NCBI RefSeq assembly: GCF_947568905.1
Contig: NC_079166.1
Location: 9,982,001-10,046,000, forward strand
DNA: 64,000 nt
Direction: 5' to 3'
From: Ostrea edulis
Taxonomy: Eukaryota
Below, in pieces: positions 1 through 64,000 of this stretch. The translations under genes and the position numbers were made by a program. Below the pieces are notes generated by a model. The model was not told the DNA's origin and searched no databases. It worked only from the letters and a program-made list of their open reading frames with translations. Position 1 is the first letter of the stretch; each line of letters opens with the position of its first letter.

Positions 1-2
1 TA

Positions 3-1013
3 AAGGACCTATCAAAGAAGTATGTGCCCATTGATGATGCTGGGGAAATAGTTGAGGAAGTGTTTTTTGGAGGCAAGTAAAAATTAATAGGGGAACATTT
101 CAAGAGGAACATCAACAGCAGGGCTCAAAATTAACATATGCTTATCACTGACTGGATAAAAGTCTGGCAGACTGATTGACATTTGTTTTAGTAAGTCCGA
201 TGGGACTGGTTAATTTTCTAAAACGTCATTTTGAAAAACTTGTTTAAACTCTGCTTTTGGCATTCCTCTATAGACATCAGACAAACCTGATTAGTGTTGC
301 AAAATTGTCCAAGGCACAGAGTTAAATCCCATGATTTTATTTGAATAACATTAACGAAATATCTTTAATTATATCTGGAAAACCCTGGTGGACTGGTAAA
401 ATTTTCTGCAGACTTGTTTAAAATAAATCGTATCAGTCTGGCTAAACTGGTGATATGAAAAGTTAGTTTCAAGCCCTGATTGCAGTTATATAGATTTGTT
501 AGAATTATTGTGATTTTTATTTGAAATGAAATATTGAAAAAGATAGTGAAGAGTAACTCATGTAGTGTTTTTTTTCCACTTTAAAGGAGACAGATTGACT
601 GATGAGAGAATACAGAGTGCCCAAGAAGCTATGACCAATAATGAAAATCCATTGGATAGGTTTGAAGGATTCATTTCCAAAATTGAAGATTTTCATCGGC
701 TCATGAACTTCCTCGAGGTAAATTAAGTCAAACAGTTTCTTATGTGCACTTAAAAATAAAAGATATAACAGATATTTATCAACTAAGATTTCCTTTTTCA
801 TAAAGTGAGGTTCACTTTTTAGCTCACTTGCTGTCCATCGTCTGTCTGTAAACTTTCACATTTGTGACTTCTCCAGAACCACTGGGCCAATTTCAACTAA
901 AACTTGGCATAAAGCATCAAATTTATTCAACTGAATTGCAACTGAGTTGCAACATCCTTGTCCAAGGGGAGATAATAGCAAAATTACATTAACAAGTTTT
1001 AAAAATCTTCTCT

Positions 1014-1051
<38 letters not shown>

Positions 1052-2604
1052 ACATCCTTGGGTGAAGGGGATTCAAGTTCATTCAAATGAAGGGTCATGC
1101 CCCCTTCAAAGGGGAGATAATCACAAAAATAGGGTGGGGTCATTCAAAATTCTTCACAAGAACCAATGGACCAGAAAAGTTAACATTACATGTAAGCTTC
1201 CCGACATAATGGAGATTCGAGTTTCTTAACATCATAATCCCCAGGGGTAAGATGGGACCACAATATAGATCACAATTTTACATGCGAATATGCAAGGTTA
1301 CTAAAGTGAGCGATATGATCCATGGGCCTCCTTTGTTCACATGATATCAGGTGAGCGATGTGGTATGATCTTGTTAATAATGTTGAACTTGATATGAATA
1401 TAGGTAAAAATAAACCAATTATTTTTTTTTTCAGGCAATTGTGTTGCAAACATACAGCACCCAGTCAGCAAATGACAGAGGAACAGTGTATTATTATAAG
1501 AACATATTAAATGCACGCAATGTGAAGGGGAAAGTAAAGAACTCTTACAGAGGATATAAAATGCTATACCGTACTATATTTGATGCTATGTGTTGTGCAT
1601 TTTTCTTGAAAGAGTTTGGACTTCTTAACTTAACAGAGAGCATACCACTGCCTGATGAATTCTCCAAATGGACAGGAGAGGAAAAAATACAGTGGATGAA
1701 TAACATATGTGAACGAATTGTGAACAAGTGGTTTTTTGGAGACAGTGACTTGTTTGAAGAGTTGCGACAAGTATTGTCTGATCCAGATCATGAAGAAAAT
1801 TATTGGTTCGGGAACTTTAAAGATGGTCGCTTTTCCTGCCACTACTGTGAAAAAACTTACTGTCATATCAAAAGTGCAGAATTTCATGAAAAAGAAGTCC
1901 ATGGCCATTCCAAACCAGCATTACGAAAAAGTAAACAAGCAAACCTATTGCAAGATGAACTTTTTGATTATTTGATAGCCCTTTTCCGTCTGTCAGCATT
2001 ACATCGAAATCTTGATACGGCAGTGGATATGGCTGATGGCTATAGATCTATTCGCTCAGCTAAGTACGAGACCCCGCTGTACAACAAGACCCACAAAACA
2101 AAATATCTTATCGGCAGCATCCATTTAACAGGCCTCGTATCAGGAACCTTGCCGCCTCCTCAAACAGAGAGACTTATTGCAAATCGCTGTATAAATTTGT
2201 CAGGTGGGAAGAACTCGAACATGGCACTAGATGAGTATGTAGAACTAGTCAACAGAGATACAAAAAACACTTGTTCTGGATTCCAAACAAAGGAGAGTAT
2301 AATTGCGCACTCGAAACAATTTCCTCTTTTAATCAAAGCTGTGAAAAATTTGGACATGATTAATGATGTACATAGAAGAAAAGGATTCCACAACATACCT
2401 TCATATAAATCTGATGTTCGGAAGATTGTACAAGACCTTTTTGACATCGATGGTTTTTCCCAACATAAAGGACGCAAGCTCAAGTGCAGAGAACTAGTCC
2501 AGAAAAGCAATCCATTTGCAGACAGTTATAAACAGTTGGTGAACATGATATACAGACATAAACCTTTACTTCCATTCCGTCGATTAAGGAATAAACAACT
2601 ATAA
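3..2604 (+). CDS. DUF6589-like / Academ-type DDE transposase, 5'-partial, exons <3-72, 587-717, 1435-2604 (456 aa visible)
   Basis: The splice chain keeps frame: GGAG|GCAAGT (GC donor) to aag|GAGACAGA, then GAG|GTAAAT to tcag|GCAATT. It gives FFGGDRLTDERIQSAQ...EDFHRLMNFLE-AIVLQTYSTQSANDRGTVYYYKNILNARNV and later DEYVELVNR, matching the GDxLT / xxFH / S..D.GT / N..D..E..NR motifs I recall for DUF6589. Includes a C2H2 finger, CHYC-x12-H-x4-H. No stops or frameshifts. Confidence 0.8.
816..1337 (+). mobile_element. Helentron-type non-autonomous element (HINE-like, oyster satellite-type internal units) in transposase intron 2
   Basis: Starts tttttagctcac, has a (g/c)tctgtctg microsatellite, internal repeated ctccagaaccactgggccaatttcaaccaaacttggc units, and ends catgggcctcctttgtt. 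Related copies lie at 20950-21290 and 37640-38418. Confidence 0.7.
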
Positions 2605-3234
2605 TGATGTGATTGTTTATCTACCTGGTACATGAGACATAAAATCAAATTAAATATTATGGAGGATTATCGCCAAGACTTGTCCAATGTACATGCACAC
2701 ATATACAATGTACAGTAATTAAATTTTCAAATGGAATAAACATGGATTTAATCAATAACATCTTTGATAACTTACAATATTTGAAGATCCAACTTGGTGT
2801 TGGCCATATTTTTAAAAAAAAAATAAAAATCAAATTTTGATTACTCATTGCTGTTGGTCTTTGTTTGTCGTCGTGCGTCATCCATTAACAATTTTACATT
2901 TGTAACTACTTCTTAAAAACTACAATGCCAATTGTTACCATTTTTGCCCCAGACTTGATCAACCCAAAGAAAACGGGTCCCAGAAAAAATGTGTTGTTTA
3001 CTGTTTCTTCACAAATCCCAACATTACTCTGTAATTTATATATGCTTCAATTCATTCTGGTACACATAATTATAATTAGTATCATGCAGAAGAAAACAGG
3101 ACATTGTCTTTTAGAGACTGATAAAACAGTTTTGTATCTGATCATTAGATAACTGTTGCATTGTTATGAAACTGTAAACAATACAATTTTTACTTAAAAA
3201 ATAAACACTAACAAGTTTTGTGTAAATTTGAACC

Positions 3235-4538
3235 TTAAGTTGATTTAATATCATCAAGATCCTCATCAGATTCATACTCATATGATACAGTATCACTGTC
3301 ACTGCTTGAGGTTTCCATTACATGTACATCATCTAAAGACAGATTTGTCATATATTTTTCTAAAATTGTCGAAGAACATGAATTACAGGAACATCCTGTA
3401 TCACAAATGTCACAACAAGTATGTATTCTGGTACCTTGTACCAGCTTTAACTCGCTCTCCGAAAGAAATGTCTTGAGCAGTTGCAATCTTCGGCAATCAG
3501 TTGAAGTGAGGAAGTCTTTGACGTCCTGGTCAACATTCCGTAGTTGTTGACCATAATACATCAAAAAGGCACATGATTGTTCCCCATCCCTTCCCACTCG
3601 CCCTGTTTCCTGGACAAAGTCTATCAAACACCTAGGAGGTCCATAAATCATAACATTGTGACATGCATAAACATTTACACCCATTCCCAGTGCACTGGTA
3701 GCAACAATAATGCGCAAAACACTGTCCTCAGTCAATTTTTCAAGGGTTTTCTTTTTTTTATCTTCTGTTGTTTCAGAATGAAACATTTCAACCATGTTTT
3801 CAATGTTAGTAACATCTGATAGTTCAGACACTATGAAGTTGTACACACGCCCAACATCTCTTATTGAGTTGCAATAAAATATTGTCCGTGGGAACTCCTT
3901 TTTTAAATCTCGAAATGAGTCCAAAATCCACAACAAAGAACTTTCAATGTTAGGGTCTACTTTCTTCACAATGTACTTGATGTTTTCTTTATTTGGGGAA
4001 ACTGTAATGTTCGTGTAGTCCTTCAGTCCCAAAACTTCTATCACCCTCTTTTTAATTGTCTTTGTGCAAGTCGCGCTTAGTGCTAATAATGATGCCTCAG
4101 GAAAGTACGATCGGATCTCTCCAACACGCCGAAACCACTTTCGGAACACTTTATCCTCCTTATCTGCTTCTAGACCACCCCTAAATTTGATAATAAAGGT
4201 TATGAATAAGAATCTAAATTAAAACCATTTAAACATGTTTTAAAAATTTTAACTACCAACATTCCTTCCACTTTTTCAAAAAAATGGGTTGCAGTACACT
4301 AAGCAACAGTTTTTAATGATGTTTAAAATTATTTTTACATATTCTAAATTCAAGACATCCAAGTATGTCTATAAAAATCAAACAAAATATGAGAGTTAAG
4401 ATAATTATAGTTTAGGGAATTTACAATGCTGATAGTTGGTTGGGGAATATGATTACATATTTTGCATAAAGACCTAAGACACCTTTGGAGCAAAATATTG
4501 TGTCAATGATGTGTGAGCAATTTGTTCGTCAATAAATG

Positions 4539-4569
<31 letters not shown>

Positions 4570-5468
4570 AATATCAATATATTGATGGAAAAAATAGCAC
4601 TGACAGTATACAATATCTCATTTGATTTATTAACTCAGGTTGTTTTAAAGAACTCTCATAAATGTAAAATACATGAATAGGAAGACATTACCATGTGACA
4701 ACTGTGTGGAATTCATCAACTACGATGACAGTTACATTAAGTCTTTGTATTGTTGATCTCCATTGGCTGTCTCCAACTAATGACTCGGGGGATGCATAGA
4801 TGATGTCTACTTTTCCTGCCTGTATCAATTCATCGGTCTCCTTGTCTGTGCCTGGAGCATTCAAGAGTGACTGTGTTTATAAATTCTTAACATTTCCAAC
4901 ACAATATTTAAAGAATGAAATGATAACTATAAATGAACCAGTTCAACAGTGAACTTGGAATCAAATTTGCAGTGCAACATATAGTGGATAACACATTTCA
5001 CGCAAGAATTTCTTATGTATTGTTAACGGTCTACTGCTTGTCAGAAGCATATATAAGTATGATGACTATCCATTATTATTTAGATGATCCTTAGTGAACT
5101 TCGATTTAAGACCGGCCATGAGACCCAATTTCAATTAAATTATATAAATATAAACGAATAAATATATACATACCTTTAAAAGCAGCAGTTACTAATCCTA
5201 TGGAAGTTAATTTTCTGACTTGGTCTTGCATAAGAGACACCAGAGGACAGCAAACAATTACTTTCCCGAAGCTATCATCACGGAGTAAAGCTCTCTTCAC
5301 TGGCAAATACGCTTGAAATGGGAGCGATTTTCCAAAACCTGTTGGTAACACGGCGACACAGTCTTTTTTATCAAGCACGCAGTCCAAAATCATCCGCTGT
5401 TCATCCTTTAAACACTTAACGCCAAATTTTTTCAAAACTTCTTCCACTACTCGTTCAATATCCGCCAT
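3235..5468 (-). CDS. RecQ-like SF2 helicase, 466 aa, exons 5468-5174, 4851-4692, 4180-3235
   Basis: GT-AG introns join in phase (295+160+946 = 1401 nt). Motifs: LPTGFGKS (I), PLVSLMQDQV (Ia), VVDEFH (II), W..FRKWF aromatic loop, LSAT (III), IFYCNS (IV), ATSALGMGVN (V), QETGRVGRDG (VI), and an RQC zinc region (CRR...CCDIC) followed by an acidic tail. No room for winged-helix or HRDC domains. Confidence 0.9.
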
Positions 5469-5744
5469 TTTTGTTTATACACCGCGCTTCATTTGAAACG
5501 CGTTATCTGATTGGATCAAATTATGATGCAATATGCAAATACAAAGTTCACCAGAACATGACCTCTTATGGGGAGTTATCAGATCCTATATATATAATAA
5601 TATAGGTCTGTACTTTAGTCAGATTGGTATGTATATATCCGAACATCAATTAAAAATGTATAATAGTGAGATAAATGGATATACATGTATATTGAATGTA
5701 GTAAGGAGATAGAGAAAACGAGAGACAGAAAAAAATCAAAATAG

Positions 5745-8436
5745 TTACCCTCCTAAAATCCAGTAATTAAATCCAGGTTCCGCCGCTACATTTTCATTTG
5801 ATTTCTTCCTTTCAACAGCGTCATAGCACTCTGGGTCTACGATGAAACATTGAGGTCATACAATTCAACATTAAATCATTTTATCTATATTTAATATATG
5901 TATATAGTGTAAACAAAATTTAGAAAACTCGGTTACATCTCAGTTACAAATCGGGAATTAACGACCACTTTTATTGTTGTACTGAAGAGCACAATACCGT
6001 TTTACTTAAGTAGAAATACAAATGTATGTTACCCTATCAAGCTTGGGTCATGTAGAACATAAAGTGTTTTCATGTTTATTTATGAAGAGTATTGCATGTA
6101 TGCAAGCTGTTGTAAGAATTTCCCGAAATATTTAATGTCTACGAAAAGGCTTGTTTGTGTCAAGAGGTGATAAGGATTAGAGAAAGATACAGTTCTTCTG
6201 AAGAGATATTATAGTGCGAAATAGCAGACACCATACATCTTTGTTTGTTTTTTGGTTATGGGTATGCTTGATGTGAACAACAGTGAAAGGGAGTATAACC
6301 CCTGTCACAAGCTAAGTTGCTCAACTTTGGCGATTAGATAATTAGATAAAGGCACTTTGTATTGTACTCTGGATATTATCCCTTTCGTCAGTATTTTGTA
6401 AACGACATACATTTTTAAACATCGATAAAGTATTGGTATGAATCAATATATCGATATAACACACAACTGATCGCGAGGTACCGACGGGGAGAGGCAATTT
6501 TCTCCTCTGGGTACTTTCAACTTGAATTGAATTTTGTAACCAAAATTGGTATTAGATAAATGTCATGGGATCCATTTGTCCAACGCATTGCAAATATGTG
6601 TACATATAAAATAACAATGCTTAGCTGACACAATTAATTTGGAGTGACTTCGAAAGAAATAAGCCTTTTTTAAAAATTCATTCTTGAAGATCTAAAAAAG
6701 GACTTGCATTTTTTTGGACAAATGTCTTTATCAAACCAGTGTGTAATTTGGATACCCTATAGTGGGAGTCACAATGTACAATGAAAGGTGGAGATAACGA
6801 ACAGTGATCAATCTCATAACTCCTATACGCAATACAAAATAGAGAGTTGGGCAAACACGGACCCTTAGATATACCAGAGATGAGATCAAGTGTCTAGCAG
6901 GATACTTTCTCTATTACATTTATCTGCATATTAAGTGAACCCAAACGTTTGAAAGGTCTGTAATTTCAACTGATTGATATATGGGAGAGGCTTACTCCTC
7001 CTAGCCACCTGATCCCACATCTGGTATGTTTAGGGGTGCGTGTTTGCCCAACTTTGTATCTTTTATACTTTCTAGGAGTTATGAAATTAATCACTGTTTG
7101 TTATCGTCACTTTTAATGGAACAAATACAGTGTATATATCATATTGAAAGCCGAAAAAAAAAATTCAAAATTAAAAGTAGAGTGATTTTCATGCCATCAA
7201 TTTTACAAAACACTTCTATAGCAATGTTCAAACCAAACTAATATACAACATACATTTGTATGCATCGGTGGACAGGTAGTAATTTGGGGGACATTCCATG
7301 CATCTTGCGTTTTGATGGTTGCTACGTTGGATTGGTCTATCCCCTTTATTAATCTCAGCACACTTGCGACCTGACAAGTAGTAAAACGTTATAATAAAAA
7401 ATACCATAAACATTTTAAGCAGTAATATGTTTGCGTGTTATCAAAGTTTCATATACTAAGTTTTAATCAACGTTACCAATTATAAGAACTTCAGGTGCAC
7501 ACGTCTCTATTGTGGCATTCATGTGTGGACTGACAACGCAGTGGTAAGTAGTTTTACTACACCACGACGTCCACTTCTCACACTCTTTTAACTGTTTTCT
7601 CTTCTCATGCTGATCTTTATCCCGAGGACAGTCTGGGACTTCTACTGCAGTAGTGTGTGCGATGCGAGCACACTTATTTTCCTTCTATGATAAAACAAAT
7701 CCGCAAATCATAGTCAAAATTCAAAAAGATCAGATAAATATAGTTGTCGATAATCAGAGGACAACTTCTGTGAAAGAAAAACCTCAGAACATCCAAAAAC
7801 GACTGGGCTTTTATGCCATTATAAACATATATTGCTTCAAATGAAACTTGGCGTTAATCATATCTTGTGATCAGTCATCCCATAAGCACGAGTTTTATTC
7901 CAAACAAAAGTACTCTGAAGTTGACATTAAACAGATGCTGGACTTTCTTATTGACACTATCTACGTGGTCTTTTGTGATCAGGTCTTAAAGTCGTCATTT
8001 ATCACATTCTATGGTAGTTATAATGTTCTAATTTGCAAATGCAACTTAGCTGTCATTAGATAGAATACTGTCTAATGGGTTTCATACCAGATATTATAAA
8101 ATTTGAGGGTTTGTCTCCCAACACTAACTCGAAACTCTGTTACATGTATCAAGAAACGCCTTAACACGCATTACACTTTGCAGTCAACCACACGCTGTGA
8201 TTAGCCTATTTGACTGGTTGAAATTCATCAGAATGATATAGTATCCTTCAGTTTTAACTATTGATAATGTTAAGAGAAAGACAGAGTTATTTAAGATATT
8301 GAACAGTGCACGTAAAGATTTTATCTGTTACAGAAAATAAACACATATTATTCTAGAGCCTCAGAATAAAACAACTTACCTTCCCACAACCTACGATTAA
8401 CATGCATGTGAGGACCAGTGGTATTGAAAAGTGCAT
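5745..8436 (-). CDS. Cysteine-rich secreted protein (bivalve expanded uncharacterised family), 157 aa, exons 8436-8380, 7684-7477, 7370-7254, 5836-5745
   Basis: In-phase GT-AG chain: signal peptide MHFSIPLVLTCMLIVGCGK, then KENKC...CPRDK...C...C...YHCVV...ETCAPEVLIIG, RKCAEIN...C..CPPNYYLSTDAYK and YPECYDAV. The last exon runs into a MITE-like end and stops. Paralog of 42450-49853. Confidence 0.75.
6783..7115. mobile_element. Two short Penelope-like 3' end fragments in opposite orientation
   Basis: Contain gaaaggtggagataacgaacagtgatcaatctcataactcc (minus) and cacctgatcccacatctgg...ggagttatgaaattaatcactgtttgttatc (plus), the same tail as the 40330-40950 element. Confidence 0.7.
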
Positions 8437-8694
8437 CTTGTTATCACCTAAAACAAACAAAATAATTCACGAATCAGCTTTTAAAAATCCAAAAATTAAA
8501 AGTTGCAGCCACACTACTATAGTATCGGGCATATTCGGTAAGCCATTGTACATGTAATACAACACATTTAATATACATGTAGCTTCATTGACTATCCGGT
8601 TTTCGAAAACGATACACATTTCTAGCATGTTCTCGTATACGAATATTTGAGGCCTATACTCCAAATCAAAAATTAAAATTGTATATAGAGTTCA

Positions 8695-8900
8695 TGGCGG
8701 GCGTAACCGGTCGACAGGGATGTTAACTCCTCTTAGGCACCTGATCCCACCTCTGGTGTGTCCAGGGGTCCGTGTTTGCCTAACTATCTAGTTTGTATTG
8801 CTTTTAGGAGTTATGAGATTGGTCACTGTTTGTTACCTTCACTTTTCATTGCTTATAGGAGTTATGACATTAATCACTGTTCGTTATCTTCACCTTTCAT
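8695..8900 (+). mobile_element. Penelope-like 3' end fragment with duplicated tail
   Basis: ggcgggcgtaaccggtcgacaggg...ccacctctggtgtgtccaggggtccgtgtttgc; the terminal ~50 bp occurs twice. Confidence 0.7.
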
Positions 8901-9864
8901 ATATACAGTAACTGATATATATTTTTCAGTAGACATTCCTCGAACAATATTGTGTTAAAGAATCATTTCCTAAACATACATTTACATTCGTTAATGGATG
9001 CAATACATGATTTCATTTCTCGATGGAGGTACTGTTGCGCAAATGTGATATATTATAGATGATTCACAAATAAGTAGAGAGTTTGAAACATTGCTTACTT
9101 ACAAACTGAAACAACTTACTTTTATCATTATCATATCATTGTTTTTAGAATATATAAGCGCAAATACTGCAATATCACAATGTATATAAATATTAAAATT
9201 CTGCTTTTCTGATATTCCATATACAATGGATGGTAAGTAGTATGTTTTTTTCTATTAACCTGAACTTTGATTTATATTCAATAGAAGTACATTAATATAT
9301 TACCACTTGATGGAGATTTTAGCACTTTATTTATGATATAGCCGGTGGCATTTGAAATAGCATTACCTCCATCAAATTTGGTAATTTTAACCGTATAACG
9401 ATTTTAAATCAGTATTTGGGTCTAAATTCTTCATTCTCAATTCATAAATTTCGCAATTTTGGTAGGGACACACTTTACTAAATAATCTCCATCCATTTTA
9501 TCAACTATGTCAAAATTCACTAGACATATAGGTCACGTAACGCGACGCCTAAATCAAAAATTCACAATATTGGTAGATGTCATCTATACTTCTTTAAACA
9601 ATATGCTCATGGAGGTAGAAGACATGATTTATGAAGTTTTAAAACAACAGGTTGTTTCATTAAGAATAATAATGAACCAGGTTCTCTAAATGTATGAAAA
9701 AAGTTTACTGTTGAATATTTCAGAGTGCAGTTCTCCTTTGTAAATATAAGTTCTGGGAATTAGGGATGTAAATCATGCACATTTTTAAATTAATATTTGT
9801 GTTGGGTTATATTAAAACACCATCACTGCATATAGGTGCTATTCCGATTTTAAGTCTTATATTA

Positions 9865-10025
9865 ACCCAGTAGCTAAGTACTTCGTCACTGGCTTGAAAA
9901 TATGGATGCATATTTAATTGCTGTTATAAAATTTAGAAATTCATTTCAAAATTAAGGATTATCCCCCTCACGCATTGCTCTTATCCTTAGACGAATTTGA
10001 CTTCACTTTTTTGGCACACTGTTAT
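9865..10025 (+). mobile_element. Fragment of the hammerhead-carrying dispersed repeat family
   Basis: cccagtagctaagtacttcgtcactggcttgaaaata...aattaaggattat is nearly identical to 32385-32510 and 52223-52380. Confidence 0.7.
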
Positions 10026-10029
10026 TCCC

Positions 10030-10900
10030 TTAAGGATATGAGGAACGATGATCACGTGATGGTTGCGAATTTATTATAGAGGGCGAAGCCCTCTCACGGC
10101 CCGAAGGGCCGTGAGAGCGGAGCTCTCCCTATAGGTAACACGTATATACATGTTTAAAAGGGAAATATAGGAAAATAATGAAAAATTAAACCATACCCTA
10201 AGGAACTTGGAAAGTTTGGTACCAATGGCGTCGATTCGAATATTAGCGCGTGGACATATATTCCTCCATTTTGAATCTCGTCTACCCTAGTTCACGTCGT
10301 TCTGAGATGTTACATAAAATCAGTAAAAGCATGTAAATCTTATTTTCTTAATCACATATAATCACTCCACGATTAAGTTTTTTGTTGTGGTTCAAACGCT
10401 ATGTTTGTAAATTTGCTAAATAACGACGCTGAATATGACGTCACAATGTACTGTTTACATCAATTGCGTTATATTTCCCGCGTTCAATATAAAGGCGGAT
10501 CAAATGTCCAAAATTAGGATGCTTTGATACAGCTCGGTCCTCGTGCTAACTTCGGTTTGTTTTTGTCCTGTTTAGGATATAGATACTAATGCCAAACCTT
10601 TCTTGCTTCGCCCTCAAACACGGTCATGCCGTAAAACATATTAAATTTAGAATAGGACGCAGCATAGTTAAAGCTTCCCGAGAAAAATCACAATGCTGTA
10701 CAGACACACTATATGACGTCATGATAAAACAGTACGTCACGACGTTGTATCGCGGGGAAAATGTCATCATATTTTTTCGTAATTTGCTACCGCTGTCAAG
10801 TGTCATGTGTAAATCTATTGATTGAATTCTTGTCAAATGATAATTTTTTATTTTATTTCATAGTGATTACAAGTCTCTTTTTCATATACATTGCATATAT
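10030..10900. repeat. Unclassified dispersed repeat with terminal hairpin cluster; relative at 54860-55130 in opposite orientation
   Basis: The reverse complement of 10760-10810 (ttgacagcggtagcaaattacgaaaaaatatgatgacattttcc) matches 54911-54958 (ttgacagcggtgataaataacgaaacaatactttgacatttcc). tgacgtca-rich blocks are shared. Confidence 0.5.
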
Positions 10901-12409
10901 TATTTATATGTATAGTATGCGCCACAGTAATTTTGATAGTATAGCCTATATAAGTCACCGAACCGTCTGTAAGAAATGATTTAGTGCAAGTGTAAGATGA
11001 TGATCGTTTGTTGATATTTACTATAGTAGTGTGAAAGTAGAACTGGACACACATTTCTCCGAATCTTGCTTGGGAAACGTACGAACTATTTAGGTGCTTT
11101 TATAATCGATCCTTGTTTGCGAAAAATACCCCCCCCCCCCTTATGATGACAATCGTTACTTTTGGTAAAATATTAACGTCCATTCTAGGAATGTTTAATT
11201 TTTGCAAGCATTTTCATGTAAAAATAAGTACGCTTTATCTCTCAAACTATTTCATATTCCAAATTATTTTACTAACTTTACGAAACACTGCTGCGGAAAT
11301 GGTAACTAACGTTAAAAATATGACACATGTCGGAATGTATGCGAGAAGCAGACGTGTGAAAAAGAAAAAGGTGCAAAGTCAAAATATGTGCGATACATAA
11401 ATACCTTGAAAAATAACATGGAGAATATCGAGTCAAGCGACATTAGCTACCATGGCCGCGGAAATGATGTTGATCTTGTAAAGGAAGTAGTAGCTCATAT
11501 TGACGTTAACTAGACCTAACCCGTGGTTTGAAAGAAGACGTATTGTTTAGAGCTAGACTAGACGTTTTGTTCGAAGCCATGTTTAATATATAAATGTATA
11601 TTTAAAAACATTAATTTTAATTTGTTTTCATTAACTCAATTTTTGTTCCATAATTATGAAAATTCTAAATATTTCAATAGGTTCAAAACAAATATAGTTT
11701 TTAACAATGTATTCCAAAACAGGCACGAAGAATTAGGCTATCCCCCCCCCCCCCCCCCCAATGAATTGAGACCGTCCCATCCCCCATTACTTTTAACAGT
11801 AGTTGTACATGAAAAGAATATATAAGCTTAAAAGTTATTAATAACAAATAGTTCGCCAAGCCTAACCCCAAGTGAACATATCAATGTATAACTTCAAGGA
11901 CGCCTACCTCAAAATCAAGATTACCTTCACCCCTTCATATTTCTACAGGAAGTCAGGTATATGAATAGCTTTTGATTGCAGTGTTTGCAAAAAATTTCAT
12001 TGACAAGTTTTTGAGCAGTGCTTCATTTAGTATCTGGACTACCCTGTTTTTGAGTATCAATTTCCACCCCAAATCCTTAAATTTTCCCAATTTCTTATTA
12101 TATGGTTATGTTTAAGCATGTTATTATCATATATTTTATTTTTTGCATATATTCTAAAGATTATTGTAAAAGATATAGATAAAAATTCATTAATTTTTTT
12201 TTTTTTGAATTGAAAATCGGAATGATCTTGAAACATTCACAATTTTCGAAAAGGGGGGTAATTCAAAGCTTGTTATCTCCCTTGTATACCTAGAAAGTGG
12301 CCATGAAATTTATACACATTGTACAGGACATCCTGATGGTGCTTCATGAAAAAAAGAAAAAATATTCACTGACGAGTTATTTTTGGCCACATCGTCCCGC
12401 ATGTCCCTA

Positions 12410-12525
12410 AATAGCTCTAAAACTTCATTGTTATTTCGGATTTCGGTTGATCATCACTGAAGAGACATTACTTGTCGATATGCGCATATGGTGCATCAAA
12501 ATTGGCACCGCAAAAGATTTACATT
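12410..12525 (+). mobile_element. Hammerhead-carrying repeat fragment, degenerate core
   Basis: catca-CTGAAGA-gaca-ttact-tgtc-GATA-tgcgca-TA-tggtg; the GAAA core is mutated to GATA. Confidence 0.65.
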
Positions 12526-13927
12526 AACGTAAAAATTCAGATATTTCAGTATAGAGCTGATACACGTACATTATGGAAATTGTCGATAGCGTAAGCGACA
12601 CACATTTCTTGGTACTAATGTTTGTCTGGAAGTAAATGGAAATGAAACATAATGAAGGTAAGTAAGAATATCAAATTTGAAATATTCCTTAATGTCTCTA
12701 CATTTTTGTTATTATTAAATGTTGACCAATCATTCAAAAGTTAAAGATGTATCTCCAATAGTTCAGTCATTTGCAGATTTTTAAATGATATATATAAATC
12801 AATTTCTTTAGAAACTTTAATATGTTATGCATACCCATTTATATGCAAGTTGTAAGTTTAAACGCAGCATTTCTTAAAATCCGTTGGACGTCAAAATGAT
12901 ATAATTTGCAAATACATGTACAACCCGTAAATAGGTCAAATACTGCGTGGTGTATTTCATACATATCGTTAGACCGTACTCTACATGTACATATTGATTT
13001 TGATATTGTTCACTGTTTGTTATCTTCACGTTTTCATCTTTACTATTCCGTCGATGATAACAATTATCACGCGCACAAGCTACAATTGTTACGCATAAGG
13101 GAAATTAGTTTAATTACTTTCTTCCAAAACATATAAACCTCAATGCATGGTCACGTTTTCATAGTTTACATAAATACAGGTATTGACTGGGTGGTGTTTT
13201 TAACTGAAAAAAGAGAGAATGGCTTCCGTTTACAAAAATAGTTATAAAAATAGATCTGAAAAATTAGGTTCTAAAAATAGGTTTTAAAAATAAATCAGAA
13301 TAAAATCCAATTCTAAAAATAAAATTATAAAACGTACGTACGTTGTCAAATCAAACAAAACATGCAAGCGATTTGTCCCTAGCATCACCTACACCACATG
13401 AAAATATTATCATATACTGTACTCCACACTTTGATGATATATTAAGGGTGTTATTCATCTTCTTTAATAAACGCGGAGACATAATTCCTTTATTGAGTTC
13501 GTTCCAAAATATCTTTAACAACGTTTAGATTAAAATACTTGCAATTTAGATTATGCCTAAAAAGCATTGACGGGCCCGGGAAAAGAGCACTAGTATGACA
13601 TACAATCTATCAGAATTCACGGAAGAAAGAAAACTATAATTACAAGCTGGTATGGTTCAATTAGTGAAGTATTTAACTTAGTAATTGGAGAAGTCTCTAT
13701 ATATAGTATCGGGGAATTCCAACCGCATGCTGCATAACTGAAATTCTTAAAAGTGGTCTGCCGTCAATGTTAATGAATTGATATGTATTTGGTTCCTTAC
13801 CTACTAATTCTGCAAATTATTCTTACTGCATCAAAATGATTCCTAGAAGCAATATCCACTCAGTTCTTATCTATTTGGTTTAAGGTATCACACCGGTAAT
13901 TCTCCAATCAACTTGAACTTAGAATTT

Positions 13928-14003
13928 GTCTGGTACCCGCTCCCACCACTTATTGATCACTCGAAATGAGTACTCAATGAGTGGCGGAATGGGGACCAGA
14001 CTA
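13928..14003. mobile_element. Short palindromic MITE-like element
   Basis: The left arm gtctggtacccgctcccaccacttattgatcactc pairs with the right arm (reverse complement gtctggtccccattccgccactcattgagtactc) around a 5-nt loop. Confidence 0.6.
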
Positions 14004-14643
14004 ACTTAAATTCCATATATTTTAAACGAATACTTTTTCATGCGCGATTTTTCTCATTTCATCTTTTTTCTCTTAATTTTTGTACCCCTGATTAGGACAT
14101 TTTGTGTAATTTGTAGAAATAATCAGGTGTATACGAAGGAACTATTTGATGTTGCTAGCTGAGACAACTTGCTGGGGTGCACTCGGGCTATTTACACACA
14201 TGTGAAAAACACGTGAATTTGAGGGTTGTCTCGTTTGCAGGTACAATATTGTCGATACTGTTACGTGGGGTGTTGTTTTTCCGGTGTCGACAGACGAGGC
14301 AGGTAACATTTAACATTTCCAATTGTGTTATATGAATTCAATTTTGCAAATTGATTTTTTATGATTTTCCCTGCACTGGCTATGTTTTATATGTCTCTGG
14401 TAATATATAGTAAAATAATTACCGGTGTCATACCATGAAAGAACAACCCCTCATCTGAAATCAGGAACAAAAGTGTTCACGGTCACTACAAAAGATAAAT
14501 GTTATCGTAAGTAGTTACAGTAGATATGACGTAAATTAATCAAACATTATAGATTCTTTGAGTTCAGAGGAAATTGAAAAGAAAAAATCTGTATTGCAGT
14601 AATTGCAGTAAATATGTCAAAAAAGTGTAATAAATGCTGAGAA

Positions 14644-14647
<4 letters not shown>

Positions 14648-14679
<32 letters not shown>
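14648..14679. repeat. (TA)n microsatellite
   Basis: Pure TA run. Confidence 0.9.
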
Positions 14680-14683
<4 letters not shown>

Positions 14684-15720
14684 TACAAGAGGCGTGTTGT
14701 GGGATATATTGCGTATCTCAGACTCACGTTGTGGGATCCATAAGTGGTTTATGGGTCATCTATATTTTGACCCATAAACCATGTAGTCTAAACTTCACAG
14801 AAATGTTGAATATGATATTATTATCATAAAAAACAAAAAAAAACCAAAAATTTTACCCACAAGGATATATAGAAAAATGACCCACAACGCAAAATCTCTA
14901 TTTTAGAACAGTCCGTCTAAGTCCCTCGCTTTCAACATTTTGCATATCTATAAATGTCAAATGGAATGCTCCACAGTACGGTTTAGTGATACACGCAATG
15001 CATTGTGGGAGGACGATGGCGGGGATGAGCAGGGGAAAAGAGCCGTAAGTATCTTGTTCTTATTAAGCAGCAAGTAGTAGAGCGATTGAGTATAACGCAT
15101 ATTTATGATAATTAGACCAGGGACTGTCGGACTTGTTTGATCTTAAACACAATTATAAAAAATGGCGGACGCTTCAGCCTGAAGCGTAAAAGAACTTGTC
15201 AACCTCAACAAAAGCACATGTACATGCACAGATTCGGAATGCAAGTGGCATACATGAGGTATTAGTCCACGAGTTGTGAAAACTTAAGCGGTTATATTAC
15301 TTTTTTAGTTTGCATACATGTTTAACTCTGATGAAAGAAAAGATGGAGATCACAGAAGCGATATTACTGCATTCGATATTTTCGCGGCAATTTTTTTCAA
15401 CCTCTTAGCTTGTCACATATATATTCAGTAAACAAATAAGAATAGAACAAATACGATTTTTTGCTCATTGATCTATGACCTTTGCACACATGACTTCTCC
15501 GCTGGGGATAGATTCATGCAGAGACATATTTATACATGTGTGACTTTATATTCTTCAATTAAAAAAAAAAAATAAGTTCTGTGAACACCTGTCAACCAGG
15601 AGAATTACAGTTTGGTATGGAATGCTAGAAAATGACTGAAATTTAGCTAATAGTCCATGTGTATACCTTGTCTTGGGCCAGTGGCCATCGTCAAATTAAC
15701 CTTAGGGCTTTACTGCTTAC

Positions 15721-15780
15721 TGAATATATCCGTGCGATAAGGAATAGTATTGAATATATCCGTGCGATAAGGAATAGTAT
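15721..15780. repeat. Exact 30-bp tandem duplication
   Basis: tgaatatatccgtgcgataaggaatagtat x2. Confidence 0.95.
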
Positions 15781-17722
15781 TGACATGAAAATTTTTAGTG
15801 TACAGAAAAAAGTACATGAATGTATATATTAAATTTATTCATTATTTGATCAGTCTTCACGAAAAATGGCCGCGTTCTGTATCGCACCGCACAGCGGTAA
15901 TTGCTGATTTATAGCATTGTCCAATTAAAATAAACTTCGTCAATTGCAGTTATCTCTGATTTTATGCAATTTCTATAGTTTTTAGAATTAATAAATCGTT
16001 TACATTTGATGTTGGTAGAGAAGACTAGTCTGGCTACTTCCTAAGGTGCACTCGGGCTGTTTTCATGTTTGTGAAAAGTACGTGAATTTGTAGTCTTGTT
16101 GTTTGTGGGCGAAGAGAGAGAAAATACCGTTTACGGTGTTGTTTTTCTAGTATCGACGGAAAGGATGTCTTAGGGTAGATATGAATGCGAGTAATAACCA
16201 TAGTTCCAGTTAATTAATTGTACAATTTTACAGTGCATTCCATAATGTATTTGATAAACATATGAAAATTTAGGGGGCCAGTAAATTTCACTGTGGGCCA
16301 GTAAATTCAGACAGTTCACTGGTCCGACTGGCCAGTTTTAAATGTTTTCGTGAAAACTGTTTGATAAAATTAATTATAACAATATATGCATGGAAATCTT
16401 GTAAAGAATAAAAGCATTAACTGTTAAATCAAAAGTTACTCGTACACATATTTTATGCTAAAGAGAAAGTGCCGACCCTCCTAGGAAAGGTTAAGTAATT
16501 ATGCATTAATTTATTATGTTTTGCGATCTTTCTTTATATTATGAATATATGTACGTCATTGAAATTTTCTTTGCATTTAGTCGATAATTTATAAGGGTCA
16601 TTTTTTTTCTCGAGACATGGCGACACAATAGTTAATGGTACCAGTAATGTGTCTCCAATCCTTTCGATTTATTTAATGAAATATGTTCAAAACAAAACAG
16701 GTATTGAAAAACCACTTTTCATACAAACAGGGTTTTCTAAAACGTTTGACCGTGATCATAATAAAAAAAAATTATGAAAATTTTTTTTACGTTTATAAAT
16801 AACTGAAATTGAATACATATACATTAATATTTCACACATTACATGACAAGACTCTTGTGTCCACACATTGCTGTAAAGATCGCTGTATTTATAGAGGTCT
16901 TTATCCTTTCGACGGCCAGAGCTTGTGAAGAATGTTGGACACAAGGATGGTGTTCAGGGGAAAAAATCATGATAAAAAGATAAATTACTGTGTACATGGT
17001 GTAAATAAATACTTCACATCAAAAAATGTATGTATGTTGAATTTGCTACAGAATAGAGGTGAGGATCAATCCTACAGTGCCTAAAGGTCACGGCGCAGGG
17101 GTCAGGCTCCAAAAAGTATGCACGAAAGACTTCTAATTTTATTTATTTATTTATTTTTTTTTTTGGTTGCTTTTAGGGTGCAATTTTTCTCTCCTTTCTT
17201 TTTTTCTTTGTCACCTACTGAGTTTTTTCTTCCATTTGACACCTAGGTTGTGTACCTGCCTATTAAGCAGGACCTATAACAGCAATAGTTTGAAGGGTAT
17301 GGAAATCGGGGAAAATGCTCTCACGAAACCCCTATGCCTGCCGCGTATCTGAGGATCTATAAGATTAGACAGAATAAAGGCAGAACTTTTTAATTTTGAC
17401 AACTGATGGAATACAACTTTCTCTTGCGATCCATATCAAATATGTTATAAAATCCTTTCCTGGGGGCCAGTGCAAGGGGTCAGAATCTCTATTTTTGGTC
17501 ATTACAAATTGTTATGCTATGGCCGTGGAAAGGATATGCTGTTTGTTTGATAATTAAATACATAAAATAAGACAATATGTCAGTTATAACGCTATGAATT
17601 TCCTCACAATAAGCAGGCTTATGATAAAAAAATTATTTTCTGTGTAAAATGTAGGTATAAAAGCCCTGCAGGTAACAAAGACTTCATATGTATACTGTGT
17701 GTGTATTGGGATTATTGCCATA

Positions 17723-18590
17723 CAGGGTCTGACATTAACTTTTTTGAGCACTAGACAAATCAGGCTACTTCAAATGATTTTTGCTACACCTGACCTTACA
17801 TCCACTAGCCCTGATCAACTTTCCAGAAAAAAATCTGATAGATTCTCCATATCTAAATACTTAATTTAAATGACAAACGTTAAGTTTGAACTAAAATGCA
17901 TTTAATTGTCTAAAAAAAATCTTTAGTCTCGTCATTCAATTTGATGCTTTTACTTTCAAACATATTTTCAGTTTCTAAATTCTTACCAGCACGGAAATAC
18001 TTTAATCCATTTAGAATAAAATGACCTCAATATTTTTTACAAATTTCTATTTCATAAGTCCTCCTGTGTTTCTTCCCAACATTTTTCTTTTTATTCCTCT
18101 TTCTTGGAACATCTTTTGCTTTCCTTGAGGACGAGAATTCGTATTTGAATATAGACATTCCTGCACATATGTATATAAACACAGAAAAATTGCTGTTTAC
18201 AACGTAATTCATCAATTTGATAAACACTTTCTTATATTCAATGCAAATGAACTGTTTTGTTTCTTTTAATGAAAATGAATTCAATAATTCTATCAAAACA
18301 TTACTTTACACACATTAACATTGTGTACATGTCGTAGAACATCACTTCAGACCGCGATTTATTAGAACTAAAAATAGAGATTATGTCACCATGTGGTTCA
18401 AAATTGTTCGCAAACTCTTTACAGTTATTTTTTTTTAAAGAATAAACTATCTAATGATTTAAAGTAAAGTTTCTTAAATTTGTTTATTTTTTCAACACGA
18501 CCAGTCGGATTAGTAAATTGACATTTTACCCTACCGGACCTATCATCTAGTAGACTCGGTCGGTCGGACGTGCCTTAGTGTCAAACCCTG
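17723..18590. mobile_element. Non-autonomous TIR DNA transposon with target-site duplication
   Basis: Left end cagggtctgacattaa, right end reverse complement cagggtttgacactaa. Both flanks carry ccata (extendable to tgccataca if the ends are GGG...CCC). Confidence 0.7.
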
Positions 18591-18991
18591 CCATACATGA
18601 TGTCATTGCCTCGGGGTAAAACTAAGTCCCTTCCCTCACCTGAGAAAACTGTAGGGTTAAAACTCTCGGGTCTATAAAATTAGTGGACCACGGGGACGGG
18701 GACACTAATTCTAAAATGGTAGTGGCCTATAATGATTTTTAATAGCCCGTATAAAAACTAACAATTTTGAAATTCTTGGCAAAATCTCTTAATATCAATT
18801 ATCTAAACTCTCTTCAATATAGCAAATAATATGTATAATATAATAATGGAATTCTACATGACTTTATAAAATTTAATTCTTGAAAAAAAATTAGTTTCAT
18901 GAATTTATATACTGTTATAAAAATCTGACTAAATGTTGAACAATAGAATATATATCCAAATGTCAGAAATGAAATAATAAAAGTGTATTTA

Positions 18992-20441
18992 GGCCATCAT
19001 TAAAAATATCTTTATTTCCCCTAACCTGACTCTAAATTTTTAAGTTGGGTAGGTAGGTAGGTAAATAAATTTTTTTGACAGATATTTTTAAAACAAATTC
19101 TGCAATTTAAAATTGACACCTTTATAAATAAGAAAAGTACAAAAATTGTACGAAAGAAAAGAATTCTGAATATCATACAAATGGAATTTCAAAACAAAAT
19201 TTAAAGGCAAATAGATTAACAACTATTATTCAGTTGAACTTATGAAAAGTCTCACAACAGTGTAATTTATTGAATTCGGCTATTCACAGAAAGACACGAT
19301 TGTCATATACCAAACAAGTGGTCATCCAATTATAGTTTTCATACCTATTGTTAGCATCCAATGCTTTCAGAAGCAATGTACTTCAAGTAACTTGGGTGGC
19401 ACAGTAGTTCTAGAGCGTTTCGTTTGGATTCAGAAAGTAAGGACTTAATCCTCAAGTCGTAGGTTCAAATCCCAATGCGGGACGTGAAGACAGGTCCTTC
19501 AGATGGGACTGCACAAACTTACATACACTGTGACAGTGTATGCCGGCATGAAAAATATTCCTCACTGCTCAATGTTTATAAGTGCAGAGTACAACTCTAG
19601 GTTTGCAGCCCTTCACAGGCAAACGATGTCATCCCAACAATTTTCAAAGAGACTCAAAGCAAAGAAACCACTGATCTTAAGAAGTCTCATTAAAGGAAAG
19701 TACACTAGACATCCTAGGAAGCTGTACTGTCAACCAGTTTAAAAGATTTCCAAAACTATTTGGAAAGAGTGCATGTATATAAAAAATATTATATTGAATC
19801 ACACAATATCTAAAAATGATAAAAATGCCATGTCGGACGTTATGGTCACAAAGTTTATCCCTTGTATAAAAGGACTGAAGAAACAATTACATTCCATTAT
19901 CAGGATGAAATATATAAAGAACTCCTATGATCCAATATAATCAACTAAGGAACATCGATGAACTGATTATTAGAACACAACTCAAATCAAATGAAATACA
20001 TTGTAATTGATTTGTATGAATACAAGGTGGGCTCTTCTTAAGGTAGGCTTTACCATGCTTACTACGTACCTTGTTTCTTTCTAAATACGTTTGTAAATAT
20101 CGAAACACTCTAAAATATTCATGGTATATTTTATTTGCGAAATTCTTCAAGAGTATAGGATTCTAATGAGGTACAGACATAAGGTTGAAAATTAAAGTTG
20201 TCGATGTTTAAAACCACAATCTAACCCTAGTGACCACATGTGGGTGCCATTTTGTTTCCATCAAACGCTTCAAAATCGCAGTAGAAACAAAATCAACCAT
20301 TATAATAGAATTTGATGAAATTGAATTTTATAAAGTTAACAAATAATTATAATTAAATAAAATATTTAAATAAATTTGCTTTAAAAAAATTCTCATGGGT
20401 CGGTCGCGTTAGGGGAAACAAAGGTATTTTTTATTTTGGTC
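18992..20441. mobile_element. Zator-like non-autonomous/decayed DNA transposon with TTA TSD
   Basis: Left end ggccatcattaaaaatatctttatttccctaacc versus right end reverse complement gaccaaaataaaaaatacctttgtttcccctaacg. TTA flanks both ends (18989-18991, 20442-20444). GG ends with a TWA TSD fit Zator from memory. Confidence 0.55.
19395..19675 (+). mobile_element. Degenerate tRNA-derived SINE nested in the Zator-like element
   Basis: A-box-like ggtggcacagtagttctagagcg, B-box ggttcaaatccc, and body cctcactgctcaatg shared with the SINE at 58510. Confidence 0.6.
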
Positions 20442-20949
20442 TTAAATATATACTGGAATTTTCATGTCTCTTTTGTTACAACTCCGGCTTTTACGAGTTC
20501 AAAAATACACAAAATGGTGTCATTTTGTCAAAACAAGATCCAAGAGTACACAAATTAATCTTGAAGAAATGGTCAGTCGTTAATATATATTGCACTATAA
20601 GAAAAATATTATGAGAACAAGATTCTTAGAACAGCTAGCACTTTAATAGAACTGGGTATCATGACTGAAAAATCGTATTGTGATATATTGCAATATTAAA
20701 TTTTATTTTGCAATATATCACAATATTGAATTCATACTATGTTTGCTTTATCATTCTTTTATTTCGTTGAATATGAAAACACAAACGCAAACAATTGTGT
20801 GTTCTCGAGTTAATATCAACATTGCCTGGCCGCATGGTCCCGGCGCATACGGTTAGCTGAGTCTGTTATGTCACAGGAATATTTATAATCTCATTGAATA
20901 GTCACATACAGCTTTAACTTGAAGTAGTTTCACGTAGCAACTTCTTTCC

Positions 20950-21890
20950 AAAGGTTCAAGTGAGTTTTTCTGATCAAAATTTGTCCATTGTCTGTTGTCG
21001 CCTTTATTGTTGGCACAAACTTTTCACATTTTCATCTTCTTCTCGAGAACCACTGGGCTAATTTCACCCAAACTGGACACAGAGTATCCTTGGGTGAAGG
21101 GATTCAAGTTTGTTCAAATAAAGGGCCAAAAAGAGATAATCAAGAAATAGTGGTGGGGTCATTTAAAAATCTTCTCATGAACCTCTGGGCCAGAAAAGAT
21201 GAAACTTAAGTGACAATTTCCTGACATAGTGTAGATTTCAATTTGTTCAAATCGTGACCCCCGGGGCAAGGGTGTGGCCACAGTAGGTAATCAAATTTTA
21301 TACGCCCGTCTATGACAGGACGTATTATGGTATGGCGATCATGTCCGTCCGTCTGTCTGTCTGTTAGATTTTTCGTGTCCGGCTCATAAATTTAATACTA
21401 TGAGACCTGGGATCATCAAACTTAGGCAGATGATGCACCTTGGGTTGAAGATGTGTCCGGTTTAGAAGTTAGGTCACTGTGACCTTCAATTAAAAAGATA
21501 TGGCCAAATATGGCAAAACCCTGTCTGGCTCATATCTGAAAAACTATTTGGCCTAGAATCATCAAACTTGGACAGATAATGCATCTTTAGTAGAAGGTGT
21601 GTCGCGCCTTACATTAAGGTCACTGTGACCTTTAAGTAAGATGATATTAACCCTGTCATAACTGGAAAAATATTTGGTCTAGAATCATCAAACTTGGACA
21701 GAAGATGCATCTTAGATAGAAGGTGTGGCACACCATGCATCTAGGACACTGTGACCTTTGATTAAAATGATATTGCCAAATATGGAAATATGGAAAAACC
21801 TTATTTGGCCTAGAAACATCAAACTTGGACAGACAATGCATCATCAGCAGAAGGTGTGTCACTGTGACCTTTAATTAAGATGGTATAATA
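20950..21890 (+). mobile_element. Two adjacent Helentron-type non-autonomous elements
   Basis: 20950-21290 resembles 816-1337. The 21297 element starts tttatacgcccgtc, has a gtccgtccgtctgtc microsatellite and repeated catcaaacttggacag...ggtcactgtgacc units. Confidence 0.6.
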
Positions 21891-22020
21891 TATGAAATAA
21901 TATATTAAAGGGAGGTAGTCCCTGCAAATGTAAGAGTAATGCATGATATAATTTAACATAGCATTTTTATTTCAGTTCTTTATTTTCATTAATTTTTTGT
22001 TATATTTGTCAATTTCAAAG

Positions 22021-24896
22021 GGCCTATCCCGATTCCCAAGACACAGAAAATAAGCACTGGTGCACATCCAGTACAAGAAAATGATGCTAGACTTTCATAC
22101 CAGTAAGTTGCTTATTTAATATTCTTCCAATATTTTTTTTGACTTCTCTCTTTCAAAGGTCATCCATTTGGAGGTTCATATACATGTACCTGTAGTTTGA
22201 AATGGGGGTTAGTAGCATTGAACTTAAAATGAAAAATATTCTGATTTAAATTATGCTACAAGTCTAAAATTTGACATATTGACTTGAAAATGATCACTCT
22301 TTCAGTCTATGTATCATTTGGAATTAATTTAAAAAAAAAAAAACTGACTAAGCTGATAGTTTACAGGTTACCACTCTGGTTTTGATGTGTCAGGGGGCTT
22401 GTGCCATACCCCTGTACTCAGGTTAAAGTTTTACTCAAAAACAGTAAATTTTAAGTGCAACATTAAAATATGATTTTCTCATGTAGTGTATAATAGAGAA
22501 ATAAATATTTATCTAAAAATATTTCAGTATAACATCAGAATATTAAATGTATTAGTGAGCAGTAACTTTTTGTCAATTGCCTTTCAGTAGAGCTGTCATT
22601 ATACCCACCGCAAACGAAGTTTTGGGTGGGTGGGGGGGGGTATATAGGAATCACTCTGTCCGTTCGTCTGTCTGTGCAGATTCGTGTCCGGCCTGTAACT
22701 TCTTTGTTCTTTGACATAGGCATACCATATTTGGCACATGGGTGTATCATCATGAGACGATGTGTCAGGTACCATCTTGACCTCTATATGACATTGACCT
22801 TTGATCCCAAGGTCAAAATCATAGGTTTTTTCAATGGATTCGTGTCCGGACTGTAACTTCTTAGTTCTTTGACATAGGCATATCATATTTGGCACATGTA
22901 TGTGTCACCATGAGACGATGTGTCGAGTACCTTCATTACCTCTGTATGACCTTGACCTTTGACCTCAAAGTCAAAATTAAATTTTTTTTACCATAAATTC
23001 GTGTCCGAGGCATATCTTTTTTGTTATTTGATATAGGCATACCATAATTGGCACATGGATGTATTACCATGAGACAGTGTGTCCAGTACATTCATGAACT
23101 CTATATGACCTTGACTTTTGACCTCAAGATCAACATAGGTTTATACCATAGATTCGTGTCTGCACCACCACTTTTTCTTTTGATAAAGACTTTTCATTTT
23201 TTGGTGTATGTTTAAGTCTCCATTAGACAAAGTCATTTGGTCAGCATACAAATATGTGGGTGGCGGGGGGGGGGGGGGGGTTATCCCTTGTGAGTTTCAC
23301 TCACAGTTACTATCTTCTTCATGGATTTGATCTCGATGCATCATCAATTTGAAATGTTTTGATACAATATCAATACATTTTCTGAAAATCAATACAATAC
23401 ATATATTATATGATTTAACTAAAACTGTGTAAAATCAGCATCAGGTTTAAAGAATATGGTCATATTTGCAGAAGGATTAAGTTACTCTCGCAGTTGCATT
23501 ATCCTGGATAGCATATGCAAATGCAAATGTCAGTTGTTAAGGTTACCTTATGCTTTCACAATAATTCTGTAATGATGCAGTTGTGATTTATTTTTTTTAA
23601 AAAAAAGACTATTAATTTTGTTTTCTTTATATATGCATTTGTGGTATCTCTCTGCTATATAAACATTCAAAGAGTGAAAAACTTCATTTTTATATGAAGT
23701 TTTCCAAAGTTCATAGGTCATTACGTAACCTAATCACACGGAGCATTAATTAATATCTACAATATGTATATTGACCAGCCTATTTAGTGCATTTCGTCTC
23801 ATGTAAAGAATATACATGGAAAACAATGATTATTTTATTAAATCAAATCTTTCTTTTTTAAATATATATATATATATTAATCCAGTTCTCTGGTGATTTT
23901 ATGATGTTTTATGTCTGCTAGTTGCTTAGAATATGCCTTGTAGCTAGTCTCTCAGCTTTTCTTGTTTTTTTCCTTTAGGCCTTTAATCTTCATCCTTAAC
24001 TCTGAATGTTATACGGTATTTGTTTTCTTCATCTACATTTTCTCACATTAAAAATGCAAATCTGCGGTGGGAAACATCACTGCATATATGCCACGAACAT
24101 TTCGGTAAATACGTCCACCGACGAGAGCATCAAGACTGTCTTGACAAAGAAAACAGTCGACAGTGTCAACATCATGATGAATATGATACTTTTGTTTATT
24201 GATATATCAATATTGAAATCCTCTTCAGTGAAAGAAAGGTTTGTGTAGTGCAAATATGTATTGTATTATATATGAAAGGAATATCTCCTTTGAAAATGTT
24301 TCTTCTTTTTTTTTAAAGAAACCAACATGTAAACAGGAAAACAAAAGTTGCTTTGAATGCAGAAATAGATCAAGGTATGAATGAAATTGTTTCTGATTAA
24401 ATTGAGAAATTTATCCAAGGGGATAAACTTTATGTGAGGGAAGTTTCAAGGTAATTAAAACTTTCAATTTATCCCATTTCACATGCTTTTAAATAAAAGT
24501 ATTCTAAGAGGTTATAAACAATTCTCCTCACATAGTGCTTGTGCACATATTTTTGAAGTTGTAGTAAAACCCTGTTTTAACTTACAAATGTAGAATTTTA
24601 TTCACTGAGCTCCGGTTATATTTGATCACAGATTCTTGTGAGGAAGACAATGATTATGTCCCAACTGATGAAGAATCGTCGGAAGAACCATCAAGCACCA
24701 CATTTCCATCAAAGAGAAAAAGATGGACAGTGGATGAGGAGAATGTCCTGAGATTTGAATTTAATAAGAACTTTAAAGATAAAAACATGCAAGAAATGCT
24801 GAAGCACTGAAAGTAAAAAACAAATACAAATTTCTTGCTGTTAGAAATATTCATCAGATAAAGAGTAAAGTGCAACATATGCTGAGACGTAAATGA
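22021..24896 (+). pseudogene. Decayed multi-exon gene remnant ending in a Myb/SANT-like C-terminal motif
   Basis: In-phase exon chain ...VKER | 24319-24374 NQHVNRKTKVALNAEIDQ | 24632 onward DSCEEDNDYVPTDEESSEE...KRKRWTVDEENVLRFEF, then a frameshift to ...RNIHQIKSKVQHMLRRK* (24896). Candidate upstream exon 22021-22102. Linkage of the 5' exons is uncertain. Confidence 0.4.
22598..23318 (+). mobile_element. Helentron-type non-autonomous element with about 3 x 158-bp internal tandem units
   Basis: Starts attatacccaccgcaaacgaagttt plus a G-run and microsatellite; ttcgtgtcc recurs at 22681, 22839, 22998 and 23153; 3' hairpin gtgagtttcactcac. Confidence 0.75.
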
Positions 24897-25217
24897 GTTA
24901 ACAAAGTTAGGACTTTTGTCATGCAGTCAAACATGATGCTGTGTTAACATCTTGAAACTAGAACAGTAGCTCCTGAAAAAAATACCCTGGACTTATTTTT
25001 TTATCACCTGAGTTAACTTAGAGGTGGATAAACAAGAGAATGCTTCATGGTTTAGATTGAAGATTGAATGTTTATATGCATTATACCTGTATACACTCAC
25101 TGCTTCCTGTCTGCATCATTTGTCCCTGAAGTGTGACCTCATGGTTGGGGTTTTTAGTCATTTTAAAATCATAATGTCAGCATTAAGATGTTATAATTTC
25201 TTATACAATACTTTATT

Positions 25218-25873
25218 ATTATACCCCCCGCAATAAGTTGTGGGGGGGGGGGGTATACTGGAATCGGGTTGTCCGTCTGTCTGTCCGTCCGACCGTCTGT
25301 AGACGCAATAGTTTCCGGGCACTAAAGCATTATCCTTTCCACCTACCGTCACCATATCATATATATGGACTACCCATGGGATGAAGATGTTCCCTATCGA
25401 TTTTGGGATCAAAAGGTCAAAGGTCAAGCGCACTGGACATTGAAGTAGCAATATGGTTTCCGGGCTCTAAAGCGTTATCCTTTCCACCTACAGTCACCAT
25501 ATCAAACATATGGACTACCCATGGGATGAAGATGTTCCCTATCGATTTTGGGGTCAAAAGGTCAAAGGTCAAGCGCACTGAACATTGAAGTAGCAATATG
25601 GTTCCCGGGCTCTAAAGCGTTATCCTTTCCACTTACAGTCACCATATCATATATATGGACTACCCATGGGATGAAGATGTTCCTTATGGATTTTGGGGTT
25701 AAAAGGTCAAAGGTCATGCGCACTGGACATCGAAGTAGCAATATGGTTCGGTTTGTCATGCCATTTGTTTTTTATACTCAGAAAAGAGGTAGTTTATACC
25801 TATTACCAACACCCTTTGGGAGATTGGGGTAAGCGGGGGTATTCCTAGTGAGCATTGCTCACAGTACCTCTTG
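25218..25873 (+). mobile_element. Helentron-type non-autonomous element with 3 x 145-bp internal tandem units
   Basis: Starts attataccccccgcaataagttg plus a G-run and gtccgtct microsatellite; units start at 25324, 25469 and 25614; 3' hairpin gtgagcattgctcac. Confidence 0.8.
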
Positions 25874-26219
25874 CTTGTTGCTGTTTTTGTTTAAGGTTAA
25901 GTGAACATGATTGAAATATTATGTGAGTACACACCCTATGATAACTACATTGTATCTGCATCTTTTGTCCCTAGGGTGTAGTTTGAATTGCATTAATGTA
26001 AAGATATAAAGGTTTTTTTAAAAACTGCTATGAGTATTGCATCTATTGCATATATTTTAAAAGTCTATTACAAATGCATTTTAGAAATACTTATAGTATA
26101 AGAAGACAGTCATGTTGCATATCTAATGGGTAGGTTATTAAAAAGGTTATAATATCTGTCCTTCGGAGGGTTATAATCAAACACTTGATGCAGGCAAGCA
26201 CAAGGTGACTGGCACCTCT

Positions 26220-26690
26220 GGTTTTTAGCTCTACTAGACCAGAAGAGCTTATGTTATGGTAAAGTGTCCTTTTTCCATCCATCTGTCTGTCTGTATGTGA
26301 ACAATTTTTAAAATGCTACAACTCCTACACATTTTGTCCGATTTCAATAAAACTCGGTGCATGGGTAGACTACATTAAGATGCACAATTCTGTACATTTG
26401 TTCTTAATTTCAATGAATGATGTTGCCATGGTTACAAAAAACAAATAATCTGAAACTCTTTCCAAAAACTACTCCGACGACAGTTTTGGTCTGATTTAAA
26501 TAAAATTTTGTACACAAGTAAATTACATCAAAATCCATAATTCTATTTATCAGTTTTTGATTACATTAAATGGTGTTGCCATGGTTACTAGAAGAAGAAG
26601 AATCTATAAAATTCTTTCAAAATGCTACAAAAATTGCACAGTTTTGACCTAATTTCAATTGAATATTACAAGTTCACACCAGTAGAGCTA
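26220..26690 (+). mobile_element. Degenerate Helentron-type element
   Basis: tttttagctctacta start, ccatccatctgtctgtctg microsatellite, and about 3 degenerate units with aaaatgctacaa and gttgccatggttac. Confidence 0.5.
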
Positions 26691-28581
26691 TAGCCTTATT
26701 AGAGAATTGGTTATAATTATACCATGAATCTAATTAAACTATATAATAAAATGAAGAAGAAAGAATGCAAATCTAATACCTAAGTTGTTTTTTTTTTCAA
26801 TGACATATTAATTTTCAGCAAATCTATTCTTATGTGTTATTTTATTATTTAAAAAAAAAAAAAAACATTAATAACCATGATGTAGTGTTTTATCGATATC
26901 AAGAATGTTCAGATCTATTGATCATGTATATGAAATGATGCATAAAACATTTTCCTAACTTTGAGAAATAAACTATAATCTTTAACTGATAAAGTGTTAC
27001 CTTATTAGTGTTATTTTCCCCTGCAAATAAAGTTAGCCTGGTAGATAGGAATTCCCTTGTCTGTCTGTTTATCTGCGTTTCTAGAGGAGGGATTGTCATG
27101 TCATGGTCATAGCTTTGGAGAGAAAAAAAAACATTGGCTGCTGCTTATATGACACAGAGATGAACTTGATCATGGATTTGTCATGACCTTGACCTGGTAT
27201 TACTTACACACAGTCACCAGGAGAAAATATTGTGTGTTGTAACCTTTATCAGGTTTTATTTAGACAAGGTCACAAGGAGAAAAATGTATGAAATTTTAGT
27301 GTGGGCCATAGCTGTAACAGAGAAAAGAATCTAACTAGACACAGAGGTTACTTTGAACCTAATGTTGCATCACTACTTGAGATCATTTTCATTTGATGAA
27401 GGAGGGGGTGATAAACTGTGTCTGGGCCATTTCTGTGTAACAGAAATTTAAGAATCCTATTGGCACTATAGTGGCTCATGATTTAGGGTTTGTCCTGCAC
27501 CTGACACGAGTCAATTGGACATGCAGAACCTGTTTGATGAATTGTATTGATAGTATCAGGGTCATTAACTTTTTGAAATTGTATTTTTCTTGTTTGCCAT
27601 AAAATTCTGAATTCTACTGTCTCTATTTTTTTTTGAAGATTTTTTTATTTGAAAGGAAAAAATCATGAAATTCAATTAATTTCTTTGACTACTTTAGATA
27701 ATATTCTAATGTTACATGTAAATTGATTGGTCAATTTTAATATACTGATGGTTACTTTGTAGAAAATGTCCAGGGAAAAAAGGGGGAAACATGTATATAT
27801 TGACGTAATGTGGTTTGTGTGTTCCAACCCACTATGCAATTGCTATTTATTTTATACATGTATGTTTACACAGTGTTGTATCTATTACCCCCCCCCCCCC
27901 CCAAGCATACTGGAATTAACGTCTGGTTAAGGACCGTGTTTAGGTCTGATCCAGGCTTTTCACAAGCAGTATTCAAATCAAACTTGCATAAATCATAATT
28001 TATTAATATATGCCTTGACCAATGCATACATTGATTGCTGCATCTTGCCTACATATAACACGGCAGTGACTTCGGTTTAGGACAGCATTTAGGGCAGTTC
28101 TTGACATATATCAATAAGTATTGAAACCAAAATGAAATGTATGGTGTATCTAAGGCTGCTGTGTATGATGCATGCTTCGAATGCTGTATTTGACCTACCG
28201 TTTACAAATAAGTGACACCGGTTCAAAGAAAGTGTTCTGCTCTGTTTCCATCTTATCTTTGGAGATATACAAACCAAACTTGGACGATGCATCTAAAGAT
28301 GTTTTTCAGATCTTTGACACCTGTTAAGGACTACGTTTTGGTCTGTTTTCAGCTTATCAAAAGGGGAACACAAACTAAACTTACTCCTGAGGTGCATCTA
28401 CATATCGATGATCATTTCAATGCGTGCTTTGCATGCTGCATCTGACCTACATTGCAAGCTTCCGTGATTCATTAAGAACAGTATTTAATTTTTTTCTTAT
28501 CACAAGGAGTTTTCAAAGCAAACTTCCTTAGTGTATCTCTGTAAATCTGCCTTCGTTTTGAGTATTCCCCACAGGGTGTAC

Positions 28582-29160
28582 TATTTCCCTTACGAGACAG
28601 TTCTAGTTTTTACAGGTGCTTTGATGAAAATTTACCTCAAAGAAAAATTTGCCTATATGCTAGTCTGATAAAATGATGTTTTGGGATTGTTTTTTTTTTT
28701 TTTTTTTGGTTGTTTTTTGAGCTCCTACACAAATCATATTCAATTGTATGCTATATATAATTGTTTTTGCATCCACACATGTTTTGTGAGATATTTTAGA
28801 CAAAGAATATATATATACATGTATATATATTACTGTGATATGGTTTGTGAGTTTCTACCCATAAGTATGTTATATATAATTATATACTATTAGTACTATT
28901 TCCCTTAGGAGACAGCTCTAGTTTTTACAGGTGCTTTAATGAAAATTAACCTAAAAGAAAAAGCCTATATACTAGTCAGATAAAATGATATGTGGTTTTT
29001 CTGAGCTCTTACACAAATCATATTCAATTGTATGCTATATATAATTGTTTTTCCATCCACACATGTTTTGTGGGATATTTCCCACAAAGACTTTATATAT
29101 ATTGTTATGATATGGTTTGTGGGTTCCTACCCACAAGTATGTTATATATAATTATCTACT
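28582..29160. repeat. Imperfect tandem duplication, about 314-bp unit x2
   Basis: ctatttccctta(c/g)gagacag(t/c)tctagtttttacaggtgc occurs at 28582 and 28896 with collinear downstream sequence. Confidence 0.85.
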
Positions 29161-29439
29161 ATATATCACTGTGGGACATATACCCACAATGTAATGACCA
29201 ACAACGTTATCTATACCTGTAGCTTTGAAACCAAATATGAGAACACTTTATAATTTTCCTATATTTGGGATCTACATCAAAATCTATTCTTAAAAATGTG
29301 TTTTCTTTTGTAATAAACCTATTACAAATGTAGGGTCCCATAAACCATATTTATGGATCATGACCCACAAACCACGCCAAGTACCTATATATATATAAAG
29401 CACAGGGAATTTCACTTTATTTGGATACCCACTTCCTCC

Positions 29440-29530
29440 CCTACCCAGGGTTGAACTCACGACCTGCAGAACCAAATCTCCTAGCAGCATGTAACCAGCG
29501 CACTAGACCGCTCGTCCATCTAGGCAAGTC
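29440..29530 (-). other. tRNA-like (Pol III A/B box) segment within a repeat, not a functional tRNA
   Basis: Minus strand: gcctagaTGGACGAGCGGtctagtgcgctggttac...gcaggtcgtGAGTTCAACCCtggg. Confidence 0.55.
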
Positions 29531-29632
29531 AAAAAACCTTGCTTTCGATGACGATGGAATTCTCGCCACGCTGTCACACGTCTAGCGCGTACATGCACTC
29601 AGTCGTGTAGGAGTTTTTCATTAGGTGTCATT

Positions 29633-29687
29633 TTTCTCCTGACGAGTGAGGGGAAAATATCCCCTTATGAAACAACCTGTAGAAAAA
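29633..29687 (+). ncRNA. Minimal type I hammerhead ribozyme motif
   Basis: tttctc-CTGACGA-gtgagggga/aaata/tccccttat-GAAA-c-aacct-g-TA-gaaaaa. Core nucleotides are intact, stem II has 9 bp (with G-U pairs), stem III has 2 bp, and stem I has one mismatch. Confidence 0.6.
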
Positions 29688-29780
29688 TAAATTATATTAT
29701 GTGATTGAAATCCATCTGATCATCAATTTATGTAGCTCCGTGAGGCCACGTCGAGCACTCTAGAAGATTATATCGGAGAT

Positions 29781-29786
29781 TTATCC

Positions 29787-29824
<38 letters not shown>
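29781..29824. repeat. (TA)n microsatellite
   Basis: Pure TA run. Confidence 0.9.
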
Positions 29825-29826
<2 letters not shown>

Positions 29827-30394
29827 CATTGTATTCATTTACTTCATTTACAGATTTACTTCATGTATATAAACATAGGTAATGCACACCATGGGTTCGC
29901 GACATAGAACACGTTGAATGCATATAGCTGTTTATCTGTGACCACTATACCAGACCGCGGATGTACATGTGTACTGTGATAGATATGTGAACTAAAATTA
30001 AAGGCTCTATTTGGATATAACTCTGCAAATTCAATAAAGGTTTCAAGAATGATGTATGTCATAATTTCGCTAATTCTATGCTTGTTATAATGACATCCCC
30101 AGACATGTTGAAATAACTATGACATTATCGGACTAACTTAACCCGCGTACCCGTTACAGTTCTCAAGTTGGTTAACATACTCATTACAGATGAATCGCAT
30201 CAGTTACCATAACTTACTACTAATGGAATTATATAGATGTGGATGAACCTAACCAATGGTCTATATTATTATATATATTAATTCGATTTAAGTTAACATT
30301 ATTCTGCCTGTTCTATACCTTTAAAAAGATTTATGAGTAAGTCACCACGCATAATTCAGCAGTCAATATTCGACTATGCAAAACCGGTACCTAT

Positions 30395-30595
30395 AGCTTA
30401 GTGGGTGGTACAGTGTACACATCATGACCAGGAGGTCATAAATTAGAGTCCCGCTCGTCAAACCTAAGCACGCTCACTGAAGAACCCTCACTGGTACAAC
30501 CCTGAGCGCTAAGCATAGGGCTAGAGTTGTAGTTCTTTACTTACAGCTGGTGACGTCTCAATATGTATGAAAAATCCTCGACGGACGTATTTACA
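30395..30595 (+). mobile_element. Internally deleted tRNA-derived SINE
   Basis: Shares aagaaccctcactg, gagcgctaagcata and gacgtctcaatatg with the SINEs at 38760 and 58510. Confidence 0.55.
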
Positions 30596-31087
30596 ACAAA
30601 CTTTGCCAAAAGGAAAATGCGCATCATTGATGTCGAATGTAAACTCGAAGCTTTGGGGTTACGTTGATTTTTTGAGGCATTGTGTACGATATTTTTAACT
30701 GGTTTTGTAAATACCTCAACATACATGTTACAGTGTACGAATGTTTTAAAATTTTCAAGTGTGGAATTTGAAACAAAAATCAGTTATTATTTTGTGCAGT
30801 TGATGAATGCAGAAAGACACAGCTGTGTGTTGTAGAATTCCAATATGCTACAATGACCTTTGTGGAACAGTTGTAATTTACAAAAGAAAGGAAATGTATT
30901 GTTCTTTTAAAATTGAATCAAAAGTGGTATTTTGTATGTTAAAAATCTTACTTTTATTGCTCAATGGAAACACCGTAGTATATTCTTGTTTGAAAAACAG
31001 ATATTCTAAAGTTTATCATTATTTTGAATCATAAAAACATTATTAGATATATTGCAGAGTAGATGGTAAAGAGCAGAATCGTGCAAG

Positions 31088-31365
31088 GTGAATATAACGA
31101 ACAGTGATCAATCTCATAACTCCTACAAGCAATACAAAATAGATAGTTGGGCAAACACGGACCCCTGGACACACCAGAGGTGGGATCGGGTGCCTAGGAG
31201 GAGTAAGCATCCCCTGTTGACCGGTCACACCCGCCGTGAGCCCCATATCCTGATCAGGTAAACGGAGTTATCCTCAGTCAAAATCAGTGTGCCAAGAACG
31301 GCTTAACAATCGGTATGAAACACGTCAGACAGCATTTGACCCAATGCGAGGTTGTAAACCCTTTC
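31088..31365 (-). mobile_element. Penelope-like 3' end fragment
   Basis: Near-consensus tail aacgaacagtgatcaatctcataactcc...gggcaaacacggacccctggacacaccagaggtggg. Confidence 0.8.
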
Positions 31366-31579
31366 TATTGCATTACTCGTCTGCATTGTAATTCTTACAA
31401 AACAAATGTAAAGTACGCTTTATAAAAAAAAAAGTTGTTAATGTCACAAATAAACACAGTCACTGTTGAGAAGAGACTAATCCTATAGTAGCGCTATTTT
31501 TTTCGTTGGAAGGGATGGAGGTGGTAAAGGAACTGTAGAACGTGTAAGTAATCACGAAAATGCTGATTGAAGGATGCTA

Positions 31580-31740
31580 TATCATGTAAAACTTATACGG
31601 TACCAATTTTGATGTACCAGATGCGCATTTCGACAAATAATGTCTCTTCAGTGATGCTCAACCGAAATGTCTGAAATCCGAAATAACTATGAAGTTTTAG
31701 AGCTAGATATAGCCAAAAACAGCGTGCCAAAAAAAGTGGC
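31580..31740 (-). mobile_element. Hammerhead-carrying repeat fragment (Penelope pLTR-like)
   Basis: Same family as 12410, 32275 and 52176; contains the best-preserved ribozyme core. Confidence 0.7.
31614..31657 (-). ncRNA. Minimal type I hammerhead ribozyme with palindromic stem III loop
   Basis: Minus strand: gcatca-CTGAAGA-gaca/ttatt/tgtc-GAAA-t-gcgc-a-TC-tggtac. Core intact, GCGC palindromic loop, stem I 5 of 6 pairs. Confidence 0.7.
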
Positions 31741-32274
31741 TGTATTATATAACATTTTCAATATCTTATTACCGGTCAACAGGAGATATTTCTCCTGCTA
31801 GACACCTGATCCCACCCGTGGTATGTTCAGGTCCGTATTCGCCCTTCTCTGAATTTTTTAATCCTTATATAATTTATGAGATTTATCACTGTTCGTTACA
31901 TTATCTTCACTTGTTCATTATATTGAAATAAAAGTATTCTTTATTTTCTAATGAAATTACTAGATTAATTCCTATTTCGAGTAGTTTTGATTTTCGATAT
32001 ATATGATATACTCGATATGCTGGGAACTTTTTAACTCTGCTTAAAAATATTTGAGAAGTTTTAATATTTAATGCTAATGTCTTTATATCAGATAAGAAAA
32101 CTGCATATGTTATCATGATCATATATCTTTTGTTTCCTTTCATACCTTGAATCCAATTATTCATGTTTTGAACACGTATATCATAAAATAATAAAATGGA
32201 AAAATTAAATGAAAAAATGATTACGCATCTATCTCGAAAAAGAAAATGAAAGCGATTGGTAAAAACATTTCCGA

Positions 32275-32512
32275 AATTTGTCGAAATGTGCATCTGGTGC
32301 ATCAAAATTGGTACCATATAAGTTTTACATTATGACCCCTGGGTCGAGACCTCTGCGGGTGGAATGTTAGTCCCCGAGGGTCTCTACAGCCCAGTAGCTA
32401 GGTACTTCGTTACTAGCTTGAAAATACGGATGTATATTTAATTGCTGTTATAAAATTTAGCAATTCATTTCAAAATTAAGGATTATCTCCCTCATGCATA
32501 GCTCTTATCCTT
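32275..32512 (+). mobile_element. Hammerhead-family repeat showing a tail-to-head junction
   Basis: The 3' half of the ribozyme plus tail (tgtcgaaatgtgcatctggtgcatcaaaattggtacc...ttttaca) is directly followed by the head gggtcgagacctctgc; in the 52176 copy that tail is at the end. Confidence 0.7.
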
Positions 32513-35405
32513 GTTTTACATGTTACATAGGTTAGAATTGATGGAAATTATAAAAGGTATTTCATCTTTTGTTTCAATAGGAAATTGATAGAAAAAGTAG
32601 TTACTTCCTGAATTTTCGTTGGAGAAGGAATCTCTTAATGAAAATTTGTGGCTTACATAATATTGCCCACTTAGAATAAACTTATGATTGTTCTCGTATG
32701 TTATTATATGTACCATAGATACGAAGTATCTGATTTTGTTGAACTATTTAAAACATCTATCATAATTTCATTGTTGATGAAACGGAAACACAAATTATAT
32801 CTGATATGTAAATAAGGAAAAAATATTACGATATCTTGTAATTTCCGTATTTATCAATTAAGTTTTATGTTTACGAGGACATTTAGCATATGACTGAGTC
32901 ATTCCAATTAAACCATTAAGATAAAAAAGGAGTGTCACTGATATGATAAAAACTCGACATGAGTATTACTTTTCTGACTCTGCTTTTGGCTTGTTCTGAA
33001 GTTGTAAAACTCCAGGAAACTTGTGTAGGGTAAGATTTCTTAATTTCTATTCCTTTTACAGTTATTATTCCCACATTTAACCTTTCAGGGATGTCTTTAA
33101 AGAGATTTCTTAATGTTAGGATTTTAAAAAGCACCTTTTAATCCAATGTACAATTTCACTATTGTCAGTGTTTTAATCAAATCTGACTCTGCATTGAGAC
33201 CATGCAAATGACAATGCATGGTATTTTAATGGACACATCTTTCGCCAAGAACAAAAGTTTGGTAATACATAAGCTTGCTATTATTGATGACATCGACAAA
33301 CATTTTATTAATGAAAGACATGAACTCAGAACTGAAATGACCACAATGGACGGAGGTGTGACCTACCAGAATCGCATTAAGGCTTTTAAACTATGTCAAA
33401 CAATGCAGATGTACATGTACATTTCATAACATTAAACATATGTTTGTATGAACTTTTCCATATTTACTTCAAATAAAAGCATGACTAATAAAGTATAAAG
33501 GATAAAATATATTAAGTACGATTGTGAAAAGATTTGCATCAAGCAGACAAAAGTATATATATGTAATAAAAGTAATACACATTTGATGTCGTATTACAAT
33601 TGAAGTTTACAATCTCAGTGTTATTGTAATGTCATTTGCGAGTTACTCGAATTTATATCATAGATTTATCGTATGATTTAAAAATTCCACGTTTTCCGAT
33701 TGACTGAGAGCCAACAAATATAAATATAAATATAAAAAATAATAGAACTTTACCTTCACCTCCATCTACCATCCAGCGAGTGCTACATCAAAATTGAAGA
33801 TAACCAACAGTGAATAATCTTAAGAATCTTATAAAGAATGTAAAACTGTGTGTAGGGCAAACACGGACCTCTAAACACGCCAGAGGTGGAAGCAAGTACA
33901 GATGATAGGAGTGAACAACTCTTTGTGACTGGTCACACTCCCCGTAATCCTTATGTCTTGACCAGGAAAATGGAGTAATCCGCAGTAAAAATCATTATGT
34001 AAAGAATGGCTCCATAATTGGTGTAGAACACTTCAAACAGTATTTGGCCTAATTACAGGTTGTATTGACATCAATATTCCACTTGTATTTATTAAAACAA
34101 ACATTAGTACAAAACTTTGTATGACTTACTCTATCGATATTTGCCCGTACTTCCTCTACTTTAATATATTGTAATTTCAAATTAGTTATTTAATCCTTAT
34201 ATCGACCGTATAATTTGCAAAATTATTATTTTAACCTAGACTGTCTGCATCACTACAACATCAACGTATTTGTCGATTTACAAATTGATCATAATTATGC
34301 AGAACATGCTTTTGCATATGGAATCAAATCAGAGGTATAAACAACATATACAGATAATGAAATTTTGCTACATGAATATGAGAAGTTGACGATTGAGAAG
34401 CTGATTTAAGGGCAACGATACCTATAACAATTTGTGATAATATTTGTATGTTTTAATCTTCTTAAAACACAGCAAAGTTCTTTGCCTGATGAATCTTTGG
34501 TATTATATAATCTAGATAGTCTGTGTTTGTGCGATTTGCTTTATTATTCGATCAAACAACAATGTAAATTGATCATTAATACATGAAATGCGCCAATAAA
34601 AAGATTTTTTTAAGAATATCATTTTGGGGGCAATTTTTATCGATTGAATTTACAAGTAAAGATTCCCAAATAATTAAATAATAAATGTATAAAAATAAAC
34701 ATCGTTTCATAGCAAATTTTGTGAAAGATCTAAGTATGGGTTTTTTAACAATATCAAAATATCTACAAATAATTTTTCAAAAATTTATAACATTAACGAT
34801 GAGCAGTGATTAATCTCATAACTCCTATAAGCAATACAGAATAGAAAGTTGGGCAAGCACAGACCCTTGGATATACCGAAGGTGGGATCATATGTCTATA
34901 TATTTCGAGGATCTTATATCCTTAATTTATCGTAAGGAATGATGGTGTAATGCGTTCAAATGTCGTAAGGTTTGATGATGTTGACTTTGGAAAACTTTTA
35001 TATTTAAAATTTACGAAGATTATTTGAAATATATTAGAGAATACTTTTAAATTTCCTTACTTCATTTGTTTGAGGTTTATTTTGATAAAATTTGTTTTAT
35101 ACTAGTTATCTGTAGAAAATTGTTGATAATCCTAAGAAGATTCATTTCCAAGTAGACACTAAGTACACAGTCAAATTAATTAAGCTTTACAGAGCAATGC
35201 ATACATTTTAAAGCTAAACCTCAATGCAAAGTTTATGTTCTGCAAAAAATAAAAGGTATACAAAGATTATCATATGATTTTTGGTGCAAAATTTGCAATG
35301 TCGATGACATCTTAGAATGATGCCAATCTTTGTGAGCTTCACTTTGAGGTGTTTTTGATTTTGAGGGACAAGAATGGATTTTACCTTTTAAAATTGAATT
35401 TCTAG

Positions 35406-36891
35406 GGAACATGGAGAAATATGCTGTGAAGGCTACAGATTGGATGCAGTAACATTTAAATGTGTTAGTAAGTAGCTGTATGAAATTACTCGAAGTTAAA
35501 CATTCAGTAAGAGAAATCCCAACTCTCATCAAAAACCCTAAAATACATGAATATTCCTAAACACAGCTGGATCTTTTATCTTACAGCATATGCTAAAAAC
35601 ACAGTGGCAGATATATTCAAAACACTTACAAGACCTTAAGAGGTCGTATTTAAAATACAAAATGTGCCATTGATATGTATTAAAGACATAGATAATGTAA
35701 CGGTATGAATTTTGTTTTTCTGATAACATGAACCTAAGAGTGTGTTGAGCACGTAGTCAAATACCGGGTTTAAAATCATTTTTCTTTTACCACTTCAAAG
35801 AGGATTTTAGGTCAGTTTCATTCATATCACCCACGTTATCTAACAAACGATTCTTTGACGCAATAGACGTACAGGTGTACGTATAGTGAATGAAAACTTT
35901 TTTCGCGTATTAAAATCCCGTTTAAAAACCCCTCAGTTGGTTGTATGAAAATCAAACAATCTCAGGTCAAACTGTTATTTTATTGCATTCATTTTAGTTT
36001 CATACTGAATAATACCCCATTCTTACTTCGATATCTATGTGTAAAATGGTGGATACTCTCTTGTATTTATTCAGTTTTTCATTTTATATATGGATTTTAC
36101 GGTATTGTAGAGTGTGACGTTGGATATTGGGGGTCAAATTGTGAGATCCGGTGTCCTTTCCCAACATACGGAGATGCATGCCAACAACTCTGTGATTGTG
36201 AAGAAAGGCGTTGTAATTCTGTGAGTGGTTGTATGATTATCATCGGTATGTCCTTCAATACTTAACAAATATAAACATTCTTAGGATGCCACTTTTATTT
36301 TGAAATTTTGAATCATCCTAAAGTTGAAGGGTGTGGTTGTACTGCAATAGAAAATTGAGATATGCGATACTTACTCATATTATGACGTATATTGTAGCCA
36401 GATTGTCTTCATTTACATGAACCCTTAATATTTCAGGCACATGGAATATCATTTCTTTAGACACCACAAGTTTATCAACCGACGGTAGTGACATTGTGCA
36501 AATAACTGTGCATGTCCTGGATAAAGAATCGAAAAAGGAATCGACAAATACTTTGCTGATCGGATTACTTGGCGTCAATTCATTGGTGGTGATCGCTGCT
36601 TGTATATACATAGTCAAATGCATGTTAAAAAAATACAGACTTCATAAGAGGAATATGTCCACTTCTAGCCAAATGAGCAACGACGAAAATGTCTACCAAA
36701 CGGAAGAAATGAATGTGGCATATCAGGTTATTCATGATCCGCAATATACAACTCCATTGACATATGAAGTTCCGATTGAAAGACATGATGTGGTTAAAAT
36801 CGAAAGGGAATTACATGACAGACACGTGGACATTGAAAAATCCGGAGATTATTTAATACCAGTAGCACACTCATCCAAGAGCGATAGTTAA
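35406..36891 (+). CDS. Short EGF-like (MEGF/scavenger receptor F-like) single-pass membrane protein, 5'-partial, exons 35406-35467, 36111-36245, 36437-36891
   Basis: In-phase chain EHGEICCEGYRLDAVTFKCV-K-CDVGYWGSNCEIRCPFPTYGDACQQLCDCEERRCNSVSGC, then a Ser/Thr stalk, TM LLIGLLGVNSLVVIAACIYIV, a basic stop-transfer segment and a Tyr-rich tail. The signal-peptide exon was not found. Confidence 0.75.
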
Positions 36892-37319
36892 TAAGGATTA
36901 ATTCATGGACGTGTATTACATCCCTATATCTATCCTCAAATGTGGTCACATTAATTTATTGTCGCATCTATGAACAACAGAACACTTAAGCATTGGTTTC
37001 CGTTTGAATACTTTCCTGGTACGAAATTAGTAAATTCCAAAATAAATCGAACAACATGAGATGACAACAAACACATATTGAAAACATTTTGCAGACAAAG
37101 TTCTCGCAGCACCGAATTAAATTTCTTTAACAATTGACATATAGTTATGTACACGCATTATCCACGATGACATGAAATTCTTTAGAACGACACATAAATT
37201 ATGATATTCAGTATGTTTGTAACTATTAACCAATTCCAATGTATGTGAAGTAATTCATATTCTTAACATAATCCATTTTGAAGATGTGCGTATTTCCGAT
37301 TTTTATAAAAATATTCAAA

Positions 37320-37500
37320 ACTCCGTTTACCTGATAAGGATAAAGGGCTCACTGCGGGTGTGACCGGTCGACAGGGGATACTCACTCCTCCTAGGCACCT
37401 GATCCCACCTCTGGTGTGTCCAGGGGTCCGTGTTTTCCCAACTATATATTGTTTGTAGGAGTTATGAGATTGATCACTGTTTGTTATCTTCACCTTTCAT
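37320..37500 (+). mobile_element. Penelope-like 3' end fragment
   Basis: ctccgtttacctgat...ccacctctggtgtgtccaggggtccgtg...gatcactgtttgttatcttcacctttcat. Confidence 0.8.
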
Positions 37501-37639
37501 TCACGAGGCTCGATCATAGATAACCGAGATTTATTAATTACAGAATGACCCAGGTAACCCATAAAAAAGAAAATCGGGTATATTCATATTGTATACATTT
37601 TGATTATAGTGGAAAATAAACTCCATTGGGTATTTTTTT

Positions 37640-38418
37640 AATAACCCCATTAATCATAGGGGGCTTTAAACTTAAAATTTTGATAAAAGCTTTCTGACAT
37701 GGTGCAAATTTCAGTTTGTTGAAATCATGACCCCTTGGAGGTAGGGAGGGACCAAAATAGGGGACCAAAGTTTTACATGCGATTATACAGGGGTAATCTT
37801 TAAAATCTTTTTCTCAGGAACCTCCTCCTACTCCTCCTAGTCCTTGTTGCACCCGTGGGCACATAGGGCAAGGAACCACCGGACCATAAGAGTGAAGATT
37901 TAAGTGAAAGCCTCCTGATGTATAGCAGATTCAAATTTGTTCAGACCATGACTCCTGAGGATAGGGTGGAGCGACATTAGGGGATCAAAGTTTTACATAC
38001 TGATATATAGAGAGATATTTCCATTATCACATGGCCTATTTAAAAAAAAAAGATACAAATCGTCCGTAGGAGGGGGTTTAAGTCTAAGTTCAAATGAAGG
38101 TTAATGTACCTTCAAATGCGAATGAATAGGGAACCAAACTTGGCACAAAGAATTCTTCGATGAACTTTGTTAATATGAAAGGCCATACCCGTCTACAAGG
38201 GCATAAGAGAATTAATGAATGTGTAGTTAGGTTTAATAATTAAATTTGATAATTGATGAAATTTTAGTCGTTAACTTTTAAAAATGAAATTATAGTTCTT
38301 AACTTTGAAAAGTTTTTCTCTTAGCCAAGTTGCTTGGATAATGATAGCGTTGCTCAAGCTTGTTTACTGCTAGGAGCAACTGCACAGTTGAGTAATGAAG
38401 CTCATGGACCTCTTGTTA
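37640..38418 (+). mobile_element. Degenerate Helentron-type element
   Basis: catgacccc...caaagttttacatgcga units as in 816-1337; ends gctcatggacctcttgtt. Confidence 0.55.
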
Positions 38419-38759
38419 AATGTTCTTTTTAACTCCTGGACTTCAGTCAAACTGAATGCATAATAATGAGAGAAGCTTTCGAGGATATCGTGCTAGGACA
38501 GGGGTAAAATACTTCAAACAATTATGCAATCTTTGAACTTCTCCTTTACTCGGGGACATGTAGATGATAGACTGCATATAAAGTCATGGATGATTCTGTT
38601 AAATATTACGAAATTCTTGGACGATGGATTTGATGGTCGTTCTTTCTGGTTTAAATAGCATTTATTTTACTTAATTAAACGTTTCCTTGATTCGTTGATA
38701 TCAAACAATAATCAATGATATGAAGAGAAGCTTCTACCAAATTCAGGACCGTTCGGGAT

Positions 38760-39092
38760 AACTCAGTGGTGAAGCAGTCGCTTCGTAACCGGTAGATCGT
38801 GAATTCGAGCCCGCTCGTGCCATGGCCGTGTCAAACATAAGACGTAAGCATAGGTAGTGATTGCTCCTTTGCCAAACATTCAGCATTTAGAAGTGAAAAT
38901 CACGGGCGTTTAGGATATGACCTTAAATACGGAAGTCCCGTGTCGTGATATGCGTTGCCACATAAAATAATCCTCAGAGCTACGGGCGTGAGCGCTAAAC
39001 ATAGATCTGAATTTGTAGTATTTCATCTGCAACTGGCAGTGACGTCTCAATATGAGAAAAGCAATCTGGACGGGACGTAATTAAAACAACCA
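38760..39092 (+). mobile_element. tRNA-derived SINE (diverged)
   Basis: B-box-like gaattcgagccc; body taggtagtgattgctcctttgccaaac...gacgtctcaatatgag is collinear with the SINE at 58510. Confidence 0.75.
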
Positions 39093-39813
39093 AATTTAAG
39101 TTTTCGTACTAAGACAGGGGTCATAATCTTACAAAACTAAGCAATTACTCATTGACGGCCCGAAAATCAACGATGTGCATAATCGTCATGAAAAAGGGTG
39201 ACTCTTCCGGGAATTTACAATCCGTGGCCCCTGAATCAGGAGTTCTAGTTTGAAGTTGGACTTAATAGGTTCACATAGGATACATTGGTTTCCTCTTTGA
39301 AAATCTTCTTGACTTCTGGACGCCAAGCAATGAAAATGAGTGCACAGTAATGTTGAAGAGAGAAACACCTACGAACACTCTGGAATTCATGATCCCTGAA
39401 TCCGATGATTTGTGTTATGGGTAGGGGTCAAAACCGTTAAGGTTACGTAATCTTTAAATATATCTCTTACTCGTGGATATCCAATATAGGATACCTTTAC
39501 CAAAAATATAAAATCCATGATCCCTGGGTGAGGTGTTCTGGTGCTCAGGCGGGGCTTTATCGTAGATATAGTGAAAACACATTATTCTTTGAAGATGTCC
39601 ATTTCTATTTCTGCATACCTTTAAGAATAGTATATGCATTAATTTTCAATTACAAATATGTGAATACTAAACCCAAGATTAAAAGGAAAAATCACATTAA
39701 TTAAATAACAATGATTTTAAATTTCCTCCATATCCATAAATTAAATATTAATAATAATACCATATTTGTATAGCACCCTTTTCATACACTATGTACGCTC
39801 AAAGGACTGTAAA

Positions 39814-39815
<2 letters not shown>

Positions 39816-39850
<35 letters not shown>

Positions 39851-39862
39851 AAAACACACACA
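39816..39862. repeat. (CA)n microsatellite
   Basis: CA run with one interruption. Confidence 0.85.
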
Positions 39863-40329
39863 CATTATTTTTGGATATATGAAATTGTTTCATTATTCAC
39901 TTCTTTCACCTTTCACTATTCCGTCATATGTTCTTCAAAATTTAATTTCTGAGGTAATGTAAATGTATCCATGGAAATAGGTTCGTTTTGTAATTTTCAC
40001 TGAAGGTGCTTTGCTTCTTTATAATCACTTCACGTTAAAAAATCCCTGGAATATCATATTAGCAACCAGAATACTGAATGATGTATCCTACAAATTTTTA
40101 TGCTAAGCATATAAAATTGCTAAGAGCTATGAAGATGCATTGCTCAAACAATAACAAAATCCAATCTTCTACACTTGACTGAATTCCCTTACAACACTCG
40201 CCCACTTGCATCATCATCCATCCACAAAAAATTAACACAAGGTAATCTAAACTTACCTCATCGAACCTTCATAAGTTTTCAACAAATCCAAAATTGATTT
40301 TAATATTGACTGAAAAGTAACGTTTAGTT

Positions 40330-40950
40330 ATATGAAGATAACGAACAGTGATCAATCTCATAACTCCTATAAGCAATACAAAATAGATAGTTGGGCAAAC
40401 ACGGACCCCTGGACATATCAGAGGTGGGATCAGGTGCCTAGGAGGAGTACGCATCCCCTGTCGACCGGTCACAACCGCCATGAGCCTTGTATGTTGATCA
40501 GGTATCCGGAGGTATCCGTAGTCAAAATCAGTGAGCCAAGAACGACCTAACAATCGGTATGAAACACGTCAGACAGCGTTTGACCCAATGATAAGTTGTA
40601 TTGGCGAACTAGATCGTTATAACGACCATAGAAGTTGCGACATGCTGACTTCAATCGAAACTGTTGAAACCCCTGTACCATGAACTTGTTTGTCAGTAGC
40701 TTACCTCGTTCTAAAAACTTATACGCAGAACAAGCTATTGCATATCGAATCAGTTGAGAGATATAAACACCATATGCAGGTAAGAATGGAACATCGCCAC
40801 ATAAATATGGGAAGTTGTCGATGAAGTAGCTGAAATCATCCCGTCTGTCATGTAGTTGAGTTGTCAGTTTGCCGTTAATATCTACTTTCAATAAATTATC
40901 TAAGTATGAAGCAGAACTGGACGACTCTGTGGTGTCTTTTTTATCCTATT
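40330..40950 (-). mobile_element. 5'-truncated Penelope-like retroelement: RT C-terminus plus 3' tail
   Basis: ORF 40547-40891 GKLTTQLHDRRDDF...NFPYL...PAYGVYISQLIRYA..C matches the RT thumb region of Penelope-like elements. The ORF ends without a C-terminal GIY-YIG domain (Naiad-like arrangement; inference). Confidence 0.75.
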
Positions 40951-41144
40951 AAATTTAATTGTTGTAGGCTGATCACTGATGATGAGCGAAATATCTAACA
41001 GGTCTGTTTGCTTGTTGATAATATTCAAACGAATCTTCGCAAGTTCATGAGAGTGAAAATGACTTACAAAAATAACAGTATAAACTCTTCAATTGTGTTT
41101 AATCGAATCGTTGAAATTAAGTTAATCATTCTGATAGTAACTGA

Positions 41145-42080
41145 CAAACATAACAATTTTACATATATTCGATTATATTGAATCGAATCCTCAAAGATAA
41201 TGATTAGCAAACATAACAATTTTACATATATTCGATTATATTGAATCGAATCCTCAAAGATAATGATTAGCAAACATAACAATTTTACATATATTCGATT
41301 ATATTGAATCGAATCCTCAAAGATAATGATTAGCAAACATAACAATTTTACATATATTCGATTATATTGAATCGAATCCTCAAAGATAATGATTAGCAAA
41401 CATAACAATTTTACATATATTCGATTATATTGAATCGAATCCTCAAAGATAATGATTAGCAAACATAACAATTTTACATGTTCGATTATATGAATCGAGT
41501 CCTCAAAGATAATGATTGGCAAACAAAACAATTTTACATGTTCGATTATATTAAATCGAATCGTCAGAATTTAACGACATTGATAATGATTGATGAATAC
41601 AAAAAGTTGGCATGTTCAGTTATACTGAATCAAATCGTCAGAAGTCAACACCAGTGATAATGATTGATGTATATGACAATTTTACATATTCGATTATATT
41701 AAATCGAATCGTCAGAAGTCAACACCAGTGATAATGATTGATGTATATGACAATTTTACATATTCGATTATATTGAATCGAATCGTCAGAAGTCAACACC
41801 AGTGATAATGATTGATGTATATGACAATTTTACATATTCGATTATATTGAATCGAATCGTCAGAAGTCAACACCAGTGATGATAATTGGTGAATATAACA
41901 ATTTTGCGTGTTCGATTATATTGAATCGAATCGTCAGAAGTCAACACCAGTGATGATAATTGGTGAATATAACAATTTTGCGTGTTCGATTACATTGAAT
42001 CGATTCGTCGAAAGTTAACAACAGTGAAATGATTGATAATTATAAAAAAAAAATACATGTTCGATTACATTGAGTCGAAT
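41145..42080. repeat. Compound minisatellite: about 6 x 63 bp then about 6 x 74 bp
   Basis: The 63-bp unit acatatattcgattatattgaatcgaatcctcaaagataatgattagcaaacataacaatttt changes to a 74-bp unit with cgtcagaagtcaacaccagt. Both share the hairpin attcgatt-atattg-aatcgaat. Confidence 0.9.
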
Positions 42081-42449
42081 CGTCAAAAAATAACAGTAGT
42101 GAACATAGCTGAAAAAATATAACTGCTTGGAATGTTCAATCATTGAATGTGATGATTAGCTGAATTGTTCAACTAAAACACACCAAATCGTCGCTATTTA
42201 CTCTGTATGTACGTTGTATATGAATAATCGTTACGAAAACAAATCACATGTACAGTGGTTATTAGTGAAAAAGAATAGTTCTGATGTGTCTACTTGCATT
42301 CAATCAAATCGTTGTATCGTATAGTCAATTTTGCATTTTATCCTTAAAATCATTGTATCAATGAATTAACAGTATTAATATCGATATTGCAATGTATTTA
42401 GTTGAAAAATAGTGGTGGTACGGTGCTTCCAAGGGATTTCAATTCATCT

Positions 42450-45400
42450 TTATACAATAGTATTATCTGTTAGATTTTCTTCTTCCTTCGTATCTTCGTG
42501 ATTGGATGTACATACTTCTTTTGACCAACCTGAAATACATAATTTACAAGGATGACAATAATATTTCTTGGTTGTTTATTTCATTTAGTATAGTAGACCA
42601 TGTGTATATAAACATGACTTACTGTGATTTTTGTACTTCTTGACAAGACGCAAGGCGATAGGACTTATGCATAAAATTCCAATAATGAAAGGTACCGCAA
42701 CAATAATCGGCAGGGGTACGTGCAGCTCGTCGTCACTGTCGTTTTCATGGTCCCTGCATTAACCATATAAAGATTGTTTCAAAAATTGGTTGTTGTTTTT
42801 TTTAAAAGCATGGGTAAATAACTCTTGGTAAAATTTATCGAAATCTAACGAGAAATGACAGAAATATTAGATTATTTTTCATCATATCTAAGTGATCTGC
42901 ATGCGAGATACCCCAACTAGAGATACATCAATATCAGAACTGGAACCATTATAGAGTATTAGATTGATATGGAATATGCTATGAGGTTAATTGATTCCGA
43001 CATGTAAAAGGATACTTAACAAAATACATTTGACCTTATACCATATTTTATCTTATTGGTACTGTGTACCGATATAAGAACATTTCGATATCAGTGACAT
43101 TGAAACATCCTACCCTTAATAAGAAAATAAGAAACATATGTAGGAAAAAGGTGTTCTCAAATCATTATTATAGGATGTCCTTTAATCCTATGGATTTTTA
43201 TATCTAAAGCGAATCTACTTTGGAGGGCTAAAATTGTATATAATTTGCAACGGTCATCGTTCTTTACTTTAGTGTTTATTAAGAGTATAACAATATAGGC
43301 ACACTATACCTTGTGTATATACCAGTAGTGTTTATTAAGAGTATAACTATATAGGCACACTATACCTTGTGTATATACCAGTAGTGTTTATTAAGAGTAT
43401 AACTATATAGGCACACTATACCTTGTGTATATACCAGTAGTGTTTATTAAGAGTATAACAATATAGGCACACTATACCTTGTGTATATACCAGTAGTGTT
43501 TATTAAGAGTATAACTATATAGGCACACTATACCTTGTGTATATACCAGTAGTGTTTATTAAGAGTATAACTATATAGGCACACTATACCTTGTGTATAT
43601 ACCAGTAGTGTTTATTAAGAGTATAACAATATAGGCACACTATACCTTGTGTATATACCAGTTGTGTTTATTAAGAGTATAACAATATAGGCACACTATA
43701 CCTTGTGTATATACCAGTAGTGTTTATTAAGAGTATAACTATATAGGCACACTATACCTTGTGTATATACCAGTAGTGTTTATTAAGAGTATAACTATAT
43801 AGGCACACTATACCTTGTGTATATACCAGTAGTGTTTATTAAGAGTATAACAATATAGGCACACTATACCTTGTGTATATACCAGTAGTGTTTATTAAGA
43901 GTATAACAATATAGGCACACTATACCTTGTGTATATACCAGTAGTGTTTATTAAGAGTATAACTATATAGGCACACTATACCTTGTGTATATACCAGTAG
44001 TGTTTATTAAGAGTATAACTATATAGGCACACTATACCTTGTGTATATACCAGTAGTGTTTATTAAGAGTATAACAATATAGGCACACTATACCTTGTGT
44101 ATATACCAGTAGTGTTTATTAAGAGTATAACAATATAGGCACACTATACCTTGTGTATATACCAGTAGTGTTTATTAAGAGTATAACTATATAGGCACAC
44201 TATACCTTGTGTATATACCAGTAGTGTTTATTAAGAGTATAACAATATAGGCACACTATACCTTGTGTATATACCAGTAGTGTTTATTAAGAGTATAACA
44301 ATATAGGCACACTATACCTTGTGTATATACCAGTAGTGTTTATTAAGAGTATAACAATATAGGCACACTATACCTTGTGTATATACCAGTAGTGTTTATT
44401 AAGAGTATAACTATATAGGCACACTATACCTTGTGTATATACCAGTAGTGTTTATTAAGAGTATAACAATATAGGCACACTATACCTTGTGTATATACCA
44501 GTAGTGTTTATTAAGAGTATAACAATATAGGCACACTATACCTTGTGTATATACCAGTAGTGTTTATTAAGAGTATAACAATATAGGCACACTATACCTT
44601 GTGTATATACCAGTAGTGTTTATTAAGAGTATAACAATATAGGCACACTATACCTTGTGTATATACCAGTAGTGTTTATTAAGAGTATAACTATATAGGC
44701 ACACTATACCTTGTGTATATACCAGTAGTGTTTATTAAGAGTATAACAATATAGGCACACTATACCTTGTGTATATACCAGTAGTGTTTATTAAGAGTAT
44801 AACTATATAGGCACACTATACCTTGTGTATATACCAGTAGTGTTTATTAAGAGTATAACTATATAGGCACACTATACCTTGTGTATATACCAGTAGTGTT
44901 TATTAAGAGTATAACAATATAGGCACACTATACCTTGTGTATATACCAGTAGTGTTTATTAAGAGTATAACTATATAGGCACACTATACCTTGTGTATAT
45001 ACCAGTAGTGTTTATTAAGAGTATAACTATATAGGCACACTATACCTTGTGTATATACCAGTAGTGTTTATTAAGAGTATAACTATATAGGCACACTATA
45101 CCTTGTGTATATACCAGTAGTGTTTATTAAGAGTATAACTATATAGGCACACTATACCTTGTGTATATACCAGTAGTGTTTATTAAGAGTATAACTATAT
45201 AGGCACACTATACCTTGTGTATATACCAGTAGTGTTTATTAAGAGTATAACTATATAGGCACACTATACCTTGTGTATATACCAGTAGTGTTTATTAAGA
45301 GTATAACTATATAGGCACACTATACCTTGTGTATATACCAGTAGTGTTTATTAAGAGTATAACTATATAGGCACACTATACCTTGTGTATATACCAGTAG

Positions 45401-48400
45401 TGTTTATTAAGAGTATAACTATATAGGCACACTATACCTTGTGTATATACCAGTAGTGTTTATTAAGAGTATAACTATATAGGCACACTATACCTTGTGT
45501 ATATACCAGTAGTGTTTATTAAGAGTATAACAATATAGGCACACTATACCTTGTGTATATACCAGTAGTGTTTATTAAGAGTATAACTATATAGGCACAC
45601 TATACCTTGTGTATATACCAGTAGTGTTTATTAAGAGTATAACTATATAGGCACACTATACCTTGTGTATATACCAGTAGTGTTTATTAAGAGTATAACA
45701 ATATAGGCACACTATACCTTGTGTATATACCAGTAGTGTTTATTAAGAGTATAACTATATAGGCACACTATACCTTGTGTATATACCAGTAGTGTTTATT
45801 AAGAGTATAACTATATAGGCACACTATACCTTGTGTATATACCAGTAGTGTTTATTAAGAGTATAACTATATAGGCACACTATACCTTGTGTATATACCA
45901 GTAGTGTTTATTAAGAGTATAACAATATAGGCACACTATACCTTGTGTATATACCAGTAGTGTTTATTAAGAGTATAACTATATAGGCACACTATACCTT
46001 GTGTATATACCAGTAGTGTTTATTAAGAGTATAACTATATAGGCACACTATACCTTGTGTATATACCAGTAGTGTTTATTAAGAGTATAACTATATAGGC
46101 ACACTATACCTTGTGTATATACCAGTAGTGTTTATTAAGAGTATAACTATATAGGCACACTATACCTTGTGTATATACCAGTAGTGTTTATTAAGAGTAT
46201 AACTATATAGGCACACTATACCTTGTGTATATACCAGTAGTGTTTATTAAGAGTATAACTATATAGGCACACTATACCTTGTGTATATACCAGTTGTGTT
46301 TATTAAGAGTATAACTATATAGGCACACTATACCTTGTGTATATACCAGTAGTGTTTATTAAGAGTATAACTATATAGGCACACTATACCTTGTGTATAT
46401 ACCAGTAGTGTTTATTAAGAGTATAACTATATAGGCACACTATACCTTGTGTATATACCAGTAGTGTTTATTAAGAGTATAACTATATAGGCACACTATA
46501 CCTTGTGTATATACCAGTAGTGTTTATTAAGAGTATAACTATATAGGCACACTATACCTTGTGTATATACCAGTAGTGTTTATTAAGAGTATAACTATAT
46601 AGGCACACTATACCTTGTGTATATACCAGTAGTGTTTATTAAGAGTATAACAATATAGGCACACTATACCTTGTGTATATACCAGTAGTGTTTATTAAGA
46701 GTATAACAATATAGGCACACTATACCTTGTGTATATACCAGTAGTGTTTATTAAGAGTATAACTATATAGGCACACTATACCTTGTGTATATACCAGTAG
46801 TGTTTATTAAGAGTATAACTATATAGGCACACTATACATTGTGTATATACCAGTAGTGTTTATTAAGAGTATAACTATATAGGCACACTATACCTTGTGT
46901 ATATACCAGTAGTGTTTATTAAGAGTATAACTATATAGGCACACTATACCTTGTGTATATACCAGTAGTGTTTATTAAGAGTATAACTATATAGGCACGC
47001 TATACCTTGTGTATATACCAGTAGTGTTTATTAAGAGTATAACTATATAGGCACACTATACCTTGTGTATATACCAGTAGTGTTTATTAAGAGTATAACA
47101 ATATAGGCACACTATACCTTGTGTATATACCAGTAGTGTTTATTAAGAGTATAACTATATAGGCACACTATACCTTGTGTATATACCAGTAGTGTTTATT
47201 AAGAGTATAACTATATAGGCACGCTATACCTTGTGTATATACCAGTAGTGTTTATTAAGAGTATAACTATATAGGCACACTATACCTTGTGTATATACCA
47301 GTAGTGTTTATTAAGAGTATAACTATATAGGCACACTATACCTTGTGTATATACCAGTAGTGTTTATTAAGAGTATAACTATATAGGCACACTATACATT
47401 GTGTATATACCAGTAGTGTTTATTAAGAGTATAACTATATAGGCACACTATACCTTGTGTATATACCAGTAGTGTTTATTAAGAGTATAACTATATAGGC
47501 ACGCTATACCTTGTGTATATACCAGTAGTGTTTATTAAGAGTATAACTATATAGGCACGCTATACCTTGTGTATATACCAGTAGTGTTTATTAAGAGTAT
47601 AACTATATAGGCACACTATACCTTGTGTATATACCAGTAGTGTTTATTAAGAGTATAACTATATAGGCACGCTATACCTTGTGTATATACCAGTTGAAGT
47701 CATCCGGAGTACAGGGAAACAACTTTGATCTAAAACGGATTGTGGTTAGCGTGTTAGTGATGATAAAACATTTAGGTTGTCCTCCCCGATACAAGTTTAT
47801 CAAAATAAACCTGAATCAGACGAAGGAATTAAGATTAGTAAAAAGGAATTTCTTTTCATATCTATTTTTTTCAGACCATGACGCTAGCTTACTGTCTAAC
47901 GTATAGTATTCATAAATATTTCTTAATGTCATCAACATAATTTATAAATATATTTAGGTCATACACACACTTAAACTGCAGCTAAATTTATTAAACAATG
48001 AATAAGCTAACAAAACAATGAACAAAATTGTGTTTAATGAATATAATCACGATTAGTTCGTATGATCTTCATTATATTTCCTCTGCATCGTTTTCATTAT
48101 TATGTACTATTTTTATTATTACCATTATATCTGCATGCTGTTTTCTTTTCTAGTTCTCTTTAACTGTTTTTATCATGCATCTTTTAGGTGGATTCCATTT
48201 AAATTGTTAATGGGATTTATACATTGCTTCGTAATCATTTAAAAATGAATCAGAAATCAAATATCAAGTTGGTTATAAATGCGAGCTCAGAATTCATCAT
48301 TATGATACAACTTTTGTAGAAATGCTATGATAACAATCTGAATGATTATTATTTGAAGCAATGTACTATCAGAAGCGTAATCGTAATTTTTTGTTATACA

Positions 48401-49853
48401 TGTACGTTATATAAAAGGAATTAAATTATCCATGCAATATTTCTATGTTTTCAGAGAGAACAAGCACAGAATGTGGTAGACCAAAATGTATTTTGCAAAA
48501 GAAATGAAAGAAATGCGTTTGTAGAATTCTCAATGTACATACATGTTTATTGTATATTTTCTCATCGGCATGCATTTCATGAATGCAATGCGATTTGCTT
48601 TAAAAAAAAAATATACGACTTACATTTTTGGAATTCCGTCGATAAGTACGCATGTGGACATGGTATTTCATTAATAGCACAGTTAGCTTGTATATTATGT
48701 CTGTTTGCTTGAACTCTTCTACCAAGAGTGTTATATTCTGGACACACTTGCCCTGCAAGATTCATAGATGTGTATTAAATATATTTACTGGCTTACATTC
48801 CTGAAAAATATGTAAAGTACAAACACCTTATTGAAGTATGATATGTGTTTAATGTAAAGCAAAGGTCGCAAATTCTATGTTATTTACAATGATATAATTG
48901 TCAAATCAAATCGGTCGTTAGAATGAATGCTGTCTCACTTATGTCATACCATTTGTTAGAGCGTTCTTTAGATACTGATTTTGACTACTGATGACTCCGT
49001 TTACCTGAAGAGAATATAAAGCCCATGGGTAGGGCTCATGGCGGATATGACCGGTCAACAGGGGCACATATAGACACCTGATCCCACTTCTGATGTGTCA
49101 AGGGGACCGTATTTATTTTACTTTCAATGTTTTATTCTACATGAGATTGTTTAAAATTCGTTACCTTTACTTGTGTTTTCATTTTCTCCAAACGAAAGAT
49201 AAAGTACAGTGATTAATCTTATAACTCCTATAAACAATGCAAAATGGAGAGTTGGGCAAACACGGACCTCTGGACACACCAGAGATGGGATCAGGTGCCT
49301 AGGAGGAGTAAGCATCTCCTGTGGACCGGTCAAACTCGCCTTGAGCACTATATCTTGATCAGGTAAACGGAGTTATTCGCAGTCAAATCAGTGTGCCAAA
49401 AACGGCATAACAATCGGTATGACTCACGTCAGGTAGCATTTGATCAAATGATAAATTGTATTGGTAAACGGTATAACGACCATAGAATTTGCGACATGCT
49501 GACTTTAAACGATATTGTTGAAACCCCTGTATCATCAACTTGTTTGTCAATAGCCTTCCTCGATTTAAAAACTGACCATACGCAGAACAAGCAGAACAAA
49601 TATGCTGTTGATATGAAGGATTATAAAGACAAAGTATGTGTAAATTACCAATGATTACGCCCTCCTCGGCACAAACTTCAATATATCTTTCCATCTGTGT
49701 ATCTGGGAGACAATGATATTTCAGAGAATGACATTCACTGTCACATTTAAATTTCGCTGTGGCAATCTCCATGGCATCCTTTGATTGTGGGCAGCTTTCC
49801 ACATAACTAACGTTGGTTGAAGAACAGTTGGTATGTCCTTCTTTAAAGAGGCA
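42450..49853 (-). CDS. Cysteine-rich single-pass membrane protein (paralog of 5745-8436), 5'-partial, exons 49853-49649, 48752-48624, 47729-47678 (or 47691), 42753-42623, 42529-42450
   Basis: In-phase chain ...HTNC...ESCPQSK...C.SEC...YHCLPD...EVCAEEGVIIG | QVCPEYN...C..PCPHAYLSTEFQK | YQSCFPV | DHENDSDDELHVPLPIIVAVPFIIGILCISPIALRLVKKYKNH (TM) | SWSKE...TIV*. The junction across the satellite has two possible solutions. Confidence 0.7.
43271..47694. repeat. 56-bp tandem satellite, about 79 near-identical copies, intronic
   Basis: Unit gtagtgtttattaagagtataac(t/a)atataggcacactataccttgtgtatatacca; no unique spacers. Confidence 0.97.
49195..49600 (-). mobile_element. Penelope-like RT C-terminal/3' fragment in an intron
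   Basis: CSAYGQFLNRGRLLTNKLMIQGFQQYRLKSACRKFYGRY plus the same 3' tail as at 40330. A further plus-strand tail fragment lies at about 48965-49150. Confidence 0.75.
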
Positions 49854-52175
49854 CTGTAATGAACAATTGGTTAGAAAGCAGAAAATATGGAGATTAGAAC
49901 AATCTGTCCTTCTATAATGTACATTAAATGTACGTTGTACTAGCATCGACATAAGCCAACTTCCAAAATATTGTGTTCATATCTAGAGCAAAATGCGCTC
50001 GAATTTCATAGGACTGTAAACAAACACCAACAGTTCAAAAACATTTAACAATTTCACATAGGTTATTGATAAATCAATATTGGATACCTGCCCAGCCGTA
50101 AAAAAGCACTGAACACTTTTGCTGTAAAGACTGTTTTACCGAAACCACCAACTTTGACGCCGTGCTTGTAGTTGAATCATGTAACATGTACACATATAAT
50201 GGGCTTGTACCTTGTATTGAAAATGAAGAGCTCTTAAAATTTGCTTTCTTGCTATATTTCACACGTATAAGATGTTTTTCACCAGTATATCTCAATGAAA
50301 GGTAAAGATAACGAACAGTGATCAATCTCGTAACTCCAATAATTTCGTATTACTAAGAGCATTGACGCCCCAAAGACGAACATGGGTGTTGACAGTATGC
50401 AAGTTCCAAATATGTCATTAAAAAGAATATTTCTGGCTTTTTTATACCTAAGACATGTAACACAAAAAAAGTAATGATATCCATCTATAATTTTCCCATA
50501 ACAGTAAGGACTATTAATGATATTACAACGGAATCAATCTTTGTTTAATATACAATTGTGCCAATGACTTGTATGAAGAATATTTAAACGACAATTACCA
50601 AGTGCGAAGTTAAGAAGGGATGAAGTTTCTTCTTTTTAAAAATATATTCATTAAGTGCTCGGTTCAGGGTCATGACTACGTGTTTACTGAATGACACAAT
50701 AGGTTAAACACATTATCCTTGAATATATTTTTGAAAGTCAGAAATTAAAGAAATGTATTTTTACCCCCAACAGTTTAATGACAGAAAAGAAATACTTCAT
50801 ACCTTGTGAGCTTCAGACTGTTTTTTTTTAAATTATTTTTATACGGTATATGATGTTGATCACGGTTCTTATCTTTATGTGTTCATAACATTGAAGTACA
50901 ATGATTACATAACCCACATGGAGTGAAAAAATTGCCTTGAGAAATAAAGATTAAAGATTTTAATGTCAGGTTTCTCTGTACCAGAAATTGATCAAGTCTA
51001 AAATGCAAATGCTGTCAAAGTACACAATTCTTATAATCCATTAAGGATTGTCTGTTGTATTCTTTTCTTACGAAGCTATCGCACAAGTCTAAAGCTCAAT
51101 GTTTTATTCTCCTAAACTATAATATCATTAGGATGAAAAATACAACCCAACTTGAAAAGTGTATTTGTCGAGTTTCATGTTTTCTATGCTCTACTTCGTG
51201 TCACTGAGACGTGAAATACTACAGAAGTGTCATCTCTAGCATGCAGAATGACGTTTGATGTCACGTTAGCCAAACATGAGTAATATTTTAATCCTTCATC
51301 ATGGACTGTATAAGTTGTATTCGCCTCAGTTTTAAAACATGTGGTTCATGGAGCTACATTACTTGGACCCATATACTATATTTGCGGTGAAAGGATTAAA
51401 ATGAATGGATTCACATTTTGCCTTCAGTTAAAGGAAAGATTTGCAATTAAGACGCATAACAGATGATAGACAATATGGGGTAGATAAAGGTCACCAATAT
51501 GACTCTGGTGACCCCATATGTCTAAATTGTCAAGAAGTTAAATACTTATAACAGTGGGGGTAAACCACGGTACTTTTTCTATACTAAACATTCTGATGCT
51601 ACTCACAACGATAAACTACATATCTATTTATTGATTTACTGCATAAAATATTCTATACCCAATCCAGAAACATAAATATGAAAGAAAAACTCACTATGGA
51701 TAGAAGTAATTGAAATAACATTTTCAGTTTTCTCGGATGCTTCATATTTTACTTCCTACAATGAAACGACATAGTATTACAGAGATATATATTATGTGCA
51801 TGCACTTATATTTATGCTGTTAAGAAATAACAAACAATTATCAACATTTTATGTGAATAATATGATTTAACTACCTGGGAAGCACAATATTAACGATTCC
51901 CCAAAGGAGGGATATGCAGTGTTGGATATAATGGTTCAGTAAAAGCACGGGTACCCTTTACAGAATCTATGAGAAAAATAAGATACGTTAAGAATTTTAA
52001 AAATAATTTTTTAAAAGTACTTGTAACTAGTTATACAGTTCACTATTGAAATATCACAAAGTCTCATTAACGAGACACCTACTTGTATTTTTACTCGTAA
52101 ATGAAATGCAGCATCTGCAGCTAAAGGCACAATCATACGTTTCATAGTTTTGATTAAATGTACTTGCTAAATGGA

Positions 52176-52515
52176 TGTCGAGGCCTCTGCTGGTGGACTG
52201 TTAGTCCCCGAGGGTCTCTACAGCCCAGTAGCTAAGTATTTCGTTACTAGCTTGAAAATACGGATGTATATTTAATTGCTGTGATAAAATTTAGAAATTC
52301 ATTTCAAAATTAAGGATTATCTCCCTCACGCATATCTCTTATCCTTAGAAGAATTTGACTCCAACGTTTTGGCACACTGTTTTCCCTATAATAGCTCTAG
52401 CAATTTTATTGTTATTTCGGATTTCAAACATTTCGGTTGAGCATTACTAAAGAGACATTATTTGTCGAAATGCTCATCAGGTGCATCAAAATTGGTACCG
52501 AATAAGTTTTACATG
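52176..52515 (+). mobile_element. Near full-length copy of the hammerhead-carrying repeat
   Basis: Head gtcgaggcctctgctggtggactgttagtccccgaggg through tail aaattggtaccgaataagttttaca; ribozyme core mutated to CTAAAGA at about 52447. Confidence 0.75.
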
Positions 52516-53253
52516 TCTACGAAACATAATTTGGGGTTATATTGTTCATACACCACTACTTATTTCTTCGGACTTCGATCTTCAAAAGTGATGTCTTTTT
52601 AATATAAACAACAAAATATGTTGAATTTAACTCAAATAAAACTGCAAAGTATATGTTCATAATTACATGATCGAGCGTATGTGTCCATGTATTTCTTAAT
52701 GAACCAGGTAACAAATGCACTTTTGCTATATAATTGGTGTGTCCGTGATATGTGTATGATAATACTGATGAATATTGGCAGAGTTGGGTTGAAACATTCG
52801 TGAATCTGGAAGCGAATTGTCACAAACCGCACACACATAACTCCTCAAACTGAAGCATTGTTAAAAGGGTACCCTTGCACCTGTGTGATCAGAGGATACC
52901 ATATCGCAACATATATTTCGCATAGAATAATTGATTTGAAAATATCAGTTAATTTAGATCAATTTTAGAATATGGGTATAAAAAGCAAATACGAGAAAAT
53001 ATTACAACATGACAAATACTTTCTCAAAGCAAGACCTTTCCTAAAGCAAACGTTTTGACCCCTGTATCCATGGTATAAACAATTCGTTTCAACATATAAG
53101 AAAAATCACAAGGAAGTTTGAAAAGAAAGTAATATAAATATATTGTATACATGTCAAAAGGCGGAGTCATAATTTCTAGCACTTCACCTAAAGCTGATGA
53201 CGTCTCTACATCAGTTTCAGATGAAAACATTAATATTGTATACAAAACTATGT

Positions 53254-53396
53254 TATTGACTGGGTCCTCGGACAACTTTTGTTTTGTTTGACCCTCATTC
53301 GGACATGTCTGTCTGTTACCTCAGCCTACGGCTTCGGGAAATAAATCCTTTTTGGGGTCAAACAAAACAGCTGTTGTCCTCGAGCCCAGTCAATAG
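53254..53396. mobile_element. Palindromic MITE (Crypton-type non-autonomous, tentative)
   Basis: About 41-bp inverted arms: tattgactgggtcctcggacaacttttgttttgtttgaccc versus the reverse complement tattgactgggctcgaggacaacagctgttttgtttgaccc. Confidence 0.65.
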
Positions 53397-55810
53397 TTGT
53401 ATACTTATAACTCGAATGGAAGATCGCGGTACTCATTGTAAGTGATCAACATTCATAAAAGACAGACTAGTTAGTCAAATATCGATTTCAATACAAATTG
53501 TTAACAAAACAATTGTCAATTTCTACTTGATATTTTTGAAGTACAAGCAGCATATCGATAAAGATTATGATTATAGAAATGTACTGATATAGTGCTATAA
53601 AGCATTAAATTCATTTCCAGACTCAAATATGGAAAAAAAAACTTACGTTCACTATTGCATTATTCTTGGAGATTTCCTACATAGCACACATGTACAGGAA
53701 TTCATACAGGTAATCAATAATTCATTTGCCATTTGAATGGATTCATTAAAGTAATTAAAGAAGTAATTGGTAGATTACTCTAGATGCGTATGGTAATCTA
53801 ACAAGTGTACATACATATAACATGTCTTACCTTTAGTTAAACTTCTTGTTCTTATGTATACGTCGGAGATCACTAGAGTATATTCCATACACTGTACACA
53901 TAAACAGTCAGGATTTTAAAAATACATTTAAATTTCAACCGGTTGGACCTCCTCAGGTAAGTTAAATGTTTCCTCAATTCATTCATTTTGTTTGTTAAAA
54001 ACCACAATCGAAGTGGTAAGACCACAAATCTATATATCTTTGACAGGTTTTAAAGGTTCTTAACATTAATCGATGACATAATATACTACTCAAAATTTGA
54101 TAAGGATCACCAGGTTATATGCGTGTAATTTACCACTAACATAACAAAAGACATAAATTTGACCCACGTAGTTGTGTTAAATAGGGCCATAGAAATATGT
54201 CAGGAAAACAAGCACTAAACAGATCAATTTGTGACAAATTCTGTAAACACAACCCTTTTATACAAAAACAATATGTATATATCATTAGGTGCATATTGAC
54301 CTCTTATACATTTTTCACCAGACCGACAGTCTCTACATCAACTATGTATCACGTGATCAAAAAACAAGATAAAACGTATCGTGTATGTATAAATCATTGA
54401 ATTGGCACGATATCCAGATATCAATGCAAGTTGAAGTTAATATAACTTCAAAGCATATTAATTTCTTAATTTGAAAAGTGCTGAGAGCAAGTTAATTGTG
54501 AATTGTAACAGGTCTAATGTTTGCATTGAATATGCAAGATGCGGCGATTTTTCACATACGAAGTTGAATCTAGCCTGAAAAACATATCTTCTGTTGAAGC
54601 CAGAACTTGCTCTCCTAACTTTCCTTTGGCACTGAAGTTCACATGTCACATTAATCAAACATCTTTCACTTAAAAACCTCGGGGTGTCGTGTCAATGATG
54701 AAATTTCTATGTACGAAAACCCTGTTTATGCAAATGATTCCATTGTGAAAGTAACTATACGTGTAGATTAGGGGCGATATCAAGATCACAATATGATATG
54801 GATATTACTTTAGCATGTATGCTATATAAAGAAGAAATTAAACTTTTTCAATATCAAAGAGAATTAATGTAACCCATTTGACAGAAACTTTTACGCGATT
54901 ACAGTTTACCGTTTGACAGCGGTGATAAATAACGAAACAATACTTTGACATTTCCAATCACAAAAGGACTGTACATATGTACGTCATGACCTTCGTCATG
55001 ACGTATTTTTCATTGTGACGTCGTGCAATATGCTAGTGCGGTAAGGTATATTTATGTATAGCACTGGTATTAAAACTTTTATGGGGAAAGCCTTAAGGTA
55101 GAGACCGATAGCAACCACGTGATCAGTAAAAATCGTGTATTTTCACGTGAAATTATTTTTCGGAATTCCGTACATCGCCATAGAGTAGTTGAAAAACAAA
55201 AAGGGGCTCCGAAAGTACATGTTGTTGCTGTGACTGAATCGATGATTGAGAGGGTCGTCTCGACGAAAGATAGAGAAATTTGGCCATAGTTTAGATTAGG
55301 AATACGTCAATGTAATAATAATGGACTAAATGTTTCGTCCGTGCAGAATGGCACTTTTTACCTCACGAAATTCACCACCATGCATAGCTGCGCTACGTAA
55401 ACAAAGTTGTTGATGTAGCGTGATCGTGATGTCCGAGTGCTGCGAGTTTCAATACTGTTTATGTAGTCATTGAGAGTTTAAACAAAGTTTCTTCTGAGAA
55501 GAGGAATTCGATGGATGCATTCAACGTGGACAACGAAATCATAACTTCGTTTGGTAAGTGAAAAAAATGGCAAATTGATTTTGTATTCAACCCACTTTTC
55601 CTCTGCTATTTCACAACGCGATTTTATAATAACATCTATAAACGCACAACTTGGAGCTGTTTCATTTTTTGTGCATTTATGTATTCCATATGTGCCCAAA
55701 ATATAACTCCTACATGTGCATGTAATTGTAAATGGATGTCATGTATATGCCAGATTTGAAAAATAAATAGGGCTCTCACAAGTTTGAGAGGTGGTGGGGG
55801 TGGGGGGGAT

Positions 55811-56840
55811 GTTGCACTAAAATTCTATTTGGTATAAATGATAGTACTTACAGTATTTTGAAATTTCATTGACCTAAGAGATATTTCAAATCTGGGGTTT
55901 CATGTTTCATACAAGCATGTAGGTCTACAAAACTTTATTTAAAATATTTGTTGCACTAAAATTCTATTTGGTATAAATGATAGTACTTGCAGTATCTTGA
56001 AATTTCATTGACCTAAGAGATATTTCAAATCTGGGATTCCATGTTTCATACAAGCATGTAGGTCTACAAAACTTTATTTCAAATATTTGTAAAATCACAA
56101 GCCCCCCTCATAGGCAAATAAATGTATTGTATGAAAATAAGTTATGTGTGTCCTTCTCTTGAACCACACTCCGTAAAGGAGACAGGTCTGATAATTCTAG
56201 AGTTGACTTGTTTTGATATTAATAAAATGAACTGGCAGTTTATGAAAACATATCTGTCATCTCATATTGTAATATGATATTTATGATGTTTATTCACCTC
56301 ATTAGGGACCCGGGGGGGGGGGGGTGTTGCACTAAAATTCTATTTGGTATAAATGATAGTACTTACAGTATCTTGAAATTTCATTGACCTAAGAGATATT
56401 TCAAATCTGGGGTTTCATGTTCCATACAAGCATGTAGGTCTACAAAACTTTATCTAAAATATTTGTTGCACTAAAATTCTATCTGGTATAAATGATAGTA
56501 CTTGCAGTATCTTGAAATTTCATTGACCTAAGTGATATTTCAAATCTGGGGTTTCATGTTTCATACAAGCATGTAGGTCTACAAAACTTTATTTCAAATA
56601 TTTGTAAAATCACAACCCCCCCCCCCCCCCCCTCATAGGCAAATAAATGTATTGTATGAAAATAAGATATGTGTGTCCTTCTCTTGACCCACACTCCGTA
56701 AAGGAGACAGGTCTGATAATTCTAGAGTTGACTTGTTTTGATATTATTAGAATGAACTGGCAGTTTATGAAAACATATCCGTCATCTCATATTGTAATAT
56801 GATATTTATGATGTTTATTCACCTCATTAAGGACCCGGGG
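55811..56840. repeat. Higher-order tandem repeat: 2 x 515 bp, each made of 2 x 139-bp units plus a unique ~237-bp block
   Basis: gttgcactaaaattcta starts at 55811, 55950, 56326 and about 56465; the blocks differ mainly in C- and G-run length. Confidence 0.9.
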
Positions 56841-58509
56841 ATGGGAGGATATGTACAGTTTAAATAGAAGGTAACTATAACAATATGAAATAAATAACAA
56901 TCATGGAGATGTACTACTACTGCACGAGTTCACATTGCTGCACTGCACACATTTAACATACATGTAGTGTTACATATGTAATACTGATTTCAGACAAGAT
57001 TTTAAAAATTAACATAATAAAATACATGTTATGTGTGTAATTTTTAATATATCAGCATTTTAAAGTTCACTGAACATGCATTGAGACACACAATTTTAAA
57101 ACTGACATTGTCTGACACAGTATAATTAATGACTGTGCAAATATTAATTATGATGATTTTTTTCTAAGCATCATCCTAAGGACCCGTGCAAGTTGAAATG
57201 GGCTTCCAGCCAACAACTTCAACAGCAATTTGCCATGAAAATCAGCAAGAAAGGTACAATATTTTCTATCTTAGTAAGATAGAATTTTTCATTTTGACAC
57301 CAGACATCTTAGTGTGGCAGGGTGATCTTTATATCTAATTGAATTTTCTACATTTTTCAATACTAAGCTCTGCTATATTAATTGAATGAAATCTATTCAC
57401 AACATTCTATTGACCAGGTTGTTTGTAGGAATTCACTCACTCTAGCTAAAACCAGTTTAATAACTTTTTCTTCTATAAATAAGTTTCGCGGGCTTTTTTA
57501 TCAGTGCGGGAAATTTGTTTTCGAGGGAGTAGACCTATACATGTAGCTGCCCGTTGTGCCACACCTTAAGGTATATATTTGAAATGTTTATTATTAACTG
57601 ATTGATAATTATGTACGTTGAACTATTTTTTTATCAGTATATTTCTCTACTATGAAATGACCGTTTTTTTGATCAAGGACTATAAATTTTGTTACTTTTT
57701 GAAGTAAAGTAATAAAGTCGATCATATACATTTCATTGGAATATTTTGACTTCTTTAAAGGGAAATACGAATATGAATTTATGTAATTGTATATTTTGTT
57801 GCATATGTAATGTGGTGTGTGATTTGTTAATTTCAGATCTGCCATTGCCTTTAGTTGTTAATAAATTTAATAAAACCTACGTCACTTGGTTATATTAGTA
57901 TATTAGATATTCATCTTTTTTTCAATATTTGAATATACAGAATATATTTTTTATAACAGGTACTTCATTTACATAGATGATGTCATATCCCCTGGACCCC
58001 ACAACTTTACAGGTTACAGAGAAAATTCAAGAACTTCTGCAAAATGTGGGACTTGGATAGAATCAATAATGTATTTGTGAGCCCAGAGCAATGGATATAT
58101 TGTGCAACATACTAAAGTGTGAATTTAATGGAAAACAAGTACATGTACTCATGTATTACATGTCTTTTTTAAAGACAATAATATTGTATAAATATAGAGG
58201 AAGTGTCATTGTTGATTATTCTAAGTTTTTGATATATCAAAATCAGTAAACATTTCTAAATGAAAATAAAATACCAATTTTATAACTTTAATCAATGTGT
58301 TTGAATTTCTCATTTTCTACACACACCCCAACCCCCTTACACACACACAGTGCATATATACTGTGAATGCAATATGCATGCATTCTAAGCTATCCAAGCC
58401 AGTTTTTGTTTCAGTGTGAGACTACAAGTAGGACTCATAAACTTATGAAGAGACATATATATTTGTGAGAGCAAGATAGCTGATATGAGCCTTGAGATCA
58501 ATGGGTCGA

Positions 58510-58853
58510 GCCGCAGTGATGGTCTAGAGGTTAGAGCGTTCGCCCCGCATGCGGAAGACCAGGGTTCAAATCCCGGCCGCGACAGATCTGAGTTGTTGAA
58601 ACAGGTAGTGACAGAACTTCCATTGCCAAACGCTCAGCATCAGGTGTGAATGTCACTGGTCTTCGGAGATGACCTTCAAAACGGATGCCCAGTGTCACAG
58701 TAGATGTGGCACGTTAAAGAACCCTCACTGCTCAATGGCCGTAAGCGCCGAGCAAAGGCCTAAATTTAAAGCCGTTCACCGGTCTTGGTAACGTCTCCAT
58801 ATGAGTAAAAGATTCTCGAGAGAGACGTTAAACAAGATACAATCAATCAATCC
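58510..58853 (+). mobile_element. Full-length tRNA-derived bivalve SINE with 9-bp TSD
   Basis: A box gatggtctagaggttag, B box gggttcaaatccc, core gtgtcacagtagatgtggcacgttaaagaaccc and a (caat)n tail; flanked by atgggtcga at 58501-58509 and 58854-58862. Confidence 0.9.
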
Positions 58854-59066
58854 ATGGGTCGATGGGGTGGAAATCTTTCCATTGATATTAAATATAAAGT
58901 TGTTATTTAAACATATTTGGTGCACTATGCTGTATAATCATATCAATTTATTATAATAGGTAATCGTGTCTGGTTATTATAAAAAAAAATGTATGCAAAA
59001 TAACTAAATATTAATGCAATCATTGTGAGTGCAAAAAGGTCAATTGCAAGAGTACATACATAAATG

Positions 59067-59485
59067 CATTGGCGGATATAAGGGGTGGGGAGGGGGGCAA
59101 CCGGCGCGAGCCCCCCTAAAATTTTCAAGCTTAAAGTAAATCGTGGTCTCTTGTTTAGAAAAATATATACGATAAAAGAAGCCATAATTTCCTCCACTTT
59201 CAGAGAAATAAATGTCTGACAAAATCTTTTGATTTATTGAATTACTTTTAGTGGGAGAACTGCTATTTTTTCCAAAAACCCTTAAAATTTGCGTTATTTT
59301 ATTAATTACACCTTATTAAAAATGACAGAAAATAATAAAAATGACTACATAGGAGACATATTTTAAGCCCTATAAAATCCAGGAGTTTCTGGGGAATCGC
59401 CCCCCCCCCCTTCAAGGCGGCTCCCAGATCCCTGCCTCATACAGTTGCACCCCCCCCCCAACTTCAATTCCTGATCCGCCCCTGA
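59067..59485. mobile_element. MITE with GC-rich terminal inverted repeats
   Basis: Left cattggcggatataagggg; right reverse complement caggggcggatcaggaa; G/C runs just inside both ends. Confidence 0.6.
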
Positions 59486-60748
59486 AATAGCTTATAGAAA
59501 CCTTCTTATTGTCATGTTCAATTTTCAAAGAGGTAATTTGGGAATGTTTAAACATTTTAAGTTAGAAAAATATCAGTAGTTTATCTCTGCTGGCTGAATC
59601 TTTCTTCTCAATGCAATTCATGACGTCTATGTTCCTGCTCATTCTTTCTCCTCCATACCATTCAGTATAATAAAGGGGTTGGGGTGTAAATATAAATATA
59701 AATTGTATTTCAATTTTTTGTGGGGATTTTTATTTGGGAAAACTCTTGATATTAATCATCAAATATGATGACGTATGATAAATCTATATTCTGAGTGTAA
59801 GTGCACAAAGGTCAACAACGAGAACTACAACAAAATATAAGCTAAAATTTGAAATACATACTTTCTGTATTATATTTATCAATTTAAAAAAGGTATTACA
59901 AAGAATCTTCGAATTTCAGCAAGCTGTTTTTGATGGATTGTTTACAACATCTTTTAATAACCCCTTTTCTTAGGAAAATGTGTAGTTTGTTAAACGGGGG
60001 TGGGGTTAGGAATTTTTTGCTAGTTCCATATTGAACCCCATTATAGTGTATAATTTTTTTCATATATTTTACTTACTAATAGACTGATCACTTAATGAAA
60101 TAAAATAAGAAATTTGATGGGTAATTTTTTTGCAGTTTAAGCAAAGGTATGACCCTGTGTGCAAATATTGTGCACTGTTTTAAGGTAATTAGCCAATGTA
60201 GCTCTGTTGAAGTAATGTTGTTGCATGTTAATAATGATTGCTGAACTTGAAATTGATGTGTAATATACAATTATGTGAAAGGTTGTTTGGAACCATATAT
60301 GACAAGTTATGGTCCTTTTTACAATAAAAATGTTATAGCTATATTTGTATATTGCTCTCTACTTATTTTTCTTCACTTTTTACGTTTTACAAGGACTACA
60401 GAAGGTGTTATTAAAATCGCCATATTTCTCAAAAACAAGGTCGATTACCTACATTGATTTTTTATTATGTTTTATATCGAAGCTTCATCATAAACATATA
60501 TCAAAATAAAAAAAATTCAATGGTTAATTTTTTTAGCATCAACCTATCAATCTCTACCTTAACTCAACCGCGCAGAAACGTGTTTACTCAAGTTATGAAT
60601 GAATGGCATGAACTTTTATCAATACGGAATGCTTGAAATCTGATAACAACACCAAAAGGCATTTCATTACAAAAAGTAAACAGCAAACCAGAGAAAGAGT
60701 TACACAGTTTTGGGGGATAGTCCATCATTACACTTAGTCGATGAAGTG

Positions 60749-61689
60749 TCAATACCGGGTATGGCCTCCCCTTGCATCAATGATGGCTTCCACGATGGCG
60801 TTTCCGAGCTCTGTCAAAGTCGTGGGTTGTGTTCTACGGCGTGAAAGGGCAATCTGCAGCATGTTCCATACATGCTCAATCGGGTTCAAGTCCGGCGAAC
60901 GCGCTGGCCAGTCCATACGGACAATTGTCTCTTGCTGAAGGCGTTATCATCCATCAGGATGAACTCGGGGCCAACAGCACCAGTGTAGGGTCTGACGTAA
61001 ACATCGAGGATCTCATCCCGGTACCGCGCCCCCGTCATTGTTCTTCTCTCCAGGACATGAAGATCTGTTTTTCCATCCCTGCTGATTCCACCCCAGACCA
61101 TGATGGAACCACCACCATAACGGTAATGTTCACTGATGTTGGCATCATGGAAACGTTCACGTTGTCGTCGCCACACTCGATGCCTCCTGTCTGTAAAGTC
61201 GAAACAATACCTGGACTCATCGGTGAATAGAACTTGAACCCAATCGTTCTGTGTCCAAGTGACATGATCTTCAACCCAGTCCAATCGCTCTCGCCGGTGT
61301 TGAACAGTCAGAGGGACTCGAACACATGCCTTTCTTGAGTTGATACCTGCATTGTAAAACCGATTCCGTATCGTCTGAGTGGACACATTCACCCCCGAAG
61401 CGTTCAGGAGGTCGTTACGTAGGCTGGTTGCTGTCCAGAAGGAATGGCGTCGTGCCTGAAGAGCCACAAAATGGTCTTGGCGTTGAGATGTCGACCTCTG
61501 ACGACCACCCCCATGTCGGTGTGCTGCTGTACCAAACGTTTGCTGTCGGTTCCAGGCCCTGTTTACAATGCTCTGGTTGAGTTTTAGTGCATTTGCAACG
61601 TCACGTTGTGAATAGCCAGCGTCAAGTATTCCAATACATCTGCCCAGTTGTTCTGTCGTCAGGCGACGCCTTACACGTTGATGGTGCAT
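60749..61689 (-). pseudogene. Tc1-family DDE transposase, internally deleted/frameshifted
   Basis: Bipartite HTH N-terminus, WTQNDWVQVLFTDESR, GGGSIMVWGG and LMDDNA, then a frameshift to MDWPARSPDLNPIEHVW...DARGGHTRY* (stop at 60749). The segments after DDNA and before the terminus are deleted. Confidence 0.9.
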
Positions 61690-62084
61690 TGTGTTGATAA
61701 ACGTAGTGAAACACTCAAGTGAGTTTGAAATTTTAGAAAGAGTCAGACACCGATGAGTAAAAATCGTGCAATGGTAGCAAAAGCATAGACTGTGATGAGA
61801 AACGTATTTCCCATGGCATGAAATGCACGTGCAAGTTTGTTGAAGACGTTTTTGATTTCACTTGGACACAATATTGCCAGTTATACAGTTAATAATTTTT
61901 TTAAACAGAAAAATATCTATGATCCTTATCAAATTTTGAGAAGTATATATATCATAACAATTCATTGTATTTGGTCTCGTTCAATATTTGCTGTGTAGGT
62001 AATCTTCTTATGTTGGAAAAAGCATTGCGCTCTGATACAAATGATGATTATCATTTTTCGTTACATTGTATACTAAAGATACAG

Positions 62085-62490
62085 CTTCTCCATCGTCAAC
62101 CTCCCATATTTGTGTAGCAATATTCCATTGTCACCTGCATATGGTGTTTATATTTCTCAACTGATTCGATATGCAATAGCTTGTTCTGGGTAGCTACTGG
62201 CAAACAAGTTGATGGTGCAGGGGTTTCAACAGTCTCGATTGAAGTCAGCATTTCGCAAATTCCATGGTCGTTATAACGATCTAGTTCGTCAATACAACCT
62301 ATCATTGGGTCAAATGCTGCCTGACGTGTTTCATACCAATTGTTAAGCCGTTCTTGGCACACTAATTTTGACTGCGGATAACTCCATTTATCTGATCAGG
62401 ATATAGGGCTCCCAGCAGGTGTGACCGGTAGACAGGGGATGCTTACTCCTCCTTGGCACCTGATCCCACCTCTGGTGTGTCAAGGGGTCC
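62085..62490 (+). mobile_element. Penelope-like RT C-terminal/3' fragment
   Basis: PYLCSNIPLSPAYGVYISQLIRYAIAC followed by the family tail, truncated at ccacctctggtgtgtcaagggg. Confidence 0.8.
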
Positions 62491-62731
62491 ATAGGACAGA
62501 GCGCATATTTTTTTCTTGCGCGAACTATTTTTGAACATTGAACCTTGACACATATTTAAGGTAAACAAACCTTAATAAATCGTTCCCGTAACAGTTTACA
62601 AGTTGCTATTTTCGATTTCATTTCATTGGAGTTATGAATATTTAAGAATCAGTAAATAATTTGAAATTTGATAATAAATAATAATACATCAGTAAAATTT
62701 ACATAATAAATATATCATAAGGTAAAATTAC

Positions 62732-64000
62732 ATGGAATCTACATGCCAATCTTACACATTGGAAAATTCATCAGATGTGGACGATTTAAAAACCATTAAC
62801 AGAAATGATTTCTATCCTGGTGACTTTGAAATATTAGACAGTCATGCTGATTCATTTTTATATGAAATTTGTCGTTTATTTTCGAATGAAAATAATGAAG
62901 ATGTTGACGTCCTTCCTCTTCAGCCTCTGGAACTTGTACCTGGAAATCAAGGTACCACAGGCACCTTGCCAGAATGTGATCAGAAAGGTAATTCACACAA
63001 CAATAATGCACCAACATTTATCAATATAACTGATGATATAAAAACTGATTTTATACAAAATATGAGAAATAAAAATACGGTCTGCCATGAAACAATTTAC
63101 CACCTGGCTCAAGCAGGAACCAAGAAATGAGACACAGGATGTAAGGAAAATGGACCTAAGCGAGTTGGACAACTACATTCGCTCCTTTTTGTTGGCAATA
63201 CGAAAAGCTGATGGTTCAGATTAGGAACCTGACACGCTGACAAGCTACCACAGGTCAATTGACAGGTACCTACGAGAAAACAAATGCCCATTTAGCCTTG
63301 TAAATGACAAAGAATTTGTAACAAGCAGAATCGTTCTAATTTCAAAAAGAAAGGAACTAAAACAAAAGGGAAAAGGTAAAAGACCAAATGCTGCTGAACC
63401 CTTTACAAAATCAGAGGAAAACATACTAAAGGAGAAGAAATGCATTGGTTTGCATAGCCCGAAGGCTTTATTAAACAAAATATGGCTACAAAATACAATG
63501 ATGTTTGGGATACGAGGGGGCTCAGAAAACCAGAAATTTAGATGATCTGATATTCAACTAAAAAGATATCAAAATGATTGAGAATATCTTGAATACACAG
63601 AACGGGAAACAAAAACAAGAACGGGTGAAATAAGTAACCATCTGAGAGTCTTCCGTCCAAAACAGTCTTCTGTTCCTGATGATCCCTCAAGCTGTCCAGT
63701 CGCTACATACAAGGCTTTCCGACATCACAGACCTACATCTACCATGACTCCTGACAGTCCATTCTATGTAGCCATTAATTATAAGCGAGCTCCCGATTCG
63801 CATATTTGGTATAAAAATCAGCCCTTAGGTAAAATACTTTGCGTTCCATTATGCGTGAAATGGCAAAAAATTCAAATGGAAAAAAATCAATCACTCGGCT
63901 AGAAAATCTACTTCCACAAATTTGCTCCATGCTGGTATTGCATCTACTACAATTCAGCAATTAACTGGCCATAAAAATGTTCAAAGCATTACTAGCGAGC
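62732..64000 (+). pseudogene. CryptonA-like tyrosine recombinase (DUF3504; ZMYM/KCTD1/QRICH1-related domain), decayed, runs off the window
   Basis: From about 63123: LDNYIRSFLLAIRKADGSD*EPDTLTSYHRSIDRYL...KGKGKRPNAAEP...FGIRG...ERETKTRTG...CPV..Y...NHSARKS...QQLTGHKNVQSI. At least three in-frame stops and frameshifts. Confidence 0.85.

What the first reader, a model, noticed from the sequence alone, without database searches (positions are those of the whole stretch)
1..5588. Apparently intact AcademH-like transposon carrying its own minimal RecQ helicase
Seen: two convergent spliced genes, both with open frames and canonical splice phases, 630 bp between the stops, and a TAG-starting candidate terminus 120 bp upstream of the helicase ATG. 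Known: AcademH elements (Kojima 2020) pair an Academ transposase with a RecQ-like helicase in animals and fungi, so the class is described, but the role of the helicase is untested as far as I know. Inferred: every other autonomous-type element in this window is decayed, so this copy may be young or active.
Basis: partly seen in the sequence, partly recalled or inferred. Interest (0 to 1): 0.75.

Follow-up and report, generated by a model that had tools for sequence, protein, structure and literature searches.

The report
Young intact helicase-carrying oyster transposon
The stretch is the right-hand half of an undamaged, very young, multi-copy 11.7-kb jumping gene of the European flat oyster that carries its own RecQ-like helicase; the kind (AcademH type) is already described, so it is useful for experiments but is not a new class.

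Summary
Window 1-5626 is the right 48% of an 11,728-bp DNA transposon in Ostrea edulis (OX387706.1, about 9,975,899-9,987,626).

- **Genes.** Both convergent genes are real. One is a DUF6589 transposase with an RNase H-like DDE fold, of which only the last three exons lie in the window. The other is a 466-aa RecQ-like helicase.
- **Splicing.** Spliced RNA contigs confirm all four in-window introns. One is GC-AG, not GT-AG.
- **Terminus.** The element ends at 5626, with 92-bp TIRs starting CAATCTGACT. The TAGGATCTG... string is an inner repeat of the TIR.
- **TSD.** The TSD is GTATGTATA (9 bp), not tatatataa.
- **Copies.** Six full copies at different loci are 99.64-99.97% identical. Each has a perfect 9- or 10-bp TSD.
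- **Intactness.** The window's copy has both reading frames open (973 aa conceptual, 466 aa).
- **Relatives.** The same layout occurs in a limpet and an acorn worm.

This fits AcademH, but Repbase homology could not be tested. Earlier follow-ups of this scan already reported AcademH-type elements on other DNA of this genome (s1-301790, s1-306966 and others). It is a new member of a known kind, of modest interest as a probably active model.

The parts
1..72 (+). 3' part of transposase exon 5 (the exon starts 58 bp left of the window); ends ...FFGG, phase 1
   Evidence: Open frame 3. RNA joint 70/585 with slack 3 fits only GC..AG at 72/587. Matches P0338 residues 237-281.
73..586 (+). Transposase intron, GC-AG type
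   Evidence: Spliced out in RNA contigs of X15 and X16. Donor GCAAGT, acceptor AG.
587..717 (+). Transposase exon 6; holds the second catalytic Asp in GGDRLT (D282 of P0338)
   Evidence: Pfam DUF6589 positions 111-153. D282 present in 43 of 46 aligned relatives.
718..1434 (+). Transposase intron (GT-AG) holding a nested high-copy short repeat at about 868-1130
   Evidence: RNA joint 715/1433, cut +2. DNA depth up to about 370 in bin 1001-1200, against about 18 in the rest of the element. The repeat is present in all six copies.
1435..2604 (+). Transposase last exon (389 aa plus stop). Holds the insertion domain with a conserved C2H2 finger and the catalytic Glu (LDEYVE).
   Evidence: Pfam DUF6589 5.5e-14. 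C459, C462, H475, H480, D590 and E594 nearly invariant. Covered by RNA contigs.
2605..3234 (.). 630-bp spacer between the two stop codons (3' UTRs)
   Evidence: RNA contigs reach 2643 on the transposase side.
3235..4180 (-). Helicase exon 3: RecA2 domain, Zn-binding Cys cluster, acidic tail, stop
   Evidence: Pfam Helicase_C 6.3e-15, RecQ_Zn_bind 20.3 bits, below its cut-off of 25. 100% match to P0122.
4181..4691 (-). Helicase intron 2 (GT-AG on the - strand)
   Evidence: RNA joint 4179/4691, cut +1, in X15 and X16.
4692..4851 (-). Helicase exon 2 (motif II, DEFH)
   Evidence: Pfam DEAD. X16 contig pieces 4691-4850 joined to 5173-5466.
4852..5173 (-). Helicase intron 1 (GT-AG on the - strand)
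   Evidence: Skipped in X16 contig 10 but retained in X15 contig 4.
5174..5468 (-). Helicase exon 1 with the ATG at 5468 and Walker A (PTGFGKS)
   Evidence: Pfam DEAD 2.4e-09. 100% match to P0122 residues 1-99.
5535..5626 (-). Right terminal inverted repeat, 92 bp, starting CAATCTGACTAAAG; two ATCTGAYWA motifs 40 bp apart.
   Evidence: Inverted match to the left end in all six loci. 88 of 92 bases match, and the first 64 are identical. 219 and 179 reads have loose ends just behind 5626.
5627..5635 (.). Target-site duplication GTATGTATA (9 bp); its partner lies just left of the element's left end, outside the window

Best explanation
Window 1-5626 is the right half of a full-length autonomous cut-and-paste DNA transposon of the AcademH type in Ostrea edulis. 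The element is 11,728 bp long.

Layout: 92-bp TIR; a transposase gene of seven exons reading inwards; a 630-bp spacer; a three-exon RecQ-like helicase gene reading inwards from the other end; 92-bp TIR; 9-bp TSD.

Shown:
- The boundaries, TIRs and TSDs.
- Multiple near-identical copies at unrelated loci.
- Open frames in this copy.
- Splicing of the four in-window introns.
- An RNase H-like transposase fold with conserved Asp, Asp and Glu.
- Conserved helicase motifs.
- The same two-gene layout in a gastropod and a hemichordate.

Inferred:
- The DDE transposase (D128, D282, E594 of P0338) binds the ATCTGAYWA motifs in the TIRs, excises the element, and inserts it with cuts staggered by 9-10 bp.
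- The helicase is an obligatory accessory. It probably unwinds or remodels DNA at the staggered target or at the donor ends, or channels gap repair. This is the role an XPG nuclease would play in the sister lineage AcademX.
- The family was active very recently and may still be active.
For: - **Identity and extension.** L003 equals the window at 100% over 15,468 bp and extends it leftwards.
- **Copies.** Six copies of 11,714-11,743 bp are 99.64-99.97% identical. L002 and L003 differ by 4 substitutions.
- **TSDs.** Each copy has a perfect TSD of 9 or 10 bp in different flanks. AcademH is reported to make 9- or 10-bp TSDs (PMC10045372, citing Kojima 2020).
- **TIR.** 88 of 92 bases match.
- **Read ends.** 219 and 179 raw reads have loose ends behind 5626 with varied continuations.
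- **Copy number.** Internal depth is about 17-21, against about 1.4 expected for a single copy. At least 11 annotated helicase loci and at least 11 transposase loci lie on at least 5 chromosomes.
- **Open frames.** The 7-exon conceptual ORF of 973 aa is open in L001, L002, L003 and L006, and the helicase is open in all six. The ORF aligns end to end with the 983-aa P0294.
- **Transcription.** RNA joints are seen at 72/587, 717/1435, 4180/4692 and 4851/5174.
- **Transposase fold.** The AlphaFold model has pLDDT 91.3. The best structural matches are all DDE transposases: P element Z 9.5, Hermes 8.4, ISCth4 7.8, RAG1 6.8.
- **Catalytic residues.** D128, D282 and E594 are conserved.
- **Helicase.** RecQ hit at 9e-37. 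Walker A, DExH, motif VI and the Zn cysteines are invariant across 25 helicases of 31-53% identity.
- **Same layout elsewhere.** Patella has similar termini and a 9-bp TSD. Saccoglossus has 86-bp TIRs. A family only 27% identical also has the layout.
- **Literature.** Academ elements are expanded in bivalves and annotated in O. edulis.
Against: - Direct homology to Repbase Academ or AcademH transposases was not tested. Kojima 2020 and Repbase are not held, and no XPG-fused DUF6589 protein was seen.
- The exon 1 to exon 2 splice that gives 973 aa is inferred. NCBI models instead split the gene into a 210-aa N-terminal product and 713-807-aa DUF6589 products.
- The RNA contigs come from 'organism B' and differ from the window at about 1% of exon positions. 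They show transcription of a near-identical relative, not of this copy.
- Insertion polymorphism was not tested.
- TSDs of 9-10 bp and long TIRs also fit Mutator-like elements.
Confidence: 0.87

Rival explanations
1. The element is real and young, but this family is not autonomous. An extra small exon shifts the frame after exon 1, so only a truncated N-terminal protein and a separate N-terminally shortened catalytic protein are made. The copies would then have been moved in trans by a sister family with a fused transposase of 928-983 aa.
For: NCBI models give a 210-aa product ending 5 nt into exon 2, plus 713-807-aa DUF6589 products, and never a fused one. Sister O. edulis families have fused proteins, P0294 and P0295.
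Against: Exon 1 and exon 2 are both phase 0. Joined, they give an open 973-aa frame colinear with P0294 over residues 13-970. Exon 1 carries only one substitution among the six copies. The sister-family transposases are only about 47-51% identical, so cross-mobilisation is doubtful.
Confidence: 0.15
2. It belongs to another DDE superfamily, for example a Mutator-like element that captured a RecQ helicase, and not to Academ.
For: TSDs of 9-10 bp and long TIRs are also typical of MULEs (my knowledge). ISCth4, an IS256-family transposase, is among the structural matches. Academ homology was not tested directly.
Against: There is no MULE or Mutator Pfam hit. Only DUF6589 is found in every protein scanned. 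The helicase is linked to the transposase in families down to 27% identity and in another phylum, so it is ancestral and not a recent capture. That combination is the published definition of AcademH.
Confidence: 0.08
3. It is a pair of host genes (a cellular RecQ paralogue and a domesticated transposase) spread by segmental duplication.
For: Both are annotated as ordinary genes (RecQ-like; uncharacterized LOC) by NCBI.
Against: Identity stops exactly at the TIR ends at six unrelated loci, and each has its own 9- or 10-bp direct duplication. Most coding differences between copies are non-synonymous, and one copy has a stop (Y363*). The window's copy sits inside another gene's span.
Confidence: 0.02

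Closest known systems
AcademH DNA transposons (Kojima 2020, Mob DNA 11:15)
   Same: A DDE transposase plus a separate SF2 (RecQ-like) helicase gene, TIRs, TSDs of 9 or 10 bp, and low to moderate copy number in animals.
   Different: This particular O. edulis family was not compared with Repbase. It is 11.7 kb long with 92-bp TIRs starting CAATCT, has a large first intron, one GC-AG intron, and a repeat nested in an intron. It is much longer than the mean of 5.6 kb for curated bivalve Academ consensuses (PMC10294476).
AcademX (Academ with an XPG nuclease)
   Same: Presumably the same transposase superfamily. The accessory DNA-repair-type enzyme sits in an analogous position.
   Different: No XPG domain is found here. 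The TSD is 9-10 bp rather than 3-4 bp.
Cellular RecQ helicases (bacterial RecQ, WRN, BLM, RECQ1, RECQ5)
   Same: Two RecA-like domains with all helicase motifs, plus the RecQ Zn-binding cysteine cluster. About 30% identity, E 1e-37 to 1e-20.
   Different: Only 466 aa. The matches cover only the helicase core and Zn region, and no RQC or HRDC Pfam hit was reported for the exon 3 product, so no winged-helix or HRDC domain was detected. It has an acidic tail, is multi-copy, and is encoded inside a TIR-bounded mobile element. It is not closest to any one cellular orthologue.
P element, hAT (Hermes) and IS256 (ISCth4) transposases
   Same: RNase H-like catalytic core interrupted by a large helical insertion domain between the second Asp and the Glu (Z 7.8-9.5).
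   Different: There is no detectable sequence similarity (10-13% identity), and the TSD length and accessory gene differ.

Membership tests
AcademH | Transposase homologous to Academ-superfamily transposases (Repbase; Yuan-Wessler Academ DDE profile) | not testable with these tools
   Repbase and Kojima 2020 are not held. Indirect evidence only: Pfam DUF6589, a DDE transposase fold, and Academ reported as abundant in bivalves and in O. edulis.
AcademH | A helicase encoded in addition to the transposase | tested here: met
   466-aa RecQ-like helicase inside the TIRs. The linkage is conserved in Patella, Saccoglossus and a distant family.
AcademH | Target-site duplications of 9 or 10 bp | tested here: met
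   Four copies have 9 bp and two have 10 bp. Patella has 9 bp. The criterion is taken from PMC10045372.
AcademH | Terminal inverted repeats and multiple dispersed copies | tested here: met
   92-bp TIRs. Six full copies were fetched, and read depth suggests roughly 10-20 copies.
AcademX | XPG nuclease domain fused to the transposase; TSDs of 3-4 bp | tested here: not met
   No XPG Pfam hit in any exon or relative. TSDs are 9-10 bp.
Mutator-like elements (MULE) | MULE/Mutator transposase domain (PF10551, PF20700) | tested here: not met
   Only DUF6589 was found at E up to 0.1. The TSD length and long TIRs alone would fit.
Cellular RecQ orthologues | Single-copy, syntenic host gene with RQC and/or HRDC domains, clustering with one orthologue group | tested here: not met
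   At least 11 near-identical loci lie inside TIR-bounded elements. The PDB and Pfam matches cover only the helicase core and Zn region, and bacterial RecQ and WRN have similar E-values. No tree with cellular RecQs could be built.

The most novel reading that the evidence does not exclude
The family is active today in flat oysters, and its transposase is regulated by alternative splicing. Including a small frame-shifting exon would yield only a 200-210-aa N-terminal zinc-finger protein, a possible repressor like the truncated P-element proteins. Skipping it would yield the 973-aa enzyme. The RecQ-like helicase would be strictly required for the 9-10-bp staggered integration. That would make this the first tractable system for helicase-assisted DDE transposition.
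Probability: 0.12. Interest if true: 0.6.

Novelty: new member of a known kind. Interest (0 to 1): 0.33.

Why it matters
What the helicase does in AcademH elements has, as far as I know, not been tested experimentally. An intact and apparently very recently mobile family gives a concrete construct for excision and integration assays with and without the helicase. It has defined 92-bp TIRs, a defined transposase and helicase, and several natural variants, including a stop-codon copy. For oyster genomics, these elements are annotated as ordinary 'RecQ-like' and 'uncharacterized' genes and sit inside host genes, so they inflate gene counts and are likely structural variants between individuals. 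The class itself is already described, and this scan had already found such elements elsewhere in this genome.

Tried and rejected
The terminus at 5588 and the TSD tatatataa are rejected. Both lie inside the TIR.
- **First model of helicase intron 1.** My first model (a phase-0 acceptor at about 4868) did not fit. The RNA contigs and protein P0122 give 4851/5174.
- **GT donor for the first in-window transposase intron.** Rejected. Only GC-AG at 72/587 keeps the frame and fits the RNA joint.
- **Kojima 2020 and Yuan & Wessler 2011.** Neither could be read. A paper search for DUF6589 gave one irrelevant mention. The supplements of PMC10799480 hold no DUF6589 or Academ entry.
- **Link from DUF6589 to AcademX through XPG fusions.** None was found among 10 long relatives or among homologues of the fish/cnidarian branch.
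- **The 210-aa NCBI model.** An attempt to reproduce it from an exon at element position 1060-1117 gave 200 aa, so the model's exact exons remain unresolved.
- **Insertion polymorphism.** It could not be judged. Flank depth in the raw reads was too low, at 0.5 and 3.2.
- **Joined sequences.** Searches were made exon by exon by reference, or with database proteins identical to the spliced products (P0122, P0338). The 973-aa conceptual frame was only checked for stops and compared locally in scripts.
- **N run in Saccoglossus.** The run of N at the right end of the Saccoglossus element was left as it is.
Full report
**What is in the window**

Pfam scans of the open frames, exon by exon, found DUF6589 on the + strand. 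Window 587-717 matches profile positions 111-153, and 1435-2601 matches positions 161-373.

On the - strand the scans found DEAD, Helicase_C and a sub-threshold RecQ_Zn_bind hit.

The DUF6589 match starts at profile position 111, and the frame runs off the window start. The window therefore begins inside the transposase gene.

**Whose genome, and the extension**

The helicase exon 3 product is 99-100% identical to Ostrea edulis proteins annotated 'ATP-dependent DNA helicase RecQ-like'. Their 90% cluster holds at least 11 RefSeq accessions on at least five chromosomes.

I fetched the loci of three of these proteins, which gave six loci. L003 is the window's own locus. It is 100% identical over 15,468 bp, which places window position 1 at OX387706.1:9,982,001. 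L003 also supplies 6.8 kb to the left of the window.

The other five loci match the window only over 1-5626, at 99.6-99.96%. Their flanks are unrelated.

**Boundaries**

In all six loci the similarity stops at the same base. Both ends carry an inverted 92-bp repeat that starts CAATCTGACTAAAG. In L003, 88 of the 92 bases match and the first 64 are identical.

Each copy is flanked by a perfect direct duplication:

| Locus | TSD | Length |
|---|---|---|
| L001 | CAATTGCCTT | 10 bp |
| L005 | ATTTACTGAT | 10 bp |
| L002 | GCTCGTGAC | 9 bp |
| L003 | TATACATAC | 9 bp |
| L004 | CAGCACATA | 9 bp |
| L006 | TTCTCGAGT | 9 bp |

For the window's copy the TSD reads GTATGTATA on the window's + strand, at 5627-5635, and again just left of the left end.

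Raw WGS reads agree. In two individuals, 219 and 179 reads have loose ends directly behind 5626, with varied continuations.

It is not the end. The proposed TSD tatatataa is TIR sequence.

**The whole element and its age**

The six copies are 11,714-11,743 bp long and 99.64-99.97% identical pairwise. L003 differs from L002 by 4 substitutions and one gap column.

The window holds element positions 6103-11,728, which is 48% of the element.

Read depth inside the element is about 17-21 after reading about 1.3-1.4 Gb of each run. For a genome of roughly 1 Gb (my knowledge), that means on the order of 10-20 copies. This is consistent with the number of annotated loci.

Depth at the TIR tip and the number of loose ends are several times higher than full-length copies explain. 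This hints at shorter derivatives that keep the TIRs. That stretch is AT-rich, so the evidence is weak.

**Gene models**

*Helicase.* The exons are 5468-5174, 4851-4692 and 4180-3235. Together they encode 466 aa, identical to P0122.

*Transposase.* In element coordinates (window position + 6102), my model has these exons:

- 171-710
- 4435-4603
- 4793-5091
- 5464-5946
- 6045-6174
- 6689-6819
- 7537-8706

All splice sites are GT-AG except the GC donor after 6174. The model gives an uninterrupted 973-codon frame in L003.

*RNA support.* Spliced contigs of two runs from two studies show joints that fit 72/587 (GC-AG), 717/1435, 4180/4692 and 4851/5174. This confirms every in-window intron. The contigs come from 'organism B' and differ from the window at about 1% of exon positions. 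They therefore show that a near-identical relative is transcribed and spliced, not this very copy.

*The upstream part of the model* rests on three points:

- Database proteins of the family: P0338 (713 aa) matches the exons of L003 and L002, whose CDS are identical; also P0350 (807 aa) and P0312 (764 aa).
- Phase-0/phase-0 compatibility of exons 1 and 2.
- An end-to-end local alignment of the conceptual frame with the 983-aa protein P0294 of a sister O. edulis family: 47% identity, residues 13-970 against 9-980.

NCBI's own models split the gene into a 210-aa N-terminal product and 713-807-aa products. Which isoform is actually made is therefore untested.

**Integrity across copies**

| Locus | Transposase frame | Helicase |
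|---|---|---|
| L002, L003 | Identical coding sequences for both genes, open | Open |
| L001, L006 | Open, with 5-7 amino-acid changes | Open |
| L004 | In-frame 3-bp deletion | Open |
| L005 | Premature stop (Y363*) | Open |

Most coding differences are non-synonymous. This is as expected for copies drifting neutrally after insertion. The window's copy is thus intact as far as sequence can tell.

**What the proteins are**

*Transposase.* An AlphaFold model of P0338, built with a 46-sequence alignment, is confident (pLDDT 91.3, pTM 0.88). Foldseek's best hits are Hermes, ISCth4, the P element transposase and RAG1. VIA-align gives these scores:

| Match | Z |
|---|---|
| P element transposase | 9.5 (333 residues aligned) |
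| Hermes | 8.4 |
| ISCth4 | 7.8 |
| RAG1 | 6.8 |
| Tn5 | 6.4 |
| Transib | 6.4 |

These scores are middling. However, the top of the list consists only of RNase H-like DDE transposases with an insertion domain.

D128 (GDNWD), D282 (GGDRLT) and E594 (LDEYVE) are conserved in 38-45 of 46 relatives. So is a C2H2 finger (C459, C462, H475, H480) in the insertion domain. Assigning these residues as the catalytic triad is an inference.

*Helicase.* It matches bacterial RecQ (9e-37), WRN (5e-34), BLM (1e-28), RECQ1 (2e-26) and RECQ5 (8e-21) over residues 7-361 or up to 408. Across 25 small helicases of this type from molluscs and Saccoglossus, at 31-53% identity, the following are invariant or nearly so:

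- Walker A
- DExH
- motif III
- motif VI
- the Zn-binding cysteines

The helicase function is therefore under selection. No winged-helix or HRDC domain was detected: the PDB and Pfam matches cover only the helicase core and the Zn region.

**Relatives elsewhere**

- **Patella caerulea.** The locus has a 204-aa gene, a 752-aa DUF6589 gene and a convergent 429-aa helicase. They lie between inverted repeats that begin CAATCTGATTAAAAC / CAATCTAATTAAAAT, flanked by a 9-bp TSD, GGCCAATGA.
- **Saccoglossus kowalevskii.** The locus has the helicase, an unannotated convergent DUF6589 region and 86-bp TIRs. Its right end abuts a run of N, which I left alone.
- **A distant family.** A DUF6589 protein only 27% identical (P0193) also has a convergent DEAD/Helicase_C neighbour.

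The pairing is therefore ancestral and not a recent capture.

**Comparison with what is known**

AcademH is defined by an Academ transposase plus a helicase and by TSDs of 9 or 10 bp. AcademX has an XPG nuclease and TSDs of 3-4 bp (PMC10045372 and PMC10799480, both citing Kojima 2020). All features testable here are met.

Direct homology to Repbase Academ could not be tested, because neither the paper nor Repbase is held. No XPG-fused DUF6589 relative was found.

Academ elements are reported as specifically expanded in bivalves (PMC10294476). They are annotated as 0.25% of the O. edulis genome, the highest of the five oysters compared (PMC9679248). Polymorphic Academ insertions are reported in another bivalve.

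Earlier follow-ups of this scan already reported several 11.3-11.8-kb AcademH-type elements on other pieces of this genome.

**Mechanism (inferred)**

The transposase binds the paired motifs in the TIRs, excises the element, and integrates it with cuts staggered by about one helical turn.

The helicase may open or remodel the target or the ends, or it may direct repair of the gaps or of the donor. This parallels the XPG nuclease of AcademX.

**Verdict**

This is a real, intact, very young member of a known kind.

Noticed in passing
window 868-1130: A short high-copy interspersed repeat is nested in the transposase's last intron and is present in all six copies. DNA depth reaches about 370, against about 18 for the element. 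RNA contig depth there is 1,400-2,400.
   Followed up: partly
window 43102-47700: A long, very homogeneous tandem array with a 56-bp unit, at least 80 copies, 98-100% identical.
   Followed up: no
window 5535-5626 (TIR): Read depth at the TIR tip (about 120-145) and the loose-end counts (219 and 179) are several times what 10-20 full-length copies explain. This suggests shorter non-autonomous derivatives that share the TIRs. The AT-rich sequence may inflate the depth.
   Followed up: partly
L003 20450-20512 (element 1060-1117); L001 element 1096: A small exon used in NCBI models shifts the frame after exon 1. L001 and L005 have ATG where the other four copies have ATA (element position 1078), which explains the 807-aa versus 713-aa annotated products.
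   Followed up: partly
window 5447 (RNA run X16) and 4967: Organism B's transcript contig carries a 10-nt insertion 21 nt after the helicase ATG, which would shift the frame. A 7-nt intron insertion (TGGGCGG) is polymorphic among copies in the DNA reads.
   Followed up: no
window 5593-5626: Eight reads of X22 join 5626 to 5593 with CC between them, as if some copy had a short partial duplication of the TIR tip. This is unexplained.
   Followed up: no
window 6775-7123, 8717-8851, 31082-31356, 37319-37504, 40333-40701, 49196-49387, 62192-62490: One family of interspersed repeats of 130-300 bp occurs many times in both orientations in the window and in the flanks of other loci.
   Followed up: no
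L003 7033-22234: The window's copy lies within the span of a host gene model on the helicase's strand (475 aa, weak OSTbeta hit), apparently in an intron.
   Followed up: no
L006 4404-5489; L010 18800-19792: Other transposase genes lie next to copies of the element: a Mutator-domain gene near L006 and a DDE_Tnp_1_7 (piggyBac-type) gene just outside the Patella element.
   Followed up: no
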